Positions 1 through 64,000 of a DNA stretch of 64,000 bases are shown one piece after another (within the stretch, counting starts at the first letter, position 1; the number at the start of each line of letters is the position of its first letter). The stretch lies in contig JAGLOA010000002.1 of assembly GCA_023139205.1 (NCBI GenBank), positions 27,530 to 91,529 of the forward strand, written 5' to 3'. The notes below the pieces were generated by a model. The model was not told where the DNA came from, ran no database searches, and saw nothing but the letters and a program-made list of their open reading frames with translations. Both the position numbers and the translations under genes were made by a program. The DNA is from Candidatus Pacearchaeota archaeon. Lineage in GTDB: Archaea > Nanobdellota > Nanobdellia > Pacearchaeales > GW2011-AR1.

Positions 1-512
1 TTAATGTTATTACCCGTGGAAGTGTTTTATTAATAAGAACTTCCCCATGTTTAACTCCGAATGTTGCGATTCATGAGCTTTTACATGCACTTGGGTTTGA
101 CCATTCAGAAAATACTGAGAATATCATGTATTATATTAGTGAATGCGGGCAGTCTATTGGTGAAGACCAAGTTAATTTGATAAATGATCTTTATGAGTTG
201 CCTTCTTATCCTGATTTGGTTTTTGAAAATGTTTCTGCAAGTATTTCCGGGAGATATTTGAATGTTAATTTGACTATTAGAAATGCTGGTTTTAAAAAAT
301 CTGAAAAAACAGAAATAATAATTTACGCTGATGATGAGCTAACTAAATCTTTTTATCTTGAGAGTTTGGGGATTGGTAATGGAAAAGCAATAATTTTGAC
401 TAATATCTGGGTTCCCCGTATAACTGTTGAGAATTTAGAGTTTTATATTAATTCTGATTTTAATGAGCTTAAAAAAAAGAATAATAGAATAAGATTGGAT
501 ATAAAAGATTAG
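1..512 (+). CDS. 5'-truncated CDS; C-terminal part of a metzincin-type zinc metallopeptidase-like protein
   Basis: Frame 3 is open from the window edge into the listed ORF (126..512). The translation NVITRGSVLLIRTSPCLTPNVAIHELLHALGFDHSEN carries the HExxHxxGxxH zinc-binding consensus of metzincins. It ends with TAG. Confidence 0.5.
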   Translation, partial: NVITRGSVLLIRTSPCLTPNVAIHELLHALGFDHSENTENIMYYISECGQSIGEDQVNLINDLYELPSYPDLVFENVSASISGRYLNVNLTIRNAGFKKSEKTEIIIYADDELTKSFYLESLGIGNGKAIILTNIWVPRITVENLEFYINSDFNELKKKNNRIRLDIKD

Positions 513-769
513 TCGTCAAGATCTAAATCATCTATAACGTCATCCAAAAATTCTTCGTCTTCACCAAGATTTTTTTTTAGGTTGTCATCCATTTTTTGTT
601 TTGACTTTTTTGGAGTCCTCTTTTTTTTATACTTTGTAATAAATATTTTGTTTTATAAATATTTCTATATGGGAAAAGTTATTTTTGAAATTTATTTTGA
701 GAGAATATTTCTATAATTTTCTAAACTTTTTTTAGAAAGCTATTTAAGATTAGAAATTTTTTTAATATT

Positions 770-1195
770 ATGGATGAAGAACTAATTTTATTTAAAACAA
801 AATTTTGGAAAGTTGTTCTCTTTCCAGATCAAGCATATTTAGGAAGATGTGAAATTGTTCTTAAAAGAGATTCTGGCGAAATGTCAAATTTAACATCAGA
901 AGAATGGCTGGATTTTCATGAGAATATTGTTAAGAAATTAGAATTTACTTTCAAGAAAGTATTTGATGCTACAATGTTTAATTGGACTTGTTTAATGAAT
1001 AATGCTTATAAATCTGGAAATCCAAAACCTCAGGTTCATTGGCATTTTAGACCAAGATATAATCACGAAGTTAAATTTGCAGGAGAACAATTCCAAGATA
1101 TGGAATTTGCTCGTCATTATAATAGAGAACGAAAAATGATTGTTTCAAAAGAAATACTACAAAAAATTTCTAAAGAAGTAAAAAAATGTTTGTGA
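770..1195 (+). CDS. HIT-superfamily-like protein with a degenerate histidine triad
   Basis: C-terminal NNAYKSGNPKPQVHWHFRPRY resembles the HIT signature (N.G..AGQ.V.HxHxHxxPR) with the third His replaced. Size 141 aa. Confidence 0.4.
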   Translation: MDEELILFKTKFWKVVLFPDQAYLGRCEIVLKRDSGEMSNLTSEEWLDFHENIVKKLEFTFKKVFDATMFNWTCLMNNAYKSGNPKPQVHWHFRPRYNHEVKFAGEQFQDMEFARHYNRERKMIVSKEILQKISKEVKKCL

Positions 1196-1553
1196 CTGTG
1201 GCAAAATTAAACTTTAATGTCATATCTAATAAAATCAATTATTCTGTTTATTATTTTTGAAATTTTATTTTTTGGAAAAAACTTTTCTAAGAACATTGTT
1301 ATTAAGAGGATGGTTAAAAATACTCCAATAATAATTCCTATTAAAATTTCATATCCAAAATTATAAACCATCTTTTAAAGAATTTAATCTTCTTTTTATA
1401 TTTAATTATTATTTTTACATCCTCCACCCATGCTCCCATTCACACTAGCTTTTTTATGGATTAGGCTAGTGTAAATGCTCGTCGAACAGATTATTAATAC
1501 CCTTTGAATTTAAGCTTGAATCTGAAGATGAGGTGATTTTCAATCACCTGAAA

Positions 1554-1624
1554 TCCCTCCACCCAGAATCGAACTGGGACCAGTCGGGCTACAGCCAACT
1601 GCTCTACCACTAAGCTATAGAGGG
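1554..1624 (-). tRNA. tRNA-Tyr (anticodon GTA), no intron
   Basis: Hand-folded cloverleaf on the minus strand. Acceptor CCCTCTA/TGGAGGG with the archaeal/eukaryal Tyr C1-G72 pair, D arm GCTT-AGTGGTA-GAGC, anticodon stem GTTGG/CCGAC, loop CTGTAGC, T arm CCCAG-TTCGATT-CTGGG, discriminator A. CCA not encoded. Confidence 0.75.
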
Positions 1625-1724
1625 GTAATAATGTGAGAATTGTTTTCTTTTTAAGATTATCGATATAAGATTTTTGATTGCAATAATCTTTATAAATAAA
1701 TTAAATATCTCTGAAATAAGGAAA

Positions 1725-2171
1725 ATGAAAGATTTAGTGAATAAAATTAAAAGTGGAGGAAAGAAACTTTTGTTTGCTGGAGCATTTGTTTTAGGAATAA
1801 GTGGTTGTATGAAAGAAGATAATGTGTCTAAAAGTTTTTATGGTTTTGATGATTTTAATGGAGTAATTGGTGAAGAGTATTTGCGTTGTTATAATGATGG
1901 TCTTAGGTCTTATGATGAAATTCACCTTAAAATTTTTGAAGCAAAGAAATTATCAGATTCTTGTGTTTCAGGTTGGAAAATTGATTATGTTGATGAAAGA
2001 GGGGATAAAAAATTAGATTATGTTTTGGTTAATGGTTTTGGAATGGATTTAGAAAGATACACTCCAAAAGATCTAGGAAAAGAGGCTTGGGCTAAAGTTC
2101 AAAAAAAATATAAAAATTATTTAGATAAAATTCAAAAAGAAAAAATTAAAAGAGTTTTTGAAAAATTTTAA
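1725..2171 (+). CDS. hypothetical lipoprotein (lipobox LGISGC)
   Basis: ATG at 1725 follows an AAGGAAA Shine-Dalgarno-like motif (the listed ORF starts at an upstream TTG). N-terminus MKDLVNKIKSGGKKLLFAGAFVLGISGC looks like a signal peptide plus lipobox cysteine. Confidence 0.35.
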   Translation: MKDLVNKIKSGGKKLLFAGAFVLGISGCMKEDNVSKSFYGFDDFNGVIGEEYLRCYNDGLRSYDEIHLKIFEAKKLSDSCVSGWKIDYVDERGDKKLDYVLVNGFGMDLERYTPKDLGKEAWAKVQKKYKNYLDKIQKEKIKRVFEKF

Positions 2172-3547
2172 TCTTCAATATCTTTTTTTCTTTGTTCTGC
2201 TATAAAGAAAGCTCTGTTTGATTCTGTCTCTTGAATTTTCCCTTCTTTTTCATAAATTGCTGTTGCTGTTGGAAGTGCAAATTTTCCTAAAACTCCAATT
2301 TTAGAATAAATTATATAAGACAAAATTCTTGTTTCCCCTTCTTCTAATTTTTCAAAACTCCATTCCATTCTTTTGTTTTTCTCATCTATTCTAATTGGTT
2401 TTTCTCCCCCAAATCTTTCGTAGATTTTTACCAGTGCCGGGAGCTTGTCAATTATGCTGACTTTTTCAACATATTTTCTAGAGTGAATTAATATGGAAAC
2501 TTTTAATGCAAATTCTCCTCCTTTTGCGTGAACAAAAGCAACTTTTTTCTTTAATGATAAATTTGTTTTAGTGTATTGTTTTGCCAAAACTACTGTCACG
2601 ATTATTAATAAAATTAAAATAAATGGAAATAACCAATTTGTTTTAACAACAATTTCCAATGTTTCTCCAGGGTTTATATTTTTGTTCCAGGTGTAGTAAA
2701 CAAGAAAACCTTGTCTTTCAGAAATATCTGGTTCAGGGCTAAAACTTGTAAATAATCTTGAGATAATGTTCTTTTTTATTATTGTTTGAGATCCAGAAAC
2801 AATATTTCCTTGATTTATTTTTTTAATTATTTTTGTGTTTATGATGATCCCATAATCTTTTGACTCTGTTTTTAAATCACCTTTTTCCACGAATTTTATT
2901 GTTCCTTCGATATCTGCTTTTTTCTTTTCAACATTTATTTCAGCTGTTAAGGTGTAGAATCCTGCCATTAGTTTTTTGAAATCTTCTTTATCTACCCGAA
3001 TCTCAAAACTTTTTCTTTCATTTGATTCAAGAGAAAATTCTTCTTCAAAATTAAAAAAAGAAGATTTGAATTTTGCGTTGATATTGTCGAAATTTACATT
3101 GTACTTATTTTTTATATAAACCTTTAAAGTGCTTGAGTCTGAATTAAAATCTTTAGAACCAATTTCAAATGCATCTTTTAATTCAATTACATTTAATGTT
3201 AATGATTTTTCTATTTCAGATTCATCTGATCCCCTTATTGTGAACTTAAAATTATACAATCCCTTTATTTTTAGTTCTTCTATTGGTGTAAATGTTAATT
3301 TTATTTCTTTTATTTCTTTGTTATCTAGATAAATATTTTTTGGGCTCATACTCATTCCAACTAAATTGTAAAGTTTGAAAGTATCTGAACTCCCTAAGTT
3401 CTCGAACTTTAAATCAAATACAGCTGAAGTTTTTAAATCAGTTATTAAAACTTCATTTGAGCTTTGTTTTGTAATTTCTACATTTATTGCTAAAACTACT
3501 GGTAAAAATAACAGGATTAGTGCTGTTAAAAGTAATATTTTTTTCAT
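2168..3547 (-). CDS. secreted, membrane-anchored beta-rich surface protein, function unknown
   Basis: N-terminal signal peptide MKKILLLTALILLFLPVVLA, a long Ser/Asn/Lys-rich beta-type region, and a single C-terminal transmembrane segment (WLFPFILILLIIVTVVLA) with a short cytoplasmic tail. Confidence 0.45.
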   Translation of the reverse strand: MKKILLLTALILLFLPVVLAINVEITKQSSNEVLITDLKTSAVFDLKFENLGSSDTFKLYNLVGMSMSPKNIYLDNKEIKEIKLTFTPIEELKIKGLYNFKFTIRGSDESEIEKSLTLNVIELKDAFEIGSKDFNSDSSTLKVYIKNKYNVNFDNINAKFKSSFFNFEEEFSLESNERKSFEIRVDKEDFKKLMAGFYTLTAEINVEKKKADIEGTIKFVEKGDLKTESKDYGIIINTKIIKKINQGNIVSGSQTIIKKNIISRLFTSFSPEPDISERQGFLVYYTWNKNINPGETLEIVVKTNWLFPFILILLIIVTVVLAKQYTKTNLSLKKKVAFVHAKGGEFALKVSILIHSRKYVEKVSIIDKLPALVKIYERFGGEKPIRIDEKNKRMEWSFEKLEEGETRILSYIIYSKIGVLGKFALPTATAIYEKEGKIQETESNRAFFIAEQRKKDIED

Positions 3548-3602
3548 TTTAAAACAAGATGTAAATTCTATTTAAAGATTTCTGTCTTTTAAGCTTAGAT
3601 AA

Positions 3603-4106
3603 TCAACGTTTACCTTCTAAATCTAAGTAAGCTTTTGATTGAGATAAGAATTCATCACAATCTCCTATGAGTTTTTCTTCATATTGCTCTATTCTTGAAG
3701 GAATTACCCATTTTTCATAAATTGCTCTTAAAAATTTTTGAAAACTTGTTCTCTCAAATTTACCCTCATAATCTCTTATAAGGGTTCCTTTTAAAATTAC
3801 TTTAATGTCCCCTTTATTTGTTTTTATTTTTGTATTGTTTTGATTTATTTCTACTTTTGTCAGACCAACTATCTCGAATTTAATTTTAAATTCAAATTTA
3901 AAATAATCTGTAACTTTTCTTGTTCCTGTCCATTCAACTTTTACGTTTTTTGAATCTCCTATTATTTTTTCAGTATACTTGTTTTCAGCTACTATTAAAT
4001 CTGTTTCTTCTATTAACCAATCATAACAAAACTTATAGAAATCTGAAAATGAGAAAATCCCATTATATTTTACATTGCTTGAAAAAATTGTGTCTTTTTC
4101 TGCCAT
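3603..4106 (-). CDS. hypothetical protein
   Basis: 167-aa ORF, K/E-rich, no motif recognised. Confidence 0.35.
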   Translation of the reverse strand: MAEKDTIFSSNVKYNGIFSFSDFYKFCYDWLIEETDLIVAENKYTEKIIGDSKNVKVEWTGTRKVTDYFKFEFKIKFEIVGLTKVEINQNNTKIKTNKGDIKVILKGTLIRDYEGKFERTSFQKFLRAIYEKWVIPSRIEQYEEKLIGDCDEFLSQSKAYLDLEGKR

Positions 4107-4162
4107 CTTTTATAGAGATAAATAGAATCTTTATTTAAATATTCTTCGGAAAAGAAAACTTA

Positions 4163-4729
4163 TTATTGTATTGCATTTTTACATGATTCGCAAATAAGCA
4201 TACCATTTACTCTAAATAAAATATCCTGATTCCCGCATTCTTCACAAATCCCTTCTTCTGTGAAATTTCTGCTCCTTGCTTTTTTTATTCTTTTTAATTT
4301 TTTTGTTTCTTCTCTAATTTGTGCTAATTCATCTAGTTCTGGATAAACTTCTGGGTGGAAACTTAAAATGTCTTTTATTGTTATTACTCCTACAAATTCT
4401 TTATTATGGATAACAGGCAGTTTTTCAAATTTCAATTTTTTCATTTTTTCAATGGCTTGTTTAATAGTAAAGGAGGGTTTTATTGTTGCTATTTTTTTTG
4501 GAGAAATATCAACTGCTTTAATTGTAGATAAATCATTTTTTGTTTTTTTGATTAATGCCCATAAAATGTCCTGCTGGGAAATAAATCCTACAAGTTTTTT
4601 CTTATCTACAATTGGTAAACTTCCGACTCTTTTTCTTACCATTTTTTTTGCACATTCTAACAGATTTGTATCTGGGTCAATTGTAATTGACTCTCTTGTC
4701 ATGATGTCTGCAACTAGTATGTTTTTCAT
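4163..4729 (-). CDS. CBS-pair domain protein with a C-terminal zinc ribbon
   Basis: Two CBS-like repeats (…SLPIVDKKKLVGFISQQDIL… and …LPVIHNKEFVGVITIKDIL…) and a terminal CEECGN…CESCKN Cys4 motif. Confidence 0.6.
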   Translation of the reverse strand: MKNILVADIMTRESITIDPDTNLLECAKKMVRKRVGSLPIVDKKKLVGFISQQDILWALIKKTKNDLSTIKAVDISPKKIATIKPSFTIKQAIEKMKKLKFEKLPVIHNKEFVGVITIKDILSFHPEVYPELDELAQIREETKKLKRIKKARSRNFTEEGICEECGNQDILFRVNGMLICESCKNAIQ

Positions 4730-4825
4730 GATTTTATTAAGGGTCTTTTACTTATAAATTTTACTCAAAAGATTTGTTTTCTGCATTACAATAATCTTTA
4801 AATAAATCACTTAAGAGGGTGTAAT

Positions 4826-6442
4826 ATGACAGAAAAACCAGTTGTTCTTATGCCAGAAGATATTCAAAGAATTATGGGAAAAGATGCTCAGAGGAACAAC
4901 ATTTTGGCGGCAAAAATGGTTTCTGAGGTTATTAAAACGACTTTGGGTCCAAAGGGTATGGATAAGATGCTTGTTTCTCCTGTAAATGATATTATTGTGA
5001 CAAATGATGGGGTTACTATTTTAGATGAGATGCAGATTGAACATCCTGCCGCGAAAATGATGGTTGAGATTGCTAAAACTCAGGAGAGCGAGGTTGGTGA
5101 CGGAACTACTACTGCGGTGATGATTGCAGGGAAGCTTTTGGAAAATGCTGAAAAACTTTTAGATAAGAAAATTCATCCAACAATTATCACAAAGGGTTAC
5201 GGGCTTGCAGCGAGAAAAAGTCAGGAAATTTTAAATGAGATTGCTTTGAAAATTACTCCTGAAAATGAAGATGTTTTAAAACAAGTTGCTATGACTGCTA
5301 TGACTGGTAAGGGTGCAGAGGGTTTTAAAAAGAATTTTGCAGAGATTATTGTTAAGGCAGTGAAGCAGGTTCAGAATAATGGAAAAATTGATTTAAAGGA
5401 TATTAAAATAGAAAAATCAAAAGGAGATGGGATTAAAGATACTGAATTGATTTCAGGTATTGTTTTAGATAAAGAAAAAGTTTCTGTTGATATGCCAGAG
5501 ATAGTTGATAATGCAAAAATTGCTTTAATTGATTTTCCTTTGGAATTAAAAAATCCTGAAATAGATACTAAAATTTCTATTTCTTCTCCTGAGCAATTGC
5601 AGGGTTTTATTGATCAGGAAGAAAAAACCATAAAAAATATGATTGAGAAAGTTAAAATGTCTGGTGCAAATGTTGTTTTTTGTCAAAAAGGGGTTGATGA
5701 TTTTGCACAATATTTGTTATCTAAAGAAAAAATTTATTGTTGCAGGAGGGTTGGAAGAAGTGATATGGAGAAAATCTCAAAAGCAACTGGAGGAAAAATT
5801 GTGAGTAATTTGGGGGAGTTGAATTCTTCTGAATTGGGAAATGCTCAGATTGTACAAGAGATAAAACATGGGGATGATACTTTAACTTATATAGAAGGAT
5901 GCCAAAATCCTAAAGCTTTGACAATTTTGATTCATGGGGGAACAGAGCATGTTATTGATGAAATTGAAAGAGCAATTAAAGATGGGTTGGGGGATGTTGT
6001 GTCTTCTTTGAAAACTGGTTTGGTTGTTCCAGGGGGAGGAGCTATTGAAATTGAACTTGCAAGAAGACTCAGGAATTTTGGGCAGACATTAAGCGGGAGA
6101 GAGCAGCTTGCTGTTGAAGAATTTGCATCTGCTTTGGAATTTATTCCAGTAACTCTTGCAGAAAATGCTGGTTTAGATCCAATTGATGTTTTAACTGAAT
6201 TAAAATCAAGGCATGATTCTGGTGAGAGAAATGCAGGTTTGAATTTATTTACCAACAAAGTTGAAAATGTTTTAGAAGCAAGAATTATTGAGCCATATAA
6301 AATAAAAACTCAGGCAATAAATTCTGCTTCAGAAGTTGCTATTATGATTTTAAGAATAGATGATGTTATTGCCAGTTCCGGGAAAGGTGGAAGTATGCAG
6401 GGAATGGGGGGAATGCCTTCTGGAATGGCTGGGTTGGATTAA
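4826..6442 (+). CDS. ths: thermosome subunit (group II chaperonin, Cpn60/TCP-1 family)
   Basis: 538 aa. Carries GPKGMDKML, the GDGTTT ATP-binding motif, VVPGGGA, and a C-terminal GGM-type tail ([15 protein letters not shown]). Confidence 0.95.
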
Positions 6443-6450
6443 TTTTTGTA

Positions 6451-7437
6451 TTAGATATAATCTTGAAGATTAATATTCTGATAACTAACTTCATAGCCTT
6501 TAACTGTTAAGATTCCTGTTTGACCAGTATCTAAATGTCCAGAATTCCAGAACAATTCATTTACTTTTTCTCCTTCTGGAACAGGATATCCATTTCTATT
6601 ATTTGCTCTGTGTCCACTTTCATGGAAATGTCCGCTAACTGCTTTAGTTATTCCTAATTCTTCATAAATATTTTTTAAATCTTCATTACCCCTATTTGCT
6701 CTTTTTATCTTTACTGGATAACCTGCTTGGACAATTTGTTGGGCAACCGGAAGCGGAAAAACCGAATTTTTCTTAACTTCGTCTCCTTGCAAATTAAAAT
6801 CTTCTGTAGCTTCACCAAATTGTGCCATATCTACAGCAGTTTCAAGATTATTGAACTTTCTTGGAACATGACAAACTACTATTGTTTTATCTGGATGTGT
6901 AACTAATTTTCTTAAGTCTCCTATGTTTGAATATTGCATGGCTCCTTGAGCGATTCCTTTTTGAAGTGCACTCAGATATTGATTAAAATCTTCAAATTGT
7001 AATAAACCTTTTTCTGTTTGAATAAATCTTCCAGAAGGAATTTCATTATTTCCTATTTGATATTCTCCGCCACAAGAAAAATCAGAACCAGGTAAAAATA
7101 CAAGATCATGCCCTTCTTGTTCAACTTTTTGATTTTTTGTAGCATCGATAATATTTGAATATTGTTTTGTAAAATGTTCAATTACAGGACCATAAGCTAA
7201 AAGAGTTTCATGACTTCCTGATTGGATAAATGCTTCTAAACCACTTTTGCCAATTGAATCTAAAATAAAAGCTGTATAGTTTTGACTATTTTGCAATGTT
7301 TTTTGTTGGTTTCCAATATCTCCATTAACCAAAAGTTTCTCTGCTCCTTTTGATTTTAATACTTTTATAGCTACTGGAACTATTCTTGGATCTTGATGAA
7401 TATCAGATATAACTCCGTATTTTGTTTCTCTTGTCAT
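6451..7437 (-). CDS. calcineurin-like metallophosphoesterase
   Basis: Shows GVISDIHQD, VNGDIGN, a GHDLVFLPG-type motif and GHFHE, the typical metallophosphatase metal-ligand motifs. Confidence 0.7.
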   Translation of the reverse strand: MTRETKYGVISDIHQDPRIVPVAIKVLKSKGAEKLLVNGDIGNQQKTLQNSQNYTAFILDSIGKSGLEAFIQSGSHETLLAYGPVIEHFTKQYSNIIDATKNQKVEQEGHDLVFLPGSDFSCGGEYQIGNNEIPSGRFIQTEKGLLQFEDFNQYLSALQKGIAQGAMQYSNIGDLRKLVTHPDKTIVVCHVPRKFNNLETAVDMAQFGEATEDFNLQGDEVKKNSVFPLPVAQQIVQAGYPVKIKRANRGNEDLKNIYEELGITKAVSGHFHESGHRANNRNGYPVPEGEKVNELFWNSGHLDTGQTGILTVKGYEVSYQNINLQDYI

Positions 7438-7503
7438 AAGAAATTTTTTAGAAAGATCTTTTTAAATGTTCGTATTGTTTTAACTAAAAAAGAGTAGATT
7501 CAA

Positions 7504-8358
7504 TTAACTCAGAACAGCATAAACTACACATCCAATTATTATTAATGCAGCAACCATGTTTTTCCAGTTTAATTTTTCTTTAAGAAATTTCCAGGCTAAG
7601 ATGTAAATGAAGATTGGTCCAAGCATGATCATTAGTGTTGTGAAGATTATCCCTAAGTTAATATATCCCCAGTAAATTACTATTCTGTAAACTGCCCAGA
7701 CTATCCCAGCAATTAATATTAATGCCCATGATTTTTTTTCAATTGATTTAAGTTTTGGTCTGAAAACAATTAAACTAAATAAGAAAATAAATGAACATCT
7801 TATGAAGTAAAAAGTTATTGGAGAATAATGATCTAAAATTAATCTTGAGATGATTAGTTCTAATGCAAAGAAGAAACTTCCGAGAATTGCAGCAATGAAA
7901 TATTTATTGAAATTTAAATGGTGTTTTTTTACATGAGAGAATATTAATGCTAATGCAGCGATTAATGCAGGAATTACAAATTTAAAATTTTTGTCATATA
8001 ATCCACTATCAATGAAGAAGCTAAAAATAATTGCAAGGAATATAATAAACAATGGTTCAAGAATTCTTGCAGGTTCAAGGTTTGTTATTTTTTCCCATTT
8101 CATTGAATAAAAAATAAACATATTTGCGATTAGCGAAACTATAATTACCCCTAAGAAAATTAAAATATTCTGCCATTGTAATGCCTGAGCATCTAATCTC
8201 CAGAAAAAATAAATAAATGGGAGCATAGCTAAAACAATTGCCATAAAACAAGCAGTCTGGTATAATTTTATGTTCATGTTTTTTTTAATTAAAACTATTT
8301 TTTCCAGAATTGTTCCTGTTGCTAGTGCCAATGCTCCTAGAATTGGTATGTATATCAT
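7504..8358 (-). CDS. polytopic membrane protein, EamA/DMT-like transporter
   Basis: About ten hydrophobic helices. The listed ORF extends to 8418 through a non-ATG start, and the internal Met at 8358 (MIYIPILGALALA…) is the more likely start. Confidence 0.5.
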   Translation of the reverse strand: MIYIPILGALALATGTILEKIVLIKKNMNIKLYQTACFMAIVLAMLPFIYFFWRLDAQALQWQNILIFLGVIIVSLIANMFIFYSMKWEKITNLEPARILEPLFIIFLAIIFSFFIDSGLYDKNFKFVIPALIAALALIFSHVKKHHLNFNKYFIAAILGSFFFALELIISRLILDHYSPITFYFIRCSFIFLFSLIVFRPKLKSIEKKSWALILIAGIVWAVYRIVIYWGYINLGIIFTTLMIMLGPIFIYILAWKFLKEKLNWKNMVAALIIIGCVVYAVLS

Positions 8359-8570
8359 GAAAACAACCTCCAGGTTTTTTTCGATTTTCCACTCGACACG
8401 GATGGGCGATTTTTTCAATTGCCTCTGACGAAAATCGCATAAAAACCTCTTTTGATAAAATTAATAGGAAAAATGAGTTTATAAAATTTAAGAACAAGAT
8501 TAAATACTGTGGAATGACATAAAGTTTATATTCCCTTAAATTGTTTGTAAGGTGTTAAAGGAGGAAACAA

Positions 8571-8834
8571 ATGAAAAAAATAAATGCTAAAACTATTGAG
8601 ATAGAAGTTAAGGAAGCAAAAAAGGCAGTGAAAAAAGCAAAAAAAGAAATTAGAGAAGCTGAAGAAATAACAAGTGATGCGCAAAAAGAAGTTGTTGAAG
8701 CTGCAGGAGTTGTAAATGGAAAACAAAAAAAGAAATTTACAGGTGCTGCAAGGGATTTAGAAAAAGCAGTTCATTCTGCGGCAGAATCCTGTGAAGCTAT
8801 AGAAGAAGCAGATTTTAAAATAAAAAATAAATAG
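8571..8834 (+). CDS. small K/E-rich coiled-coil protein, unknown
   Basis: 87-aa ORF preceded by a GGAGG Shine-Dalgarno-like motif (AAAGGAGGAAACAAATG). Strongly charged. Confidence 0.3.
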   Translation: MKKINAKTIEIEVKEAKKAVKKAKKEIREAEEITSDAQKEVVEAAGVVNGKQKKKFTGAARDLEKAVHSAAESCEAIEEADFKIKNK

Positions 8835-8863
8835 AGAAGTGTGAGAAAATTTAAAAACTTGTT

Positions 8864-9529
8864 TTGTTATTTATTTTTATGAAAAGAGAGGAACCAAAAA
8901 AGGAAGTGAGTTTTATAACTGTGATTAATTTTATAGCAGGAATTTTTCTTTTGTTTTTGGCGATTGGTATGTTGGCTATGTCAAAATATTTCTTAGCTAT
9001 TCTTTTTTTCCTTCTTGTTGTTTTTATTTTTTTACCTCAAAAAATTTTGAAGATTAATAAATGGTTTAAACTTTTGATTGTTGTAATTGGTTTTTTTGTC
9101 GGGGCATTTATTTTAGGTGTAAATTTACCTTCTTCTGAACCAAAATTTGAATATTATAATCTTAATGAAGAATTTATTTTAAATTTTAATAATGCTAATT
9201 TTTCAATGACTATTACTAAAATTACTAAAGAAGATAAAATCGTTGTTAATGATGAAGAAAGAACCACTGAAGGAATTTTTCTTCTTGTTCATGGAGATGT
9301 TACTAATTTGGGAAAAATTGCAACTGATTTTGGTTTTTACTCTGGTTTAAATGATAATCAAAATAATTCTTATTCTGTTATTTCGTTTTCTTTTGATGAA
9401 GGAGCATTACAACCTAATTTAAAAAGAGATTTTTTTAATGTGTTTGAAATTCAGAAAGACGCATCTGGATTAGAATTTAGTGTTGGAGATGATACTAATC
9501 TTATTAGAGTTATAGATTTAGGGATTTGA
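8864..9529 (+). CDS. membrane-anchored hypothetical protein
   Basis: Two or three N-terminal transmembrane helices followed by a beta-rich extracytoplasmic domain (about 130 aa). Confidence 0.35.
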   Translation: MLFIFMKREEPKKEVSFITVINFIAGIFLLFLAIGMLAMSKYFLAILFFLLVVFIFLPQKILKINKWFKLLIVVIGFFVGAFILGVNLPSSEPKFEYYNLNEEFILNFNNANFSMTITKITKEDKIVVNDEERTTEGIFLLVHGDVTNLGKIATDFGFYSGLNDNQNNSYSVISFSFDEGALQPNLKRDFFNVFEIQKDASGLEFSVGDDTNLIRVIDLGI

Positions 9530-9584
9530 TTTTGTGGTGTTTAAGTATATTAATCTTTAAAAAGAATTAAAGAGTAAATTTTTT

Positions 9585-9941
9585 ATGGGACTTTTTGGTT
9601 GTGAGAAATCTAAAAAAATTAAAGAAAAAGAATCTGAGAATTTAGAGAAAATAGTCGGAAAAGTAGTTGAAAAAAAAGAAATAACAAGGGGAATTCTTGA
9701 TGAAAAAACTACTTCTTATGTTCTTTCAAAAGAAGATAAAAATATTTATTGTGCTTTTTTAGGGCATTATAAAGATTCTCCAAAGAAAGGAGATTTGGTG
9801 GAAGTTCATTTAACAGATAAATCATGTGGAACTAATTTTTGGAATAAAAGGAATAAATTAGAAAAGGGATATTTTGAATTTGAAGAAGGGACAATTCCAT
9901 ATAAAGAGATAAAAAGATATAAAATTCTTAAGAGTTCTTAA
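9585..9941 (+). CDS. hypothetical small protein, possible lipoprotein (MGLFGC)
   Basis: 118-aa ORF with an N-terminal Cys in a lipobox-like context. Confidence 0.3.
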   Translation: MGLFGCEKSKKIKEKESENLEKIVGKVVEKKEITRGILDEKTTSYVLSKEDKNIYCAFLGHYKDSPKKGDLVEVHLTDKSCGTNFWNKRNKLEKGYFEFEEGTIPYKEIKRYKILKSS

Positions 9942-9947
9942 AAATTA

Positions 9948-10094
9948 TGCGCGGTCCGGGAATTGAACCCGGCTCACCTCGTTTTTGCTTTTTTATTTCG
10001 AGCGAATGCGAGCATTTGCAGGAAAGGTAGTGTCAGGAAAACCCGGGTTTTCCCACATTGGCAACGAGATATTCTACCAATAAACTAACCACGC
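9948..10094 (-). tRNA. tRNA-Gly (anticodon GCC) with a 76-nt intron after position 37
   Basis: Minus-strand fold. Acceptor GCGTGGT/ACCGCGC, anticodon stem TCTCG/CGAGG, loop TTGCCA|intron|A, T arm CCGGG-TTCAATT-CCCGG, discriminator A. The intron holds a GGAAAACCCGGGTTTTCC hairpin. An alternative Trp(CCA) register was rejected because it loses U33. Confidence 0.6.
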
Positions 10095-10176
10095 TTAAGA
10101 AATAAGATTAAATTGATATTTAAAGATTATCAAGAAAATTTATAAACTATGGCTTCTATAGCTGCTATAGATTAAA

Positions 10177-10383
10177 ATGGATATAACAACAATTCAATTA
10201 AGTAAAGAAACAAAGGAAAAAATAAGTTCTTTTGGAGTAAAAGGGGAAAGTTATGATGAAATTCTTAAAAGGATTTATTCATTAGCTGTGAAAGAACAAA
10301 TAAAAGAATTCTTAATGTCTGATAAAGGATTTATTCCAATTGAAGAGGCTATAAAAGAAGCAGACAAAAAATGGCCAAAGTAA
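10177..10383 (+). CDS. putative antitoxin, partner of the downstream RelE/ParE-like toxin
   Basis: 68-aa ORF overlapping the toxin gene by 13 nt. N-terminal ITTIQLSKETKEKI resembles an RHH/AbrB-type beta-strand. Confidence 0.4.
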   Translation: MDITTIQLSKETKEKISSFGVKGESYDEILKRIYSLAVKEQIKEFLMSDKGFIPIEEAIKEADKKWPK

Positions 10384-10709
10384 GTATTGCTGAAATTCTT
10401 AAAAATGAGATTCTAAAGAAGTTCAAAGAGGAATCCAAAACAATTTTTAGACAAATGTATTCTTTAGAAAATAATCCAAGAAAAGGAAAATTGTTAGGAA
10501 GTGTTGGGGGAATTGTTATCAAAGAATTAAAATACAAATCTTTTAGATTTTATTTTGTTACTGATGGACATAAATTGAAATTTTTTGATGAAGAAAATTT
10601 AACCGATATATTAATAAGATTCGTGAGAATGTCTAATAAAAAATATCAACAAAAAACTATTAATGAGATTAAAGAAGTGTTAATTAATCTTGGTTTAGAG
10701 GGATTTTAA
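10371..10709 (+). CDS. RelE/ParE-family type II toxin
   Basis: …SLENNPRKGKLLGSVGGIVIKELKYKSFRFYFVTDGHKLKF… matches the RelE/ParE core (ENP..G..L.G…ELR…RiiY..D). 112 aa. Confidence 0.55.
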   Translation: MAKVSIAEILKNEILKKFKEESKTIFRQMYSLENNPRKGKLLGSVGGIVIKELKYKSFRFYFVTDGHKLKFFDEENLTDILIRFVRMSNKKYQQKTINEIKEVLINLGLEGF

Positions 10710-10763
10710 TGAAATTACTTCCAAAATTGGATAGCACTTTATGATGTGTTTTATACTAAGATA

Positions 10764-10834
10764 TGGTCCATACAGGAATCGGACCTGTGTCTTCTCGGTG
10801 TAAACGAGATGTTCTACCATTAGACTAATGGACC
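10764..10834 (-). tRNA. tRNA-Val (anticodon TAC)
   Basis: Perfect acceptor GGTCCAT/ATGGACC, anticodon stem TCTCG/CGAGA, loop TTTACAC, T arm ACAGG-TCCGATT-CCTGT, discriminator A. Confidence 0.8.
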
Positions 10835-10912
10835 ATTGATAATATAATTAATTAATGACTTTTAAATTTGTCTATTCGCAAACTTTATATATGGTTTCAT
10901 CTCTTTTTCATT

Positions 10913-12457
10913 ATGGAATCAGATAAAACAGAACAAGATATTCCTGAAATGAATCTTGACAAAAAGTATTCTAATAAAAAGCCAGTTGTTCAGGAAAATT
11001 CTGAGGAAAATAAGAAAGAAATGGAAAAGACGAAAAAAGAGCTTGAGAAATTAAAATCATTTATTGTAAAAAAATATTCTTATACTAAATCTATTAGTAT
11101 TTTGCCTCCAGCTTCAATTAAACTTTTTATTGAAGAAGAGGAAGTCCCAAAAGAAACTGAAAAACATATCCATCTTTACATGATTATTCCTGAAGATAAA
11201 ATCAAACAAATTCCTAAGATGAAAGAAGAAATAATTAAGCAGATAGGGAAAGAAAAAATCTGGGTTCAAATTAAAAGTCCAGTTGATGTTTGGGAAAATT
11301 GTTTAGATAGTAAGTTTGAGTTGACAGGTGCAATTGCAATGTCTTTTCCACTTTATGATAAAGGTCTTTTAGGTGCTTTGAGAGTTGCTGAAATTCATAA
11401 GTCCTTGGTTTTGCAAAAGTTTGAGAAATATGTTGTGAGTTATGTTATTGGGGGAAGTTTGGTTAGGGGAGAAGCTATTAAAACTTCTGATGTAGATGTG
11501 TTTGTAATTATTAATGATACTGATGTTAAAAGAATGCCGAGGCTTGAATTAAAGGAGAGATTAAGAGGAATAATTTACCAATATGTTGCAGAGGCTTCTG
11601 CTCTTGCAGGTGTTAAAAATAAACTTGAACCGCAGATTTATCTTTTAACTGATTTTTGGGAAAGTGTTAAAGATGCTCATCCTGTTATTTTTACTTTTAT
11701 CAGGGACGGTATTCCTATTTATGACAGAGGAACATTTATGCCTTGGAAAGCTTTATTGAAAATGGGTAAACTTAAACCATCTCCAGAAGCTATTGATATG
11801 TTTATGTCTATGGGAGATAAAACTGTTAAAAGGGCTAAAAGTGCTTTGCTTGATATTTTAATTCATGAAATTTATTGGGGAATCACAACGCCTAGTCAGG
11901 CTCTATTAATGCTTTATGGATTACCCCCCCCAACTCCAAAACAAATTGTTCCTGAAATGAAAAAAGTATTTGTTGAAAAGGAGAAAATGTTAGAGAAAAA
12001 ATATGTAGATATTCTTGAAAAAGTTGTTGGAATTTACAAGGATTATGAACATGAGAAAATTAAAGAAATTAAAGGTGTGGAAATTGATAAAATCCTGAAG
12101 GATACTGAAGATTATTTGAAAAGGCTTAAAGAATTAAGAGAGCAAATTGAGAAAAGAGCTCAGGAAAAAACAATTGAACAAATTTACAAGGACACCTTTG
12201 AACTTTTGAAAGCTATGTTTGGAAGAAAATCTCAGGATGCGATTATCCAGGAGTTTGAGAAAAATTTTGTTAAGAAAGGTAAATTTTCTCAGCAACATTT
12301 GAGAATTTTGAAGAATATTATCACTGCTAAAACAGAGTTTAAAAAAGGTAAATTAAATTCTCATAAAGTTGATGAAGCAAGGAAAAACGCATCGATTTTG
12401 ATTAATGATTTGATCGAGTATAATCAAAGGTGTGATCTGGTTAATAATAAGAAATAA
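10913..12457 (+). CDS. Pol-beta superfamily nucleotidyltransferase with a large C-terminal helical domain (paralogue of 15901..16824)
   Basis: GGSLVRGEAIKTSDVDVFVI is the GS-x9-DxD nucleotidyltransferase motif. Downstream segments (GKLKPSPEAIDMF, YWGITTPSQALLMLYGLPPPTPKQIVPEMKKVFV, EIKGVEIDKILKDTEDYLKRLKE) are clearly homologous to the 15901..16824 protein. ATG at 10913; the listed ORF starts at an upstream TTG. Confidence 0.6.
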   Translation: MESDKTEQDIPEMNLDKKYSNKKPVVQENSEENKKEMEKTKKELEKLKSFIVKKYSYTKSISILPPASIKLFIEEEEVPKETEKHIHLYMIIPEDKIKQIPKMKEEIIKQIGKEKIWVQIKSPVDVWENCLDSKFELTGAIAMSFPLYDKGLLGALRVAEIHKSLVLQKFEKYVVSYVIGGSLVRGEAIKTSDVDVFVIINDTDVKRMPRLELKERLRGIIYQYVAEASALAGVKNKLEPQIYLLTDFWESVKDAHPVIFTFIRDGIPIYDRGTFMPWKALLKMGKLKPSPEAIDMFMSMGDKTVKRAKSALLDILIHEIYWGITTPSQALLMLYGLPPPTPKQIVPEMKKVFVEKEKMLEKKYVDILEKVVGIYKDYEHEKIKEIKGVEIDKILKDTEDYLKRLKELREQIEKRAQEKTIEQIYKDTFELLKAMFGRKSQDAIIQEFEKNFVKKGKFSQQHLRILKNIITAKTEFKKGKLNSHKVDEARKNASILINDLIEYNQRCDLVNNKK

Positions 12458-12489
12458 AGTTCATTAGCAATCTTTTTAAACTAATTTTA

Positions 12490-12762
12490 TTGGTATTTAT
12501 AATGGTAAAGGCAAAAGTAATTCAATTTCGAAGGGGAAGGCACACAATTCATGAGAGGCATTTTTTAATAGAAATAGAGGGAACTGAAACAAGGAAAGAT
12601 GCTGGAAAGTTTGTTGGGAAGAGTGTTGAGTGGAAGTCTCCGGCTGGGAAAATAATTAAGGGCAAGATTTCATCTGCTCATGGAAATAAAGGTGTTGTGA
12701 GAGCTATTTTTGAGAAGGGTCTTCCAGGGCAGGCTGTTACAACAAGTGTGGAGATAAAATGA
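12490..12762 (+). CDS. rpl35ae: ribosomal protein L35Ae
   Basis: 90 aa. FRRGRHTIHERHFLIEIEG…GKISSAHGNKGVVRAIFEKGLPGQA fits the L35Ae family. Confidence 0.85.
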   Translation: MVFIMVKAKVIQFRRGRHTIHERHFLIEIEGTETRKDAGKFVGKSVEWKSPAGKIIKGKISSAHGNKGVVRAIFEKGLPGQAVTTSVEIK

Positions 12763-13028
12763 AAATCTTTAATTTGGAAAATGAAGATAAAAAAAATGTC
12801 CCGGTTACATTAGTTGAAAATATTTCTTATGAAACTGGGGAAAAAATGCTTCTTGATGAATTGGATGATAATAGGAAGTATCGTCTTAGAATTAGACGTG
12901 ATAAAGGTATTGTTTATTATCCCTCTTCTAGTTTTCCAAAGAGAAATCTTAAGTTAGAAATACAATGTTTAAATTTACTTGGAATTTCTGGAGAATATTT
13001 TGTTGCTCCAAAAAGAGGAAGGAAATAA
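12759..13028 (+). CDS. hypothetical protein
   Basis: 89-aa ORF overlapping the rpl35ae stop by 4 nt (ATGA). Basic C-terminus. Confidence 0.3.
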   Translation: MKIFNLENEDKKNVPVTLVENISYETGEKMLLDELDDNRKYRLRIRRDKGIVYYPSSSFPKRNLKLEIQCLNLLGISGEYFVAPKRGRK

Positions 13029-13029
13029 A

Positions 13030-13221
13030 ATGACTTGTGAATATTATGGAAATTGTGAAGATCGAAAAGATTTTTTAGATTCTGGAAGTTCTTCTTTTAA
13101 AAAATGGGAATCTCAATATTGTAAGAGAGAAGGAAATTTTTGTTCAACAAAGTTAATTTTAAATAAAAGAAAGAATGGAGTTTGGGATAATGTAGAATTG
13201 CTTGAGGAGGTTAAATTATAA
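13030..13221 (+). CDS. small Cys-rich hypothetical protein
   Basis: ATG at 13030. MTCEYYGNCEDRKDF…YCKREGNFCST contains 5 Cys. Confidence 0.25.
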   Translation: MTCEYYGNCEDRKDFLDSGSSSFKKWESQYCKREGNFCSTKLILNKRKNGVWDNVELLEEVKL

Positions 13222-13222
13222 A

Positions 13223-13783
13223 ATGGCATCATTAAGAAAAGCAACAGCGTATTCAAAGAAAAAAGTTGTTCCTTATACAAGAGTTAGTAAGAAAGCTAAG
13301 AATTCTTTTATTAAAGCTGTTCCTCCGCAAAAGATTGTGAAATTTACAATGGGTAAAGAACCTCTTTATAGAAGGGGGAAACTTATTCATTGTTTGACTG
13401 TTGTGACGGCAGAAAAAATTCAAGTAAGGCATAATGCTCTTGAAGCTTGCAGGCAATATATTAATAAAAAATTAGACAAAGAACTTGCAGGTCAATATTA
13501 TTTTAAGATTCTTCCTTATACTCATCATGTTCAAAGAGAAAACAGAATGCTTACTGGTGCAGGTGCAGACAGAATGCAGACAGGTATGCAGTTAGCTTTT
13601 GGAAAATCAATGGGTAAATCTGCTATTATGAAAAAAAATGGGAGATTGTTTTTTATTGCTGTTCCAAATGAAAAAGCACTTAGTTTTACAAGAGGTGTTT
13701 TAAAACAAATAAGATCAAAGCTTCCCTGCAAGATAAAAGTTCTTTATGAGAAATTTCTAGAAAGTAATATTACTCTTAAGTGA
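13223..13783 (+). CDS. rpl10e: ribosomal protein L10e (uL16)
   Basis: ATG at 13223 sits 13 nt after a GGAGG Shine-Dalgarno-like motif. MASLRKATAYSKKKVVPYTRVSKK… and the conserved middle region match L10e/L16. Confidence 0.9.
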   Translation: MASLRKATAYSKKKVVPYTRVSKKAKNSFIKAVPPQKIVKFTMGKEPLYRRGKLIHCLTVVTAEKIQVRHNALEACRQYINKKLDKELAGQYYFKILPYTHHVQRENRMLTGAGADRMQTGMQLAFGKSMGKSAIMKKNGRLFFIAVPNEKALSFTRGVLKQIRSKLPCKIKVLYEKFLESNITLK

Positions 13784-13826
13784 TAACATTAGAAAGGTTT
13801 ATAAATCTTAAATTGATTGAAAATTT

Positions 13827-14828
13827 ATGACAGATTTAGGAAGTGTTTTAGGAGTAATTTCTGCAGTTGCAGTACCTGCTTCTTTAGGAGTTCAATATCT
13901 TAGAGGTAAATGGCCTTTTACTCCTAATGATGATAATGTTTATTTGATTACTCAGTATCTTACAGGTCATAAAGGCCCAGCATTAAAACCAAATAGGCCT
14001 GGTTTTTTTCCTTTTCCCATTCTTAAGTTCGTAAAAGATAAAGATGAAAATCCTGTAAAGGTTCCAGGAATAGTTCGGGATGTTGATTCTAAATTTCATT
14101 TTAGGACAAATGATAATTTTGAGGGAGATCAGAATATACAATATACTTATGTTATTCCTGATGATAAATGTGCCAAAAAATTTTATTGGAAGACAAAACA
14201 AAATAGAGGTATTATTGACGAGGTGGTTCATTCTAAAATTGCTAAAGAGGTTGGAAAAAGAAATGCAGACGATCTCCCAAAAGAAGAAGAAGCTTATTTG
14301 GATCGCCTTGTTTTAGAGGATATAGGGAAAAAAAGTTTTGACAATTATTTGTATTCAGAGTATGGGGTGATTATAACTAAGATCTCTAGTTCAACTCCTG
14401 ATTTTGTTCCTGATGCTCAAAGAATTCTTTCAAGGGTTCCAGAGGCTGAAAGAAAAGCTCAAGAAGAGATAATTAATGCTAAAGCTACATCTGAGATTGT
14501 GAGGACACTTTATGCTACTGCAGAAGAGACAGTAAAATTAACTGGAATGAGACCTGGAAATGTTGGTTATAAACAAGCTTGCCTTGATCAATTTAATATT
14601 TATTATAAAATGGAGACACTTCAAAAATTTGATGGTTCGAGTATTATCATTGATGCAACTGAACGTGGAGCGAATAAAGTTCCCTTTGAGAAAAGAAGGA
14701 GCAATAAACAAGAGCCAGAAACTCCAACTCCCCCTCAAGATAATGGACCTTCTTTGGAAAAAGAAAGTTCAGAACCAGAAGTAAAACAAAAGACTCCAAA
14801 AGATACTTTAGAAGATTTACTTACTTAA
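13827..14828 (+). CDS. hypothetical protein (333 aa) with a Pro/Glu-rich tail
   Basis: No recognised motif. Visibly higher GC than its neighbours. C-terminal PETPTPPQDNGPSLEKESSEPE low-complexity tail. Confidence 0.4.
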   Translation: MTDLGSVLGVISAVAVPASLGVQYLRGKWPFTPNDDNVYLITQYLTGHKGPALKPNRPGFFPFPILKFVKDKDENPVKVPGIVRDVDSKFHFRTNDNFEGDQNIQYTYVIPDDKCAKKFYWKTKQNRGIIDEVVHSKIAKEVGKRNADDLPKEEEAYLDRLVLEDIGKKSFDNYLYSEYGVIITKISSSTPDFVPDAQRILSRVPEAERKAQEEIINAKATSEIVRTLYATAEETVKLTGMRPGNVGYKQACLDQFNIYYKMETLQKFDGSSIIIDATERGANKVPFEKRRSNKQEPETPTPPQDNGPSLEKESSEPEVKQKTPKDTLEDLLT

Positions 14829-14885
14829 TACTCTTGAGTAGTAACAAATAGAAAAGTTTATAAAGTTTAAATTAAGATAAATAAT

Positions 14886-15467
14886 ATGGAAAAAGAACAA
14901 AAATTAAGTGATAAAGAAATGAGAGAATTAACTAGAAAATATTCTTTAGAAACTTTAGGTCATCAATCTTTATGGATGTATGCTCTTCCTAAATTAGTTA
15001 CTAAAGAACAATATGGGGATATGGCTCAGTTTGTTCAAGAAAATTATCAACAATTCATACAAAAAGCTCCAGATCAAAAATCTTATGAGCTTTTATTTGC
15101 TCCACTTCGTGAATCTGAAGATGGAACAGTTAGTAACCCACTTATACAAAAAACAGCCGCATTAAACCTTAAACATTCTATTATGGGTTTATATGTTCAA
15201 GAGGTGTTATCTGATGTTGGTTCTGATAAAAAAGTTAAAGGAGAATATGGAGGAAAATTTGTTGGAGAACTTTCTGAAAAAGAAAGGCAAGTTGTTGTTG
15301 AAATGTATATGCAAGACTTAATTAGAAGACAAGTCTCTAAAGTTTTATCAAAACCTTCTGGAGAAATTGCTGGAGGATTAGAACAAATCTTAAGTGGCAC
15401 TAAACCAGAAAAAAAGAATTCAATGCCAGTAGATTTTGAACCAGAGGAATTAAAACAAGCAGCTTGA
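14886..15467 (+). CDS. hypothetical protein (193 aa)
   Basis: ORF with Q/E-rich composition and no motif recognised. Confidence 0.4.
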   Translation: MEKEQKLSDKEMRELTRKYSLETLGHQSLWMYALPKLVTKEQYGDMAQFVQENYQQFIQKAPDQKSYELLFAPLRESEDGTVSNPLIQKTAALNLKHSIMGLYVQEVLSDVGSDKKVKGEYGGKFVGELSEKERQVVVEMYMQDLIRRQVSKVLSKPSGEIAGGLEQILSGTKPEKKNSMPVDFEPEELKQAA

Positions 15468-15522
15468 AATTATTATATTTTTTAATAGAAAACTTCTTAA
15501 ACTTTAGAGAATTATATTTTGT

Positions 15523-15672
15523 ATGGAAAAACAGATGATTAAAATATCTAGAAAAGAATATGAGGGGATGAAAGAAACTATAGAAATATTACAAGACCCA
15601 GAAATGATGTCTCAAATTTTAGAGAGTGAAAAAAATGTAAAAGAAGGGAATTTAAAAGAATTAGAGATTTAA
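15523..15672 (+). CDS. short Phd/YefM-type antitoxin-like ORF (49 aa)
   Basis: Not in the ORF track because it is under 60 aa. Translation MEKQMIKISRKEYEGMKETIEILQDPEMMSQILESEKNVKEGNLKELEI. The …TIEILQDPEMM…NVKEG… stretch is the characteristic C-terminal motif of Phd/YefM antitoxins. Confidence 0.35.
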   Translation: MEKQMIKISRKEYEGMKETIEILQDPEMMSQILESEKNVKEGNLKELEI

Positions 15673-15697
15673 TATATTTTATGTGTTCCAATAGCTT

Positions 15698-15886
15698 CTA
15701 TGATAATTTTTTGGTTGTAATCATCAATATTATATGCTTCCTAATATTAGAACTTAACCAACAACTCCATTTTCCTTTTAATCTTCCGTATAGTTTATGT
15801 GCATCAAGTTCTTTTTTTGGGTTATTTTTTAATTTCTCTAATTTATTTTTAATATCTTTTCTTAGACTTAAATACATTAGCTGCAT
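15698..15886 (-). pseudogene. RelE/YoeB-like toxin remnant
   Basis: …NNPKKELDAHKLYGRLKGKWSCWLSSNIR… matches the RelE/YoeB core (ENP…G..L.G.L.G.WS.RI) but the C-terminus is degenerate. It converges on the antitoxin-like ORF 25 nt away and directly follows the NTase gene on the same strand. Confidence 0.3.
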
Positions 15887-15900
15887 ATATTCTATACCTC

Positions 15901-16824
15901 TTAGTTAATTAATTCTTTCACTAACTTAGCCATTACATTAAGAAATTCTTCTGTTTTTTGCTGCCAATCATCTATTTCCACACCTTTCAAATCTTTTATT
16001 TCTCCGTGTGCAATTTTTTTGTGAAGTATTAGTAAGTCTCTATACCAAAGTACATACTTTATTTTTAATTTCCCTGTATTTACAAAAATTTCTTTTAGGT
16101 CTACTGGAATATGTTCTGGAGAAGGAGGTGAGACCTTTGCTGCGATTAATGCTGCCTGAGATGAATCAACCATTGCCCAATATAATCCTTCAATTGAATT
16201 TAATTCAGCAGCTTTACTTCTTGCAATATGAATTGGGGCTCTTTGCAGGCAGTTGTAAACTGCTTCTGGTGTTGATTTTATTTTTCCTTTGATTAATAAA
16301 AATTTTAATGGTTCAAAAAATCCTGCCATGTCAATTATTGCTTCTCCATGTCTTAAAATATTTATCAGAACAGGGTCGCCTTTCATTAAATCTTCCCACC
16401 ATGTGCTTAATTTTATTGTATTAATGTGCAGACTTTTTTTATAAGGACTGCTTCTTAGAATTTTGTCAAGTTCTTCCCTATACCACGCAATTAATTCCTG
16501 GTCCCATCTTATTGAAACATCGTCGATAACAATAATAATATCAATGTCTGAGCCAACTACGGATGTTTTTTTTACTGTTGAACCAAAAAGAATTATTGAT
16601 TTAATGCTTTTGTCAAGTTTTTTATAGGCTTTTGTTGCAAAATCTGTTGCAATTGAAGTTTCTGTTTTTAGTTTTAAAGTTGGAATATCTTTTTCATTAA
16701 TTTTAAATTTCTTTTTTTTAGAAATTTTTTTCACTTTTTTAGAATTTGTTTTTTGCTTTAAATTAGATTGCTTTCTATCCTTGAGGTCTATTAGTTTAGG
16801 TAAACTCTTTTTTTTCTTCACCAT
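15901..16824 (-). CDS. Pol-beta superfamily nucleotidyltransferase, paralogue of 10913..12457
   Basis: LFGSTVKKTSVVGSDIDIIIVIDD nucleotidyltransferase motif. GKIKSTPEAVYNC, YWAMVDSSQAALIAAKVSPPSPEHIPVDLKEIFV and EIKDLKGVEIDDWQQKTEEFL are collinear with the plus-strand paralogue. Confidence 0.6.
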   Translation of the reverse strand: MVKKKKSLPKLIDLKDRKQSNLKQKTNSKKVKKISKKKKFKINEKDIPTLKLKTETSIATDFATKAYKKLDKSIKSIILFGSTVKKTSVVGSDIDIIIVIDDVSIRWDQELIAWYREELDKILRSSPYKKSLHINTIKLSTWWEDLMKGDPVLINILRHGEAIIDMAGFFEPLKFLLIKGKIKSTPEAVYNCLQRAPIHIARSKAAELNSIEGLYWAMVDSSQAALIAAKVSPPSPEHIPVDLKEIFVNTGKLKIKYVLWYRDLLILHKKIAHGEIKDLKGVEIDDWQQKTEEFLNVMAKLVKELIN

Positions 16825-16857
16825 CTTTTAAATTTAACGTTTGTTTAGTTTTTAAAA

Positions 16858-18627
16858 TTATTCCATTGGTCTTCCGCTCATCCTACTTCCTGTTCCACCT
16901 GCTTGTCCTCCAAGTTCCTGAGGAAGTTGTGAAAATCCTGCCCCAAATGTTTCATAGCTTTTTTGAGGAAGCATTTGCCCGTAACCTGAAAAATATCCCT
17001 GTTGCAATGCTGATGCCTGGTTCCAGTAAGGTGACATTTGCATTGAATAAATTGGAGAACCCATAGCTTCCAAGCTAATTGGATAAGGAGACTGACCAAA
17101 CTGCTGAACAAATCCTCCTGCTTCAACAATTTTTCTTGCGTCTTTTAATGTTCCTGCTTTTTCTAATTTTTCTAAAATTTCTTTAAATGGGACATTTCCC
17201 ATTCCAGGAGGCAAGTGGCTGTCACCATAACCAAAATTATCTGTTAAATGAACATGTTTTACATGTTTTGCAATCTGCTCAACTTCTTTTAATAAATCTT
17301 TATCTTCAAATCCTTTTTTCTTTGCAATATTTAAATGCCCAACATCTAAAGTCATCCCAATCATTTTATCTGCCTGCATTCTTGCTTCTGAATCTGAATA
17401 TCCTTTTTCAATAGCTTTTGCGACAAATTTTTTCTTAGATTCTGTAATTAAACTATCCATTCCTTCTCCATAAGCAAAAGCCATCCCAGGAAACAAATTT
17501 TCTATACAAATTTTTGGGGCTTTATCTTTGAATTTATCAAAAGCATTAAATGCAACATTTGCAAAAGTTTGGGAAGAATGTTTAACTGCGAAATCTTCTA
17601 TTGGAATATATAAATCTGGATTAACCCCTTTTAAATGCATCATTAATCCTTGAAGCGCTTTAGATTCTTGAGCAAGATTAAAGCCTTTTGGCAATTCGTT
17701 TTTAAATTCTTCTGATGCTTTTTCTAATTCTTTTTTTTCATCTTCTGTCCCATATTTATAAGCTTTATGAAATAATCCATTGATGTGTTGGTGGGTGTTT
17801 TGCAAATAAGTTTGGGCATTTACAAGGTGTCCATATGCTTGCTGCTGAACTGGGTTTAAAGCTTTTCTTTTTTCAAGATTTTCAAAAGTTTCTTTTAAAA
17901 TATCATCGGGGATTTGCATTATATTTTCAGAAATTATTTTATCTGCTCCTTCTTTATAATAAATAATTTGAGATAAAGAGTTGTCCCATTCACTATCATT
18001 TAAAAGTTTTAATTCTTTTTCCGGAGCACGAATTTCCGGGTCTCTTAACTTTTCCAGTGATACTCCCGGGTAATGTTTTATTTCTTCTTCAAGAGGGGCA
18101 GGTTTTCCTGTTTCCTGATTTATAACCATTAATTTTTCTACTTTTTTTCCTTCAGGAGTCATTTTATATTCTGTTCCTGGGATTCCTGCAGAATGTATTG
18201 TTATTGGCATGCCTCCTTTGTCATCCATTTCAATTGATTTTTCAACAACATCGCTTAACTGTCTTTCTGCAAGTTGTCTGTTTGATTCACTCCAACCCTG
18301 CTCTCCAATCCCAGAAGGTTCTATTAAAGGTGCATGAACAGAAATCTTGGCTCCTGTTAGTTTAGCCATACGATTTATTTCTTTAAAGTGTTGTTTAGGA
18401 ATCTGGTCAAAAACTTCTGGTTGTAATGCACCAACTTCTATTGGTACAATTCCCTGATTTAAGAGGCTATTAACTTGCTGGATTTGGTTTGCAGTATCTG
18501 GTTTTGTTGGAGCTCCTAATTCACTTGCTGTAACATGATATCCTGTAAAAACATCTCCATAAGAAGGACTTAAAGATGAATATCCTCCTTGATAAATATT
18601 GCCAATAGTGTAACCCTCTTTTGTCAT
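16858..18627 (-). CDS. xylose-isomerase-like TIM-barrel protein (sugar-phosphate isomerase / AP-endonuclease-2 superfamily) with a large insertion and a Q/Y/G/S-rich low-complexity C-terminus
   Basis: Barrel motifs AKISVHAPL, ICIENLFPG, DVGHLNIA and VHLTDNFGYGDSHLPPGMGNVPF. About 180 aa are inserted between the barrel halves. The terminal ~90 aa (FGQSPYPISLEAMGSPIYSMQMSPYWNQASALQQGYFSGYGQMLPQ…GGQAGGTGS) is prion-like low complexity. GC content is visibly elevated. Confidence 0.55.
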   Translation of the reverse strand: MTKEGYTIGNIYQGGYSSLSPSYGDVFTGYHVTASELGAPTKPDTANQIQQVNSLLNQGIVPIEVGALQPEVFDQIPKQHFKEINRMAKLTGAKISVHAPLIEPSGIGEQGWSESNRQLAERQLSDVVEKSIEMDDKGGMPITIHSAGIPGTEYKMTPEGKKVEKLMVINQETGKPAPLEEEIKHYPGVSLEKLRDPEIRAPEKELKLLNDSEWDNSLSQIIYYKEGADKIISENIMQIPDDILKETFENLEKRKALNPVQQQAYGHLVNAQTYLQNTHQHINGLFHKAYKYGTEDEKKELEKASEEFKNELPKGFNLAQESKALQGLMMHLKGVNPDLYIPIEDFAVKHSSQTFANVAFNAFDKFKDKAPKICIENLFPGMAFAYGEGMDSLITESKKKFVAKAIEKGYSDSEARMQADKMIGMTLDVGHLNIAKKKGFEDKDLLKEVEQIAKHVKHVHLTDNFGYGDSHLPPGMGNVPFKEILEKLEKAGTLKDARKIVEAGGFVQQFGQSPYPISLEAMGSPIYSMQMSPYWNQASALQQGYFSGYGQMLPQKSYETFGAGFSQLPQELGGQAGGTGSRMSGRPME

Positions 18628-18878
18628 ATTTTTTATAGTGAAAAAATGTTTATATAATTATTGGATTAAAGATTGTAAGGATTAAATTTCATAGAGATGT
18701 ATTCTCCATTATATTTGATAGAATTAAGGTTGTATAAATCTTTTGGGGTTGTTGCTGATTTTACATCATATTCTTTCTTTTTAGGAATCTTATATGGTTT
18801 TGGGATATTTCCCTGCATAAATGCTCCTAAATCTATAAATTCCATAAAATTAGATTAAGTTTTAATTAATAAATTTAT

Positions 18879-28078: not shown

Positions 28079-29062
28079 ATGGATAAAATAACTAAAACAA
28101 AACTACTTAATGAATACAAGGATGGGGATGTTGTTAATGATATTTTTGTCGTCAAAATAAAAAAAGGAGTCTCAGATTATACAAAAGGATATTATTTCTC
28201 TTTAATATTAACTGATTCAAGTGGGAAGAGTATTGAATATAGATATTGGGGAGGTGCTGATGAGAATGTTGTAAAAGAACTTTATGATTCAATAAAAAAC
28301 GATTCTGTTCTTTTGGTAAATGGTTCAGTTTCTTCTTACCAAGGTAAATTACAAATAATGTCTAATGAAAAACATTTAATTGAGGTTCTTAAAGATGAAG
28401 AATATAATCAAGAGGATTTTATTAAAAGAACTGAAAAAGATTTAGAAGAATTATATAAAAAAGTAGAAAATTATATTGAGAACATAAAGAATGAAAAATT
28501 AAAACTACTTCTTAAAAATATATTCGACGATGAAATAAAACAAGAATTTAAGAAACATCCAGCAGCTATTTCAATTCACCATAATTGGATTGGAGGATTA
28601 TTAGAACATACATTAGAAGTAATAAGATATTGTGAAGTAAGTAAAGAAATTTTCCCAGAACTTGATGAAGATTTATTAATTACTGGGGCAATCTTACACG
28701 ATATTGGGAAATTAGAAGAGATGGAAATGACCACAAGAATAAAGGGAACAAATTCTGGGATGTTTATTGGTCATATTATTCTTGGTTCAATATTCGTATC
28801 AAATAAAATGAAAGAGATTGGATTGGAAGAAGAACTTCAGGATAAAATATTACATATGATTATCAGTCATCATGGAAAATTAGAATATGGTTCCGCAAAA
28901 GAGCCAATGTTTCCAGAAGCAAGAGTTCTATATTATGCTGATGAAATGAGTAGTAAAATAGCAGAAATGATAAATTTTGTGAAAGATAGCAAAGATGAAA
29001 CAGAAGATGATTTCATGCCTAAATGGAACAAAAATAAACCAACAAATATCTTTTTAAGATAA
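28079..29062 (+). CDS. OB-fold plus HD-domain phosphohydrolase (YhaM-like 3'-5' exonuclease family)
   Basis: N-terminal OB-fold-like segment, then the HD motifs LEHTLEV, AILHDIGK and ISHHG…YYADEMSSK. Confidence 0.65.
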   Translation: MDKITKTKLLNEYKDGDVVNDIFVVKIKKGVSDYTKGYYFSLILTDSSGKSIEYRYWGGADENVVKELYDSIKNDSVLLVNGSVSSYQGKLQIMSNEKHLIEVLKDEEYNQEDFIKRTEKDLEELYKKVENYIENIKNEKLKLLLKNIFDDEIKQEFKKHPAAISIHHNWIGGLLEHTLEVIRYCEVSKEIFPELDEDLLITGAILHDIGKLEEMEMTTRIKGTNSGMFIGHIILGSIFVSNKMKEIGLEEELQDKILHMIISHHGKLEYGSAKEPMFPEARVLYYADEMSSKIAEMINFVKDSKDETEDDFMPKWNKNKPTNIFLR

Positions 29063-29087
29063 AGTTAGAGGAGAGGGATAATAAAAA

Positions 29088-29921
29088 ATGGTTGAAGAAC
29101 AAATTTCAATAAATGGGAAGAAGACCTCAAAAAAAGATGTTTTAATTATAAAATATGAAGGTCCTTCATTTAAAAATAGAATGGAATTGCATTCGTTTAT
29201 TAGGCAGATAAATTCTATTGAGAAATTATTAAAAGAAAGTATAATTCAATTGAATAAGACACAAAAAATTAAAGATAAACCTCAAGAACCTAAATATTAT
29301 TTAAAACTTCAAGAAGGTTCTTTTGAAACCGTTTTAATCATTTCATTTTTTCATCCTATTTTAGTAAGTACTCTTTCTAATCTTGTAATAGGATATTTTA
29401 AATATCTTGCAACAGGAATTTTAAGTAAAAACTATGAAAAAGAAATAAATAATTTAAGTAAAAATAAAGTAATAAGAAAAGCTACTAGAGAGATCATTAA
29501 TCCTTGCGTTTTAGATTCAGATAATGCGACAATTATTAATGGGAATTTAAATCAAACAAATATTACTTTTATGATAGAGAAAGAACAAAGAAAGGAAATT
29601 AAAGAAAATTTAATTAAAATAGAAAAAGAAATTCCAACTAAAAATTATGAACAAGAAATGTTTGGTAAAATTTTAAAAATAGATGCTGTAAGAACAGAGG
29701 AACATTTAAGTCAAAGTAAGTTTGGTTTTGTAACGGAAGAAAATGAAAAACCTATTGAAGCTACTTTTGAAGAAGATATTTCTGAAGAAGAATTAAAAAA
29801 AATCTTATTTGAAAGAATCAAAGTTAATGCAATCGTATCTTACAAAGACGGAGAAAGAATTAATATAATTATTAAATCCCATGATCTTGCTCCATTAAAA
29901 ACCTTGGATTCTTATACTTGA
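29088..29921 (+). CDS. hypothetical protein
   Basis: 277-aa ORF with a central hydrophobic segment. No motif. Confidence 0.35.
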   Translation: MVEEQISINGKKTSKKDVLIIKYEGPSFKNRMELHSFIRQINSIEKLLKESIIQLNKTQKIKDKPQEPKYYLKLQEGSFETVLIISFFHPILVSTLSNLVIGYFKYLATGILSKNYEKEINNLSKNKVIRKATREIINPCVLDSDNATIINGNLNQTNITFMIEKEQRKEIKENLIKIEKEIPTKNYEQEMFGKILKIDAVRTEEHLSQSKFGFVTEENEKPIEATFEEDISEEELKKILFERIKVNAIVSYKDGERINIIIKSHDLAPLKTLDSYT

Positions 29922-30006
29922 AATAGTATAATCAATTAGTGAACCCAACTTCCCTTCTCCAACTATTCTCCCCTTCTTTAAATGATTTTTTTAATTTCCT
30001 TTGCCA

Positions 30007-30660
30007 TTACAATTCTCCATCCCATTCTTTGTGAAATTCATCAAGAAATTGTTCTATAAATTTATGTCTGTGGTTTGCCATCTCTTTTCCAGTTTTAGTA
30101 TTCATTCTATCTTTAAGTAAAAGAAGTTTTTCATAAAAATGATTGAGTGTTGGAGCATTACTATTTTTATATTCTTCTTTTGTCATGTTTAAATTTGGTT
30201 TTATTTCAGAATTGTAAATTTCTCTATTTTTATGGCCCCCATAGTTAAATGTCCTTGCGATTCCAATTGCTCCTATTGCGTCTAGTCTATCTGCATCCTG
30301 AATAACATCTAATTCAGGTGATTTGAATTTTTGAAGGTGTTTTCCTCCTTTAAATGAAATATTTGTAATTATGTTTTCAATATGAATTATAACTTCTTCT
30401 TCAACATTAAGCGAACTCAAAAATTCTCTTGCTTTGCTGGGACCAATTTCTTCATCTCCATCATTAAATTTTGAATCTGCTATATCATGAAGTAATGCTC
30501 CAAGTTCAACTATAAATAAATTAACATCTTCGGTTTTAGCAATGTGTTTAGATAATTTCCAAACACGATAAATATGCCACTAATCATGACCTGTTTCTGC
30601 GTCAGTTAAAACTTCTTTTGTGAAATCTATGGTTTTTTGGATTATGGTTTCTTGATCCAT
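30007..30660 (-). pseudogene. YpgQ/YedJ-like HD-domain phosphohydrolase gene interrupted by one in-frame TAG (at 30580..30582)
   Basis: Minus-strand translation from ATG 30660 gives MDQETIIQKTIDFTKEVLTDAETGHD*WHIYRVWKLSKHIAKTEDVNLFIVELGALLHDIADSKF… and continues in the same frame into the listed ORF 30007..30420 (DADRLDAIGAIGIARTF). The stop sits where the HDWxH motif normally has Trp (TGG). TAG ends other genes in this window. Confidence 0.6.
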
Positions 30661-30661
30661 A

Positions 30662-31525
30662 TTATTCTCCAATTGGATTTTGAAATTTTTTATTGACTTT
30701 CTCACTTCGTTTTTTCTGACTTTTATCAAGTTCTTTTATTTCTTCTCTTAACTCTGCAAAAGGATCTGGATTGTGTTTAAAATAAACTTCTTTAAGCCAG
30801 ATATGAATTTCTTCGAAATGTTTTTCCTGATCCAGCCAAACTTTTTTTTGATTATCTAGATGTAATAAAGAAGAGAATGAAATTATTTTTTCTTCTTTAT
30901 CTCCCTTTACAAATTCATGAAAAGTTATTTTCTTTTTTCCTTTATTTTCTTCAAAATGCTTAAATAAATTATCATAAATGTCTCTTATTTTATCTCGAAT
31001 ATTAAACTTCCTTTTTGGAAGAGAAAGAGCTGTTTCTTCTACTGCTCTTTGGTAAATTTTTTCTTTTGTAATTCTTCTGTTTTCAGTAACTAATGCCTTA
31101 TTTAGAGATTCCATCAGCTCTTTTAATGTAACTTTTTTGAATCTTGGTAAAGGGCTTCTTGGAATTAATTCTGGGATTTCATCTTCAAGTTCAATTCTTT
31201 CTATGGAAGTTTTCTTTTGTTCTTTTTTTCCAAAAAGAATTTCGTCAATGCTTTTAATGTATTTATTAAGCAAAATTTCTGATTTTATCCTTAATAAAAG
31301 TGCAGCAGCAAGGAGAACTTTACTTGAAACAAAGAAATCGGTTTCTTCCAAATGCTGGATTTTTTCTAAATATTTGTTTGTTAAAATTGTAAGATTTATG
31401 TCCCAAGGATTTAATTGTTCAGTGTTAATTAAATCATAAATTATTTCCTGCCAGCCAATTTCCCTGTTAAACAAAATGTCGTGAATTTGCTCTTGTTTTA
31501 CACTTGGTTTTTCCTCTTTTTCCAT
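30662..31525 (-). CDS. scpA: segregation and condensation protein A (ScpA kleisin)
   Basis: NPWDINLTILTNKYLEKIQHLEETDFFVSSKVLLAAALLLRIKSEILL matches the ScpA N-terminal domain signature. Confidence 0.7.
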   Translation of the reverse strand: MEKEEKPSVKQEQIHDILFNREIGWQEIIYDLINTEQLNPWDINLTILTNKYLEKIQHLEETDFFVSSKVLLAAALLLRIKSEILLNKYIKSIDEILFGKKEQKKTSIERIELEDEIPELIPRSPLPRFKKVTLKELMESLNKALVTENRRITKEKIYQRAVEETALSLPKRKFNIRDKIRDIYDNLFKHFEENKGKKKITFHEFVKGDKEEKIISFSSLLHLDNQKKVWLDQEKHFEEIHIWLKEVYFKHNPDPFAELREEIKELDKSQKKRSEKVNKKFQNPIGE

Positions 31526-31769
31526 TTATATTAGAGAAAAATTGATTTTATAAAATATTTGAATAGAAATTGTTTCAGGTAGTGCCTACAAAAAAAGAAG
31601 TAGTACCTAATAGAATTACTACTTTAAACTAATTACCCCCTGTCATTTCTAAAGGGTAACAGTACCGAAAGGTTTATATAATAGAAGATGCTTGAATTTA
31701 TATCACCTCTTTTTACCCAGGAGAGGCTTTGGGTTATCTTTTTGACTGACTTGAAGAATCTCCTAGGGT

Positions 31770-32630
31770 TTATAATAATTTATAACTTAATTTTCTTATT
31801 GCAATTTTATTTACAATTTTTTCAAGATAATTTGATTCAAGAGCAAATCCAAGATTTTCTCCTCCACTAATTTTAAAATTATTTATTCCTATAATATCTC
31901 CTTTTAAGTCTAATAAAGGTCCTCCAGAATTTCCAGGATTTAATGCAGTATCTGTTTGGATATATTCTCCAGGATAACCCTCTATTTTTTTATTAATCGC
32001 AGAAACAATTCCTTGTGAAACAGAAAATTCTAATCCAAAAGGATTGCCTATAGCAACAACATTTTCTCCAATTTGAACACCCTCAGAATCTCCAAGTTTT
32101 AGAGGGATATAACTATCGCTTTCTATTTTTAGGAGGCTTATATCCATTGCCTCATTATCTCCAATCTTTGACGCAGTGTGGTTAAAGAAAGTATAAACCC
32201 TTTCGTCATATGTTTTTATTTGTATAGACATGGTATCCATCCCTGAAATTATATGAGTATTTGTTATTATGTAACCTCCATCAGCAATAAAAAATCCTGA
32301 ACCTTGTGAACCCCCCGTTTTTATCATGACAACAGATTTCATTGAATTCCCTATTATTTTAGAAAAATCTGAATTAGATTTTAAATTCTCAAAATTGGAC
32401 TCTAAATTACTAAGATTGCTTTCGGTTAAGTTAATTTTAGAACCAATGGAATTTAGACTATCTGCTAAATCATTTAATTCTTTTTGCGTATCTGTTATTT
32501 TCCCAGTAAATTCTATATAATTTGCATCTAATTTAGTAAAAATCATATATACAAATATACTGCTTAGTACCATAAATCCAATTATTAAAAAAGTTGCACT
32601 TCCAATAATTATTTTATGATGCTTTTTCAT
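31770..32630 (-). CDS. membrane-anchored trypsin-like (S1/HtrA-type) serine protease without a PDZ domain
   Basis: N-terminal transmembrane helix. GSGFFIADGGYIITNTHII (His region), DISLLKI (Asp) and GNSGGPLLD (Ser) form the catalytic triad motifs. Its start overlaps the rps27ae stop. Confidence 0.75.
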   Translation of the reverse strand: MKKHHKIIIGSATFLIIGFMVLSSIFVYMIFTKLDANYIEFTGKITDTQKELNDLADSLNSIGSKINLTESNLSNLESNFENLKSNSDFSKIIGNSMKSVVMIKTGGSQGSGFFIADGGYIITNTHIISGMDTMSIQIKTYDERVYTFFNHTASKIGDNEAMDISLLKIESDSYIPLKLGDSEGVQIGENVVAIGNPFGLEFSVSQGIVSAINKKIEGYPGEYIQTDTALNPGNSGGPLLDLKGDIIGINNFKISGGENLGFALESNYLEKIVNKIAIRKLSYKLL

Positions 32631-32887
32631 TTGTCTTTAGGAGTCTCTTGTTTTTGCTCTTGGTTTTTGCTTTCTTCATCTAAGACTTTTTTGCCCTGAA
32701 ATTCAGCATAATGGCATTTACCACAATAAACTCTTCCCTGAGATTTCATTAGAAATACTCCTGGTCCACATCTTGGACAAAATCTTTCTCTTGTAATTTT
32801 GTCGCCTTCAATTTTATATTTTGTATATTTTTTACTAGTTGGTTTATTTTTATGAGGCTTTTTTCCTTTTTTTACTTTTTTTGCCAT
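32627..32887 (-). CDS. rps27ae: ribosomal protein S27ae
   Basis: C4 zinc ribbon CPRCGPG…CGKC after a basic N-terminus. Confidence 0.85.
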   Translation of the reverse strand: MAKKVKKGKKPHKNKPTSKKYTKYKIEGDKITRERFCPRCGPGVFLMKSQGRVYCGKCHYAEFQGKKVLDEESKNQEQKQETPKDK

Positions 32888-32888
32888 T

Positions 32889-33242
32889 TTATTTTTGAGC
32901 CTCCTCTTTTGTTGTTTCAGTAGAGGTTTGTTCTGATTCTGCTGGAACTTCTTCTACAGGTTTAGCCACATTATCTTTTGTAGCTCTCCCTGATTTTAAC
33001 TCTGTTTGATCTTTATCTTCTTTTGAAGTATAAATTCTTGCTTCAATATTAAAGTTTCTTGAACCAAAATTTCCCAGAATTTTATTTATACTAATATTTT
33101 CTACTGGAGAAGAAAATTTTTTAGAAATGAATTCCCGAACATCGTTCCTGCTTGGAGCAGAGTTAATTTCAATTTTTAAATGAAGTTCTTTTCTGTTAAA
33201 AAGAAGGTTTTCTTTTTCTTCTAATATCTCAAAGTTTTCCAT
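32889..33242 (-). CDS. rps24e: ribosomal protein S24e
   Basis: LLFNRKELHLKIEINSAPSRNDVREFISKKF matches S24e. Conserved position between spt4 and S27ae. Confidence 0.85.
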   Translation of the reverse strand: MENFEILEEKENLLFNRKELHLKIEINSAPSRNDVREFISKKFSSPVENISINKILGNFGSRNFNIEARIYTSKEDKDQTELKSGRATKDNVAKPVEEVPAESEQTSTETTKEEAQK

Positions 33243-33243
33243 T

Positions 33244-33432
33244 TTATCTGGCTTTTATTGCGAAATTCCCTTTCTTTTTAATATTTAATTTTTGTGCTAT
33301 TTCAGAATTTTCAGGATTTAAAACAACAATTCTTCCTTTGAAAGAGTCTGTTGATTCTTTTGATTCACATCCAGGACATTGATCTCCTTCATATATTCTC
33401 TTACAAATTTTACATGCTTTTTGTTTTTTCAT
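33244..33432 (-). CDS. spt4: transcription elongation factor Spt4 / RNA polymerase subunit E''
   Basis: 62 aa. CKICKRIYEGDQCPGC zinc ribbon. Canonical location directly downstream of rpoE'. Confidence 0.75.
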   Translation of the reverse strand: MKKQKACKICKRIYEGDQCPGCESKESTDSFKGRIVVLNPENSEIAQKLNIKKKGNFAIKAR

Positions 33433-34031
33433 TATTTCTTTTTCCCCTTAACTGCTTTTTCTTCTGCCTTTATAATTTTAACAGCTTCTTTTTGTCTTTT
33501 AGATTTATCTTCTTTAATCCATTCAAGTTTTCCTAAACCAGGTTGTCTCATTGTTAAACCGATTTTAGGTTCGTCACCTTTATGGCTTATTGCAACAATT
33601 CTTGCCAAACAAAAATCCCCTTGTTTTAAATTTCTTTTACTTGCTTTTCCTAAAAGTGAATTTGCTTTACTGAAACTTACGTAATCGTCCATTGTCTGGC
33701 TTATGTGTATCATTCCTCTCATTACGCCCATGTCTATGAATGCTCCAAAACTAGTTATTTCGGAAATCTTTCCATGAACTAATTCCTGTAATTCTGGTTT
33801 CCATGTTAATAATTTGAATTTTGAATTATAATAAGCAGCCCCATCTCCAGGGATAATCACGCCCTCTTTAACTTCTAAAACCTCCACAACAAAAATTACT
33901 TTTCCAAGTTCTTTATCATAGTATTCTGCATAAGTTTCATTAAGCTGTTTTTCAATAGCTTCGATAGTAGGCAAGCCAAATAACCTTGGCTCTACTCTTA
34001 CAAAATCTTCAACTTCAGTTAAATAGAACAT
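33432..34031 (-). CDS. rpoE: RNA polymerase subunit E' (Rpb7 homologue)
   Basis: N-terminal Rpb7 fold plus an S1 domain (GKISEITSFGAFIDMGVMRGMIHISQ). Confidence 0.85.
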   Translation of the reverse strand: MFYLTEVEDFVRVEPRLFGLPTIEAIEKQLNETYAEYYDKELGKVIFVVEVLEVKEGVIIPGDGAAYYNSKFKLLTWKPELQELVHGKISEITSFGAFIDMGVMRGMIHISQTMDDYVSFSKANSLLGKASKRNLKQGDFCLARIVAISHKGDEPKIGLTMRQPGLGKLEWIKEDKSKRQKEAVKIIKAEEKAVKGKKK

Positions 34032-34078
34032 TTTATAGAAAATATAATAAAAGTCCGTTTTTAAAGCTTATTATTAAG

Positions 34079-34450
34079 TTAGAATATCTCTAATTTCTTT
34101 TTTTGCCGAATAATAAGTTTAGAATTGTTTATTTTGTTTTTAATTCCCTGATCTAGGGTGGCTACGAGGACGTTTTTGTTTTTCTCAGCAAATCTTTTTA
34201 TTGCTTCATCTACATTTTTTACCTTTAGATCTACTTCTTTGAATTTGTATTTTTTTAATATTTCCAAAGAGAGATTTGCATCTTCCCTAAAATGCAGCTT
34301 TTTTTTCGAATCAGAAATTCCTTTAAGTTCTTTAATTACCTGCTTTGGAATTATTATTTGTATTCCTAAAAGTTTTATCTCTTCAAAAAAATCAATTTTT
34401 TGTTTTACACAGGTAAGAATAAAACTGGTGTCTAAGATTACTTGTTTCAT
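34079..34450 (-). CDS. small PIN-domain protein (Fcf1-like, COG1412-type)
   Basis: 123 aa. VILDTSFIL N-terminal PIN acidic motif. Sits in the position typically found upstream of rpoE' in archaea. Confidence 0.6.
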   Translation of the reverse strand: MKQVILDTSFILTCVKQKIDFFEEIKLLGIQIIIPKQVIKELKGISDSKKKLHFREDANLSLEILKKYKFKEVDLKVKNVDEAIKRFAEKNKNVLVATLDQGIKNKINNSKLIIRQKKKLEIF

Positions 34451-34500
34451 AAAAATAAGAAGATTAAGAAACTTTTAAATATTGCTTTTATTTTATCTTT

Positions 34501-35064
34501 TTGATGGAAGAAAAAGAGAATGTTCTGAGGATTTTTAAGGAAACAAAAGAGGCGATTGCAAAAAATGATTTTGCAAAAATTAAGAATTTAAGCAACCAAA
34601 CAATTAATACAGCTTCTTTAACCCATGACCCAGACAATATTGCTGTTGCAGTGGCTGTTTATTCTTTAAGTAAAATACTTGAACGAGAGGATTACAAAAA
34701 ACTTTCTGGATGGAATAATTTTTACAAAACATATGTGAGTGCAATAGATAAAATTATAATTGCTCTTGAAAAAGATAATGAAAAAGAAGTGAGAGAAAAT
34801 TTAAAATTAATCAGGAAAATGATTGGTTCTTTATCTGGAAAATTAAAAGAATATATTCAAGATGTTTTTAGAAAGGCCAGCATAAACAAGGCTTCAAAAA
34901 TTTATGAACATGGTATTTCTATGGAGAAAACTGCAAGTCTTTTGGGAATTACAATGTTTGAACTTGCTGGATATTCAGGACAGACAAGAATTTCAGATGT
35001 TTCTGAAAACAAAACTTTGAGTGTTAAATCAAGAATTAAAATAGCGATGGAGATGTTTGGATGA
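34501..35064 (+). CDS. hypothetical protein
   Basis: 187 aa, helical. The stop overlaps the next ORF (ATGA). Confidence 0.35.
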   Translation: MMEEKENVLRIFKETKEAIAKNDFAKIKNLSNQTINTASLTHDPDNIAVAVAVYSLSKILEREDYKKLSGWNNFYKTYVSAIDKIIIALEKDNEKEVRENLKLIRKMIGSLSGKLKEYIQDVFRKASINKASKIYEHGISMEKTASLLGITMFELAGYSGQTRISDVSENKTLSVKSRIKIAMEMFG

Positions 35065-35735
35065 AAGTAATAATTTTTGATGCAAGTACTTTGATTACTT
35101 TTGCTATGAATGGGCTTTTACCTGAATTTAAAGAATTAAAAAAAATTTTCAATGGAAAATTCATAATAACAAAGGATGTAAAAAGAGAAATTATTGATAG
35201 ACCAATAACAATAAAGAGATTTGAACTAGAGGCATTAAAACTTAAACAATTACTCGACGAGAAGATTATTGAGATGCCTTCCTGTTTAGGAATAAATGAA
35301 GATGAGATTTCAAAGAAAACAAAGGAAATTTTAAATTTAGCTAATAATATTTTTATTGGGAAAGGGAAGAATATAGAATTAATTCAGCTTGGTGAAGCTT
35401 CTTGTCTGGTATTGAGCAGGCTGCTTAATGAAAAGAAAATAGAAAATGTTATTGCTGTTGATGAAAGAACAACAAGGATGCTTGGGGAAAAACCAGAAAA
35501 TTTAGAGAGATTATTGAGAAAGAAATTACATACAAACATAACTTTGAAAAAAGAAAACTTTTATTTTTTTAAGGGTTTTAAATTTATAAGGTCTTCTGAA
35601 TTAGTTTATGTTGCATATAAAAAAGGACTTGTAAAATTGAAAAATGGTCCTGTATTAGATGCTTTACTCTGGGCAGTTAAGTTTAAAGGTTGTGCAATTT
35701 CAGGAGATGAAATAAATGAAATCAAAAGATTGTAA
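35061..35735 (+). CDS. hypothetical protein, possibly PIN-like fold
   Basis: VIIFDASTLI N-terminal Asp, QLGEASCLVL and IAVDERTT acidic positions resemble PIN catalytic residues. Weak. Confidence 0.3.
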   Translation: MKVIIFDASTLITFAMNGLLPEFKELKKIFNGKFIITKDVKREIIDRPITIKRFELEALKLKQLLDEKIIEMPSCLGINEDEISKKTKEILNLANNIFIGKGKNIELIQLGEASCLVLSRLLNEKKIENVIAVDERTTRMLGEKPENLERLLRKKLHTNITLKKENFYFFKGFKFIRSSELVYVAYKKGLVKLKNGPVLDALLWAVKFKGCAISGDEINEIKRL

Positions 35736-36113
35736 TTATTTATCTGGATTTTTGCACACAGAAATCAAATAAGAATTTTCTGATTTAAAGATAAAAATAT
35801 AATTTTCTTCTTCTTGTTTTTGAACAGAAAAAATCCCTTTTTTATCATCATTAAGATTATATCCCTCATTGGAATAAAAATCTTGGATTATGTTTTTTAT
35901 CTTTTCTTCAAAACATTTTGGATGATTTTTTAGAAGAGTAATATTAATAGTTCCTGTTGTTAAATCTTCTTTATCTGGATTACAAATAGGTTGATTATCT
36001 GGACCCAATTTTAACTTAGAACAAAGTATTCTTTCAAGTGAGCTTAATGTTGCGTCTTGGGTAAAATGTTCTGGTATTTTTGCCATTGTATTATATGTTT
36101 TTTGATCTGACAT
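35736..36113 (-). CDS. hypothetical protein
   Basis: 125-aa ORF. Confidence 0.3.
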   Translation of the reverse strand: MSDQKTYNTMAKIPEHFTQDATLSSLERILCSKLKLGPDNQPICNPDKEDLTTGTINITLLKNHPKCFEEKIKNIIQDFYSNEGYNLNDDKKGIFSVQKQEEENYIFIFKSENSYLISVCKNPDK

Positions 36114-36218
36114 TTTTTAGATTTTAAATTCTTTTTCTTTTTAAAGCTTTCTGTATGTAATTTAAACATATTTTTATTATAGAAAAGAATTAAAAGTAGA
36201 AGTTTTCTCTAATTAACA

Positions 36219-36289
36219 GGGTGCGTCGTATACTGGCAGTATATCTGCCTCCAGAGCAGAAGAAGGGGGTTCGATTCCCTCCGTGCCCA
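36219..36289 (+). tRNA. tRNA-Trp (anticodon CCA)
   Basis: Acceptor GGGTGCG/CGTGCCC, anticodon stem TCTGC/GCAGA (perfect), loop CTCCAGA, T arm GGGGG-TTCGATT-CCCTC, discriminator A. Confidence 0.8.
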
Positions 36290-36337
36290 TTTTTGTTTAA
36301 AAAAGTTTTATAAAGATTCATTCCTTATTTTTTTTTT

Positions 36338-36796
36338 ATGAAAAAGAATTTTCTCATAGGCTTGATTATTGGGACATTAGCAATAATTACCTTCTTTATT
36401 TTATTGAATTTAAATTATCCTAAAGAGTTAGAGTATTCAGAAAATTACACAAAAATGTTGGAATCAATTGAAGAGTGTAATTTGATAGATGTTAATGACA
36501 GGTGTTTTGGTTACCATTATTATTGGAAGGGGTGTTATTATGATCATAACGCAAAAAACTGCCCAAACTATGCTGGAACTTTAATAACAAAATTTGATTT
36601 TTATAATCTTAATAATCAAGAGAGAATTGATCTCTGTTTTGAATTTGAAAAAGATGGCTTTGTTGTAGATTGTTTGAGGAGATTATCTGAAACTAAAAAT
36701 TGTTTAGAATTTGCTTCTAATGATGATTATTTAATAGCAATTTGTAATCTTAGAAAAGGAGAGATACTTAATGAAACAATTTACTCTCCGAGGTAA
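36338..36796 (+). CDS. secreted Cys-rich hypothetical protein
   Basis: N-terminal transmembrane/signal segment. Eight or more Cys in the mature part. Confidence 0.35.
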   Translation: MKKNFLIGLIIGTLAIITFFILLNLNYPKELEYSENYTKMLESIEECNLIDVNDRCFGYHYYWKGCYYDHNAKNCPNYAGTLITKFDFYNLNNQERIDLCFEFEKDGFVVDCLRRLSETKNCLEFASNDDYLIAICNLRKGEILNETIYSPR

Positions 36797-36836
36797 GATA
36801 GAAATATTTAAATACTACATATGAATCTTTCTTCAT

Positions 36837-37145
36837 ATGAATAACAATACATACCATATTTTCTTTACAAATCTTGCTAATCCTCTTAAAATAGAAATAA
36901 TAGTTAGTCTTAAGAAAAGAGAGAAAAATGTTACAGAACTTTCTAAAGAATTAAAAATCGAACAAAGCAAAGTTTCTCATGCTTTGGCTTCTTTAAGGTG
37001 CTGTAATATTGTTAAAGTAAAACAAAAAGGTAAACAAAGAATTTATTTTTTAAATAAAGATACAATTATTCCTATGTTAAAATTAATTGATAAACATGCT
37101 AAAACTTTTTGTAAAGAATGTTGCTGCAAGGAGTGTAAGAAATGA
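36837..37145 (+). CDS. ArsR/SmtB-family wHTH regulator with a C-terminal Cys cluster
   Basis: …NVTELSKELKIEQSKVSHALASLRCCNIVK… is a wHTH recognition region. It is followed by CKECCCKECKK (candidate metal or redox-sensing site). Confidence 0.55.
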   Translation: MNNNTYHIFFTNLANPLKIEIIVSLKKREKNVTELSKELKIEQSKVSHALASLRCCNIVKVKQKGKQRIYFLNKDTIIPMLKLIDKHAKTFCKECCCKECKK

Positions 37146-37798
37146 AAAAGGGGATATTAAAAAAAATTAAGCAAATTGAGAAAGATAGAAAAGTAAAAGT
37201 ATTATTTTTAATTGAATCTGGGAGCAGGGCATGGAGATGGGAAAGTGAAGATAGTGATTATGATGTTAGGGGAGTTTATGTTCAAGATTATTTAAAAGTA
37301 GGGGATCTTGATAAACAAATCATTATTGTTGATGGAGAATTAGATATTGTTTTATGGGATTTTAGAAAATTTTTAAAAAAATTAATTAATATTTTTAAGA
37401 AAGGCTTTAGTGAACAGGCTCTTAAACAGCATTATGTTTCAATGGCAAGACAAAATTTTGAAAAATATATTAAAAATTCAGGAGATAAAGCTAATCTGAA
37501 AAAATATGTTTATGTTTTAAGAAGTGTGGCTTGTGTCCTCTGGATTGGAAAATATCATTCCCCTCCACCTAAAGATTATAAAAAAGTTGCAAAACTCTTA
37601 CCCAAAGAAGTTCAAAGATTTTTTAATAAAATTGTTGAAGACAAAAGAAAATCAGAAAGTTTAGAAGGAAGTAGAAATAAAGAAGTAGAAAAATATGTTT
37701 GTGGTTTCTTCAATAAGAAGTTTGATAAAACCGAAAGTAATTTTTCAGATAAATTAATTGATAAAATATTCAAAACTTATGTTATGGAGTTAAAATGA
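37142..37798 (+). CDS. predicted nucleotidyltransferase (RlaP/PF10127-like)
   Basis: LFLIESGSRAWRWESEDSDYDVRGVY has the GS…D.D pattern typical of that family. Confidence 0.5.
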   Translation: MKKGILKKIKQIEKDRKVKVLFLIESGSRAWRWESEDSDYDVRGVYVQDYLKVGDLDKQIIIVDGELDIVLWDFRKFLKKLINIFKKGFSEQALKQHYVSMARQNFEKYIKNSGDKANLKKYVYVLRSVACVLWIGKYHSPPPKDYKKVAKLLPKEVQRFFNKIVEDKRKSESLEGSRNKEVEKYVCGFFNKKFDKTESNFSDKLIDKIFKTYVMELK

Positions 37799-38937
37799 AA
37801 CAAATTTATCTTGACAATGCTGCAACAACAAAAGTTGATGATGAAGTTGTGAAAGCTATGTTGCCTTATTTTACTGAAAAATTTGGAAATGCTTCTTCAC
37901 AGCATTTAGTTGGAAGAGAAGCAAAAGAAGCTTTGGAGAAAAGTAGGAAAATTATTGCAAAATCAATTGGTGCAAAAACTAGGGAAATTATCTTTACATC
38001 TGGAGGAACAGAATCAAATAATCTTGCGTTGAAGGGTTTGTTCTTTGAAAATTATCCTGAAAAAAATCATATTATTACAACTAAAATAGAGCATGATTGT
38101 ATTTTAAATTCCTGCAAATGGCTTGAAACACAAGGAGCTAAAGTTACTTATCTTGATGTTGATGAAAATGGATTTGTTAATCCTGAGGAAGTTAGAAAAG
38201 CAATAACTGATAAGACAATTGTTGTTTCAATTATTCATGGAAATAATGAAATTGGTGTGATTCAGGATTTAGAAGCAATTGGGAAAATATGCAAAGAAAA
38301 AAATGTTTTATTTCATACAGATGCGTGCCAGAGTTTTACAAAAGTTCCTATAAATTTTAAGAAACAAAATTTAAGTTTAGTGACTTTAAATTCTCATAAA
38401 ATTCATGGACCTAAGGGTGTTGGGGCTTTGTATATTAAAGAAGGGACTAAAATAACCCCCTTGGCTCATGGAGGAGGACATGAAAGAAATTTAAGAGGTG
38501 GAACAGAAAATGTTCCAGGCATTGTTGGATTTGCAAAAGCAGTGGAAATTTCTAAACAAAAAGATATTACAGGGATGGCAGAATTAAGGGATAAATTAAT
38601 TAAAGAAATTTTGAAAATCCCTAACACAAGATTAAATGGTTCAAATGAAAAAAGATTATGCACTAATGTAAATGTTTCATTTAATAATATAGAAGGTGAG
38701 GCAATTGGAGGTTATCTGGAAAATGAAGGAATTTATACTTCAACTGGCTCTGCGTGTATGTCAAATACTTTAGAATCGAGCCATGTTTTAAAAGCAATTG
38801 GGCTTTCTCCTATTCAGTCAAATAGTTCATTAAGAATAAGTTTAAGTAAATATACAACTGAAGAAGAGATTGATTATGTTTTAGAAAAACTTTCAAAAGT
38901 AGTTAAAAAATTAAGGATGATTAGTCCAATAAAATGA
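37795..38937 (+). CDS. iscS: cysteine desulfurase (IscS/NifS class)
   Basis: PLP-lysine motif SHKIHGPKGVGALY, active-site SACMS-type Cys (TGSACMSN) and N-terminal IYLDNAATT. Confidence 0.9.
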   Translation: MKQIYLDNAATTKVDDEVVKAMLPYFTEKFGNASSQHLVGREAKEALEKSRKIIAKSIGAKTREIIFTSGGTESNNLALKGLFFENYPEKNHIITTKIEHDCILNSCKWLETQGAKVTYLDVDENGFVNPEEVRKAITDKTIVVSIIHGNNEIGVIQDLEAIGKICKEKNVLFHTDACQSFTKVPINFKKQNLSLVTLNSHKIHGPKGVGALYIKEGTKITPLAHGGGHERNLRGGTENVPGIVGFAKAVEISKQKDITGMAELRDKLIKEILKIPNTRLNGSNEKRLCTNVNVSFNNIEGEAIGGYLENEGIYTSTGSACMSNTLESSHVLKAIGLSPIQSNSSLRISLSKYTTEEEIDYVLEKLSKVVKKLRMISPIK

Positions 38938-39155
38938 AAATAACAAAAAAGACAAAGATTTCAAAGATTGTGGAAGAAAAGCCAGAAGCAGTTGAGATCT
39001 TATTTGATGCTGGGATGGGCTGTGTAGGCTGTCCTATGGCTCAACAAGAGACTTTAGAACAAGGTTGTTTAGCTCATGGAATGGATGAAGAAAAAATTAA
39101 TGAACTGGTTGAGAGGTTGAGTGAAGAGATTGGAGAGAAAAATGGTAAAAATTAA
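38934..39155 (+). CDS. small CxxC protein (DUF1858-like redox protein)
   Basis: 73 aa. GMGCVGCPMAQQETLEQGC motif. Confidence 0.4.
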   Translation: MKITKKTKISKIVEEKPEAVEILFDAGMGCVGCPMAQQETLEQGCLAHGMDEEKINELVERLSEEIGEKNGKN

Positions 39156-39636
39156 ATCATTTGAAGGAGAAGAGAAAGATATAGAATGTATTGGATGTGC
39201 ATTACAAAAAGGAATTATTAAATTCTCTACAGGATTAATTTATGAAGGAAAATATTTTGAAGTAAGACAAGATTATGAATTACCTATAGAGGGATTTTTC
39301 ATAATTTCTTCTAAAAGACATATTATTGGTTTTGCTGATTTTACAGAAAATGAACAAAAAGAATTTATTGAAATTCTTTGTAAATTAAGAAAGATTATGA
39401 GAGAAAAATTAAAGATAAAGTATGTAGAAATATTCATGAGAGAACATACTATTAAGAGTAAAAAAGCTCCATCACATTTCCATATTGGATTGTTACCCAA
39501 ATATGATTGGATGAAAAAATTTAAAGATACGAAACAGATTTTTGAATATGCAAAAGAAAAAAGAAAAACAAAAAAGAATTTGGAAAAAATAAAGAAAATT
39601 GCAAATAAAGTAAAAAAAGAGTTGAATAAAAAATAA
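39142..39636 (+). CDS. HIT-superfamily-like protein with a degenerate triad
   Basis: CIGCAL N-terminal motif and SHFHIGLLPKY (HxHx..P) near the C-terminus. Likely start is Met 39142 inside the listed ORF 39121..39636. Confidence 0.4.
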   Translation: MVKIKSFEGEEKDIECIGCALQKGIIKFSTGLIYEGKYFEVRQDYELPIEGFFIISSKRHIIGFADFTENEQKEFIEILCKLRKIMREKLKIKYVEIFMREHTIKSKKAPSHFHIGLLPKYDWMKKFKDTKQIFEYAKEKRKTKKNLEKIKKIANKVKKELNKK

Positions 39637-39637
39637 A

Positions 39638-40351
39638 ATGAAAACTAGTGAGATAAAAAATCAATTAAAGAAAATTGCACAGGACTTTGGTTTAAAATAT
39701 AATTCAAATTGGTTTAATGTTTTGTGGATTTCAAAAAGACATGAAATTTTAACTGAATATGTTGGAATTTGCCCAGATCCAATTTATCAAAAATATGGAA
39801 AAACAGCAGAACAAAGAATAAAAAATATTGATAAGTTTGTAAATTCGGCAGATTTTAAAGAGTGTGTAAAAAGATATGGAGGACAGGTTGTTACAAGGAG
39901 AGGATTAGAGATTATTGAAAAAAATTATAAAAAAATTAAAAATCTAAAGTTAAAAAAAGAATTATTAAAATTAAACAAAAAAATAAAAGATAACTTAGGA
40001 AAAAATAAATGTCTTGCACTTCTTACAAGATCAAAAATAAAATCAGAAGAAGAAAAAATAAAGACGATTATTCTTCGTCACGAATGGATTCATATACTTA
40101 TGGATGAAAATAATCTTGGATTTGAAGAATTAGGGAAGAACATATATTGGAAATATAATGAGGGATTAGTAACATATTTTGAAAATTATTTAGATAAAAC
40201 TCTTAAAAAACTTGAAATGAAATTGGATCGGGAAAGATATCCTATGGAAAAATATTACTATCTTTATGGGCTTAAGTTTAGAGAACTTATGAAAAATAAA
40301 AAAACACCTAAAGAGAGGAAAGAGGTAATTTTAAAATTAAATAAAAAATGA
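39638..40351 (+). CDS. hypothetical protein with an HExxH motif
   Basis: LRHEWIHILMDE is a possible zinc-binding HExxH. Otherwise K-rich. Confidence 0.35.
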   Translation: MKTSEIKNQLKKIAQDFGLKYNSNWFNVLWISKRHEILTEYVGICPDPIYQKYGKTAEQRIKNIDKFVNSADFKECVKRYGGQVVTRRGLEIIEKNYKKIKNLKLKKELLKLNKKIKDNLGKNKCLALLTRSKIKSEEEKIKTIILRHEWIHILMDENNLGFEELGKNIYWKYNEGLVTYFENYLDKTLKKLEMKLDRERYPMEKYYYLYGLKFRELMKNKKTPKERKEVILKLNKK

Positions 40352-40719
40352 ACTACACAAAAGAACTACTAAAACATTTTAATAATCCAAAGTTTGTTAA
40401 GAAAATTAAGAATCCAGATGGAGTTGGAGAAGTTGGAAATATTCAGTGCGGAGATGTTATGCATTTGGAAATAAAAGTTAAAGATAATAAAATTGAGGAT
40501 ATTGGTTTTCATACATTTGGATGTGCTGCTGCGATTTCAAGTTCTGATATTGTTTGTGAATTAGTAAAAGGAAAAACTTTAGAAGAAGCTGAAAAAATAA
40601 CAAAAGAGGATATTGTAAAAAAATTAGGTGGAATGCCCCCAATAAAAGTTCATTGTTCTGTTTTAGGAATAAGTGCATTGAAAAAAGCTATTGAGGATTA
40701 TAAGGAGAAAAACAAATGA
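40348..40719 (+). CDS. iscU: Fe-S cluster scaffold IscU/NifU-like
   Basis: GNIQCGDVMHLEIKV, HTFGCAAAI and the KVHCSVLG conserved Cys-containing motifs. Confidence 0.85.
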   Translation: MNYTKELLKHFNNPKFVKKIKNPDGVGEVGNIQCGDVMHLEIKVKDNKIEDIGFHTFGCAAAISSSDIVCELVKGKTLEEAEKITKEDIVKKLGGMPPIKVHCSVLGISALKKAIEDYKEKNK

Positions 40720-41333
40720 AACTTTATTTAACAAGACATGCTCAATCTCTGGAAAATATAGGGATAAAACTGATTAAGGATACTTCTTTAACAGATGTTG
40801 GAAAAGAGCAGGCAAAAAGACTTGGGATTTATTTTAAAAAACTTGATATTAATTTGATTTTTTGCAGTAAATTAAAAAGAGCAAAGGAAACTCTGGATTA
40901 TATTAAACCTTATCTTAGGGGAATAAAGATTGTTTATACAGAAAAAATAAATGAGCATGATCTTGGACATTATTTTGATCAGGGGCTTGATTTTTTTAAA
41001 TTTGAAAAAGATGCGAAAAAACATTCTAAAGGAATTTATGAATTTAAACCAAAAAACGGAGAAAGTTATTCAGAATTATTTGAAAGAGCAGGAAAGTTTT
41101 ATAATGTTTTGAGAAAGCAAAAATCAAAAAATGTTTTGGTTGTTGGTCATGGGCAGTTTACAAAATTTTTGATATTGAAAATTCTTGGATTAGATATTTC
41201 AGAAGAAAGATATTTCAAGTTAAATAATGCTTCTGTGAGTTCTTTTTATATTGACAAAAAAAAGGTAATGGAATTTCATGTTAATGATTCCAATCATATT
41301 TTAAGAGAAGGGATAAGGAAGAATGGTGTGTGA
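40716..41333 (+). CDS. histidine phosphatase (phosphoglycerate mutase family)
   Basis: LYLTRHAQS RHG motif at the N-terminus. LVVGHGQF second His motif. Confidence 0.7.
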   Translation: MKLYLTRHAQSLENIGIKLIKDTSLTDVGKEQAKRLGIYFKKLDINLIFCSKLKRAKETLDYIKPYLRGIKIVYTEKINEHDLGHYFDQGLDFFKFEKDAKKHSKGIYEFKPKNGESYSELFERAGKFYNVLRKQKSKNVLVVGHGQFTKFLILKILGLDISEERYFKLNNASVSSFYIDKKKVMEFHVNDSNHILREGIRKNGV

Positions 41334-41398
41334 AATAAAGGGGGATGTTTAGGAAAAAGGGAGGAGGGGAAAGTCGCATTTTGTTTATGTGATTACTT

Positions 41399-42430
41399 TC
41401 ATTTTTTCTTAGATTCAAACATTTTAACACCCCATGCATTTGCTACTTTTTTCCATTTCTTAGTTTCAGTATCTACTATATAAAGATTATTTCGCCCTTC
41501 TTTTACGAGGATTTGTCTGCTATCCGGCAACCATCTAATAAGGCTGTATCCTGAATTAAATTTATGATCATAGAATATCCAATCTAATATTTTAATAATA
41601 TCTCCAGAGACATTCATTATTATTTTTCCATAGTCATGAATTATTTCTTTTTCTTTATCTGGTGAAAGAGCATAGTTGTTTTCAGGATCATATCCTCTAT
41701 CTACAGATGAATTACCAACACACCCGTCAATAAACTTTACTTCAGATCTCATCGCATTTCCTGTTTTTAGTAGTTCAGAAGATTCCGACCTTAGATTATA
41801 TTTAAAACATTCACGCCTCACGTCATTATTTGAATAAACTCTTGTTCCAATAATTAAAATATCTTCTGAAGTATTATGCCAATATTGGAGTAAACCAACA
41901 GCATTTTTAAAATTATAATTATTTTTTAATTCAAGCACATTAAGATTATCTAAATTAATTAAATGAAAAAAAGGTTCATCTAAACCATCAATCTCTAAAT
42001 CTTCATTATTGTCTATTTCTGAAGAAACAATAAATAAATATTTTCCATCGGGAGAGTATTTATAAGAACTAATTTTCCCCTTACCTTGGAATAATTTTGT
42101 AACAAATTCTCCATTTTCATCTATTTCATAAAATCCTCCTTCAGAATTAATTCCAATCTTTCTTTTTAAAAAATCTAATTTAAATGAATCAACTTTTGAT
42201 TTAAATAATAATTTTTCATTTTCTCCATTACTATCTATTTGATATAATCCTTGTTTGCCTGAAGAAAAAGGATCTTTAGAATAAAATAATCTGTAGGATT
42301 TTAATTCTTCTGACAAGGTTTTATCATAATTAATATAATTTGGTTTTACTGAACATACGATAATTATGCAAAACAATATAAAAATGAATATTCCTCCCAA
42401 GATTAATCCCCATTTTAACAAAGGTTTCAT
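41399..42430 (-). CDS. membrane-anchored extracellular beta-propeller-like protein, unknown function
   Basis: N-terminal transmembrane helix, then repetitive beta-strand-rich sequence. Confidence 0.4.
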   Translation of the reverse strand: MKPLLKWGLILGGIFIFILFCIIIVCSVKPNYINYDKTLSEELKSYRLFYSKDPFSSGKQGLYQIDSNGENEKLLFKSKVDSFKLDFLKRKIGINSEGGFYEIDENGEFVTKLFQGKGKISSYKYSPDGKYLFIVSSEIDNNEDLEIDGLDEPFFHLINLDNLNVLELKNNYNFKNAVGLLQYWHNTSEDILIIGTRVYSNNDVRRECFKYNLRSESSELLKTGNAMRSEVKFIDGCVGNSSVDRGYDPENNYALSPDKEKEIIHDYGKIIMNVSGDIIKILDWIFYDHKFNSGYSLIRWLPDSRQILVKEGRNNLYIVDTETKKWKKVANAWGVKMFESKKK

Positions 42431-42526
42431 ACCTCTTTTAACAATTCTTCATTTTTATACATTCCTTTTTCTCATCATTCCCTTTCATTCAAAAAATTAA
42501 TTACTTATTTCTTTCCTCTTCTTCCT

Positions 42527-44899
42527 TCATTCATCTACCTCAACCTCTTCAACTCCAACAATTCCTCCACGATAATAATAAACATCTTCATAAGGAAGTT
42601 TAACTTTATTTATCTCGCTTAAATCTTCCAAATCATTTGCTTTTATCATTGTTCTTGAAATTGTGTAAAGTGTGTCATCCATGTAAAGAGATCTCTGCAC
42701 AGCATAAGGTCCGTAATAATAACCTTGTTCAGTTGTATTTTCTTTATGGTCTATTTTTCCCTTTAACTCAATTGTGTCTTGGTTTATTTTAAATACAAAA
42801 GATCCTTGCCAGTGCTCATATTTTCTTACTCCTTCTGTGTTTGTCCATTCTTCTGAATAAGACATTGGTAAAACTAATAATTCCCTGTCTTTATCAAACA
42901 AAAATGCTTTGTGATCATATAATGCATTTGAATTAGACCATCTTCCTTTAACTTCGTATTTTGCTTTTTCAATTGGATTTTCAACATCAGACACATCAAA
43001 CAATGCGATTTTAACACCCTGGATTCTTCCTTGTTCTGTTGCTTCTTTTCCTATTCCAATTATGTGGTTTTCGTCATAAGGATGCAAGTAGCTTGAATAT
43101 CCTGTAACTTTTAACTGACCTAAAACTTCTGGATTTTCTGGGTCTGATAAGTCAATTACAAAAAGAGGGTCAACCTTTTTGAAAGTCACCATATAAGCTT
43201 TTTCTCCCAAGAATCTTGCTGAATAAATTTTTTCGCCTTTTGCTAAATCATCTACACTTCCAATTATTTCTAAATTTGAGTCAAGTACATATAAATGATT
43301 CAAGCTATTATCTGACCAGGAATCTCCTGTTGTTGTAGCGATTCTGAAATTATTGTCATACTCATCCATTGAAAATTGATTTAAAACTGTTCCAGGAACT
43401 TCTCCTGCCGTGATATATTCAATATTATTTTCATCAATATTAATTTTATGAACAACTGTTTTTTCTGTTTTTTTCTGAATCTCAATCATAAACTCCTGCA
43501 TTTTTTCAAATAATTCCTGGTCAAACTCTGCTTTTTCTTTTTCTGTTAAACTCATAGAATATTCCTGAACAAGGTTACTAACTTCATTGTATTTTTCATT
43601 AAGAGATTTCTCTGAATCCATTATCTCTTTTATTTCTCTTCTTTGTTCTCTGGGAACAATAGGTTTCATTACTTCATCAACCATTTCTTCTAAATAATTA
43701 TTTGATTTAACTCTCTTAGTGTAAGTTAAATAAATATTCTCCTGAGAAACATAAATATTATGGCTTGCACCTGTCAAAAATGTTTTTGATTCAAATTCTA
43801 AATCCTGTGAATTTATTGCTAAAATATTTGTGAATGTGTAGCTTGTATCAGGATAATTAAAATATGAAATTTTATTTACAGCTATTTCTTCTTTTATTCC
43901 ATCAACCATGATTCCAGGCAAAACAATATTATCAAATCCTACATGCTGGTTTGCAATAACATAAACATAATCATTAATCATTCTCGCATTAACATAATAA
44001 CCATCTGTAGAAATTTCTTTTTCCAACTCTGGGAATTCTTTATCTGTTACATCATATATTTTTATGTCTGTTTTTTGTCCACCTTTATAATTATTTGAAA
44101 AGATTATTAACTTGTTATTATTTAAGAAGATGTTTCTTATATTGCTGACATTTATTTCACTTAAAATTTCCATGTCTTCTGCCGGATAAGCATTTACAAT
44201 AATAACTTTGCTTCCTGAAACAGCGTAAATATATTTTCCGTCATTTTTTACTATGTCTGGTTCATCAACTCCCTTAACCTGTATATTTGTTTCTGAATAA
44301 TCTGATGCTGATTTTGATTCCTGAGTTGAGCCTGTTACAGAATCTGTTCCTGAGGCAAATGTTGCTTCTGCCATTATTTCTCCTCCTCTTAATCCTCCAT
44401 AAGAATCTATCTGCTCTTGATTTTCTTCTAAGAACTTTTCAAGTTGAGAATAAGAGCTAAATGTTTTGATCTCTGTTTGATCTTCATCAATAATTCCTTG
44501 TTGAGGAATCATCAAGCTGATTAATATTACTAAAAACGCAATTGCTGCGATTACAGGAATAATTGTTTTAAGTGTATCAATAGTTGGTTTTGATTTTGGA
44601 GAAATAACTATGTGCTTTTTTGCTAATTTATACATTGGAATTTTTTTTCCTTTTTTACTCCAGAAAAAGTTTTTTGTTTTTTCAACCAACCCAGTTTCTA
44701 ATAATTTTTTCAAATTATACTCTGTAGTATTTATCGGAATATTCAAAGCATCTGCAATATCTTTTTCACTTGCCTGTTTCGTTTCAGCCAAATAATCAAT
44801 TATTTTTTTGCAGGTTTTGTTTCCTAATACTTCTGCTATTTTTTTTGACCTTTTATCATTAAGACCCATTAAAATGAATTTATCGTCCATATAAAGCAT
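42527..44899 (-). CDS. wHTH (ArsR-like) – transmembrane – large extracytoplasmic beta-propeller-type domain protein
   Basis: N-terminal KKIIDYLAETKQASEKDIADALNIPINTTEYNLKKLLETGLVEK (wHTH), one transmembrane helix (IIPVIAAIAFLVILISLMI), then about 650 aa of beta-rich domain. Confidence 0.5.
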   Translation of the reverse strand: MLYMDDKFILMGLNDKRSKKIAEVLGNKTCKKIIDYLAETKQASEKDIADALNIPINTTEYNLKKLLETGLVEKTKNFFWSKKGKKIPMYKLAKKHIVISPKSKPTIDTLKTIIPVIAAIAFLVILISLMIPQQGIIDEDQTEIKTFSSYSQLEKFLEENQEQIDSYGGLRGGEIMAEATFASGTDSVTGSTQESKSASDYSETNIQVKGVDEPDIVKNDGKYIYAVSGSKVIIVNAYPAEDMEILSEINVSNIRNIFLNNNKLIIFSNNYKGGQKTDIKIYDVTDKEFPELEKEISTDGYYVNARMINDYVYVIANQHVGFDNIVLPGIMVDGIKEEIAVNKISYFNYPDTSYTFTNILAINSQDLEFESKTFLTGASHNIYVSQENIYLTYTKRVKSNNYLEEMVDEVMKPIVPREQRREIKEIMDSEKSLNEKYNEVSNLVQEYSMSLTEKEKAEFDQELFEKMQEFMIEIQKKTEKTVVHKINIDENNIEYITAGEVPGTVLNQFSMDEYDNNFRIATTTGDSWSDNSLNHLYVLDSNLEIIGSVDDLAKGEKIYSARFLGEKAYMVTFKKVDPLFVIDLSDPENPEVLGQLKVTGYSSYLHPYDENHIIGIGKEATEQGRIQGVKIALFDVSDVENPIEKAKYEVKGRWSNSNALYDHKAFLFDKDRELLVLPMSYSEEWTNTEGVRKYEHWQGSFVFKINQDTIELKGKIDHKENTTEQGYYYGPYAVQRSLYMDDTLYTISRTMIKANDLEDLSEINKVKLPYEDVYYYRGGIVGVEEVEVDE

Positions 44900-44968
44900 A
44901 GGAAAAAGCCATTTATAAATAAAGCGAAGACTTCAAAGGGGATTGAAGTTATTAGAAAGATTTAATTA

Positions 44969-45259
44969 TTGAACTTTTTTATATATGAAATGACAGAAAA
45001 AGAATTAAGAAAAAAATTAGAAGAATATGCAAACAAAGCTGGATTTAAATTAAATCCTGATGAAAAAATTCTTGAATTTGTATTAAAAGGGCTTGTTAAA
45101 AATAAAGAAAAGCACGGAGAAATTTATTGCCCATGCAGAGTTGTTACAGGAGATAAAGAAAAAGATAAAGAGATAATTTGTCCTTGTGTATTTCATAAAC
45201 AGGAAATAAAAGAAACAGGACATTGTAAATGCAATCTTTTTTTTGCAAAATCAGATTAA
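44969..45259 (+). CDS. ferredoxin-thioredoxin reductase catalytic-subunit-like protein
   Basis: CPCR…CPC…HCKC spacing typical of FTR catalytic subunits. 96 aa. Confidence 0.55.
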   Translation: MNFFIYEMTEKELRKKLEEYANKAGFKLNPDEKILEFVLKGLVKNKEKHGEIYCPCRVVTGDKEKDKEIICPCVFHKQEIKETGHCKCNLFFAKSD

Positions 45260-45622
45260 AGCTTTTATTTCCTTAAGGAAAATGTTATCATAAGCTAAAA
45301 TTCTAATTAACCCATTATTAATTAAATAATCTCTCCTTTTTTCTTTTTCCTTAGAATCTTTAGAGAAAGAAGCTAAATAAATGGCTGTGCATTCTACTGG
45401 TTCTTCTTCCCAGATCGGATGTGAATTCCAAGAGGGTTTTTCTAGAAATCTTGCTGATGCTAAATTTAATTTACGTTGCAAATCATAATTCCTTACCAAA
45501 TTTTGGAAGGGGATGTCAATTGTTTTATCTGAAACATTAAATCCTTCTGGAGTACCAAGAATGTACTTTTCAGTAGATAAAAAGAAAAAAGGTCCATCCT
45601 CGCTCTTACTTTTTTGTTCCAT
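45251..45622 (-). CDS. hypothetical protein
   Basis: 123-aa ORF. Confidence 0.3.
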   Translation of the reverse strand: MEQKSKSEDGPFFFLSTEKYILGTPEGFNVSDKTIDIPFQNLVRNYDLQRKLNLASARFLEKPSWNSHPIWEEEPVECTAIYLASFSKDSKEKEKRRDYLINNGLIRILAYDNIFLKEIKALI

Positions 45623-45672
45623 TTTGTTTTGTTACTGAAAACCTATATAAATCTATCTGTGATACTTTTTAC

Positions 45673-46536
45673 ATGAACATAGAAACAAAAGTTAAACAGA
45701 CTCTTAAAAAAATTAAAGTTGTTGTTGCACCTAACCTGGTAGGTCTTGGAGAAGGTGTACCCCCAAATACTAAAGCTGGGGGCAAAAAAGGTAAAATTCT
45801 TGTAGCTTTATCAGGAGGAAAGGATTCTGTTGTTGTTGCTTATTTGCTGAAAAAGTTTGGGTATAATATTGAGGGATTGTATGTTGATTTGTGTGTGGGA
45901 GAACATACTAAAAAATGTCTGGAAGCTGTTGAAAAATTATGCAAAGAGTTAAAGATTAAACTTCATGTTTATAATCTAAAAAAAGAACAAGGAAAAACCA
46001 TGAAAGAGCTTTGGAAGAAGACGAAAAAAATTAGATTAAATAATTGTGCTGTTTGTGGGGTTTTGAAAAAATGGGTTTTAAATAGGGAAGCAAGAAAATT
46101 AAAAGCTGATAAAATTGCAACAGGCCATAATTTAGATGATGAGGCACAGACGTGCTTGATGAATGTTTTTAAGGGAAGTATAAATTTAAGTGCTGGTTCT
46201 GGTGCAATTACAAAAAATATTTCTGATAAAAAATTTATTCCAAGGATAAAACCTTTATTTTATATTTCTGAAAATGAGATTAGAAAATATGCCCTGGAAA
46301 AAAAATTATGTTTTGTTGAAGGAAAATGTCCTTATGCACAGGATTCATACAGAATACAAGTAAGGAAATTTGTTGATGGTCTTCTAGAAAAAGACAAGAA
46401 AAATATTCTTAAGAATTTTGAGGTTATTTCTAAAAAACAAAAAACTAATGAGAAAATAAATTATTGTAAAATTTGCGGCGAGCCTTCAAGAAATCAGATT
46501 TGCAAGAGATGCGAATTAATGAACTTAAAAAATTAG
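45673..46536 (+). CDS. PP-loop ATPase of the TtcA/Ncs6 tRNA thiolation family
   Basis: SGGKDS PP-loop, CAVCG and C-terminal CKICG…CKRC zinc-finger motifs. Confidence 0.7.
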   Translation: MNIETKVKQTLKKIKVVVAPNLVGLGEGVPPNTKAGGKKGKILVALSGGKDSVVVAYLLKKFGYNIEGLYVDLCVGEHTKKCLEAVEKLCKELKIKLHVYNLKKEQGKTMKELWKKTKKIRLNNCAVCGVLKKWVLNREARKLKADKIATGHNLDDEAQTCLMNVFKGSINLSAGSGAITKNISDKKFIPRIKPLFYISENEIRKYALEKKLCFVEGKCPYAQDSYRIQVRKFVDGLLEKDKKNILKNFEVISKKQKTNEKINYCKICGEPSRNQICKRCELMNLKN

Positions 46537-46537
46537 A

Positions 46538-46801
46538 TTATTTTTTCTTCTTAGATTTCTTTTTTTCTGGTTTCTTTGTTTTAAGTTTACAACACTTCAT
46601 TTTTGAGAATACAAATATATAAAGAATTGATAAAATTCCAAACATATTAACTAGAGCCAAAATAATAAACCAAATTACTGAACCTTTTCTTGCTGATTTC
46701 CATAATGCTAAAAGTTTCCAGGGGATAGTCCAAAAAAGAATTACTATTAATAACCAGAAGGATATTCCAAGTTGCTGTGCGATTATTTTTAAAGATTCCA
46801 T
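46538..46801 (-). CDS. small two-transmembrane-helix membrane protein with a poly-Lys tail
   Basis: 87 aa, two hydrophobic helices, KKPEKKKSKKKK end. Confidence 0.35.
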   Translation of the reverse strand: MESLKIIAQQLGISFWLLIVILFWTIPWKLLALWKSARKGSVIWFIILALVNMFGILSILYIFVFSKMKCCKLKTKKPEKKKSKKKK

Positions 46802-46927
46802 TTCATCACCTTTTTATATTATTTTAAGGGTAAAATAGTTTAAAAATGTTTTTGATGACAATAATTCTTATAAAAGATTATTTTCTTAGCCAAGAATGAA
46901 AAGACAAATAACAAAGGATACAAACAT

Positions 46928-47460
46928 TTGGATTCCAAATTACTCTGTGAATACAAACTGCCTTTAGTGGAATTGCTTTTAGATAAAACAGAAGATGTTT
47001 TTGGATTTGTTATTTCGAAAGAGTCTCTTTTTGGGGAAAAGTATAGATTTTTAATTGGGTCTGATAAAAAAAATGGGAAAACAAATGTTTATCACCATCA
47101 TTCCTCTTGGGATATTTATGGGCATCAAGAATTCTTTGGATTGGGTTTTTTGGGGATGAAAATCATAAATCTAAAATTAAAGAAATTGTTAATAAGAAAC
47201 TATTAACTAACTCTGATTTAGAGAATAATCTTAATTTTGATGTTGGTGGGGGAATTTGGTTTTCAATTCTTAATAATTTAAAAGATGGTTTTTCAACGTC
47301 TGGTCTTAGATTAGAGAACTCTGAAATTAAGTATAAACCTGACATTAAAGAGATATATAATTGCTTGTTGAATAAAGTTTATGATAAAAAAGAGATTGGA
47401 TTTAAGCCTGAGTTTGAGGAAGATGTGAAGAGTAACTATGGTTTTAAATTCTCCATTTAA
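46928..47460 (+). pseudogene. hypothetical gene split over two overlapping frames (frameshift within about 47065-47160)
   Basis: ORFs 46928..47206 and 47107..47460 overlap in adjacent frames. Both frames are open between 47068 and 47206, and two homopolymers (A8 at 47065-47072; T6G4 at about 47147-47156) lie in the overlap. Confidence 0.35.
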
Positions 47461-47534
47461 AAAACATTAAGTTGTTATTATGATTTAGTGGAAAGAAATG
47501 TTTAAATAGTATTTATTTCTTAGTTTCTTGCCCA

Positions 47535-47581
47535 TACAATTTGTAGTTGTTTAGTGGATTTGACATACAACATATTGTATA
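47535..47581 (+). promoter_or_regulatory. two AT-rich imperfect palindromes upstream of nrdR (TACAATTTGTA and ACATACAACATATTGTATA), possible NrdR-box-like operators
   Basis: ACAA…TTGT half-sites, about 33 bp centre to centre, 130-180 bp upstream of nrdR. They match the bacterial NrdR box consensus only loosely. Confidence 0.2.
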
Positions 47582-47712
47582 AAGGGGACCAAGGTTCCCC
47601 TTATCAAACTCATTCGTTGAAAAGTCGTTATTGATTATTAAAATTAGTCGCTGTTCAACAAATTCGCCCCTCCTGTTAAGTTTGGGGGTTCACGCCTGAT
47701 TAACCAAAAAAA

Positions 47713-48150
47713 ATGGATTGTCCTTATTGTTCAAATACAAAATCAAAAGTAACTGACAAAAGAGAATCTCCTGAAGGAATAAGGAGGAGAAGAGAATGTT
47801 TGAAATGCAAGAAAAGATTCACGACTTATGAAAAAATAAGTAAAAATGACTTTTATATTATAAAAAAAGATAAAAAGCGTGAAAAGTTCAGTAGAGAGAA
47901 ATTAGAAAAAGGGATTGAAAAGGCATTTGAAAAGCGTCCTGTTTCAAAAGAAAAAATAGAAAAAATGATTAATGAAATTGAAGAACAAATAAGAAGAAAG
48001 GGGAAAAAAGAAATTAAAAGTTCTGTTGTTGGGGAATTGATTATGAAAAAAATGAAAAAATTAGATAATGTTGCTTACATAAGATTTGCTTCTGTTTATA
48101 GAAATTTTCAGGATGTTCAGGATTTTAAAAGAGTGCTAAAACAAGTTTAG
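47713..48150 (+). CDS. nrdR: transcriptional repressor NrdR (zinc ribbon + ATP-cone)
   Basis: MDCPYCS…RRRECLKCKKRFTTYE zinc ribbon and KLDNVAYIRFASVYRNFQD are near-identical in pattern to bacterial NrdR. Confidence 0.85.
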   Translation: MDCPYCSNTKSKVTDKRESPEGIRRRRECLKCKKRFTTYEKISKNDFYIIKKDKKREKFSREKLEKGIEKAFEKRPVSKEKIEKMINEIEEQIRRKGKKEIKSSVVGELIMKKMKKLDNVAYIRFASVYRNFQDVQDFKRVLKQV

Positions 48151-48210
48151 CTCACTCATCCAAATTAAATATGAAATTAAATTTAAATGAAGGAATTAAA
48201 GGAGTTGTAA

Positions 48211-51200
48211 ATGGGAGATAATTTGCAATCTATTTTAGAAGAAGAAAAAATTAATTTTCCAAAAGCAGTAAGAAAAAGAAATAATCAAGTAGCTGAATTT
48301 GATCCAAGTAAAATTAGTGATGCTATTTCTTATGCATTTGAAAGTGTTGGGATTCATGATAAACAAAAATCAGAACAGGTTACAATAGAAACTTTGAAGA
48401 TGCTTTCTGGAAATGGGAATATGCCTAATGTAGATGAAATTAATGAATTAAATGTTAAAGCCTTAGAAAAATTAGGGCATCATAATGTTGCCAAATCTTT
48501 TGAACAATATGCTAAAAAAAGAAGAGAGGTTAGAGTTTTAGGTTCTGGAGGGGGAGGCAATACTACTGATTCTTTTTTAATGGTTTCTTCTATTTCTCAT
48601 GATTCTTCTTCTCCATGGAACAGGGAAAAGATTAGGGATTCTTTAATTAAAGAAGCAAATGTTGATTACAAAACCGCCACACATGTTGCAAAATCAGTTG
48701 AGAATAAATTAATTACATCAAAATACCCCTCTATAACAACTGATTTTATAAGGGAGATAGCAAAAATAGAATTGATAGATAGAGGATATCATAATTCTGC
48801 AGAGATGTATACTAATTTTAGTATTCCAAGAACTGATTTAGAAAAAATGATTTTAGATAAAAACGATGAAAATAGTAATATTCAAGGCAATAATCCAGAG
48901 GCAGTTAATTTTACTTTAGCAGGGATAATTGGAAAAAAATATGCCCTTAGCAAAATTTTCAGTAAAGATGTTGCAAAAGCCCATTCAGATGGTAGCTTAC
49001 ATCTCCATGATTTAGATATGCCAACAAGATTTTATTGTTCTGCACATTCTTTATCATACTTAGAAAAATTTGGATTAAAATTAGATAATCTGCAGACTTC
49101 TTCATCACCTCCAAAACACACAGAAACATTAACAGGACACTTAAATACTTTTTTTGCGGCTATGGAGGCATATTATGCAGGAGCTTTAGGGGTTGGATAT
49201 TTTAATATTATGTATGCTCCTTTAATTCAATCTGATTTAGAAAAAGAAGGAGAGAAAAGGATTGGAATTTTAAAAAACCAAATTAAAAAGATTAAAGAAA
49301 ATTTTACAAAGTCAAAAGTATTGACAAAAAATTTAGATGATATCTTAACACAAGAGGAAGAAAATATTTTAAGATTTGAAAAAAATCCTATGTCTATTTT
49401 ATCTGATAAAGAAATTGATGGATTTATGAAACAAAGAGGACAAGAAGCAATATATGCTGCTTCACAAAATGCATTTTCAAGAGGGGGACAAACTCTTTTC
49501 ATAGATTTTAATATTCATACTGGAGTTCCAGATTATTTAAAAAATACTCCTGCAATTCTTCCTGGAGGAAAATATGGCATTAAAAGAAATAATAAAACAG
49601 TTTTTTTAGAAGAAAAAAAATTAAAAGAAAAAACTGCTTCTGGGTATAATTTAATTGAATTAATTGATCCTAAAACTAAGAAAACTTTAATGAAAGAGAG
49701 GATAGAAAATAAAGAACTTATGCAAGACTGGTTTTTAGAAAAAGGAGAAAGTTCAATAACTTATAGAGATTATGATAAAATTTCAAAAAGATTTACTAAA
49801 AATTTGTTAAAGGTTTGGGGAGATGGGGATGAGAATGGTCAGCCTTTTGCGTTTCCTAAATGTGATTTGCATATTGATAAAGATACTTTTAAAGATCCAG
49901 AACAAAAAGAAATTCTTGAACAAGCGTGTAAAGTTGCAAGTGAAAATGGATCCACTTATTTTGTTTTTGACAGGGATGAAGTTTCTTTATCAGCATGTTG
50001 CAGATTAAGAACAAAGGTAGAAGATAATTATGTTTTAAAACATCCAGAGTCTATGAGATTTTGCGGATTTCAAAATGTTACAATTAATCTTCCTCAAGCA
50101 GCATATAGAACTACAAGGAATAATAAAAAGAATTTAGAGGGATTTTTAGAAGAAGTTGATAAAACAATGGATTTAGCAGTTAAAGCACATTTGCAAAAAA
50201 AAGGATTTATAGAATCTCTTCAGAAAAAGGGATTACCTCAATGGCAGACTGGACAAAAAAGTTTAGATGGACAGCCATATATTGATACAAATAAAGCAAC
50301 ATATATTTTAGGATTAATTGGATTAAATGAAGCTGTGCAGTGTTTGACTGGGAAAGAACTTCATGAGATGGATAATAAGGAATTTAAAGATATTGCATTA
50401 AAAACAGTTGCACATATGAATATAAAATCAAAAGAATATGAAAAGAAACATGGATTGAAATTTTCTTTAGAAGAAAGTCCTGCTGAATCTGCTTCAAGAA
50501 GACTTAGTAAAACAGACTTAGTAAATTATTCTGAATCAAAGGAATTTATTAGAGGAAGTATTGAAAAAGATCAAACTTATTATTCTAATTCTATTCATCC
50601 AAGGGCAGATGCTCCTATAAGCTTAATTGAAAGAATAGAACTACAGGGGAAATTTCATTCTGCAATTGAATCTGGAGCAATTACTCATGCATTTATTGGG
50701 GAAGAAAAACCAGATCCTCTTAGCATATATAGTTTAGTTAAAAAATCTTTTGAGAATACTCAAACTGCTCAGTTAACAATAAGCCCGGAATATACTTCCT
50801 GCAGAGATTGTGGAAAATTAAACCGGGGGCTGATAAAAGAATGTAAAAAGTGTGGGAATGATGATCCAGACACTTTGAAAGGGATGACAAGGATTGTGGG
50901 GTATTACAGTTTAATTGATAACTGGAATGAATCAAAATTAGAGGAATTAAAAGCAAGAGAAAGAGGAAATTATTCTTTGAAAAATTCTAAATTAGAAATG
51001 AAAATTCCTGAATTGGAAAATCCTTATAAGGGGATTACAGCAATAAGTATTGGGAAAAGTAATTGTCCTTTATGTGAAGATTTACAGTCAGCAATGAAAT
51101 ACAGAGGATTAGTAAAGAAATATGGAGAAGAATTTAATATTATTGGATATAAAGCAGATACTGAAGAAGGGTTGACAAATGCTATGTTAGCAAATGTGAA

Positions 51201-51351
51201 TTTATCTCAGTTGCCAGCATTAATTGTTCTGGATAAAAACTCAAATGAAATTTACAGAGGAAGCACAATAGGAAGTAATGGGAAAACAATTCCAATAAAT
51301 ACAAAGGAAGTAGAAGATTCTATAAAAAATTATTTAGAATTAAATAAATAA
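48211..51351 (+). CDS. nrdD: anaerobic ribonucleoside-triphosphate reductase NrdD (class III) with N-terminal ATP-cone(s) and a C-terminal glutaredoxin/NrdH-like domain
   Basis: ATP-cone KAVRKRNNQVAEFDPSKISDAISYAF plus a second cone-like segment. Glycyl-radical region TRIVGYYS preceded by the CRDCG…CKKCG zinc ribbon. C-terminal roughly 110 aa contain SNCPLCEDL (CPxC) and QLPALIVLD (cis-Pro region) of a thioredoxin fold. 1046 aa. Confidence 0.9.
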   Translation: MGDNLQSILEEEKINFPKAVRKRNNQVAEFDPSKISDAISYAFESVGIHDKQKSEQVTIETLKMLSGNGNMPNVDEINELNVKALEKLGHHNVAKSFEQYAKKRREVRVLGSGGGGNTTDSFLMVSSISHDSSSPWNREKIRDSLIKEANVDYKTATHVAKSVENKLITSKYPSITTDFIREIAKIELIDRGYHNSAEMYTNFSIPRTDLEKMILDKNDENSNIQGNNPEAVNFTLAGIIGKKYALSKIFSKDVAKAHSDGSLHLHDLDMPTRFYCSAHSLSYLEKFGLKLDNLQTSSSPPKHTETLTGHLNTFFAAMEAYYAGALGVGYFNIMYAPLIQSDLEKEGEKRIGILKNQIKKIKENFTKSKVLTKNLDDILTQEEENILRFEKNPMSILSDKEIDGFMKQRGQEAIYAASQNAFSRGGQTLFIDFNIHTGVPDYLKNTPAILPGGKYGIKRNNKTVFLEEKKLKEKTASGYNLIELIDPKTKKTLMKERIENKELMQDWFLEKGESSITYRDYDKISKRFTKNLLKVWGDGDENGQPFAFPKCDLHIDKDTFKDPEQKEILEQACKVASENGSTYFVFDRDEVSLSACCRLRTKVEDNYVLKHPESMRFCGFQNVTINLPQAAYRTTRNNKKNLEGFLEEVDKTMDLAVKAHLQKKGFIESLQKKGLPQWQTGQKSLDGQPYIDTNKATYILGLIGLNEAVQCLTGKELHEMDNKEFKDIALKTVAHMNIKSKEYEKKHGLKFSLEESPAESASRRLSKTDLVNYSESKEFIRGSIEKDQTYYSNSIHPRADAPISLIERIELQGKFHSAIESGAITHAFIGEEKPDPLSIYSLVKKSFENTQTAQLTISPEYTSCRDCGKLNRGLIKECKKCGNDDPDTLKGMTRIVGYYSLIDNWNESKLEELKARERGNYSLKNSKLEMKIPELENPYKGITAISIGKSNCPLCEDLQSAMKYRGLVKKYGEEFNIIGYKADTEEGLTNAMLANVNLSQLPALIVLDKNSNEIYRGSTIGSNGKTIPINTKEVEDSIKNYLELNK

Positions 51352-51352
51352 A

Positions 51353-52084
51353 ATGGATATTGCAGTTATTTATCATCAATCTCTTAAAGATTATCCTGGA
51401 AAGGTTTCTGAAGTAGTTTTTACGCCTAATTGTAATTATAAATGTCCTGCGTGTCATGCTAAAGAAATTTTAGATAGTAAAGAAAAAATAGATGAAAAAG
51501 AATTTTTTAATTATCTTGATTCTGGGAAGAAGTGGATTGATGGAGTTGTTTTATGCGGAGGAGAACCAACTTTAGAAAAAGATTTAATAGATTTTACAGA
51601 GAAATTAAAAAAAAGAGACTTAGCAGTAAAATTAGATACTAATGGGAGCAACCCAAAAGTTTTAGAAAAATTATTAGATGAAAAATTAATTGATTATGTT
51701 GCAATGGATGTTAAGGGACCTAAAAGTCTTTATTCTAAAATTATTGGGAAAGAAAAAGCAAATGTAAAAGATATTGAAGACTCAATGAAAATTGTTCAGG
51801 ATTTTCCAAATTATGAATTTAGGACAACTATTGCTCCTGTTCCAAATGGTAACTGGACATATTTTATGAATGTTAAAGATGTGGTTGATATGGCAAAATG
51901 GATTGTTAATGTTACAGGAGGAAATAAACACAAACACTATCTTCAAAAATTTGTTCCAAGAGAAAACGGGCTTCTTGATTCAAGATTAGAAAAATTTCCT
52001 GAAACTCCTGAAAAATTATTAAAAGAGATTAAAAAAGAAATAATTAAATATCTGCCCAATTGTGAAATAAGAGATGAAGATTAA
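51353..52084 (+). CDS. nrdG: anaerobic RNR activating enzyme NrdG (radical SAM)
   Basis: CNYKCPACH CxxxCxxC radical-SAM motif. GGEPTL glycine-rich SAM-binding motif. Confidence 0.8.
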   Translation: MDIAVIYHQSLKDYPGKVSEVVFTPNCNYKCPACHAKEILDSKEKIDEKEFFNYLDSGKKWIDGVVLCGGEPTLEKDLIDFTEKLKKRDLAVKLDTNGSNPKVLEKLLDEKLIDYVAMDVKGPKSLYSKIIGKEKANVKDIEDSMKIVQDFPNYEFRTTIAPVPNGNWTYFMNVKDVVDMAKWIVNVTGGNKHKHYLQKFVPRENGLLDSRLEKFPETPEKLLKEIKKEIIKYLPNCEIRDED

Positions 52085-52125
52085 AGTATAATAATTTTTA
52101 TAAATGAATAAAAGAATAAACTAAG

Positions 52126-52554
52126 ATGGTCAAGATTAAAATAAAAAAAATAAATCCTGATGCAATTATTCCAAGATATGCTCACGAAGGTGATGCAGGA
52201 ATGGATTTGTGTTCTGTTGAAGAGTATGAATTAAAACCAATGGAGAGCAGAATAATCAAAACCGGGTTGCAAGTTGAAATTCCGGAAAAATATTTTGGTT
52301 CTATTCGGGATAGATCAGGTTTGGCTGCTAAAAATTATATTCACACTCTTGCAGGAGTTGTTGATTCTCATTATAGGGGAGAGGTTGGGGTGGTATTAAT
52401 TAATTTAGGAAAAGAAGAATTTAAAATAAAGAAATATGACAGGATTGCCCAGATGTTGATTCAGCCTGTTGAAAGAGTTGGGATTGTGAAAGTTGAAAAT
52501 CTTTCTGAAACTATAAGAGGAGAAGGCGGGTTTGGAAGTACTGGTGTGCAATAA
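52126..52554 (+). CDS. dut: dUTP diphosphatase (trimeric dUTPase)
   Basis: AGVVDSHYRGEVGVVLINLG (motif 3) and C-terminal RGEGGFGSTG (motif 5). Confidence 0.8.
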   Translation: MVKIKIKKINPDAIIPRYAHEGDAGMDLCSVEEYELKPMESRIIKTGLQVEIPEKYFGSIRDRSGLAAKNYIHTLAGVVDSHYRGEVGVVLINLGKEEFKIKKYDRIAQMLIQPVERVGIVKVENLSETIRGEGGFGSTGVQ

Positions 52555-52588
52555 AAATCTTTATAAATTTAGTTAATTCTTAAAAATA

Positions 52589-52915
52589 ATGGTAAATGAA
52601 GATAAAGTTCCTGAACTGACAAATAATGAATTTGAAGATTTTATTAAAGAAGGAATTGTTTTAGTTGATTTTTTTGCAGAATGGTGTATGCCTTGTTTAA
52701 TGATGACTCCGATAATTGATGAGTTAAGTGGGAAATTTAAAGGGAAAATAAAATTTTGCAAAATTAATGTTGGAGAAAATCAGGAACTTGCACAAAAATT
52801 TAATGTTAGTTCTATTCCAAATTTTACTCTTTTAAAAGACAGAGAAATTATTGAGCAATTTATTGGTTCAATGTCTTCTGAAAAATTTGAAGAGAAATTG
52901 AAAGAGTTTGTATAA
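52589..52915 (+). CDS. trxA: thioredoxin
   Basis: AEWCMPC active site (CxxC) in a 108-aa Trx fold. Confidence 0.8.
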   Translation: MVNEDKVPELTNNEFEDFIKEGIVLVDFFAEWCMPCLMMTPIIDELSGKFKGKIKFCKINVGENQELAQKFNVSSIPNFTLLKDREIIEQFIGSMSSEKFEEKLKEFV

Positions 52916-52920
52916 TCAAT

Positions 52921-53268
52921 ATGGAATCAGTTATGTATCTTTTTGCAAACAAAAGCATCAAAATGAATTCTGGTAAACTAGCTGTACAAATTTCTCATGC
53001 CGCAGTAAAATCATATATTAATAGTAAAAATGATATAAGGGATTTTTGGGATAGAGGATCATATGTTAAAATATTATTATCAGCAAAAAATTCCACTGAA
53101 TTAATAAAAATAAAACATTCGCTTGAAAAAATTGGACTTTCATCAGGATTAATAATTGACGAAGGAAGAACTGAAATAAAACCAAATACAATTACAGCAT
53201 TGGGTGTCGAGATTGTTGATAAAAAAAGATATGAAGATTTTTTCAAAAAATATCAATTATATAGATAA
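52921..53268 (+). CDS. pth2: peptidyl-tRNA hydrolase, archaeal/eukaryal type (Pth2)
   Basis: 115 aa. SGKLAVQISHAAV and the C-terminal region match Pth2. Confidence 0.85.
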   Translation: MESVMYLFANKSIKMNSGKLAVQISHAAVKSYINSKNDIRDFWDRGSYVKILLSAKNSTELIKIKHSLEKIGLSSGLIIDEGRTEIKPNTITALGVEIVDKKRYEDFFKKYQLYR

Positions 53269-53393
53269 CTTTTATTGAATGATAATTTTATAAATTAAGA
53301 TTTCTAATGATTTTTAGGCTCCGTAGCTTCCCAAGGAGGGATAATCTGCTTTGCAGACTTCAGCCTTTAAGTTGCTTCGCAGTCGCCAAAAAT

Positions 53394-53520
53394 GGCTCCG
53401 TAGCTCAGCCTGGTTAGAGCACTGGACTTTTACGCCGAAAAAATCTCTTTGCGTACTTCGCACAGGAACAAAATTGGTGAAGCAATCCAGGTGTCGAGGG
53501 TTCGAATCCCTTCGGGGCCA
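53394..53520 (+). tRNA. tRNA-Lys (anticodon TTT) with a 52-nt intron (53433..53484) after position 37
   Basis: Acceptor GGCTCCG/CGGGGCC, D arm GCTC-AGCCTGGTTA-GAGC, anticodon stem CTGGA/TCCAG, loop CTTTTA|intron|A, T arm GAGGG-TTCGAAT-CCCTT, discriminator A. Confidence 0.7.
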
Positions 53521-53655
53521 TAATCCCAATTTAAAGACTTTTGGTATAAATCCTTCTAAACCAAAAGATTTTTAAAAGAAAAATTCATAATTTTTATTAT
53601 TATAAAGTTGTTAAAGTTATAGATGGTATGCTTTAACTTCTAACTATTTAATAAA

Positions 53656-53886
53656 ATGCATATTCTCCAATCAAAACATTCTAAACTCAGTGAAAAAGAT
53701 TCACAAGAACTTTTAGAGAGTCTTAATATTTCTAAATCTCAATTACCAAAAATTCTTTCAACAGACCCAAATTTACCTGAAGATTGTAATGTTGGGGATA
53801 TAATTAAAATAGAAAGGAAAAAACAACCTACAACCTCTGATTTAGAGGAAGAGAAAGTTTCTCCTTATTACAGGGTTGTTGTATAA
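53656..53886 (+). CDS. rpoH: RNA polymerase subunit H (Rpb5 homologue)
   Basis: LPKILSTDPNLPEDCNVGDIIKIERK…YYRVV matches the Rpb5 C-terminal domain. Its stop overlaps the rpoB start. Confidence 0.8.
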   Translation: MHILQSKHSKLSEKDSQELLESLNISKSQLPKILSTDPNLPEDCNVGDIIKIERKKQPTTSDLEEEKVSPYYRVVV

Positions 53887-56800
53887 AATGAAAAACCAAC
53901 ATTTAATTGTAAAAAAATATCTTAAAGAACACTCTTTAGTTGAATCAAATATTACTTCTTTTAATGAATTCATTGAACACAGAATGCAAAAAATTGTTGA
54001 TGAAATTTCTGAGACAATTAACAATGAAGAATTTGAAATTACTTTAGGAAAAATAAATGTTGGTGAACCACGAGTTATAGAAGCTGATGGAAGCTCTTCT
54101 TTGGTGATGCCTTATGAAACAAGATTAAGAAACCTTACTTATTCTGCACCTGTTACTATGGAAATAACAGTTAAAAAAGATGACCAAATTGATTCTGAAA
54201 ATGTTGAGATCGGAAGAATTCCTGTAATGGTAAAGAGCAAAGTTTGTAATACCAATGGTATGTCAAAAGAGGAATTAATTCAGAGTTATAATGACCCCTT
54301 AGATCCAGGAGGATATTTTATAATCAGAGGAAATGAAAGAGTAATGGTTATGGCAGAAGACCTGGCAGAAAACCGACCTTTTATTGAAGATATTAAAGGA
54401 AATTTAGTTTTAAAATTATTTTCATTAAGAGGAACATACAGAATCCCGACATTAATTTCAGAAAGCAAAGAAGGATTGTTTGAACTTTCATTTAGCAGAT
54501 TTAAAGATCTTCCAGCAATTGTTATTTTAAAAGCATTGGGAATGACAAAAGAGTCAGACATTGCACAATATTTAGGAAAAGAAACAGATAGTGTTATTGT
54601 TAATCTTTATGAATTTGTAAACTTAGCAACAAAGGAAGATGCAATGATGTATATTGCTGAACAATCAAATTTACAGGGAACAAAAAAAGAAATTTTAGAC
54701 AGAGTAAAACAAAGAATTGATTCTTATCTTCTTCCTCATATTGGACAAAAAAAAGAAGACAGAATAAAAAAAGCAGTTACTTTATGTAAATTGATAAAAC
54801 AATTTTTAATTGCAAAAGAAAATCCTGAACTAAGAACAGATAAAGACCACTATGCAAATAAAAGAGTCAGACTTTCAGGGGATTTGTTAGCTACTTTATT
54901 TAGAGTTAATTTAAGCATCTTACTTAGAGATATTCAATATTCATTACAAAAATCTTCTAAAAGAAGAAAATTCTTTTCTATAAAATTAATTGCTAAATCT
55001 ACATTATTTTCTCACAGAGTTGAATCAGCAATTGCAACAGGAAGCTGGACAGGAGAAAGAAGCGGGATTACGCAAAATATGGATAAGACAAATTATCTTG
55101 CAGTTATTTCACAGCTTCAAAGAGTTTCAAGTATGCTGGCTAGTGAACAGGAAAATTTCTTAGCAAGAACTCTTCACCCAACACATTACGGAAGATTTTG
55201 TCCAATAGAAACTCCAGAAGGAACTGAAATTGGTCTTAGAAAAAATTTGGCAATTTTAAGCAAGGTTTCTACAAGAGTTGATTTAGATGAAGACAAATTC
55301 TTAAAAGATCTTGAAACAGAAGGACTTAACAAAGAAGGAACTGGAAAAATAGATGTTTTCTTTAACGGGAGATTTATCGGAAGTGTGGAAGAAGCTGAAG
55401 AATTTGTTCAAAAAATAAGAGAAAAAAGAAGAGAAGGGAAACTTCCAATTCAAATGAATGTCAGGAAGGATTTTTCTTTTGGGATGGTTTTAATTTCAAC
55501 AGAGCCAGGAAGAGTATTAAGACCTTTAATAATTGTAGAAAATGGGACTTCAAAATTAAAAAATGAACATTTAATTCAATTAGAACAAGACGAAATTAAA
55601 TGGAATGATTTAATTAAAGAAGGTGTGATTGAATATCTTGATGCATCTGAAGAAGAAAATGCTCTAGTTTCGTTATATGAAGAAGAAGTTACTTCAAAAA
55701 ACACTCATCTGGAAATTGATCCTATGGATTTATTTGGAGTTATTACAAGTCTTGTTCCTTATGGAAATCATGACCAGAGTTCAAGGTTAAACAGGGGGAG
55801 TAAAACTCAAAAACAGGCTTTAGGGATTTATTCTGCTAATTATTTATGCAGGCTTGATACAGATGTAAGTATTCTTCAATATCCTCAAAAGCCAATTGTA
55901 AGAAGTTTTGTTTATGACACTCTTGACACTTATCCTGCCGGGCAAAATTTAACTGTTGCAATTATGACTTATGAAGGTTATAATATGGAAGATGCTCTGG
56001 TATTTAATAAAGGAAGTTTAGACAGAGGTGTTGGAAGAAGTTTTTATTTTAGACCTTATTCTGCAGTAGAAATGAATTATGCCGGAGGATTAAGAGATGA
56101 AATTGTTATTCCAGATAAAGATACTACTGGATATAAAACAGAAGCAAGTTATAAATTCCTGGAAAATGATGGAATTGTTTACCCTGAAGCAGACATTGAA
56201 AACAGCGAGGTTTTAATTGGCAAGACATCTCCTCCAAAATTTTTATCAGAAGCCAGAGAAATTTCAGTGAGAACTAAAAAAGAATCAAGTGTAACAATGA
56301 GACAAGAAGAAAAAGGAATTGTTGAATCTGTTTTTGTGACTGAAGATAGTCAGGGAAATAAAATTGTTCAGATAAAAACAAGAAATCAAAGAATCCCTGA
56401 ATTAGGGGACAAATTCGCTACTGCTCATGGTCAGAAAGGAGTTATCGGAGCAATAATTCCTGAAGAAGATATTCCATTTACTTCAAGAGGAATGAAACCA
56501 GATGTGTTATTTAATCCACATGGTCTGCCAAGCAGAATGACTGTTGGATATTTAATGGAATTACTTGCCGGAAAAGTTGGGTGCTTGAAAGGAGAAGTTG
56601 TTGACGGAACTTCATTTTCAGGGGAAAGCAAAAAAGAATTAGAAAATCAATTACAGGGTTTAGGATTTAGATACGACGGAAAAGAAACAATGTATAGCGG
56701 AATTACAGGAAAAAGAATGACTGCTAAAATCTTTGTAGGAAATTTGTATTATCTTAAGTTAAAATATATGGTAGGGAATAAATTACATGGAAGAGCTTCT

Positions 56801-57136
56801 GGAAAAGTTGCATTATTAACAAGACAGCCAATTGAAGGTAGGTCAAGAGGAGGAGCTTTAAGATTAGGGGAAATGGAACAGCAGGCATTAGTTGCTCACG
56901 GAGCTTCTTTATTATTAAAAGAAAGATATGATTCAGATAAAGTTGTGTTGCCAATTTGTTCAAAATGCGGAGCAATTGGAATTGATGACAACATAAAGAA
57001 CAAGGTTTATTGTCCACTTTGCAGCAGTGAAGATATTGAACCAATTGAAATTTCATATGCATTTAAATTATTACTTGAAGAATTACAAGGATTGCATATT
57101 CATACAAAATTTGAATTAAAAAATAAATACGAATAA
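53876..57136 (+). CDS. rpoB: RNA polymerase subunit B (unsplit)
   Basis: 1086 aa. GQKGVIGAI…, NPHGLPSRMTVG and the C-terminal zinc ribbon CSKCG…CPLCSS. Confidence 0.95.
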   Translation: MLYKMKNQHLIVKKYLKEHSLVESNITSFNEFIEHRMQKIVDEISETINNEEFEITLGKINVGEPRVIEADGSSSLVMPYETRLRNLTYSAPVTMEITVKKDDQIDSENVEIGRIPVMVKSKVCNTNGMSKEELIQSYNDPLDPGGYFIIRGNERVMVMAEDLAENRPFIEDIKGNLVLKLFSLRGTYRIPTLISESKEGLFELSFSRFKDLPAIVILKALGMTKESDIAQYLGKETDSVIVNLYEFVNLATKEDAMMYIAEQSNLQGTKKEILDRVKQRIDSYLLPHIGQKKEDRIKKAVTLCKLIKQFLIAKENPELRTDKDHYANKRVRLSGDLLATLFRVNLSILLRDIQYSLQKSSKRRKFFSIKLIAKSTLFSHRVESAIATGSWTGERSGITQNMDKTNYLAVISQLQRVSSMLASEQENFLARTLHPTHYGRFCPIETPEGTEIGLRKNLAILSKVSTRVDLDEDKFLKDLETEGLNKEGTGKIDVFFNGRFIGSVEEAEEFVQKIREKRREGKLPIQMNVRKDFSFGMVLISTEPGRVLRPLIIVENGTSKLKNEHLIQLEQDEIKWNDLIKEGVIEYLDASEEENALVSLYEEEVTSKNTHLEIDPMDLFGVITSLVPYGNHDQSSRLNRGSKTQKQALGIYSANYLCRLDTDVSILQYPQKPIVRSFVYDTLDTYPAGQNLTVAIMTYEGYNMEDALVFNKGSLDRGVGRSFYFRPYSAVEMNYAGGLRDEIVIPDKDTTGYKTEASYKFLENDGIVYPEADIENSEVLIGKTSPPKFLSEAREISVRTKKESSVTMRQEEKGIVESVFVTEDSQGNKIVQIKTRNQRIPELGDKFATAHGQKGVIGAIIPEEDIPFTSRGMKPDVLFNPHGLPSRMTVGYLMELLAGKVGCLKGEVVDGTSFSGESKKELENQLQGLGFRYDGKETMYSGITGKRMTAKIFVGNLYYLKLKYMVGNKLHGRASGKVALLTRQPIEGRSRGGALRLGEMEQQALVAHGASLLLKERYDSDKVVLPICSKCGAIGIDDNIKNKVYCPLCSSEDIEPIEISYAFKLLLEELQGLHIHTKFELKNKYE

Positions 57137-57138
57137 AA

Positions 57139-60100
57139 ATGATGAATAAAATAGTAAAAAAGAAAGTAAAGGAAATAAAATTTTCTCTTCTTAGTCCAGA
57201 CAAAATCAAAAAACTTTCAACTGCAAAAATAGTAACTCCTGAATTATATAATATTGACGGGTATCCAGTAGATGGGGGATTAATGGATTTAAGGCTTGGT
57301 GCAATAGATCCTGGTGTAAGATGTAGGACTTGCGGAGGAAGATTAAAAGAATGTTTAGGACATCCAGGAAGTATTGATTTAGCGAGACCAATAATGCATT
57401 TAAAATATATTCCTTTGGTAGAACTTGGATTAAGATGTTTTTGTCAGGAATGTAAAAAATTAATGTTGGCGGATAAAGATCTGGAAAAATATACTCCAAG
57501 TCAAAGAGCAAAAAAAGCAAAGGATTCTAAAAAATGTCCTCATTGCGGTGCTGCAAATGAAAAAATTAAGTTAGAGAAACCAACAAACTTTTACCAAGGA
57601 AAAATAAGATTATTTCCTACAGAGATTAGAGAAAAATTAGTTAATATTAAAGATGAAGAATTAGAAAAAATAGGGATAAATCCTGTAAGCTGCAGACCTG
57701 AGTGGGGTATTTTAACTACTCTTTTAGTTCCTCCTGTAACAATAAGACCAAGTATTATTTTAGAATCTGGTGAAAGAAGCGAGGATGATTTAACACATAA
57801 ACTTTCTGATATTATAAGAGCTAATCAAAGACTTTGGGAAAATTTAAATGCAGGTGCTCCGGAAGTTATTATTGAAGATTTATGGGACCTTTTACAATTT
57901 CATGTTACAACTTTCTTTGATAATACTGTTGCTAAAATTCCTCCTGCAAGACATAGAAGCGGTCAGCCATTAAAAACAATCACAGAAAGAATCAAAGGTA
58001 AAGAAGGAAGAATCAGGAAAAACCTTGCTGGTAAAAGAGTAAATTACTCAGGAAGAACTGTAATTTCTCCTGATCCGTTTATAGAAATAAATGAAATTGG
58101 GGTTCCTCATGAAATTGCAACAGTGGTTACTCTGGCTGAAACTGTTACTGATTTAAATATTGAGAAATTAAAAAAATTAGTTGAGAGAGGTGACAAATAT
58201 CCAGGAGCAAATTATATTATAAGGCCTGATGGAAAAAGAAAGAAAATAACTCCTGAACTTAAAGAAGAAGTTATTAATGAACTTGTTCCAGGCTATAAAG
58301 TTGAAAGACATTTACAGGAAGGAGATGTTGTTTTGTTTAACAGACATCCAAGTCTACACAGAGGAAGTTTAATGGCTCACTTTGTGAAAGTTCTTCCAGG
58401 AAGAACATTTAGATTACATCCTGCTGCAGCTTATCCTTATAATGCGGATTTTGACGGAGATGAAATGAATATTCACTCTCCTCAGACAGAAGAAGCAAGA
58501 GCAGAAGCAAAAATTTTACTTGATGTTAAAAAGAATTTAATTTCTCCTAAAAACAACACAAATCTTATTGGGTGTATAGGGGATGCTGTTACAGGAAATT
58601 ATTTATTAGGATTAAATGAATTTTCAAAAGAATCTGCAAATCAAATGATGTATCAAGCTGGAATTGATTGTGAATTTTCAAAGAAAACAATATCAGGAAC
58701 AGAATTATTCTCAGAGATTCTTCCAAAAGCAGATTTCTCAAATGAGTCTATAAAAATAAAAGACGGGAAAATTCTTGAGGGTGAAATAGACAAAACTACT
58801 TTTGGAAGTGAGGACGGAGATTTAATCAAAGAACTTGATAAGGTGGTTGGAAGAGATGAAACTTTTGAAATAATTAAAAAAGCATTTAAACTTGGAACAA
58901 ACTATTTATCAGGAAGAGGGATAACTATTTCTGTTGAAGATTTGGATTTAGATGAAAAAGTTGTACGGGCAGGAGAAGAGATTATTAAAAAAGCTGAAAA
59001 GAAAACAGAAGAAATAATTGATTCTTATGACCAGGGAACTCTTGAAAGAATTCCAGGTAAAACAGAAAAAGAATCCAGAGAAATAAGAATTCTTAAGGTT
59101 TTAAATGAGGTTAGAACCAAGATAGGGGATATTGTAAAGAAAGAATTTCCTAAAAATAATCCAGTAAATTATATGATTAAATCAGGTGGCGGAGGAAATA
59201 TGCTGAATATTACTCAGATGGCTTGTTGTGTTGGTCAGCAGGCATTATGGGGAAAGAGAATTGAAATTGGTTACACCGAAAGAACATTATCTTTTTTTGA
59301 AAAAGGGGATTTGTCTCCAAGGGCAAGAGGATTTATTTCAAGTCCATTCATAAAAGGATTAAGACCAGATGAATTTTTCTTTGGAGCTGTTACAGGAAGA
59401 GACTCGCTTATGGATACTGCATTAAGAACTCCTAAATCAGGTTACTTATATAGAAGATTAGCTAATGCATTTCAGGATATTAGAATTGAATATGACGGAA
59501 CAGTAAGGGATAGCAATAATGAGATAATTCAATATAAATATGGAGATGATGGAAAAGATATTTCGCAGCTTCATAAAGATGGACAAATATGTGCTGGTGA
59601 AGCAATTGGGATTATTACTGCACAATCATTTGGAGAACCTTCAACACAAATGGCATTAAATGTATTTCATTTTGCAGGTGTTGCAGAAATGCAGGTTACT
59701 GCAGGACTTCCAAGAATTATTGAAATCTTTGATGCAAGAAAAAAACCTTCTTCTCCGAAAATGGAGATTTATTTAAATAAAGAATATAATGATGAGAAAA
59801 ATGCTAAAACTTTTGCTGAAAAAATTAAAGAAGTTACTTTAAAAGAAATTGCTTCTGAGATTAATCTTGATTTTAGCGGAAAAAATATTGAAATTAAAAT
59901 TAGTAAAAAAGGATTAAAGCAGACTCACACCACAATAAAAGTTGTTGTTGAAAGATTAAATGACCTTAAATTTAGTGCTAAAGAAAAAGGAGATTCAATT
60001 GTATTAAATGCTTCTGAGTTTAGCTTTAAAGAAATTTATCAGCTTAAGGAAAAATTAAAGAAAACAATTATTTCGGGTGTTAAAGGAGTAAGTCAGGTTT

Positions 60101-60630
60101 TGATTGTTAAAAGAGAAAAAGATTTTGTGATAATTACTCTTGGTTCAAATCTGAAAAAGATAATTGATTTAAAGGAAGTTGATGAAGACAGGATTCTTTC
60201 AAATGATTTGCATGAGGTTGCAGGTGTTTTTGGAATTGAAGCTGCAAGACAATTAATAATTAATGAGATTTATGAAGTGATTAATTCACAGGGATTAAAT
60301 ATTGATATAAGACATCTTAAATTAGTTTCAGATGCAATGACAAATACTGGTGTCGTTAAAGGGGTTACAAGAATGGGAATTATAGCACAAAAATCTTCAA
60401 TCTTGGCAAGAGCTACTTTTGAAACTCCTGGAAAACAATTTGTAAATGCTTCAATAAAAGGAGGCGGGGACAGATTAGCAAGTGTTATAGAAAATATAAT
60501 TCTTAATCAGCCAGTGCCTGTTGGAACTGGGTTGCCTGGTCTTCTTGTTGAAGTTATTGGACCATTGTCTAAGAAAGATTCTGAAAAGAAAACAGCTAAA
60601 ACAGAAGTTGTTGAGAAAACTAATAAGTGA
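57139..60630 (+). CDS. rpoA: RNA polymerase subunit A with the A' and A'' portions fused in one ORF
   Basis: N-terminal zinc motifs. NADFDGDEMN catalytic loop. Bridge helix RDSLMDTALRTPKSGYLYRRL is followed in the same frame by the trigger-loop region AQSFGEPSTQMALNVFHFAGV and the A''-type C-terminus (…ATFETPGKQF…VPVGTGLPGL). 1163 aa. Confidence 0.9.
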   Translation: MMNKIVKKKVKEIKFSLLSPDKIKKLSTAKIVTPELYNIDGYPVDGGLMDLRLGAIDPGVRCRTCGGRLKECLGHPGSIDLARPIMHLKYIPLVELGLRCFCQECKKLMLADKDLEKYTPSQRAKKAKDSKKCPHCGAANEKIKLEKPTNFYQGKIRLFPTEIREKLVNIKDEELEKIGINPVSCRPEWGILTTLLVPPVTIRPSIILESGERSEDDLTHKLSDIIRANQRLWENLNAGAPEVIIEDLWDLLQFHVTTFFDNTVAKIPPARHRSGQPLKTITERIKGKEGRIRKNLAGKRVNYSGRTVISPDPFIEINEIGVPHEIATVVTLAETVTDLNIEKLKKLVERGDKYPGANYIIRPDGKRKKITPELKEEVINELVPGYKVERHLQEGDVVLFNRHPSLHRGSLMAHFVKVLPGRTFRLHPAAAYPYNADFDGDEMNIHSPQTEEARAEAKILLDVKKNLISPKNNTNLIGCIGDAVTGNYLLGLNEFSKESANQMMYQAGIDCEFSKKTISGTELFSEILPKADFSNESIKIKDGKILEGEIDKTTFGSEDGDLIKELDKVVGRDETFEIIKKAFKLGTNYLSGRGITISVEDLDLDEKVVRAGEEIIKKAEKKTEEIIDSYDQGTLERIPGKTEKESREIRILKVLNEVRTKIGDIVKKEFPKNNPVNYMIKSGGGGNMLNITQMACCVGQQALWGKRIEIGYTERTLSFFEKGDLSPRARGFISSPFIKGLRPDEFFFGAVTGRDSLMDTALRTPKSGYLYRRLANAFQDIRIEYDGTVRDSNNEIIQYKYGDDGKDISQLHKDGQICAGEAIGIITAQSFGEPSTQMALNVFHFAGVAEMQVTAGLPRIIEIFDARKKPSSPKMEIYLNKEYNDEKNAKTFAEKIKEVTLKEIASEINLDFSGKNIEIKISKKGLKQTHTTIKVVVERLNDLKFSAKEKGDSIVLNASEFSFKEIYQLKEKLKKTIISGVKGVSQVLIVKREKDFVIITLGSNLKKIIDLKEVDEDRILSNDLHEVAGVFGIEAARQLIINEIYEVINSQGLNIDIRHLKLVSDAMTNTGVVKGVTRMGIIAQKSSILARATFETPGKQFVNASIKGGGDRLASVIENIILNQPVPVGTGLPGLLVEVIGPLSKKDSEKKTAKTEVVEKTNK

Positions 60631-60647
60631 TTTTTTAGAAAACCTTA

Positions 60648-60683
60648 ATTTTTTTTAAATGAATTCTTACTTTATCTTTAAAA
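60648..60683. repeat. 36-bp direct repeat, copy 1 (ATTTTTTTTAAATGAATTCTTACTTTATCTTTAAAA)
   Basis: Exact match to 62521..62556 in the same orientation, 1873 bp apart. Confidence 0.8.
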
Positions 60684-60728
60684 CTGCAGCATAGAAATTT
60701 ATTTAAACTACAATTTACCCAGAAGTTT

Positions 60729-60941
60729 ATGGAAAAACTTGAAGAAAAAACTGAAGAATTTGTTGGAAAAACAAAGGCAATAAATAAAGATTTGGAGAAT
60801 AAAAACATAGAAGCGATAAAGAAATATACTTTGTTTGGAGAGCAATATCTTGAAAAGCAAGTACACACTGGTAAACAATCTATGAAATTTTCAGCAACAG
60901 TATGCACTTATAGAGGAGTACCCTTATTTGATGACTTTTAA
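60729..60941 (+). CDS. small ORF (70 aa) immediately upstream of the ATP-grasp gene, possible precursor peptide
   Basis: Ends …KFSATVCTYRGVPLFDDF. Same strand, 23 nt before the ATP-grasp start. Speculative. Confidence 0.25.
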   Translation: MEKLEEKTEEFVGKTKAINKDLENKNIEAIKKYTLFGEQYLEKQVHTGKQSMKFSATVCTYRGVPLFDDF

Positions 60942-60964
60942 ATTAGGGGGAATTTCTTTTTAAA

Positions 60965-61903
60965 ATGAAAAATGTGTTGATATTAACTTATGATGAAGAT
61001 CCTCATGCAGATTCAGTTAGTAAGTTCTTTGATAAAAAGGGTGTAGAATATTTTAGAGTTGTAACAGAGAATTTAGCAAAAGATTATAAAATAACATTCG
61101 AATCTAACGACTCTCTTTATAAAATTTCAAATAATGAAAAAAAGATATATCTTGATTCTTCTTGGAACATTTGGAATAGAAGGGTAATGAACCCAGATAA
61201 CAAAAAAAATATGCCTAAGTCTTTAATAGATATTGTAGTAGATGAATCTGAAAAAACTTGGGACGGATTACTTGCATCTCATAAAGGGAAAGTTGTAAAT
61301 AGACCCCAAAATCATTTTTATGCTAATAATAAAATAGACCAATTAAAATTTGCATCTGGTAAAATCAAAATCCCAGATACAATAGTCACAAATGACCCTT
61401 CTTGTGTTGAAGAATTTTACGAGAAACATAAGGGAAATATTTGCTTTAAACTACAAAAAGGGACTGTAATAGATGAAAAATTTATTTACACAAACAAAGT
61501 AACAAAAGAACAACTGAAAAATGTTGATTTAGTTTCAAAGCATCCTTGTTTATTTCAAGAATATGTTGACAAGGAATTTGAAGTGAGGGTGGTTGCAACA
61601 GACAAAAATATTACCGGGATAGCAATAGACTCACAAAATTCAGAAATCTCTAAGATAGATTTTAGAAGATATGATTTTGATAATGTAAAATATGAACATA
61701 TAAATTTGCCAGATAATGTGAAGGGATTTTGTTCTTCATTATTGAAAAATTATGGACTTCATTTTGGGGCATTGGACTTTATTTATTCAAAAGAAAGAGG
61801 ATATGTTTTTCTTGAATTAAACCCTAATGGACAATGGCTATGGTTAGAAGAAACATCTGGATATAATCTAACTAAGGAAGTTGCAGAAAATCTAATAAAT
61901 TAA
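60965..61903 (+). CDS. ATP-grasp family ligase (RimK / graspetide-maturase-like size)
   Basis: C-terminal GLHFGALDFIYSKERGYVFLELNPNGQW matches the ATP-grasp Mg/ATP-binding E-x-N loop. 312 aa with a pre-ATP-grasp N-domain. Confidence 0.65.
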   Translation: MKNVLILTYDEDPHADSVSKFFDKKGVEYFRVVTENLAKDYKITFESNDSLYKISNNEKKIYLDSSWNIWNRRVMNPDNKKNMPKSLIDIVVDESEKTWDGLLASHKGKVVNRPQNHFYANNKIDQLKFASGKIKIPDTIVTNDPSCVEEFYEKHKGNICFKLQKGTVIDEKFIYTNKVTKEQLKNVDLVSKHPCLFQEYVDKEFEVRVVATDKNITGIAIDSQNSEISKIDFRRYDFDNVKYEHINLPDNVKGFCSSLLKNYGLHFGALDFIYSKERGYVFLELNPNGQWLWLEETSGYNLTKEVAENLIN

Positions 61904-61904
61904 A

Positions 61905-62399
61905 ATGTTTAAAAATTTAGAAAATAAAATAAAAAATAAAGATTTAATTTTATTTGGAGAAGAACATGGAACAAAAGAAATCCCTGAATTTCTCTTTAAA
62001 TTTTTTTCTGAATTAGCCAAAGAAGAAGAATTTGATGTTTGTTTGGAAATACCAAAAGAGTTTCAAAATAATATAAAGGATTTTTTTAAGCAAAATGAAG
62101 GGGGTCTAAATACAAAAGGATATTTGAATTTAGTAAATGAACTTCAAAAATTAAACATAAAAATATTTTGTATTGATAGTTCAGATTATTCTTCTCAAAA
62201 CAAAAGAGAAAAAGAGATGGCAGAGAATATTCTCGAAGTTTTTAATAAAAAGACATTTGTTATTACAGGAAATATTCATGCTTGTATAAAAAAATTTTTA
62301 ATGTGTGAAATTAATATAATCCCTACTGGATTTTACCTTTCTGAAAAATTAAAAGATAAATTAGTCAGCATAGATCTTTCATTAGAATTAAAAAACTAG
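61905..62399 (+). CDS. Tiki/TraB/ChaN-superfamily-like protein
   Basis: LILFGEEHGTKE and VITGNIHA resemble the two GxxH motifs of the TraB/PrgY/Tiki/ChaN family. 164 aa. Start is 1 nt after the ATP-grasp stop. Confidence 0.4.
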   Translation: MFKNLENKIKNKDLILFGEEHGTKEIPEFLFKFFSELAKEEEFDVCLEIPKEFQNNIKDFFKQNEGGLNTKGYLNLVNELQKLNIKIFCIDSSDYSSQNKREKEMAENILEVFNKKTFVITGNIHACIKKFLMCEINIIPTGFYLSEKLKDKLVSIDLSLELKN

Positions 62400-62504
62400 A
62401 CAAAAAAAAGTTTATATTAGAAAAAGATTTGGATGAAAAAGAGAAGAAAATGACTGAAAAATTCACTCCAACTAAAGAATATAATTATTAAATAGTATCA
62501 AATT

Positions 62505-62735
62505 CTAAGAAAAAACTTTTATTTTTTTTAAATGAATTCTTACTTTATCTTTAAAATCTTTTTTTGAAAATCTTTTTTTTGTTAAAGCTGAACTGCTTTT
62601 TAATTGACTTTCTATTAACTCTTTTTGCTGTTTGAAAAATTTAGGGTTTTCTCTAAGTTTTTCTGCATAAAGCTCTATATAATCTAAATCTGTTTTAGGA
62701 ATTTGTTTTAATTTCATTTTTAATAATAGGTTCAT
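62505..62735 (-). CDS. small hypothetical ORF (76 aa) overlapping the 3' end of the NTase gene
   Basis: Overlaps 62695..63306 by 41 nt. Its 3' end lies inside the repeat. Coding status uncertain. Confidence 0.25.
   Translation of the reverse strand: MNLLLKMKLKQIPKTDLDYIELYAEKLRENPKFFKQQKELIESQLKSSSALTKKRFSKKDFKDKVRIHLKKIKVFS
62521..62556. repeat. 36-bp direct repeat, copy 2
   Basis: Identical to 60648..60683. On the minus strand it encodes the C-terminal FKDKVRIHLKK of small ORF 62505..62735. Confidence 0.8.
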
Positions 62736-63306
62736 ATTCTTTGAATTTTTCTTTTTTTATTATTTCTGAAAAGAAAGTTCTTAAATGTCTGGCATCTCCA
62801 ATATCTTTTTCTCCAGCTAAGATGATTTCTTTGTATAAAATCTCAAATTCTAATGGGGGAATTTTAAAGGCAAAATTCTGTATTTTTATTTTTTGGGGAT
62901 TATTTAATTCAAAATATTTTGCAGGCTTTGATTTATCAACTGATATAAATTCCATATTTGGAAACATTTCTCCTTCTTTTGCAAATCTTATACTATCTCC
63001 ATTTTCTATGTATCTCCACACTTCATCAAGAGTATCTCCCTGATAACACCAAAATTTATTTTTGAATAAATCTTCTAAAAGTAAAGCGAGTTTTGTTTTG
63101 TCTAATTTTGAAACCAAAACATCTACATCTTCTGTTCCTCTTGTTCTTCCAGTAGATATACTTACAAATCCACTTACAATTAAATATTCGGAATGTCTTT
63201 TTAAAACATCTATAAAATCTTTAACAAACAAGTCTAATTTTGTCAGTTCTCTATTGATAATTATAGTATTCTCTTTAATAGAATAAGCTTTGTTTTGGTT
63301 GCTCAT
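62695..63306 (-). CDS. minimal Pol-beta nucleotidyltransferase (MNT-like)
   Basis: SGFVSISTGRTRGTEDVDVLV is the GS-x9-DxD motif. 203 aa. Confidence 0.55.
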   Translation of the reverse strand: MSNQNKAYSIKENTIIINRELTKLDLFVKDFIDVLKRHSEYLIVSGFVSISTGRTRGTEDVDVLVSKLDKTKLALLLEDLFKNKFWCYQGDTLDEVWRYIENGDSIRFAKEGEMFPNMEFISVDKSKPAKYFELNNPQKIKIQNFAFKIPPLEFEILYKEIILAGEKDIGDARHLRTFFSEIIKKEKFKEYEPIIKNEIKTNS

Positions 63307-63378
63307 TTTTAATTAAGGGGGGAAGTTTTTAAGTAGTTTTTGTTTTTGGGAAGACTAATAAGTGATTTTTAAAAAAGA

Positions 63379-64000
63379 TTAATTTTCCAATAGCCATTTC
63401 CAGACAGGTTTAACAAATATTTTTTTATTGTCTTTTTGTAAATTGTATTCCTGGTCTTTAGTTAAAATAATTCCCTGTTTTAATTTGAATTCTTCTAAAG
63501 CAGTTGTTAATCCTCTAATTTCTCTTTCTTTATTTTCAGAAGTTAATTCCCAGCAAACCTGTATTGCCTGTATTATTTTTTTTTGTTTTGATAAAATAAA
63601 ATCACATTCATATTTATTTTCAAAATAATTTATTTCAAAATTTTCATTTATGTTATTAAAAACTAAATTTTCAAGGAGCCATCCTTTATCTTTTGTAAAT
63701 TTCAGAGAAATCACTGAAACAAATCCATTATCCAATACATATGGTTTTTTTTCAGATTTTATTTGTTTTTTTAAACTATAATCAAATTTATTTATTATTT
63801 GAATAAAATACGTTTCAATAAGATGGTTAATAAATTTCTTCGTGGTGTGCGGGCTTTTTATCCCCAATATTTTGTTTAGATTATTATAATTAAATTTGTT
63901 TGCCAGATTAGTTATCAGATATTGGTATAATTCTCTAAGCTGGATTATATTTTTAACATCATATCTTACAATTATATCTTTGTTTATTATATCCTCATAG
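63379..64000 (-). CDS. AAA+ ATPase of the COG1373/DUF4143 type, C-terminal part; the 5' end runs off the window
   Basis: The frame stays open from 64000 down to 63379. …LNKILGIKSPHTTKKFINHLIETYFIQII… (HTH-like) and …NKYECDFIL… resemble the DUF4143 C-terminal domain of COG1373 ATPases. The listed ORF start (63867) is a TTG inside this longer open frame. Confidence 0.5.
   Translation of the reverse strand, partial: YEDIINKDIIVRYDVKNIIQLRELYQYLITNLANKFNYNNLNKILGIKSPHTTKKFINHLIETYFIQIINKFDYSLKKQIKSEKKPYVLDNGFVSVISLKFTKDKGWLLENLVFNNINENFEINYFENKYECDFILSKQKKIIQAIQVCWELTSENKEREIRGLTTALEEFKLKQGIILTKDQEYNLQKDNKKIFVKPVWKWLLEN

Follow-up and report, generated by a model that had tools for sequence, protein, structure and literature searches.

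The DNA analyzed here, a window of 64,000 nt taken as a whole, is an archaeal chromosome segment of 29% GC that also encodes a thermosome, RNA polymerase B/A′, NrdD, aaRS, and ribosomal proteins. The gene on which we focus encodes a protein of 589 residues, and its translation is exactly the sequence, motifs included, that was quoted in a preliminary description of this DNA. The identical protein at NCBI carries the name "sugar phosphate isomerase/epimerase [Ca. Pacearchaeota]." The gene and its neighbors are arranged as follows:

15901..16824, (−) strand: nucleotidyltransferase (NTase) of the Pol-β type, 307 aa (Pfam PF18765/PF01909), the downstream partner, beginning 33 nt after the barrel gene
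16858..18627, (−) strand: whole coding sequence of the barrel gene, 589 aa plus stop codon, a TIM-barrel protein of the MJ1311/EndoIV-like type from a Woese-/Pacearchaeal family
18879..19442, (−) strand: E/K-rich, low-complexity acidic protein, 187 aa, an upstream partner
19448..20848, (−) strand: highly conserved protein of 466 aa, an upstream partner, for which neither a Pfam domain nor a fold match was found
20931..21257, (+) strand: coiled-coil protein, 108 aa, divergently transcribed and conserved beside the cluster

This arrangement recurs in homologous loci. Downstream, on the same strand, the NTase gene follows in 71 of the 72 loci with enough flank, the gene for the 466-aa protein lies upstream on the same strand in 58 of 63, and the coiled-coil gene is found on the opposite strand in 49 of 60. 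Gene calls were read for three homologous loci, and each has a gene for 170–210 residues called in between those for the 466-aa and barrel proteins; the 187-aa protein evolves fast, being recognized by tblastn in just 12 of 83 loci, and no recognizable fold or domain was found in it with Pfam/NCBIfam. The 187-aa and barrel genes are separated by a 59-aa ORF that is not conserved. In small genomes, and beside housekeeping genes, part of such synteny could be gene order that was inherited and not a sign of function.

The 466-aa protein is one of a large family (62–73% identity among the top matches), and its AlphaFold2 (AF2) model is of moderate confidence (pLDDT 64), with invariant residues inside the low-confidence segments. 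Searches for its identity gave no Pfam or NCBIfam match, a best Foldseek E-value against the PDB of 0.4, and nothing by profile against PDB sequences. The NTase has a Lys-rich N-terminus, also present in the family consensus, and a helical C-domain. Its best NCBIfam match is to the protein-AMPylating MntA antitoxin family, below the cutoff (E 8e-5, 22.5 vs. 60 bits); beyond the catalytic core it had no PDB sequence match, and its C-domain had no consistent Pfam match, a single HEPN match (E 0.011) being obtained in one of five orthologs. The possibility that the cluster is a defense or toxin-antitoxin system was considered and rejected, as the PADLOC matches are to the generic NTase core only and the near-universal presence of the cluster argues against it.

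The barrel protein represents a large, uncharacterized family restricted to Woese-, Pace-, and Nanoarchaeota. A word-indexed search returned >1,300 homologs, the best 120 of which are all 579–644 aa in length, with 52–83% identity to the query over 96–100% of its length and a precomputed PF01261 assignment in every case (120/120). The family is present in at least 586 GTDB species genomes, and the titles of the best 80 loci are almost all Woese-, Pace-, or Nanoarchaeota. Among hundreds of species, it and its partners retain 50–80% identity, about as much as core housekeeping proteins do; their current annotations read only "sugar phosphate isomerase" or "hypothetical," and a literature search found no description of either the barrel family or the gene cluster.

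An AF2 monomer model of the barrel protein, built from a 56-sequence alignment, has a mean pLDDT of 80, with values >90 for the barrel and an inserted domain and <50 for residues 1–29 and 526–589. Read from the N-terminus, the coding sequence (all on the minus strand) is divided as follows:

18523..18627, (−) strand: N-terminal arm, residues 1–35, Y/G/S-rich, conserved, pLDDT <50
18178..18522, (−) strand: N-terminal half of the barrel, residues 36–150 (β1–β4), with the invariant H98 (HAP) and H145 (ITIH)
17608..18177, (−) strand: insertion after β4, residues 151–340, modeled by AF2 as a β-hairpin sheet plus a helical bundle
17053..17607, (−) strand: C-terminal half of the barrel, residues 341–525 (α4 to α8), with E376, D428, H431, H460, D463, D469, H471, and E502
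16861..17052, (−) strand: C-terminal tail, residues 526–589, IYSMQMSPYWNQASALQQGYFSGYGQMLPQKSYETFGAGFSQLPQELGGQAGGTGSRMSGRPME, position-by-position conserved, of fixed length, pLDDT <50

The preliminary description had proposed a TIM barrel of the xylose-isomerase/endonuclease-IV superfamily with an internal insertion, and both elements were borne out. The protein matches PF01261 (AP_endonuc_2) over residues 420–492 with 43.4 bits against a gathering cutoff of 31.1 bits, the (β/α)8 barrel of the AF2 model superposes on solved xylose isomerase-like members, the metal motifs are in place, and the model shows an extra domain at 151–340. With respect to the extent of the tail, residues 526–589 were correctly assigned to it, and residues 505–525, which had been counted with it, form the last helices of the barrel in the AF2 model. 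The insertion is modeled with confidence, yet it has the lowest conservation and the most indels of any region (33% mean identity, 684 insert columns). Situated on the catalytic face of the barrel, these 190 residues probably form a lid or a substrate-recognition module. Weak matches of the insertion to Nsp1/Nup62 coiled-coil profiles (E 0.5–0.7) were dismissed as coiled-coil noise rather than a link to FG-nucleoporins.

For the active site we used as reference E. coli Nfo from NC_000913.3, whose ligand numbering was verified. Nine catalytic residues of EndoIV have been defined in a study in which MJ1311 was the predicted Nfo homolog of M. jannaschii (Kiyonari et al., 2009; PMC2770678). The nine trinuclear-metal ligands of Nfo (H69, H109, E145, D179, H182, H216, D229, H231, and E261) have counterparts in the same order in the barrel family, namely H98, H145, E376, D428, H431, H460, D469, H471, and E502, which are placed at the C-terminal ends of predicted strands or in the β7–α7 loop; the AF2 strands at residues 95–98 and 141–145, for instance, end at H98 and H145. 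In a profile alignment (hhalign) whose statistics are weak (E 0.064), the five C-terminal ligands fall opposite Nfo D179/H182/H216/D229/H231; the pairing of the four N-terminal ligands relies on motif and the order of strands only. The predicted metal-ligand residues are conserved across the family: H98, H145, E376, D428, and E502 are present in all 223 sequences, H460 in 222, H431 in 219, D469 in 182 (with His in 33), and H471 in 179 (with Glu in 38). Within this set, E376, D428, H460, and E502 make up a core E-D-H-E tetrad, each residue at the end of a predicted strand.

We conclude from these sequence comparisons that the barrel is a predicted multi-metal enzyme of the MJ1311/EndoIV type. 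Since the full EndoIV-type set of nine ligand positions is present, we infer that a phosphoesterase or hydrolase with two or three metals is more likely than the sugar-phosphate isomerase of the database name. The name could nonetheless be right, with the barrel acting as a single-metal sugar or sugar-phosphate isomerase/epimerase, as the tetrad is that of the ketose 3-epimerases, epimerases score as well as EndoIV in fold searches, and there are weak NCBIfam matches to hydroxypyruvate isomerase and fructoselysine 3-epimerase. However, the latter reach approximately 20 bits against cutoffs of at least 300 and span just 50 residues (across the isomerase/epimerase equivalogs, the best scores are 14–21 bits against cutoffs of 290–353, a miss by >270 bits), five additional EndoIV-type positions (H98, H145, H431, D469, and H471) are conserved of which single-metal epimerases need none, and the neighboring genes are not those of sugar metabolism. 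We consider a single-metal isomerase doubtful, if by no means far-fetched.

Among proteins of known structure the closest relative, by both sequence and structure, is MJ1311 of Methanocaldococcus jannaschii (PDB 3WQO, a "D-tagatose 3-epimerase-like protein" of unknown function), which was the only match of the barrel family in a profile search of PDB sequences and which likewise has EndoIV-type ligands on an epimerase-like barrel. Reportedly, the nine ligands are conserved in the MJ1311 structure and there is no DNA-binding groove. MJ1311 is a single-domain barrel of 293 aa with neither an N-terminal arm nor the 190-aa insertion after β4, and with ~33 residues after its last catalytic Glu, whereas the family protein has 589 aa, the insertion at 151–340, arms at 1–35 and 526–589, and ~87 residues after that Glu. 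With endonuclease IV (Nfo/Apn1) the family has the nine metal-ligand positions in common, but it has no sequence-level match to it (no Nfo model was among the NCBIfam matches at E ≤ 1) and has a large catalytic-face insertion and two arms. In Nfo, Tyr72-Leu73 after His69 intercalate into DNA, but the position in register with Tyr72, residue 101 (H98+3), is aliphatic (L/I/M/V, never Tyr) in the family, a register taken from the motif and not from structural superposition, and no counterpart of the Nfo NQR (Arg37) loop was recognized. Both this residue and the missing Nfo model speak against a canonical AP endonuclease. Ketose 3-epimerases (D-tagatose/D-psicose/L-ribulose) were the top Foldseek matches (E 3e-5, TM ~0.65 on the target) and have the E-D-H-E metal tetrad in common with the family; they differ in having 8–18% identity to it, and the family adds His/Asp ligands, the insertion, and the arms and is without a sugar-metabolism context.

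The C-terminus is the part of the protein that drew attention in the preliminary description, where it was presented as a low-complexity tail of prion-like, Q-rich, and FG-like character. The last 85 residues are indeed rich in G, Q, S, P, Y, and M, with ~8% charged residues as compared to ~27% elsewhere in the protein, and no other real ORF of the window has a comparable segment. The low-complexity claim holds only loosely: segmasker at the long-window, non-globular setting (45/3.4/3.75) flags residues ~503–585, but at default parameters it masks nothing anywhere in the 589 residues, and there are no repeats. The SEG criterion as we re-implemented it, at default thresholds, finds low-complexity segments in three neighboring proteins. 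Disorder of the tail was upheld in the AF2 monomer, with pLDDT values of 34–41 for residues 530–589. The Q-rich/FG-like/prion-like label was not, as in residues 526–589 Q+N amounts to 15.6% with a longest run of 2, and there is one FG, one [GS]Y[GS], and neither GLFG nor FxFG among 16 residue types. No PIP-box, HbYX, or diglycine C-terminal motif was seen on inspection of the tail sequence. An apparent series of motifs duplicated between the N-terminal arm and the tail (QGGY...YG...F.GY...ELGA vs. QQGY...GYG...FGAGF...ELGG) proved not to be significant (hhalign E 0.36; Smith–Waterman z 1.85, with 5.9% of shuffles reaching the score).

What characterizes the tail is the manner of its conservation. 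The C-termini of homologs align residue for residue:

...SP..LEAMGSPIY....PYWNQ..GLQQGY.GGYG.MLP...Y.TFGAGFSQLP.ELGGQ..G..GSRMSG.PME

The conserved positions include Gly, Pro, Leu, and Glu "spacers," aromatics, and a few polar residues. Over 223 full-length family members, mean identity to the query is 0.61 in the tail, against 0.62 and 0.59 in the two barrel halves, 0.33 in the insertion, and 0.46 in the N-terminal arm, where Y6, Y12, Q13, G14, G15, P21, and G29 are conserved. Gaps in the tail amount to 1.8%, and 186 of the 223 sequences have 86–90 residues after the last catalytic Glu. The end motif ...SG.PME is conserved, with the termini PME, GME, PMD, PNE, PNQ, and PNA observed; they are usually acidic or polar, and a sizeable minority of sequences end in Ala or Gln. 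Queried with the tail alone, an exhaustive phmmer search of 1.84 billion representative proteins returned 235 clusters; among the 150 listed, the match was at or near the C-terminus of proteins of 590–660 aa or their fragments, with the exception of three truncated or read-through sequences. The idea that the tail is a mobile module carried by other proteins was accordingly set aside, since among the matches listed it occurred in the barrel family only.

Absence of the tail from homologs and an origin by frameshift had been named as outcomes that would count against it. The tail is present in every full-length homolog examined and is conserved there, which leads us to regard it as real and functional. 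That it might instead be an artefact (frameshift, read-through, or assembly error) on a normal barrel of ~500 aa has in its favor a GC content and composition unlike the rest of the gene. Against this, the identical 589-aa protein occurs on at least nine contigs that were assembled independently and come from several samples, all 223 full-length homologs have the tail in the same frame, down to ~36% tail identity, and the family is in the hundreds of species genomes noted above. Moreover, the GC excess of the tail-coding DNA (43.8% GC) is at codon position 2 (0.50 vs. 0.31) and not at position 3, which indicates that the composition is held by amino-acid selection against the AT mutational bias. 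A frameshift origin is excluded, and the chance of any such artefact is practically nil.

We propose, with somewhat better than even confidence, that the protein is a metal-dependent MJ1311/EndoIV-like barrel with an insertion and sequence-specific terminal docking arms, which would anchor it in a lineage-specific multi-protein assembly. The combination of position-specific conservation, fixed length, and lack of confident structure in the monomer leads us to read residues 526–589, and with them residues 1–35, as assembly or docking arms and not as prion-like low-complexity domains. These features typically occur together in extended arms that become ordered on binding, such as ribosomal-protein extensions and capsid arms, and within the same superfamily xylose and rhamnose isomerases clasp neighboring subunits with extensions of their C-termini. 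The extensions of xylose and L-rhamnose isomerase are helical and part of the crystal structures, whereas the tail of the barrel family is rich in Gly, Pro, and aromatic residues, is predicted to have almost no secondary structure, and has no sequence similarity to them. Against docking, AF2 placed the arms nowhere on the monomer. We infer that these length-constrained arms, without structure in the monomer alone, most likely fold when they contact either neighboring subunits of a homo-oligomer or products of the cluster (the 466-aa protein, the 187-aa acidic protein, or the NTase).

Three other roles for the tail are each possible, though less likely than docking. The prion-like reading of the preliminary description would have composition drive phase separation or amyloid-like self-association, as in FUS-type low-complexity or FG-nucleoporin domains. 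The tail resembles such domains in its enrichment in G, S, Q, Y, and P, its depletion in charge, its predicted disorder, and its long-window SEG flag, and its regularly spaced aromatics could serve as "stickers." However, prion-like, FUS, and FG domains conserve composition only, with drift in sequence and length, and here the reverse was seen: the tail is conserved by position to the level of the catalytic core, spacers included, with few indels, a fixed length, and an exact C-terminal motif, and its modest Q/N content, its negative result in default SEG, and its freedom from repeats also set it apart. The 187-aa neighbor, which drifts beyond recognition, behaves as expected of a truly low-complexity sequence and provides the contrast. 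Conservation of this kind points to a specific binding arm and not a compositional domain, and the pattern largely refutes the prion-like reading, which we regard as very unlikely. Taken overall, the preliminary description was thus partly confirmed and its interpretation partly supported.

It is also feasible that the tail is a regulatory lid or pseudo-substrate, in its own subunit or in cis in a dimer, with the Glu and the carboxylate of ...SG.PME gating the metal center. The last residues are conserved and the terminus is usually acidic or polar, a tail of 64 residues is long enough to reach the catalytic face, and in MJ1311 cross-subunit residues lie over the metal site. Conversely, AF2, run on the 56-sequence alignment, did not dock the tail on the barrel with confidence, and an Ala or Gln terminus, as in the minority mentioned above, fits poorly with such a gate; we judge a lid improbable. 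Less probable again is that the Tyr/Ser-rich arms are AMPylated or nucleotidylylated by the adjacent NTase, as HepT is by MntA, thereby switching the enzyme or the assembly. The NTase is the near-constant immediate downstream neighbor, its best match, if below cutoff, is the MntA family, Y6, Y12, Y545, and Y558 vary little or not at all, and the arms have a conserved ...SR.SG motif. Nevertheless, the match spans only the generic catalytic core, the C-domain of the NTase fits no family consistently, and the Lys-rich N-terminus points instead to nucleic acid as its substrate.

Returning to docking arms as the preferred reading, a more far-reaching and decidedly tentative version of it is that the barrel is the enzymatic subunit of a new Woese-/Pacearchaeota-specific machine encoded by the syntenic cluster, into which the arms would thread the enzyme. 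Its candidate components would be the coiled-coil protein of 108 aa, the 466-aa protein with its putatively novel fold, the acidic 187-aa protein, the MJ1311/EndoIV-like barrel, and the Lys-rich NTase. Such a machine might combine nucleic-acid end-healing, by a three-metal phosphoesterase, with tailing by the NTase, or might contain an enzyme that the NTase regulates.

Pace- and Woesearchaeota make up a large part of archaeal diversity and have tiny genomes in which much of the conserved gene content is without known function; a module of 51 families common to both, most of them of unknown function, has been described (Castelle et al., 2021; PMC8204110). What is new here is an architecture, an insertion and two conserved arms, built on a known enzyme superfamily and located in a conserved, lineage-specific gene cluster. 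The tail is at the same time a cautionary case, as it illustrates that biased composition and predicted disorder do not suffice to identify a low-complexity domain. Re-reading a family annotated as "sugar phosphate isomerase" as a putative EndoIV/MJ1311-type metallo-enzyme with docking arms in a conserved cluster provides structural and biochemical work with a concrete target, and the interest of the family would rise should the cluster turn out to encode a dedicated complex.

Window positions 15901-21257 hold a conserved five-gene neighbourhood, which is common to most of the 83 homologous loci, these coming from different Woese-/Pacearchaeal species. Its genes lie in the following order:

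108-aa coiled-coil protein, forward strand
19448-20848, reverse strand, 466-aa protein
18879-19442, reverse strand, 187-aa E/K-rich protein
16858-18627, reverse strand, 589-aa MJ1311/EndoIV-like TIM-barrel protein
15901-16824, reverse strand, 307-aa Pol-beta-type nucleotidyltransferase (NTase)

A GluRS-like gene is found near the cluster in 44 of the 83 loci. The same cluster was also observed in records titled "Bacillota bacterium" (L034), "Candidatus Iainarchaeum" (L016/L003) and "Diapherotrites" (L062), probably reflecting mis-binning or mislabelling of MAG contigs and not true occurrences outside Nanoarchaeota.

Conservation of the NTase family is very high (58-80 % identity in the best segment). 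The protein has the catalytic motif LFGS...GSDIDIIIIIDD. Its N-terminal extension is rich in Lys and variable; its C-domain (QRAP.H..RSK...EGLYW.MVDSAHAALIA) is helical, conserved and without family assignment. The 466-aa protein is one member of a very large family annotated as "hypothetical", with 62-73 % identity among the top 120 matches, and gave no match in Pfam, NCBIfam or PDB and none by Foldseek. Its predicted model consists of long helices and a beta-sheet, with low-pLDDT segments (residues 54-85 and 388-422) that contain invariant residues, and it may represent a new fold.

Several features elsewhere in the window were also noted:

9948-10094, reverse strand, tRNA match
10868-12457, forward strand, second PF01909 nucleotidyltransferase (529 aa)
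42527-44899, reverse strand, 790-aa protein with an N-terminal HTH_20 winged-helix and a PF09826 beta-propeller domain (E 3e-159)
53394-53520, forward strand, tRNA match

The 529-aa nucleotidyltransferase is probably a class I CCA-adding enzyme, and a 519-aa counterpart occurs in one homologous locus (L001), about as far from the cluster as here. The tRNA matches cover 147 and 127 nt, respectively, versus 71 positions in the model, and are therefore probably archaeal tRNA genes that contain introns. The pairing of HTH_20 with PF09826 in the 790-aa protein is unusual.

Within the barrel protein, the D..H pair at residues 469/471 (window 17215-17223), part of a putative third metal site, is replaced by H..E in a subfamily comprising 33-38 of the 223 aligned full-length sequences; the exchange leaves two residues capable of metal binding. 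The helical insertion (residues 212-337, window 17617-17994), searched with its family profile, weakly matched coiled-coil regions of the nucleoporins Nsp1, Nup62 and Nup214 (E 0.5-0.9), matches we judged to be coiled-coil compositional noise.

A TATA-like ATTATATAA precedes the ATG of the barrel gene by ~30 nt and suggests that this gene has its own promoter, although such a sequence carries little weight where the genome is AT-rich. Within the 251-nt gap that precedes the barrel gene, some pipelines call an additional ORF, which is not conserved in other loci:

18666-18845, reverse strand, 59-aa ORF

Of the cluster's members, the 187-aa protein is the one that is truly low in complexity and drifts fast. 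It keeps its position, but its sequence can be recognised in only 12 of the 83 loci.

Follow-up and report, generated by a model that had tools for sequence, protein, structure and literature searches.

Does the oxygen-sensitive class III ribonucleotide reductase (RNR) with which this tiny archaeon (Pacearchaeota) produces its DNA building blocks draw its electrons from a redoxin built into its own catalytic subunit, and did it enter the genome together with the repressor gene that precedes it? Within the window, by which we mean the whole 64-kb stretch of DNA analyzed, nrdR, nrdD, and nrdG were all found on the forward strand just where a preliminary description had placed them, with NrdD at the length it had given; the dut and free thioredoxin genes it had noted downstream were present as well, in the order dut, then trx (Table 1). 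Family assignments exceeded cutoffs for NrdR (TIGR00244, 184.8 bits, cutoff 124.65), NrdD (TIGR02487, 372 bits, cutoff 326), and NrdG (TIGR02495, 167.5 bits, cutoff 131; radical-SAM motif CNYKCPAC), and the Pfam NrdD domain PF13597 spanned aa 220-917 (E 6.6e-121). We consider it probable that NrdR represses this operon and that the encoded class III RNR is thiol-dependent and NrdD2-like, with a dedicated redoxin fused to the C-terminus of its catalytic subunit.

Table 1. Features of the nrdR-nrdD-nrdG locus and its surroundings, in window coordinates.
Feature	Position	Strand	Details
FtrB-like protein	44969..45259	+	CPC...CPC...CKC cysteines; PF02943 E 8.5e-24
TATA-box-like element TTTAAATA	47501..47508	+	putative promoter of nrdR-nrdD-nrdG operon, read from sequence
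NrdR box 1 ATACAATTTGTAGTTG	47534..47549	+	at predicted transcription start
NrdR box 2 ATACAACATATTGTAT	47565..47580	+	sole window match to NrdR-box consensus when up to 3 mismatches are allowed
Leader between box 2 and nrdR start codon	47581..47712	+	~130 nt; hairpin at 47584-47600
nrdR	47713..48150	+	Zn-ribbon + ATP-cone repressor of RNR genes, 145 aa; TIGR00244, PF22811, PF03477
nrdD	48211..51351	+	class III RNR catalytic subunit with C-terminally fused redoxin, 1046 aa
ATP-cone 1	48265..48525	+	aa 19-105; PF03477 model positions 2-87 of 88
ATP-cone 2	48610..48813	+	~aa 134-201; N-terminally truncated or degenerate; PF03477
Cys276, strand beta-A	49036..49038	+	Y275-C276 pair; aligns with T. 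maritima Y124-C125
Finger-loop motif A595-C596-C597-R598	49993..50004	+	double Cys, no Met
Glu754	50470..50472	+	at the position of T. maritima E495; putative proton donor or catalytic base
Glycyl-radical domain	50800..50901	+	Zn ribbon C864/C867/C878/C881; radical Gly897 (TRIVGYYS)
Linker	50962..51027	+	aa 918-939; invariant Pro933; low confidence in model, pLDDT about 60
Fused thioredoxin-fold redoxin domain	51028..51348	+	aa 940-1046; CPLC 952-955, cis-Pro 1002 (LP1002)
nrdG	51353..52084	+	radical-SAM activase, 243 aa; CX3CX2C motif at aa 27-34
dut (dUTPase)	52126..52554	+	TIGR00576 174.8 bits; belongs to conserved dNTP-metabolism gene slot (synteny)
Free thioredoxin (trx)	52589..52915	+	WCMPC active site; TIGR01068 100 bits, cutoff 96.8

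NrdD was aligned to the structures of T4, P. copri, and T. maritima NrdD, and active-site invariance was scored across 28 full-length homologues, in which C276, the ACCR finger loop, E754, G897, and the Zn-ribbon cysteines were all invariant. In the same comparison, phage T4 NrdD had the finger loop MGCR and a Tyr at the glutamate position, which is occupied by Leu in P. copri NrdD. Finger-loop motif classes have been defined previously, and by the published criteria a double Cys and a Glu without a Met indicate reduction by thioredoxin only (PMC9669993, PMC4493059), a rule based on one characterized enzyme, that of N. bacilliformis, and on bioinformatics. Because the finger loop here has the double Cys and no Met, and because Glu754 lies at the position of T. 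maritima E495 (a residue named in PMC9669993), the active site carries the NrdD2-type (thiol) signature rather than that of the formate type. The thiol-type residues recovered in the alignment, Cys276 among them, thus support the earlier suggestion of a thiol- rather than formate-dependent reductase.

Past the Zn ribbon and the radical loop (TRIVG897YYS), NrdD continues through a linker of ~25 aa into a domain of ~105 aa, which the preliminary description had taken for a ~110-aa thioredoxin fold with a CPLC active site and a cis-Pro. Pfam searches identified the ATP-cones and the NrdD domain but gave no significant match for this tail, nor did NCBIfam, the top hit being Thioredoxin_2 with an E of about 0.01; members of its family were sub-threshold against all curated redoxin families. 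Its AlphaFold2 model, built from a 35-sequence alignment (pLDDT 83, pTM 0.73), had the topology beta-alpha-beta-alpha-beta-beta-alpha. The 50 matches listed by Foldseek against the PDB were thioredoxins or thioredoxin-fold proteins, except for two cpSRP43-complex chains at ranks 43-44, and a PDB profile search, with a best E of 3.4e-5, returned little besides thioredoxin-fold proteins. Modeling and structural searches therefore agree in supporting a thioredoxin-fold redoxin, and the domain belongs to a redoxin family, FGKxGCxKC...IP, that has no significant Pfam or NCBIfam match. C952, C955, and cis-Pro P1002 were invariant in the 35 fused sequences of the alignment, as was N997. The dipeptide within the CxxC was highly variable among homologues (PL, AL, SV, HI, VL, DI, GL, and others); a finely tuned redoxin would not usually vary so much at this site, and we counted this against the explanation we favor.

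The fused architecture was present in ~38 protein clusters (1008-1097 aa, identity down to 44%), and because it recurs in this way, with the tail CxxC kept in every cluster, an assembly artefact was ruled out as the source of the fusion. Among GTDB loci, the redoxin domain was fused to NrdD in 10 of 80, while a separate homologue of 88-165 aa adjoined nrdD in 59 of the 68 informative bacterial loci, immediately downstream in 57 (nrdD-redoxin-nrdG) and upstream in 2; a split version was also present in a metagenome. An adjacent redoxin was missing in nine of the informative bacterial relatives (Brocadiales, some Planctomycetota, Anaerolineae); it is thus not obligatory, which also counts against the favored explanation. 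In the reciprocal test, 80 metagenome loci were picked on the redoxin motif alone, 71 of which had at least 400 nt upstream, and an NrdD ORF ended no more than about 160 nt from the redoxin domain in 70 of these 71 (overlapping it in one). The finger loop was SACCR in all 50 redoxin-selected loci that had this region on the contig. The stand-alone bacterial redoxin after nrdD points to the electron donor of the whole enzyme subgroup.

These linkages bear on two other functions for the tail. It could be unrelated to RNR chemistry, acting in oxygen or peroxide protection or in redox sensing while the enzyme uses formate, as the variable CxxC dipeptide and the sub-threshold scores against curated redoxin families might suggest. 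We regard this as very improbable: the enzyme does not show the formate-type pattern (MGCR, single Cys, no Glu), the third Cys and the Glu are invariant, the CxxC and cis-Pro are conserved throughout the fused sequences, and nrdD and the redoxin are strictly adjacent whichever of the two the search starts from. A role in activation or maintenance instead of turnover is somewhat easier to entertain, though still unlikely. The redoxin would then keep cysteines reduced for NrdG, either those of the adjacent glycyl-radical/Zn-ribbon domain or, ahead of activation, those of the active site, with something else, for example free thioredoxin or formate, as the catalytic reductant. The domain is attached directly after the Zn-ribbon/glycyl-radical region, a free canonical thioredoxin is retained in the same gene cluster, and thioredoxin has been reported to take part in activation of the E. 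coli class III enzyme (Padovani et al. 2001, cited by PMC4390871). However, an activation helper would be expected beside any NrdD type, whereas the redoxin was, as far as the sampled loci go, tied to the ACCR + Glu NrdD clade (the SACCR count above), and the sole MCCR-type NrdD examined from the same lineage was without a redoxin partner.

Under the favored reading, a redoxin serving turnover, NrdG would place the glycyl radical on G897, from which it would move to a finger-loop cysteine (C596 or C597) that attacks the NTP substrate held by the HxHD motif H264-D267. C276 and the finger loop's second cysteine would supply the two reducing equivalents, E754 serving as base or proton donor, and a disulfide would be left in the active site. 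The tethered domain, through C952/C955 and on its flexible ~25-residue linker just after the glycyl-radical loop, would re-reduce this disulfide, so formate would not be needed. The direction of electron flow and the roles of individual cysteines in NrdD are what we infer from this arrangement. No route is known by which a redoxin reaches a class III active site (PMC4390871), and this too was weighed against the reading.

The fused redoxin would in turn be recharged by a cellular system, with the downstream free thioredoxin and/or a ferredoxin-dependent FtrB-like reductase as candidates. The thioredoxin gene directly followed nrdG in three archaeal loci (L015, L019, L023) and is a candidate upstream electron carrier. 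The FtrB-like protein, which scored 77 bits against NF041072 (cutoff 160), is a possible but loosely linked electron input; its gene also adjoins trx in L019 and was nearby in two lineages.

At the other end of NrdD, one clear and one cone-like ATP-cone had been described, and PF03477 detected both, cone 2 reaching 34.3 bits when scanned alone (cutoff 25.8; model positions 11-80 of 88). For this clade the double cone is not unusual: unfused bacterial relatives have it too.

With respect to origin, the preliminary description had proposed transfer of the whole regulated module. A recent bacterial import as one unit would fit the description of NrdR as rare in archaea (PMC9110341), the bacterial affiliation of the nearest unfused NrdD relatives (Omnitrophota, Planctomycetota, PVC group), many of which have nrdR directly upstream, and the approximately equal similarity of deep DPANN NrdRs to bacterial (up to 56% identity) and window NrdRs. 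Nevertheless, we judge such an import improbable. An NCBI protein labeled 'Candidatus Pacearchaeota archaeon' matched the window NrdR at 100% identity, and none of the listed matches (120 NrdR clusters) fell below 75% identity, those with names all coming from Pacearchaeota or Nanoarchaeota; NrdR is thus common in Pacearchaeota and 75-85% conserved. Identity was 84% to a Pacearchaeote with nrdR ahead of a class II RNR and 79% to another whose NrdD is of an unrelated SMCCR type, but only 52-77% to more distant DPANN archaea carrying the fused NrdD, so that NrdR identity follows the organism rather than the RNR type. In the fixed syntenic slot nrdR-RNR-...-dut-trx-rpoH-rpoB, the RNR position is filled by a class II enzyme, by fused NrdD, or by NrdD of the MCCR type. 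The region shows no shift in GC content, and the promoter is archaeal in type. Because NrdR is common in the lineage and tracks the organism, whole-module transfer is not supported; in the slot it is the RNR that is swapped. The RNR cassette, fused nrdD included, is the mobile part; the fused form occurs not only in DPANN archaea but also on the contig of at least one genuine bacterium. An older, ancient transfer of nrdR into DPANN is compatible with this evidence.

NrdR has the zinc ribbon (Zn_ribbon_NrdR, PF22811) and ATP-cone (PF03477), and also D15, R17, and the R24-R27 motif (RRRR), whose roles in DNA reading come from PMC9110341. Box 1 fits the consensus acaCwAtATaTwGtgt at 11 of 16 positions, including the key C4 and G13, and lies 31 bp from box 2, the only such tandem pair on either strand of the window. 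A single consensus match at three or fewer mismatches is within chance (1 found, 1.29 expected in the window), and box 2 is meaningful because of its position, pairing, and conservation, not the match alone. Of 12 archaeal loci, 10 had tandem boxes spaced 31-33 bp apart ahead of nrdR, and 9 of these also had TTTAAATA (TTTATAAA in L019), 32-36 bp or, in L004, 26 bp upstream of the start of box 1. The tandem NrdR boxes of the window, canonical in form, sit at the predicted start site of a putative archaeal TATA promoter. NrdR with dATP/ATP would bind the two 16-bp boxes and block nrdR-nrdD-nrdG transcription; repression by NrdR itself we infer from this placement. The leader is absent from relatives, in which box 2 ends about 7-40 nt ahead of the ATG; it had a folding z-score of -2.1, was single copy in the window, and gave no match in an Rfam search. 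A literature search found no paper mentioning both NrdR and DPANN; archaeal NrdR was documented previously for Halobacteria with class I RNRs (PMC3019208).

Among known systems, the NrdD2-type enzymes of N. bacilliformis and T. maritima (Wei et al. 2014, Aurelius et al. 2015) are likewise glycyl-radical NTP reductases with NrdG, and share with the window NrdD the xCCR third cysteine, Glu at the E495 position, lack of a finger-loop Met, the beta-A YC pair, and thioredoxin instead of formate as proposed reductant. They differ in having SCCR where the window NrdD has ACCR, and a general cellular thioredoxin in place of a dedicated divergent redoxin, fused in archaea or in the operon in bacteria; moreover, T. 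maritima NrdD has low identity (phmmer E about 1e-11 over the C-terminal half) and no ATP-cones, unlike the window NrdD with its two N-terminal ones. The Methanosarcina barkeri NrdD3 system, as presented in papers citing it (Wei et al. 2015, cited in PMC9176816, PMC9669993), combines NrdD, an NrdH-like redoxin, and a ferredoxin:disulfide reductase. Going by those citing accounts, it too is an archaeal class III RNR with a dedicated small glutaredoxin/thioredoxin-fold protein, and both the window and L019 have a gene resembling the FTR catalytic subunit close to the module, albeit loosely linked; however, the NrdD3 loop is QCCR/A without the Glu that is invariant here, and its redoxin is separate rather than fused.

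Covalent joining of a redoxin to an RNR subunit is shared with glutaredoxin-RNR fusions such as Facklamia ignava Grx::NrdB, in which the fused redoxin was shown to be the enzyme's reductant (PMC6187632); a RefSeq survey reported there recovered a single grx::nrdD fusion, from a Lachnospiraceae bacterium. The F. ignava domain is N-terminal, of recognizable GrxC type, and on a class I radical subunit, whereas that of the window is C-terminal, after the glycyl-radical loop, without a precomputed Pfam match, and clade-wide. NrdH-redoxin of class Ib nrdHIEF operons, a specific hydrogen donor, is also a small thioredoxin-fold protein in an RNR operon, making the bacterial nrdD-redoxin-nrdG order a class III analogue, but its motif is CVQC-type instead of FGKxGCxKC, and the tail redoxin scored only 12.8 bits against the NrdH model TIGR02194 (cutoff 85.75). 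Finally, the window NrdR shares with the bacterial NrdR regulons of Streptomyces coelicolor and E. coli its domain architecture, D15, R17, and RRRR, a pair of 16-bp palindromic boxes that keep C4/G13, lie roughly three helical turns from each other, and overlap the transcription start, and a position at the head of the RNR operon that implies autoregulation, while differing in its archaeal TATA-type promoter, its DPANN host, and half-sites of ATACAA...TTGTAT in place of ACAC...GTGT.

The three ORFs of the nrdR-nrdD-nrdG module run in the same direction with little spacing, and nrdG starts 2 nt past the nrdD stop codon. Their family profiles agree with the architecture that a preliminary description had read from the DNA, namely an NrdR, a 1046-aa NrdD with one clear and one cone-like ATP-cone, and an activase; the dut gene and the free thioredoxin gene (trx) that it had placed after the module are also present, dut coming first (see table). 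The zinc ribbon of NrdR has the CxxC motifs C3xxC6 and C29xxC32. In NrdD, the clear ATP-cone was located by Pfam at aa 19-105, while the second, at about aa 134-201, is N-terminally truncated (34.3 bits with a cutoff of 25.8 when scanned alone, covering model positions 11-80) and has SSISHDSSS in place of the usual basic KR hairpin, its binding of nucleotide being uncertain. Both cones are common to the unfused bacterial relatives in a nine-sequence alignment, and an insertion at about aa 465-518 also occurs in the ~920-aa NrdDs of the PVC group. A separate, charged insertion of about 55 aa was present in all three fused and in none of the six unfused bacterial sequences of the nine-sequence alignment. 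Additionally, the spacer between nrdR and nrdD, which is 1-15 nt long in relatives, is extended here; it holds TTTAAAT-like elements as well as a strong ribosome-binding site, GGAG, 8 nt ahead of the nrdD start codon, and could possibly contain an internal nrdD promoter.

Features of the nrdR-nrdD-nrdG locus and its surroundings (window coordinates)
Feature	Positions	Strand	Size or sequence	Profile matches and remarks
Fe-S cluster assembly region	37795-40719			includes the class-V aminotransferase gene
Class-V aminotransferase gene	37795-38937			cysteine desulfurase-like
FtrB-like gene	44969-45259			CPC...CPC...CKC; PF02943 E 8.5e-24; NF041072 77 bits, under cutoff
TATA-like element	47501-47508		TTTAAATA	33 bp before box 1 start
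NrdR box 1	47534-47549		ATACAATTTGTAGTTG	upstream of nrdR
NrdR box 2	47565-47580		ATACAACATATTGTAT	upstream of nrdR
Extra leader segment	47581-47712		~130 nt	between box 2 and nrdR ATG; GC-richer
Leader hairpin	47584-47600		GGGGACC-AA-GGTTCCCC	near-perfect
nrdR-nrdD-nrdG module	47713-52084	+
nrdR	47713-48150	+	145 aa	TIGR00244 184.8 bits (cutoff 124.65); Pfam Zn_ribbon_NrdR and ATP-cone
nrdR-nrdD spacer	48151-48210		60 nt
nrdD		+	1046 aa	TIGR02487 372 bits (cutoff 326.35); PF13597 405 bits, aa 220-917, E 6.6e-121
Charged insertion in nrdD	49243-49410	+	~aa 345-400
nrdG (activase)		+	243 aa	TIGR02495 167.5 bits (cutoff 131.15); cluster motif CNYKCPAC
dut	52126-52554			downstream of nrdG
trx (free thioredoxin)	52589-52915			after dut

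To assign the active-site subtype of NrdD we used the criteria of Wei et al. 2014 as given in two secondary summaries (PMC4493059, PMC9669993). According to these, formate-dependent class III RNRs (NrdD1; E. coli, T4) are recognised by a single-Cys finger loop, MGCR, and by the lack of the Glu, and thiol-dependent NrdD2 enzymes by a third Cys (xCCR) and a Glu at the position of T. maritima E495, the lack of Met in the finger loop marking the thioredoxin-only enzymes (PMC4493059, PMC9669993); in NrdD3 (M. barkeri) the finger loop is described as QCCR/A, with Met and Glu both absent (PMC9669993). The finger loop of the window NrdD reads A595-C596-C597-R598, with Ala595 at the Met position, where all 120 relatives among the matches listed have A or Q. 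Comparison with solved NrdDs by phmmer aligned SLE754ESPAE with NIE495QVPAE of T. maritima, a position held by Tyr in T4 and Leu in P. copri, and Y275-C276 with T. maritima Y124-C125. The ACCR loop, Glu754 and C276 were all invariant across 28 full-length homologues, as were the zinc ribbon (C864/C867/C878/C881) and the TRIVG897YYS motif, both of which align with the T4, P. copri and T. maritima NrdDs, and the HxHD triphosphate motif (PMC11226230) is present at H264-D267. The double-Cys loop, Glu754 and the missing Met are the features of NrdD2. The formate (NrdD1) signature was ruled out by the ACCR loop and Glu754, and that of NrdD3 by the invariant Glu754 and the same loop. By these sequence criteria, the enzyme would be an NrdD2-like, thiol-dependent NTP reductase, and the earlier proposal of a thiol- rather than formate-type active site stands at that level (ACCR, Glu754 and C276, with the formate signature absent).

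The 129 residues that follow the glycyl-radical region were not recognised by curated profile libraries. Specifically, the tail (aa 940-1046) gave sub-threshold Pfam matches only, of which Thioredoxin_2 scored highest (16.8 bits, cutoff 27; E ~0.01), an NCBIfam scan gave no match at E up to 10, and the precomputed Pfam annotation of all full-length homologues comprises ATP-cone and NRDD only. When each member of a 35-sequence alignment of tail domains was scanned against Pfam, weak matches appeared to Glrx-like (20 of 35) and Thioredoxin_2 (18 of 35), and equally weak ones to PF00085 (2 of 35) and PF00462 (4 of 35). AlphaFold2 returned an unusable model from the single sequence (pLDDT 41) and, with the 35-sequence alignment, one of pLDDT 83 and pTM 0.73. 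The core of the latter is modelled as beta-alpha-beta-alpha-beta-beta-alpha, in which C952xxC955 comes after a predicted strand at 942-948 and opens helix 1, and P1002, presumably in the cis conformation, directly precedes a strand. The 50 Foldseek matches listed from the PDB were all thioredoxins or thioredoxin-fold proteins except two chains of a cpSRP43 complex entry, the thioredoxin matches having a probability of 1.00 and a target-normalised TM mostly of 0.5-0.7; likewise, nearly all matches of the alignment profile to PDB sequences were thioredoxin-fold proteins (best E 3.4e-5). The tail thus does model as a thioredoxin fold, as the preliminary description had proposed, and from this model we regard it as a divergent thioredoxin-fold redoxin. 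We rejected its assignment to NrdH-redoxin (no TIGR02194 match at E up to 10; 12.8 bits for a short bacterial homologue vs a cutoff of 85.75), as well as to canonical thioredoxin (PF00085/TIGR01068) or glutaredoxin (PF00462), for which it fell below the family thresholds and whose WCGPC or CPYC motif it lacks. Nor is it a recent duplicate of the neighbouring trx, given an hhalign E of 0.03 and a probability of 1.7%.

With the window NrdD as query, a search of 5.8 billion protein sequences yielded about 38 clusters, 1008-1097 aa in length and with 96-100% of the query covered, at identities down to 44%. The named clusters belonged to Pacearchaeota or Nanoarchaeota apart from one 'Heimdallarchaeaceae' and some called 'bacterium'; further down were bacterial NrdDs of ~800 aa with an (S/A)ACCRL loop and without the tail. 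We also scanned GTDB species genomes with an alignment of full-length homologues, the tail-only alignment being too weakly conserved for this, and recovered 80 loci. The redoxin was fused in ten, labelled Woesearchaeota, Pacearchaeota, Nanoarchaeota, 'Ca. ainarchaeum' or unclassified. Recurrence on many independent contigs and in these 10 GTDB genomes excludes a frameshift or assembly artefact as the source of the fusion. The remaining 70 loci (68 of them informative) were bacterial and came from phyla including Lentisphaerota, Verrucomicrobiota, Kiritimatiellota, Omnitrophota, Planctomycetota, Spirochaetota, Gemmatimonadota, Glassbacteria and Caldisericota. A separate 88-165-aa homologue of the tail (E 1e-5 to 1e-15) adjoined nrdD in 59 of the 68, being directly 3' of it in 57 (nrdD-redoxin-nrdG) and upstream in two Clostridia loci. 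In a metagenome contig with the split version, NrdD ends in RDRQAAVQNYRVG at its stop codon and the redoxin ORF begins 2 nt later. The motifs G-K-x-x-C-x-x-C, T-x-(D/E)-G and TDYS line up between stand-alone and fused redoxins, as does the cis-Pro. The stand-alone proteins are publicly annotated as 'hypothetical protein' (one as 'glutaredoxin') and have no precomputed Pfam domain, so that domain-based surveys of RNR fusions would have missed the family.

The association was also recovered from the opposite direction, in 80 metagenome loci picked by the redoxin pattern and tblastn alone. An NrdD ORF ended within ~160 nt of the redoxin in 70 of the 71 loci that had at least 400 nt upstream, overlapping the redoxin domain by 55 nt in one of these 70; in every one of the 50 loci whose contig takes in the finger loop, the loop read SACCR, and NrdG was next in most. 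Our main argument for a dedicated partner of the ACCR/Glu NrdD clade is that the same domain is fused in one lineage and an adjoining gene in many others. One stand-alone homologue of 125 aa (positions 2567-2944 of the 6.7-kb contig L013) had no NrdD nearby, and its neighbours gave no Pfam matches. The first ORF of this contig looked reverse-transcriptase-like by eye, so the contig may be a mobile or viral element.

The best-supported explanation of the locus, and one that we consider probable, is a thiol-dependent class III RNR with its own fused redoxin, under the control of NrdR. Its chief competitor assigns the tethered redoxin to glycyl-radical activation or to the upkeep of the Zn-site cysteines, and not to turnover. 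The domain does follow the glycyl-radical and zinc-ribbon region; the constancy with which the redoxin accompanies the thiol-type finger loop in the loci sampled sits on the other side, and we think this rival unlikely. Beyond the fused, thiol-dependent enzyme itself, we tentatively put forward as possible that the FGKxGCxKC proteins are unrecognised dedicated class III reductants (an "NrdH of anaerobic RNR") and the physiological donor for the whole ACCR/Glu NrdD clade, comprising PVC bacteria, Omnitrophota, Spirochaetota, Gemmatimonadota and DPANN, with the DPANN fusion a self-contained enzyme plus reductant that may be ferredoxin-driven via an FtrB-like reductase.

As to the supply of electrons, the free thioredoxin has the active site WCMPC, not the canonical WCGPC, and its gene directly follows nrdG in three other comparison loci (L015, L019 and L023). 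At 2.5 kb upstream of nrdR there is an FtrB-like gene, resembling that of the catalytic subunit of ferredoxin:thioredoxin reductase, and in another DPANN genome an FtrB-like homologue (L019, 7465-7768, minus strand) is located beside trx, just downstream of nrdG. The two FtrB-like genes hint at ferredoxin-driven thiol reduction.

A fused NrdD-redoxin 56% identical to that of the window was found on a 392-kb contig (JACKPL010000001.1; L017, 2841-6084), flanked upstream by a Kdo transferase and a PTS EIIA gene and downstream by nrdG and then an ECF sigma factor, with no nrdR upstream of the fused nrdD; this gene sits in a genuine bacterial context. In a neighbour-joining tree, three bacterial-labelled fused sequences nested inside the archaeal fused group, within which the L017 sequence is placed. 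None of 100 replicates made the archaeal fused sequences alone monophyletic, and with a very distant outgroup as root only 10 of the 100 united all fused sequences in one clade. The nesting of the bacterial-labelled sequences makes inter-domain transfer of the fused gene likely.

The window NrdR has a match of 100% identity in an NCBI protein from 'Candidatus Pacearchaeota archaeon', and the 120 NrdR clusters among the matches listed were all at least 75% identical to the window NrdR, every named one being from Pacearchaeota or Nanoarchaeota. The genes around the locus are archaeal (thermosome, RpoH/RpoB/RpoA, PTH2), and NrdR homologues revealed a conserved slot in Pacearchaeota with the order nrdR-[RNR]-(dCMP deaminase)-dut-trx-rpoH-rpoB. 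The window and the comparison locus L001 have the fused NrdD in this slot. A marine Pacearchaeote (L008, 6001-9016; NrdR 84% identical) has a class II NrdJ there, 858 aa long, and a further locus (L010, 6001-8579) has an SMCCR-type NrdD of 712 aa; in the latter, NrdD is 27% and NrdR 79% identical to those of the window. NrdR and a tandem pair of NrdR boxes remain in place while the RNR is exchanged. To the NrdRs of more distant DPANN archaea, although these have the fused NrdD, identity was lower (52-77%); identity to bacterial NrdRs was 42-56%. Based on the fixed slot with its varying RNR and on these identities, we conclude that NrdR is a resident, conserved feature of the Pacearchaeota lineage and that the RNR cassette is the mobile part. 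The transfer of the whole regulated module from bacteria, as proposed in the preliminary description, thus found no support, NrdR being common in Pacearchaeota; an ancient acquisition of nrdR by DPANN archaea is conceivable. Exchange of the RNR behind nrdR fits genome-reduced symbionts that adapt dNTP synthesis to the oxygen regime. An Fe-S cluster assembly neighbourhood, which in the window is located a few kb upstream of the module, recurs beside the slot in L001, L008 and L010; in L005, a contig collinear with the window, DUF1858 and NifU_N gene calls adjoin the class-V aminotransferase.

Both NrdR boxes upstream of nrdR are 16 bp long with conserved C4 and G13, and their starts are 31 bp apart, as in the canonical geometry of about three helical turns (PMC9110341). 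Box 2 was the sole consensus match in the window at three or fewer mismatches, with 1.29 expected and so within chance. The weight that we give to the boxes comes, not from this single match, but from their being the only tandem pair on either strand of the 64-kb window and from their conservation: 10 of 12 archaeal loci, among them the ones with class II and MCCR-type RNRs, carry equivalent boxes 31-33 bp apart ahead of nrdR. The distance from the TATA-like element to box 1 is 26-36 bp in eight other archaeal loci, and by the usual spacing of archaeal promoters box 1 would fall at the expected transcription start. NrdR also keeps the residues seen to contact DNA in the S. coelicolor NrdR structure, namely D15, R17 and those of the RRRR motif (PMC9110341). 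Read from these sequences, NrdR would autorepress nrdR-nrdD-nrdG by blocking the start site. The extra leader segment is missing in relatives, in which box 2 ends ~7-40 nt before the nrdR ATG; the leader is single copy in the window and has a folding z-score of -2.1, and an Rfam search of 47300-48300 found nothing. The locus presents a bacterial-type nucleotide-sensing repressor, NrdR, at a putative archaeal promoter, stable in Pacearchaeota while the class of the downstream RNR is exchanged.

Thiol-dependent class III RNRs and operon-encoded redoxins, such as NrdH and the NrdH-like partner of NrdD3, were already known, and to our knowledge the biochemistry of thioredoxin-dependent class III RNRs has been studied in one enzyme only. 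The class III active site has no known external shuttle cysteines, and how a protein reductant gains access to it is an open question (PMC4390871). The redoxin described herein, clade-wide, operon-encoded in bacteria and fused in DPANN, is a concrete candidate for the physiological reductant. If it is the reductant, the DPANN fusion would provide a natural, single-chain system for capturing how a redoxin meets the class III active site, one option being to trap a mixed disulfide and image it by cryo-EM. Full-text literature searches returned general papers only for NrdD, NrdG, thioredoxin-like and operon in combination, Wei et al. 2014/2015 lying outside the search, and zero papers for NrdR and DPANN; Wei et al. 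2014/2015 may thus hold an earlier mention of operon redoxin partners. What appears to be new is the redoxin family itself, which lacks annotation, the strictness with which it is linked to the ACCR/Glu NrdD clade and its C-terminal fusion in DPANN archaea, together with the NrdR-box architecture on archaeal promoters and the exchange of RNR cassettes behind a fixed nrdR. Among known systems, fusions of redoxins with RNRs comprise Grx::NrdB and a single grx::nrdD (PMC6187632). The FtrB-like gene of the window, loosely linked to the module, is reminiscent of M. barkeri, where NrdD3 is combined with an NrdH-like redoxin and a ferredoxin:disulfide reductase (cited in PMC9176816).

Follow-up and report, generated by a model that had tools for sequence, protein, structure and literature searches.

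The question raised by this locus is whether the uninterrupted rpoA frame found in the window, the 64,000-nucleotide stretch of DNA from a Candidatus Pacearchaeota archaeon analyzed in the present study, reflects an artefact of assembly, an ancestral unsplit gene, a gene acquired from elsewhere or the joining of two genes that were once separate. The initial annotation stated that archaeal subunit A is normally encoded as two genes, A' and A''. The two-gene form is indeed the canonical one in Sulfolobus and Thermococcus, but "normally" proved too strong because in Thaum-, Kor-, Aig- and Bathyarchaeota an unsplit RpoA is the usual state (PMC5484517), and proteins with Micrarchaeota or Altiarchaeota labels are often unsplit as well. 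A fusion in Pacearchaeota is real and has already been known since 2017, when Da Cunha et al., in PLoS Genet, referred in a sentence of their main text to "a secondary fusion in Pacearchaeaota" for RNA polymerase subunit A (PMC5484517).

The rpoA reading frame and its conservation

The bridge helix and the trigger loop lie, as had been claimed, in one uninterrupted 1163-aa frame, the translation of which contains no internal stops (Table 1). The frame starts 2 nt past the rpoB stop codon, and the gene order rpoH-rpoB-rpoA, with rpoH first in the cluster, is the context expected for an archaeal RpoA. A gene for rpoH is also called in loci L081-L082, and the operon of one relative reads rpoH-rpoB-rpoA(fused)-nusA-S12-S7-EF2. 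The gene upstream, rpoB, had likewise been described as unsplit and is found as one ORF, with profile matches of the B'' model to aa 6-485 and of the B' model to aa 494-1084; its start is a TTG at 53876 in the ORF list, and the 1082-aa gene call begins at an ATG. Its B''/B' junction is an end-to-end join at which nothing is lost compared with the split B'' and B' of two loci labelled Woesearchaeota/Nanoarchaeota (L003 and L004). Because rpoB is also joined, and seamlessly so, four genes of these relatives (B'', B', A' and A'') are represented by two here. A scan of 53.2-61 kb for bacterial-type promoters and terminators gave counts equal to the shuffled expectation, the bacterial models being uninformative for an archaeon.

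Table 1. Features of the rpoH-rpoB-rpoA cluster, in coordinates of the window
Feature	Position	Strand	Basis
rpoH (Rpo5/Rpb5 C-terminal domain)	53656..53886	+	76-aa ORF; PF01191 RNA_pol_Rpb5_C, E=2.1e-14
rpoB, B''+B' in one ORF, 1082 aa from ATG	53888..57136	+	Rpb2 domains 1-7; 1082-aa gene call
rpoA (Rpo1), single ATG-initiated 1163-aa ORF	57139..60630	+	ORF list, translation, Pfam, NCBIfam
A'-equivalent part (aa 1-815): clamp, active site, pore, funnel, bridge helix	57139..59583	+	NF006336; alignments
Catalytic metal-binding motif NADFDGD (aa 435-441)	58441..58461	+	Translation
Bridge-helix motif RDSLMDTALRTPKSGYLYRRL (aa 754-774)	59398..59460	+	Translation; matches Rpb1 bridge-helix region, residue 827 onward
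Probable fusion junction KDISQLHKDGQICA (aa 806-819), breakpoint ~aa 816	59554..59595	+	Rpb1 alignment, spacer lengths
A''-equivalent part (aa 815-1137, 323 aa)	59581..60549	+	Thermococcus/Sulfolobus A'' alignments; TIGR02389
Trigger-loop motif GEPSTQMALNVFHFAGV (aa 832-848)	59632..59682	+	Translation; within match to Rpb1 1058-1120
Lys/Glu-rich C-terminal tail (aa 1138-1163)	60550..60627	+	Beyond A'' models

Rpb1 domains 1-5 (PF04997, PF00623, PF04983, PF05000 and PF04998) occur in RpoA in canonical order, all scoring above the Pfam cutoffs. The NCBIfam A' model NF006336 matches aa 5-814 with its positions 4-865 of 883, and the A'' model TIGR02389 matches aa 807-1132 with its positions 31-361 of 367. 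When aligned with archaeal A'/A'' pairs, the protein was matched by Thermococcus and Sulfolobus chains on both sides of the junction: aa 701-808 align with residues 772-879 of the 906-residue Thermococcus A', and aa 815-1137 align with residues 56-382 of the 391-residue Thermococcus A'' and with residues 58-389 of the 395-residue Sulfolobus A''. As the alignments of the A'' part begin at residue 56 or 58, the protein lacks the N-terminal ~55 residues of a separately encoded A'', and the earlier estimate of a short A'' part of about 300 aa agrees with the 323 aa found. Among 58 relatives, D437, D439, G440 and D441 of the NADFDGD motif are invariant, and N435, A436 and F438 are nearly so; the bridge-helix and trigger-loop motifs are also invariant or nearly so. 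These features identify the protein as the largest subunit of an archaeal RNA polymerase, and its strict conservation across the clade lends indirect support to the prediction that it assembles into an active polymerase as a single chain. AlphaFold2 modeling of the 1163-aa protein, with 58 close relatives aligned, gave a model too poor to interpret (mean pLDDT 51, pTM 0.31), in which pLDDT is below 50 near the fusion junction.

The fused form is universal and invariant in junction length across the clade. The best 120 homologues collected from NCBI, JGI, ENA and Logan (77-100% identity) are all full length, at 1148-1176 aa, and the spacer from the bridge helix to the trigger-loop anchor is exactly 53 residues, with a conserved sequence, in all 116 that could be scored by motif pattern, where stricter regexes missed 22 of the 120 and a looser pattern scored 116. 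A representative with 65% identity (P0121) is also fused and has the 53-aa spacer, and rpoA is fused in loci L001 and L002. The identical 1163-aa protein is present on six contigs, the three of which that were read belong to three separate ENA metagenome assemblies (ERZ23498471, ERZ23498475 and ERZ23498528), and in NCBI, where it is labelled "Candidatus Pacearchaeota archaeon"; the labels of close relatives are a mixture of Pacearchaeota, Woesearchaeota and Nanoarchaeota. No pair of adjacent genes with a stop and a start between the bridge helix and the trigger loop was found, either in the window or in the independent assemblies. Six short, highly similar proteins (P0122, P0125, P0144, P0181, P0246 and P0260), considered as free-standing A'' subunits within the fused clade, were rejected as fragments or chimeric gene calls.

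The junction and the missing segment

Judging from the alignments, A' and A'' are not joined end to end. In the alignment with yeast Rpb1, RpoA aa 760-815 correspond to Rpb1 827-882 and aa 817-879 correspond to Rpb1 1058-1120. About 65 residues held by split relatives, comprising the C-terminal tail of A' and ~46 residues from the N terminus of A'', are absent at the junction, and the site of this loss is the position of yeast Rpb1 883-1057, the foot domain. The 53-aa spacer compares with 110-118 aa in the split L003 and L004 and with 125-131 aa in the unsplit TACK forms of Bathyarchaeota, Korarchaeota, Nitrososphaerales and Geothermarchaeota. The shortness of the A'' part would then reflect a deletion of ~65 residues across the old gene boundary, not a truncation of function.

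Origin of the single gene

The matches listed from a scan of a genome collection were mostly from Euryarchaeota, together with some bacterial beta' genes, and the useful DPANN loci there were L001-L004 and L030. Among the matches listed, L003 and L004 are the nearest two-gene relatives, at about 48-53% identity, and both keep the ~65 residues. Identities to their split genes are 52-53% for A', 49-53% for A'', 44-45% for B'' and 55% for B', versus 43-47%, 38-43%, 33-40% and 43-48%, respectively, for all other compared forms, split or unsplit; no compared unsplit form is nearer to this RpoA or RpoB. The trees were constructed by distance (NJ) only, with bootstrap values of 16-66% at deep nodes. 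In the full-length tree (1117 columns), the split L003 and L004 plus the fused group are supported at 100%, as is the fused group alone. Rather than nesting among the split relatives, the fused clade forms their sister group, and an unsplit rpoA is also found in several neighboring DPANN branches, so that an unsplit state may have been ancestral. The A''-only tree recovers the fused clade at 100% and its neighbors at 4-15%, and the full-length tree is therefore needed for their placement. Bootstrap support for a group of all fused forms is 0/100, and the same value was obtained for Pacearchaeota plus Micrarchaeota.

Because the nearest two-gene relatives keep the segment, have a split rpoB and form the sister group at 100%, the best reading is a lineage-wide secondary fusion, in which the single rpoA gene probably arose from a split ancestor when an in-frame deletion removed the boundary between A' and A''. 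The lineage-specific fusion that the initial annotation offered as one interpretation is supported by the clade-wide invariant form, by the split sister group and by the secondary fusion mentioned in the published text (PMC5484517). A single in-frame deletion of ~200 nt over the gene boundary would have turned the ancestral A'/A'' pair into one gene, removing ~20 codons from the end of A', the A' stop, the A'' start and ~46 codons from the beginning of A''. The predicted product would be a single catalytic chain of ~130 kDa, with A' and A'' joined by a 14-residue connector (aa 806-819) and without the small surface module located at the position of the eukaryotic Rpb1 foot domain. The lost segment might have served mainly to hold the two chains together and have become dispensable after joining. 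It is the direction of the change, i.e., fusion and not retention of an unsplit gene, and the one-step mechanism of deletion that we infer here.

The other explanations differ in what they would require. The possibility that a stop or frameshift near 59.5-59.7 kb was overlooked, so that two genuine genes appear as one, is only an a priori concern, raised by the metagenomic source of the window. Nothing was found in its favor, and it is refuted in practice by the identical ORF in separate assemblies, by the full length of all of the best 120 homologues and by the constant junction; a hidden stop/start pair at the split point is also excluded by the absence of the very ~65 residues that would hold it. 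Replacement of the gene by horizontal transfer from a lineage already unsplit, such as TACK, Micrarchaeota or Altiarchaeota, could draw on the short-junction fused forms that are present in other DPANN-type lineages. Such a transfer is, however, highly improbable, given that identity of the A' and A'' parts is 49-53% with L003/L004 versus 38-44% with the Bathyarchaeota and Nitrososphaerales forms and ~39-45% with the Micrarchaeota-labelled P0190 and P0241, that the trees place the fused clade with L003/L004 and give no bootstrap support to a grouping of fused forms, that junction sequences and lengths are unlike between lineages, and that the gene resides in its native rpoH-rpoB-rpoA context.

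A gene that was never split deserves more weight, although we consider it unlikely. Under this reading, the lineage would have inherited an unsplit rpoA of the kind seen in Thaum-, Kor- and Bathyarchaeota and then lost the foot-like segment, and the two-gene sisters of the Woesearchaeota type would be derived. The wide occurrence of unsplit RpoA in Bathyarchaeota, Korarchaeota, Nitrososphaerales and some Asgard archaea, and in many Micrarchaeota- and Altiarchaeota-labelled proteins, is compatible with such a history, as are the sister position of the fused clade and a Micrarchaeota-labelled unsplit protein with a long junction of 119 aa (P0379). On the other hand, the A'/A'' break of L003 and L004 agrees with that of Euryarchaeota and Crenarchaeota in position, in the A' tail and in the A'' N-terminal motifs, and a second identical split is less likely than one deletion. 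In addition, every fused DPANN form is deleted exactly at the boundary, whereas all unsplit TACK forms keep a spacer of 125-132 aa, and rpoB offers a parallel, being split in L003 and L004 at the Methanothrix split site and joined here. The published analysis, in its sentence on the lineage, also calls the fusion secondary (PMC5484517).

Recurrence, significance and comparison with known systems

As far as can be judged from sequences, the unsplit character recurs among archaea. Short-junction fused RpoA is common in proteins labelled Micrarchaeota (junctions of 46-51 residues) and Altiarchaeota (57-64 residues), and one Nanohaloarchaeota-labelled protein has a junction of 61 residues; fused short-junction forms are found in at least three separate tree branches. 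Shortened junctions with a different length in each lineage are as expected from independent deletions spanning the boundary. One Micrarchaeota-labelled genome (L030) has two genes despite a short junction, which shows that shortening need not coincide with fusion. One possibility, to which we would give slightly less than even chances, is that split large subunits were joined repeatedly in small-genome archaea, i.e., in the Pacearchaeota clade, in Micrarchaeota- and Altiarchaeota-labelled lineages and in one Nanohaloarchaeota-labelled lineage, each time by an independent in-frame A'/A'' deletion that removed the foot-like module and left a minimal, single-chain "footless" Rpo1, with rpoB also re-joined in the Pacearchaeota clade. 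In the searchable literature, this pattern is represented by one sentence, on Pacearchaeota only.

If the single rpoA is a secondary fusion, the present case would show that the split character of RpoA can reverse, and the survey suggests more than one such reversal. Arguments on the archaeal root and on the placement of Asgard archaea have drawn on the split or unsplit state as a rare genomic character (PMC5484517, PMC3082918), and because this state seems reversible, care is needed when it is used at deep nodes. The fusion had also been proposed as an informative phylogenetic marker. This holds locally, where the invariant 53-residue junction cleanly marks the Pacearchaeota-type clade of tiny-genome DPANN archaea, but does not hold beyond it because short-junction fused forms occur in several branches. 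An archaeal polymerase appears able to do without the segment that lies where the eukaryotic enzyme has its foot domain, a point of interest for the engineering or reconstitution of minimal RNA polymerases; the basic understanding of transcription is unchanged by the fusion.

Among known systems, the Pacearchaeota fusion of Da Cunha et al. (PMC5484517) is alike in lineage label, in having A' and A'' on a single chain and in being read as derived, while its treatment in the main text, consisting of one sentence and a reference to figure S29, does not include the loss of ~65 residues at the junction, the unsplit state of rpoB or how far the fused clade extends. The RpoA proteins labelled Micrarchaeota, Norongarragalinales and Altiarchaeota are likewise encoded by one ORF, at 1110-1190 aa, with the junction shortened to 46-65 residues, but they are ~39-45% identical to this RpoA, have other junction sequences and lengths and are located elsewhere in the tree; some of them contain an intein. 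The A-type RpoA of TACK archaea (Thaumarchaeota, Korarchaeota, Aigarchaeota and Bathyarchaeota) is also a single ORF with Rpb1 domains 1-5 beside an unsplit rpoB, but it is 1266-1339 aa in length and has a long junction segment, and this RpoA is nearer in sequence to the split DPANN subunits than to any TACK RpoA.

All catalytic and structural regions align with the canonical split Rpo1N/Rpo1C known from the solved structures of Sulfolobus and Thermococcus, A' being matched up to residue ~855-879 and A'' from ~56-58 onward. The difference is that there is one chain instead of two, and that nothing corresponds to the ~25-aa C-terminal tail of A' or to the N-terminal ~55 aa of A''. Eukaryotic Rpb1 is also a single polypeptide and can be aligned directly with this RpoA in the bridge helix and the trigger loop; unlike Rpb1, this RpoA lacks a CTD. 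Where this RpoA has about one residue, however, Rpb1 holds 175 (883-1057), including W954, the site of the foot-domain allele rpo21-4 (PMC5389574).

The fused rpoA gene and its surroundings

The product of rpoA is predicted from its sequence to be a functional single-chain Rpo1. As the initial annotation had proposed, the gene forms one frame, whose translation has zero internal stops, and the two strings quoted there as the bridge helix and the trigger loop are both present in it, at residues 754-774 and 832-848, respectively. Pfam assigns Rpb1 domains 1-5, in order, while the NCBIfam equivalog for A' (NF006336, model positions 4-865 of 883) matches residues 5-814 and that for A'' (TIGR02389, positions 31-361 of 367) matches residues 807-1132. 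The accompanying claim that rpoB is unsplit also holds, because Rpb2 domains 1-7 (Pfam) and both the B'' and B' models (NCBIfam) match the same ORF.

The fused RpoA is real, conserved, and previously reported. NCBI lists the exact 1163-residue sequence under the name "DNA-directed RNA polymerase subunit A'" of Candidatus Pacearchaeota archaeon, and the identical protein is encoded on six contigs, three of which were read and proved to belong to three different ENA assemblies with the same gene neighborhood. In a search of 5.8 billion clusters, the best 120 homologs (from NCBI, JGI, ENA, and Logan) were all full length, at 1148-1176 residues and 77-100% identity. Their conserved junction reads YGDDG-x-D-[VI]-S-x-[LI]-H...PGEAIG, and all 116 of those scorable by a loose motif search have a spacer of exactly 53 residues between the last residue of the bridge-helix motif and the trigger-loop anchor. 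The NCBI copy, the separate assemblies, the full-length homologs, and the invariant spacer together rule out an assembly artifact.

Features of the polymerase gene region and elsewhere in the window, with the split locus L003 for comparison
Feature	Position	Strand	Remarks
rpoA	57139..60630	+	1163 aa, one frame from ATG (ORF list)
rpoB	53876..57136	+	1086-aa ORF immediately preceding rpoA (ORF list)
rpoH	53656..53886	+	76 aa, just upstream of rpoB ORF
70-aa ORF	60729..60941	+	first ORF after rpoA
ATP-grasp enzyme resembling MvdC/MvdD peptide maturases	60965..61903	+	TIGR04185 E=1.3e-62, below family cutoff
164-aa protein	61905..62399	+	faint ChaN/Tiki match
tRNA gene, 127 nt	53394..53520	+	Rfam, missed by ARAGORN; between PTH2 gene and rpoH
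tRNA gene, 147 nt	9948..10094	-	Rfam, missed by ARAGORN
Nucleotide-metabolism block, upstream of polymerase genes	47713..53268	+	NrdR-like regulator, anaerobic ribonucleotide reductase NrdD with radical-SAM activase, dUTPase, thioredoxin, peptidyl-tRNA hydrolase PTH2
Four genes B''-B'-A''-A' (L003)	L003 2806..10068		MAG H14-bin056_1, labeled Nanoarchaeota; A'' match 52%

The three ORFs directly 3' of rpoA (60729..62399, +), which have the same layout in the compared loci L081-L083, might form a gene cluster for a graspetide, a ring-forming peptide, in a DPANN archaeon. The nusA-S12-S7-EF2 block that follows rpoA in the fused relative L001 is absent from 60631..64000 of the window and from L081 13493..23492, which covers the 10 kb after rpoA; its place is taken by low-GC DNA (24% in 62-64 kb) that carries DUF4143 ATPases and Pol-beta-type nucleotidyltransferases. 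The two tRNA genes presumably contain introns.

The A'/A'' junction

The A' and A'' parts are not joined end to end. In alignments with solved structures, residues 701-808 correspond to positions 772-879 of the 906-residue Thermococcus A' and 750-854 of the 880-residue Sulfolobus A', and residues 815-1137 to positions 56-382 of the 391-residue Thermococcus A'' and 58-389 of the 395-residue Sulfolobus A''; therefore, about 25 residues at the C terminus of A' and about 55 at the N terminus of A'' have no counterpart. In the alignment with yeast Rpb1, residues 760-815 match 827-882 and residues 817-879 match 1058-1120, so that one residue occupies the site of 175 in Rpb1. The classical foot-domain allele rpo21-4 (W954) falls in that stretch, and the same publication characterizes the foot as poorly or not at all conserved in homologs from archaea and bacteria (PMC5389574).

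The spacer of 53 residues compares with 118 (56+62) in L004 (labeled Woesearchaeota) and 110 (51+59) in L003, the nearest split relatives, and with 125-131 in the unsplit forms of Bathy- and Korarchaeota, Nitrososphaerales, and Geothermarchaeota. Relative to L004, the protein tracks A' to YGDDG-KDIS and restarts just before PGEAIG of A''; the A''-equivalent part is short, as had been noted, because the A' tail of about 21 residues and the first 46 or so residues of A'' are missing. In rpoB the two parts meet end to end (…LETEGLNKEGTGK/IDVFFNGRFIG…), matching the B'' C terminus and B' N terminus of L003 and L004 with nothing lost.

The gene most likely arose through one in-frame deletion of some 200 nt spanning the A'/A'' boundary, with loss of the A' tail and stop codon together with the start codon and initial 46 or so codons of A''. 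The lost segment, in our view, may chiefly have tied the two chains together.

Derivation of the fused form

When 1.84 billion representatives were scanned, without a profile, with the A'' part as the query, the fused representatives P0121 (65%) and P0122 (63%) came at the top, followed by free-standing A'' proteins of 383-398 residues (47-54% identity) with the usual N-terminal extension of about 45-55 residues. Many free-standing A'' proteins (P0135, P0137, P0139, P0142, P0152, P0156, and others) carry N-terminal extensions of 150-500 residues unrelated to A', several of which start MAKKDT..AL..RG. and resemble a helix-hairpin-helix module. Three of the compared loci are labeled Woesearchaeota: L001 (A'' match 75%) has rpoH, unsplit rpoB, and fused rpoA; L002 (59%) has a fused rpoA on a partial contig; and L004 (48%) has the four genes B'', B', A', and A''. 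In L003, A'' lies directly upstream of A' with tight spacing. The A', A'', B'', and B' parts of the window genes are each nearest to the split genes of L003 and L004, and no unsplit form closer to any of the four was found among the forms compared. A neighbor-joining tree built from the full-length RpoA of 41 taxa (1117 columns, 200 bootstraps) gave 100% support to the fused clade and 100% to its union with L003 and L004, which, together with the literature, supports the initial reading of a lineage-specific A'/A'' fusion.

We infer that the fusion is the derived state, the polarity being left to inference since the fused clade is sister to its split relatives, not nested among them, and the deep nodes of the neighbor-joining trees are poorly supported. 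The sister position would also suit an unsplit rpoA ancestral to the lineage, but that polarity seems unlikely because L003 and L004 are split at the same canonical site as Euryarchaeota and Crenarchaeota, with the same motifs flanking it, because every fused DPANN form has a boundary deletion, of differing size, that the unsplit TACK forms never show, and because rpoB presents the split/joined pattern in parallel. Derivation by fusion also agrees with Da Cunha et al., who place "a secondary fusion" "in Pacearchaeaota" (PMC5484517), and the fused state of the lineage was thus already known.

Fused forms elsewhere and known polymerases

Short-junction single-gene RpoA is not restricted to the clade of the window. 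With P0190 as the query, about a hundred clusters (1110-1190 residues) labeled Micrarchaeota, Micrarchaeia, Norongarragalinales, or Altiarchaeota were retrieved; their spacers measure 46-51 and 57-65 residues, and some contain an intein in the A'' part. The Nanohaloarchaeota-labeled P0196 has a spacer of 61. Among Micrarchaeota-, Norongarragalinales-, and Altiarchaeota-labeled clusters (P0299-P0416), the single gene with a shortened junction (46-65) is the common form, and several intein-bearing members reach 1600-1680 residues. The Micrarchaeota-, Altiarchaeota-, and Nanohaloarchaeota-labeled fused forms branch separately from the window clade in the full-length tree, and monophyly of all fused forms was recovered in none of 100 bootstraps of the A'' tree. 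Recurrent fusion by deletion in several archaeal lineages with small genomes, yielding a footless single-chain Rpo1, is a tentative reading to which we would give slightly less than an even chance. The Micrarchaeota-labeled P0379 is unsplit, yet has a long junction (119), and a genome with the same label (L030 1..1628) carries A' and A'' as two genes separated by 5 nt, yet with a short junction (40+20 residues); the latter is either a fused gene split anew or a frameshift error.

A text search of the literature found no other description of a Pacearchaeota RNA polymerase fusion, and in the literature searched there was none of the deletion at the A'/A'' junction, of the rpoB join that goes with it, or of the recurrence in Micrarchaeota and Altiarchaeota. 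A 2026 review gives one Rpo1 accession, PIN77526.1, for its "Woesearchaeota" model, and that accession belongs to the 65% fused cluster; a 2026 preprint reports B as split in most DPANN. Da Cunha et al. distinguish polymerases of A-type from A'A''-type (PMC5484517). The split A'/A'' of Sulfolobus and Thermococcus keeps the A' tail and the A'' N terminus, which have no counterpart in the window protein. RpoA in Thaum-, Kor-, and Aigarchaeota, termed a "fusion" by Nunoura et al. (PMC3082918), is a single gene like that of the window, whereas the unsplit TACK RpoA has no boundary deletion and the window rpoA has one.

What the first reader, a model, noticed from the sequence alone, without database searches (positions are those of the whole stretch)
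60648..62556. 36-bp perfect direct repeats flanking an ATP-grasp / Tiki-like cassette inserted after the rpo operon
ATTTTTTTTAAATGAATTCTTACTTTATCTTTAAAA occurs at 60648..60683 and 62521..62556. Between the copies lie a 70-aa ORF ending in a T/D-rich tail (…SATVCTYRGVPLFDDF), a 312-aa ATP-grasp ligase, and a 164-aa TraB/Tiki/ChaN-like protein. The downstream copy overlaps the 3' end of a small minus-strand ORF, which is consistent with duplication of a target or att sequence on insertion. The position immediately after rpoA, where archaea usually carry rpl30e-nusA-rps12, also argues for an insertion. The small ORF plus ATP-grasp arrangement resembles graspetide-type (microviridin-like) RiPP loci. 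Alternatively it could be a ligase plus protease-like modification or immunity pair.
Basis: partly seen in the sequence, partly recalled or inferred. Interest (0 to 1): 0.55.

Follow-up and report, generated by a model that had tools for sequence, protein, structure and literature searches.

The report
Mobile graspetide peptide cassette in archaeon
A small three-gene unit that very probably makes a cross-linked (graspetide-type) peptide has been inserted just after the RNA polymerase genes of a tiny DPANN archaeon; the insertion duplicated the tail of the neighbouring gene, and the same peptide family, not described in the papers I could search, turns up in many related archaea.

Summary
The 36-bp repeat is perfect, occurs only twice, and extends to 45 nt at 96% identity. 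The repeat is the last ~15 codons of the minus-strand 76-aa gene, so it derives from the target site. A second, older repeat pair encloses it: a 46-nt copy of the rpoA 3' end, 85% identical.

Between the inner copies lies a complete graspetide cassette. It has a 70-aa precursor, an MdnB/MdnC-type ATP-grasp ligase and a TIKI-superfamily hydrolase with an intact 2His/2Glu motif. The precursor belongs to a family of about 160 sequences with a near-invariant core, [ST]x[TS]xCT[WF][RK]G[IV]PxIDD[WFY]-COOH.

The same three genes occur in unrelated genomic contexts. Sixteen of 17 related species carry nusA-rps12-rps7-EF2 directly after rpoA, and none of the 17 carries the cassette there. Two other loci of the family have 166-nt and 290-nt repeats of unrelated sequence, also made from a neighbouring gene's 3' end. 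Their copies differ mostly at synonymous sites.

No recombinase gene is nearby, and no empty site was found. I read this as a new graspetide group that moves by insertion with long target duplication, probably through recombination. The chemistry is inferred, not shown.

The parts
57139..60630 (+). rpoA, a single 1163-aa ORF holding Rpb1 domains 1-5. It is the last conserved gene before the accessory region.
   Evidence: ORF; Pfam domains listed.
60607..60652 (.). Outer repeat, copy A1: the last 7 codons of rpoA, its stop codon and 22 nt downstream.
   Evidence: 46 nt, 85% identical to 63342-63386. 30/35 ungapped matches against at most 26/35 in 300 shuffles.
60639..60683 (.). Inner repeat, copy B1 (perfect core 60648-60683). 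It is a detached copy of the 3' end of the 76-aa gene. On the + strand it carries a T8 run directly after the rpoA stop codon.
   Evidence: The minus-strand translation ends ...FKDKVRIHLKKIKVF. A terminator role for the T8 run is inference only.
60684..60728 (+). 5' region of the cassette, with a TATA-like TTTATTTAAA at 60698-60707, about 27 nt before the precursor ATG.
   Evidence: Read directly. Promoter function is inferred, not tested.
60729..60941 (+). Graspetide precursor, 70 aa. The leader motif is Y33-T-L-F-G-E-Q-Y-L-E-K43. The core is S55-A-T57-V-C59-T60-Y-R62-G-V-P65-L-F-D68-D69-F70.
   Evidence: 98 relatives at 90% clustering and 102 clusters at 50%. Position statistics come from 160 sequences. 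The gene sits upstream of the ligase in every locus where the upstream DNA is held.
60965..61903 (+). ATP-grasp peptide maturase of the MdnB/MdnC (MvdC/MvdD) type, 312 aa.
   Evidence: PF21068 at 8e-12. TIGR04185 at 1e-62, TIGR04187 at 4e-54. PDB 5ig8 at 1e-40, plus 7m4s, 7mgv, 5ig9. 836 homologues with E<=1e-10.
61905..62399 (+). TIKI/ChaN/erythromycin-esterase-fold hydrolase, 164 aa, with the 2His/2Glu motif E19, H21, E48, H125. Its start is 1 nt after the ligase stop.
   Evidence: PF04187 at 3e-7, above the curated cutoff. Invariant residues. Model pLDDT 92.9. Fold matches to RRSP 6a8j/6a7h, Bcr135 3b55, ChaN 2g5g and EreC 6xcq. RRSP catalytic motif from PMC6254334.
62512..62556 (.). Inner repeat, copy B2 (perfect core 62521-62556). 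It is the 3' end of the intact 76-aa gene.
62505..62735 (-). 76-aa gene of unknown function. It is the target gene whose tail is duplicated.
   Evidence: ORF. Called as a gene in all five distinct contigs that hold the region. No family match in Pfam, NCBIfam, PADLOC or PHROGs.
62695..63306 (-). 203-aa gene of unknown function that overlaps the 76-aa gene by 41 nt. A GRTRGTEDVDVLV stretch resembles a nucleotidyltransferase motif by eye only.
   Evidence: ORF. No significant family or PDB match. The single-sequence model is unusable, pLDDT 45.6.
63342..63386 (.). Outer repeat, copy A2: a diverged copy of the rpoA 3' end and stop codon. It lies between the 203-aa gene start and the stop of the AAA ATPase gene.
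63379..64000 (-). 3' part of a 421-aa AAA_14/DUF4143 ATPase that runs off the window. It is the first gene of a defence-island-like stretch.
   Evidence: Gene call and Pfam. PADLOC PDC-S01 at 4.8e-109.

Best explanation
The region 60684-62511 is a self-contained three-gene graspetide cassette that was inserted after rpoA in a Candidatus Pacearchaeota (DPANN) genome.

How the cassette most likely works (inferred). The 70-aa precursor is bound through its conserved leader motif (YxxFxEQYLEK) by the pre-ATP-grasp domain of the MdnB/MdnC-type ligase. The ligase then uses ATP to activate the side chains of the invariant Asp68-Asp69 pair. These are joined to conserved Thr/Ser hydroxyls (Thr60, Thr57 and perhaps Ser55), forming two or possibly three omega-ester rings around the W/Y-R-G-V-P turn. 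The co-translated TIKI-fold hydrolase, with its 2His/2Glu site, most likely removes the leader. By analogy with microviridins and plesiocin, the product is probably a protease-inhibitor-like peptide that presents the conserved Arg/Lys.

How the repeats arose. They are footprints of two nested insertions at the rpoA stop codon. First, the 76-aa/203-aa gene pair arrived and the last 46 nt of the rpoA region was duplicated. Later the cassette arrived inside the tail of the 76-aa gene, and 45-52 nt of that tail was duplicated, which kept the gene intact. This is insertion with long target duplication. No dedicated recombinase is present. The most likely route is recombination with incoming, possibly circular, DNA that carried a piece of the homologous neighbouring gene.
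For: Shown by tool results:
- Ligase family.
- Precursor conservation. Relative to the DD pair, position -11 is T/S in 100% of 160 sequences, -9 is C/S in 100%, -8 is T/S in 97%, -13 is S/T in 86%, -6 is R/K in 94% and -3 is P in 96%. 136 of 160 end one aromatic residue after DD.
- The small ORF-ligase order holds wherever the upstream DNA is held, and the TIKI-like gene follows the ligase in most but not all loci.
- TIKI fold and invariant E19/H21/E48/H125.
- The operon is tight, with 23-nt and 1-nt gaps.
- Insertion: 16 of 17 related species have nusA within 1.4 kb after rpoA, and none of the 17 has any gene of this region. nusA, rps12, rps7 and EF2 are absent from the window and from the next 7.9 kb held.
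- The closest cassette (L040, 80% nt identity) shares only 60823-62381 and has different flanks.
- Order of events: B contains 14 nt of A-derived sequence (60639-60652), and B is 96% identical against 85% for A.
- Generality: L012 has a 166-nt repeat (92%) and L049 a 290-nt repeat (93%) flanking the same cassette family. Each is made from a neighbouring gene's 3' end and is unrelated in sequence to the others.
- The copies differ with pN/pS of 0.19 and 0.18. Pooled, 14 of 34 differences are nonsynonymous, P about 9e-4 against a model of one neutral copy plus one selected copy. This fits two once-functional alleles brought together by recombination.

Literature: insertion with long target duplication is defined for restriction-modification genes, including 46-bp repeats that overlap gene 3' ends (PMC2853133). 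Tiki/TraB peptidases have been noted in CPR graspetide loci (PMC8939145).
Against: - No product chemistry has been observed. Which hydroxyls pair with which carboxylates, and how many rings form, is a guess.
- The ligase scores fall below the curated cutoffs of TIGR04185, TIGR04184 and TIGR04187, so it is not an equivalog of any named maturase.
- The cassette has no transporter gene.
- The TIKI-like gene is missing directly after the ligase in some family loci (L045, L047, L048, L053).
- No empty site was found. The six contigs that carry the exact 76-aa protein, and the nine that carry the exact ligase, all show the same arrangement. The nearest other species lack the whole region.
- Only 3 of about 12 independent loci show clear flanking repeats.
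- The pN/pS argument rests on 34 differences, none of them from the window itself, where the repeats are too short to test.
Confidence: 0.75

Rival explanations
1. The repeats arose by classic in-situ target duplication. A staggered double-strand break, or template switching at the insertion point, was filled in. Both copies were therefore identical at birth and no donor-derived homologous flank was involved.
For: The window repeat is nearly perfect, 36/36 in the core, and is short for homologous recombination. This is how the long-target-duplication literature frames the events.
Against: In the two longer examples the copies differ mainly at synonymous sites, pN/pS about 0.19. That is unexpected if one copy had been a dead fragment since the event.
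Confidence: 0.25
2. The repeat is the att site of an integrative element moved by a site-specific recombinase encoded elsewhere, acting in trans.
For: Direct repeats that overlap a gene's 3' end are typical of att sites. In L012 a tRNA-Cys gene lies about 185 nt beyond the right repeat.
Against: No integrase or transposase domain is found in any gene within about 10 kb on either side of the cassette. The repeats at the three loci have different lengths (45, 166 and 290 nt) and unrelated sequences. The inserted segments carry different extra genes: none in the window, a ParE toxin pair in L012, and a Nudix gene plus an ABC ATPase fragment in L049.
Confidence: 0.07
3. The TIKI-fold protein is not the leader peptidase. 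It is instead an esterase that opens the lactone rings, serving self-protection or turnover, or it makes a further modification.
For: The fold is shared with erythromycin esterases, which hydrolyse a macrolactone. The same His-Glu chemistry serves both esters and peptide bonds (PMC6254334). Makarova et al. leave this open for an erythromycin-esterase homologue in other graspetide loci.
Against: The best structural matches are to the endopeptidase RRSP. The cassette has no other protease. TIKI and TraB/PrgY relatives act on peptides (my own knowledge of these families).
Confidence: 0.3
4. The duplicated segment is kept because it works as a terminator, and its duplication says nothing about insertion. 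The T8 run would end transcription of rpoA at copy B1 and of the cassette at copy B2.
For: Both copies sit directly after + strand genes and contain TTTTTTTT. Oligo-T tracts terminate archaeal transcription (general knowledge).
Against: This does not explain why 36 bases beyond the T run are identical. Those bases are the coding tail of a minus-strand gene. It also does not explain the outer rpoA-tail repeat.
Confidence: 0.1
5. The arrangement is an assembly artefact, a chimeric join at a shared k-mer.
For: Short Logan contigs start and stop inside the repeat (L005 covers window 60654-62550).
Against: Four separately assembled metagenome samples plus the NCBI MAG (five distinct contigs, fetched as eight loci) span both copies and both flanks with 0 mismatches. 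A break at a repeat is expected behaviour for k=31 assemblies.
Confidence: 0.03

Closest known systems
Graspetide (omega-ester peptide) gene clusters: microviridin MdnA-E, plesiocin, thuringinin, chryseoviridin
   Same: The ligase is an MdnB/MdnC-type ATP-grasp with the pre-ATP-grasp domain. A small precursor gene lies immediately upstream, with a conserved leader motif and a C-terminal core that holds conserved Thr/Ser and a pair of acidic residues. The nested TxxT...DD layout recalls the TTxxxxEE hairpin of plesiocin (my own knowledge).
   Different: The core motif [ST]x[TS]xCT[WF][RK]G[IV]PxIDD[WFY]-COOH matches no named group that I know of. It has no cross-linking Lys, it has an invariant Cys/Ser, and the peptide almost always ends one residue after DD. 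The cassette lacks the GNAT, ABC transporter, methyltransferase and SPASM partners of other clusters and instead has a TIKI-fold hydrolase. The hosts are DPANN archaea.
CPR (Patescibacteria) graspetide branches 1 and 2 of Makarova et al. 2022 (PMC8939145)
   Same: These occur in ultra-small symbiotic prokaryotes. Branch 1 has the core signature TxxxTx(6-10)Dx(1-4)D. Tiki/TraB-family peptidases are noted in branch 2 loci and proposed to cleave the leader.
   Different: That study describes bacteria. The only DPANN-like entries I found in its tables, archaeon GW2011_AR18 (343 and 312 aa), are listed under the thuringinin branch without a precursor. Its leader signature Phhx(1,2)h is not the YSTFAEMYLEKP motif seen here.
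Insertion with long target duplication, described for restriction-modification genes (Nobusato 2000; Furuta 2010, PMC2853133)
   Same: A short gene block is inserted without any mobility gene. It is flanked by direct repeats longer than 30 bp that are unique in the genome and derive from the target, often overlapping a gene's 3' end. Published examples include 46-bp repeats.
   Different: The cargo here is a peptide-biosynthesis cassette, not a DNA-cutting system. The host is an archaeon, and no archaeal case passed their screen. The defining empty-site comparison is missing here.
TIKI-superfamily hydrolases: Tiki, TraB/PrgY, ChaN, erythromycin esterases, RRSP
   Same: The fold matches (TM-score 0.64-0.77 normalised to the query). 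The GExH...E...GxxH motif, the 2His/2Glu set, is conserved.
   Different: The protein is a minimal 164-225 aa single domain with no signal peptide or membrane segment visible in the sequence. The window's sub-lineage lacks the C-terminal ~40 residues, ending in PCSFL, that most family members have.

Membership tests
Graspetide (ATP-grasp-modified RiPP) gene cluster | An ATP-grasp ligase of the MdnB/MdnC clade with the leader-binding pre-ATP-grasp domain | tested here: met
   PF21068 scores 45.7 bits against a cutoff of 27. The best NCBIfam matches are all graspetide maturases. All significant PDB relatives are graspetide ligases. The scores fall below the curated cutoffs of TIGR04185, TIGR04184 and TIGR04187, so this is a distinct subfamily.
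Graspetide (ATP-grasp-modified RiPP) gene cluster | An adjacent precursor gene with a conserved leader and a core that holds conserved hydroxyl or amine donors and acidic acceptors | tested here: met
   160 precursors have invariant DD and T/S at -11 and -8. The small ORF lies upstream of the ligase in all loci where the upstream DNA is held.
Graspetide (ATP-grasp-modified RiPP) gene cluster | Side-chain omega-ester or omega-amide macrocycles in the mature product | not testable with these tools
   This needs expression and mass spectrometry.
Microviridin subfamily | Core motif TxKxPSDx(E/D)(E/D), two ligases (MdnB and MdnC), a GNAT acetyltransferase and an ABC transporter | tested here: not met
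   The core is TVCTYRGVPLFDDF. There is a single ligase and no GNAT or transporter gene among the cassette ORFs.
RimK / LysX housekeeping ligases | Best match to the rimK_fam or LysX models, and an acceptor protein with a C-terminal Glu tail | tested here: not met
   rimK_fam scores 50.6 bits against a cutoff of 143. LysX scores 28.4 against 276. MvdC scores 212.
Insertion with long target duplication | Direct repeats longer than 30 bp flanking an insert shorter than 20 kb, unique in the genome, with no mobility gene inside or beside the insert | tested here: met
   The 45-nt repeat flanks a 1.83-kb insert and the 46-nt repeat flanks 2.7 kb. Each has two copies only in 72 kb. No integrase or transposase domain is present. 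The rest of the genome was not available.
Insertion with long target duplication | A related genome with an empty site that holds a single copy of the repeated sequence | tested here: inconclusive
   No variant exists among the nine contigs read for the exact ligase and six read for the exact 76-aa protein, all from one population. The 17 related species lack the 76-aa gene altogether.
Integrase-mediated integrative element | A site-specific recombinase gene and a conserved att core shared by different insertions | tested here: not met
   No recombinase gene lies within about 10 kb on either side of the cassette. The repeats at the window, L012 and L049 are unrelated.
TIKI / ChaN / erythromycin-esterase superfamily | An alpha/beta fold with a parallel sheet core and the 2His/2Glu (GxxH...E...GxxH) motif | tested here: met
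   PF04187 scores 31 bits against a cutoff of 27.7. Model pLDDT is 92.9. Foldseek finds RRSP, Bcr135, ChaN and EreC. E19, H21, E48 and H125 are invariant in 37 sequences.

The most novel reading that the evidence does not exclude
This is a previously undescribed graspetide family spread across DPANN archaea, with at least 100 precursor clusters at 50% identity. Its minimal precursor-ligase-TIKI hydrolase cassette is itself a mobile unit. It spreads between genomes, possibly also into CPR and Bacteroidota, by recombination that drags along a piece of the neighbouring gene.

Its chemistry may go beyond known graspetides. The precursors carry three or four conserved nucleophiles (S/T at -13, T/S at -11, C/S at -9, T at -8) but only two Asp residues. 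The peptide ends exactly one residue after DD in 85% of members, while the other 15% carry a third Asp (DDxD). A ring closed onto the C-terminal alpha-carboxylate, or a thioester through the invariant Cys/Ser, is therefore not excluded.
Probability: 0.2. Interest if true: 0.7.

Novelty: new variant of a known kind. Interest (0 to 1): 0.5.

Why it matters
DPANN archaea are minimal-genome symbionts, and their means of interacting with hosts and competitors are largely unknown. A conserved, compact and apparently mobile cassette for a cross-linked peptide gives a concrete, clonable candidate. Only three genes are needed, totalling about 1.7 kb.

For work on ribosomally made peptides, the cassette offers a new core motif and a TIKI-fold partner whose role, leader peptidase or lactone esterase, can be tested directly.

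For genome dynamics, it extends insertion with long target duplication to a non-restriction cargo and to archaea. The excess of synonymous differences between repeat copies gives a testable hint at a recombinational mechanism.

Tried and rejected
1. I first thought the 164-aa TIKI gene had been truncated by the insertion junction, because it lacks about 42 C-terminal residues found in most homologues. I rejected this because the closest relative in a different context (P0220, 73% identical) is also 165 aa. The short form is a lineage trait.
2. Empty-site search. Exact look-ups of the ligase and of the 76-aa protein found only the same arrangement. The genome scan with the RpoA C-terminus found 18 related loci, none carrying any gene of the region.
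3. I searched for further copies of the rpoA tail along the downstream island, as a test of serial integration. None was found.
4. Identity of the 76-aa and 203-aa proteins. Pfam, NCBIfam, PADLOC, PHROGs and PDB sequence searches found nothing significant. The single-sequence AlphaFold model of the 203-aa protein was too poor to use (pLDDT 45.6).
5. Viral vehicle. Only distant ligases, 27-28% identical, occur in IMG/VR.
6. Shared neighbours among cassette loci, which would reveal a donor arrangement. None was found.
7. tRNA or other RNA identity of the L012 repeat. None; there is only a tRNA-Cys gene nearby.
8. Literature. Within the searchable library no paper links graspetides with DPANN beyond one citation in PMC8939145. 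Subscription-only papers, such as the 2021 graspetide classification in ACS Chem Biol, could not be checked.
Full report
**Observation.** The 36-base sequence is present exactly at 60648-60683 and 62521-62556. It occurs nowhere else in the window even with three mismatches allowed, and shuffles predict zero copies. Repeat finding and BLAST extend it to 45 nt at 96% identity, 60639-60683 versus 62512-62556. Allowing a 2-nt indel, the similarity reaches the stop codon of the minus-strand reading frame in both copies. The three plus-strand ORFs are as described.

The repeat is coding sequence. The downstream copy is the last ~15 codons (FKDKVRIHLKKIKVF) of the 76-aa minus-strand gene 62505-62735. 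The upstream copy encodes the same residues at the end of a spurious ORF.

A second repeat pair was not in the finding. The rpoA tail with its stop codon, 60607-60652, recurs at 63342-63386 at 85% identity over 46 nt. It matches 30 of 35 ungapped bases, while the best match in 300 Markov-shuffled 72-kb sequences was 26. The layout is therefore nested: rpoA tail (A1), 76-aa tail (B1), cassette, 76-aa tail (B2) with the intact 76-aa and 203-aa genes, rpoA tail copy (A2), then an AAA ATPase gene.

The source is contig DAOWGE010000015.1 of GCA_030637545.1, named Candidatus Pacearchaeota archaeon. Eight fetched loci carry the region with zero mismatches over 2950 nt. They come from five distinct contigs, four separately assembled samples plus the MAG. 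Short k=31 contigs break inside the repeat, as expected.

**What the cassette is: the ligase.** The 312-aa protein has the MvdD pre-ATP-grasp domain (PF21068, 8e-12) followed by a RimK-like ATP-grasp domain. Against NCBIfam it scores 212 bits on MvdC, 184 on the SAV_5884 maturase family, 183 on MvdD and 111 on the grasp-with-spasm maturase. It scores only 51 on rimK_fam and 28 on LysX. All these scores are below the curated cutoffs, so it is a separate subfamily of graspetide maturases. Its only solved relatives are graspetide ligases: MdnB 5ig8 (1e-40), AMdnB, CdnC, MdnC, 9bou and PsnB.

**What the cassette is: the precursor.** The ligase has 836 homologues at E<=1e-10. The closest, at 46-83% identity, are named Pacearchaeota, Nanoarchaeota or 'archaeon', with single MAGs named Patescibacteria and Lutibacter. 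In every locus fetched with upstream DNA, a 55-91-aa ORF precedes the ligase. These ORFs form a tight family: 98 clusters at 90% identity by the indexed search and 102 clusters at 50% identity by the exhaustive profile search. The consensus is ...YSTFAEMYLEKP..QAGF[ST]xT[VI]CTWRG[IV]PT[IV]DDW.

Over 160 sequences anchored on the terminal DD, the conserved positions are as follows:
- -13 is S/T in 86%.
- -11 is T/S in 100%.
- -9 is C/S in 100%.
- -8 is T/S in 97%.
- -6 is R/K in 94%.
- -3 is P in 96%.
- -2 is Thr in only 72%. The window has Leu there.

136 of the 160 end one aromatic residue after DD, and 23 continue as DDxD. In the window peptide the relevant residues are S55, T57, C59, T60, R62, P65, D68, D69 and F70. 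This is the anatomy of a graspetide precursor: a conserved leader motif, then a short core with hydroxyl donors and an acidic pair.

**What the cassette is: the hydrolase.** The 164-aa protein passes the Pfam threshold for the ChaN/Tiki family PF04187. Its 37-sequence alignment has invariant G18, E19, H21, G22, K24, E25, P27, E48, G122 and H125. The AlphaFold model is confident, with pLDDT 92.9. Foldseek finds the TIKI-family endopeptidase RRSP (6a8j, 6a7h), Bcr135 (3b55), ChaN (2g5g), EreC (6xcq) and the Pasteurella toxin C domains. RRSP uses a 2His/2Glu motif (E-x-H, E, H) shared with active TIKI and erythromycin-esterase enzymes (PMC6254334). E19, H21, E48 and H125 fit that motif.

Most family members are 204-229 aa and end in ...PCSFL. 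The window protein lacks that tail, but so does its closest relative in another context, so the short form is inherited. The TIKI gene follows the ligase in most but not all family loci.

**Mechanism of the cassette (inferred).** By analogy with microviridin and plesiocin biosynthesis (established knowledge of these families), the ligase should bind the leader motif. It should phosphorylate the Asp68/Asp69 carboxylates and let Thr60 and Thr57 (possibly Ser55) attack, giving nested lactone rings around the aromatic-R/K-G-[IV]-P turn (Y-R-G-V-P in the window peptide). The TIKI-fold enzyme is the only candidate for leader removal. Makarova et al. made the same inference for Tiki/TraB genes in CPR graspetide loci. 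A lactone-esterase role is a live alternative because erythromycin esterases share the fold. The conserved Arg/Lys next to a cross-linked Thr suggests a protease-inhibitor loop. No transporter gene is present, so the site of action is unknown.

**Is it an insertion?** A scan of one genome per species with the RpoA C-terminus returned 18 loci at 71-84% identity. In 16 of the 17 loci with downstream sequence, rpoA is followed within 1.4 kb by nusA (KH domain, 138 aa), rps12, rps7 and EF-2. Four of them (L015, L020, L028, L030) have an unrelated extra ORF squeezed between rpoA and nusA, so this junction is a recurrent insertion point. None contains the cassette, the 76-aa or 203-aa genes, or the downstream ATPases.

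In the source genome, nusA, rps12, rps7 and EF-2 are absent from the window and from the next 7.9 kb held. That stretch instead holds two AAA_14/DUF4143 ATPases (PADLOC PDC-S01, 5e-109), a PMT_2 glycosyltransferase and Pol-beta nucleotidyltransferase pairs (PDC-M05A). The closest cassette (L040) is 80% identical in DNA only over window 60823-62381 and has entirely different neighbours. The cassette is therefore foreign to this site, and the repeat is local sequence rather than part of the cassette.

**How the repeats arose.** B1 overlaps A1 by 14 nt (60639-60652), and those bases are also similar in A2. B is 96% identical and A is 85%. The simplest order is this: the 76-aa/203-aa pair entered at the rpoA stop codon with duplication of the rpoA tail, and the cassette later entered 15 codons inside the 76-aa gene with duplication of that tail. 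Before the second event, the stop codons of rpoA (60628-60630) and of the 76-aa gene (60635-60637) were 4 nt apart.

No integrase or transposase domain occurs within about 10 kb on either side of the cassette. I compared left and right flanks on the same strand in about 12 independent loci of the family. Two more clear cases emerged:
- L012/L013 has 166 nt at 92% identity around precursor, ligase, TIKI gene and a ParE toxin pair.
- L049 has 290 nt at 93% identity around an ABC-ATPase fragment, precursor, ligase, TIKI gene and a Nudix gene. The right copy is the 3' end of an intact 508-aa minus-strand gene, exactly as in the window.

L047 has a weak 35-nt case. The three repeats are unrelated in sequence, so they are not a common att site.

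This matches 'insertion with long target duplication', defined for restriction-modification genes. The criteria are repeats over 30 bp, an insert under 20 kb and no mobility genes. Published examples include 46-bp repeats that overlap gene 3' ends, and no archaeal case passed that screen (PMC2853133).

The two long repeats allow a further test. Their copies differ with pN/pS of 0.19 (12 synonymous and 9 nonsynonymous differences) and 0.18 (8 and 5). If one copy had been a dead fragment since an in-situ duplication, about 69% of differences should be nonsynonymous. The observed 14 of 34 has P about 9e-4. This favours two alleles that diverged while functional and were then joined. That would be recombination between the resident gene and incoming DNA that carried the cassette plus a piece of the orthologous neighbour. 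The sample is small, and the window's own repeats are too short to test. I give this sub-mechanism about 0.4-0.5.

**Comparison with what is known.** The locus is a graspetide cluster by the two testable defining features; the product chemistry is untestable here. It is not a microviridin cluster: the core motif differs, there is a single ligase, and there is no GNAT or ABC transporter. The closest published parallel is the CPR graspetide branches of Makarova et al. 2022. There, branch 1 cores follow TxxxTx(6-10)Dx(1-4)D, and Tiki/TraB peptidases appear in branch 2. In that paper's tables the only DPANN-like ligases I found (archaeon GW2011_AR18) sit in the thuringinin branch with no precursor assigned. 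No paper in the searchable library joins graspetides with DPANN archaea. Subscription literature could not be checked.

**Verdict.** This is a new group within a known class, carried on a small unit with a documented but poorly understood mode of insertion. Interest is moderate.

Noticed in passing
window 57139-60630: rpoA is one 1163-aa ORF that holds Rpb1 domains 1 to 5, whereas archaeal RpoA is usually split into A' and A''. The related species matched contiguously over the C-terminal 449 aa, so the fusion seems to be clade-wide.
   Followed up: partly
window 53394-53520 (+) and 9948-10094 (-): Rfam finds two long tRNA matches of 127 and 147 nt that ARAGORN did not report. They are probably intron-containing archaeal tRNAs. 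One lies just upstream of rpoH and rpoB.
   Followed up: no
L015, L020, L028, L030, directly after the rpoA match; also L021: In four related species an unrelated extra ORF (156, 111, 110 or 406 aa) sits between rpoA and nusA. L021 has other genes in the 1.6 kb available. The rpoA 3' junction looks like a recurrent insertion hotspot in this clade.
   Followed up: partly
L001 12415-19649 (window 63379 onward): The DNA after the cassette resembles a defence or toxin-antitoxin island. It has two AAA_14/DUF4143 ATPases (PADLOC PDC-S01, 4.8e-109) and two Pol-beta nucleotidyltransferase genes (PDC-M05A), each with a small partner gene.
   Followed up: partly
L002 and L037 versus L001, L003 and L036 (L001 13905-15311): In two samples the 468-aa PMT_2 glycosyltransferase gene is replaced by a 230-aa ORF with a gap in gene calls. 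This is either population heterogeneity inside the island or a scaffolding gap.
   Followed up: no
P0287 (778 aa), P0299 (713 aa), P0316 (640 aa): Large proteins with 7-9 tandem repeats, each containing G-Y-x-x-F-A-E-K-Y-[FY]-E, match the leader motif of the precursor profile. Whether this is chance resemblance or a related recognition motif is unknown.
   Followed up: no
L040 1-3146: The closest relative of the cassette sits among short same-strand ORFs, including Zn-ribbon-like and thioredoxin-like proteins. The context looks plasmid- or virus-like, but the contig is only 3.1 kb.
   Followed up: no
P0261, P0265, P0303-P0322 and others (23 of 160 precursors): A sub-family of precursors continues past DD as DDxD... 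(for example IDDADELI and IDDPDWDDR) and often has PTFC instead of [ST]xTxC. This gives a third acidic residue where the main family has the C-terminal carboxylate.
   Followed up: partly
L012 8542-8612 (-): A tRNA-Cys gene lies about 185 nt beyond the right copy of the 166-nt repeat that bounds the cassette in this locus. The MAG is labelled Patescibacteria, so the cassette may have crossed domains, or the contig may be mis-binned.
   Followed up: no
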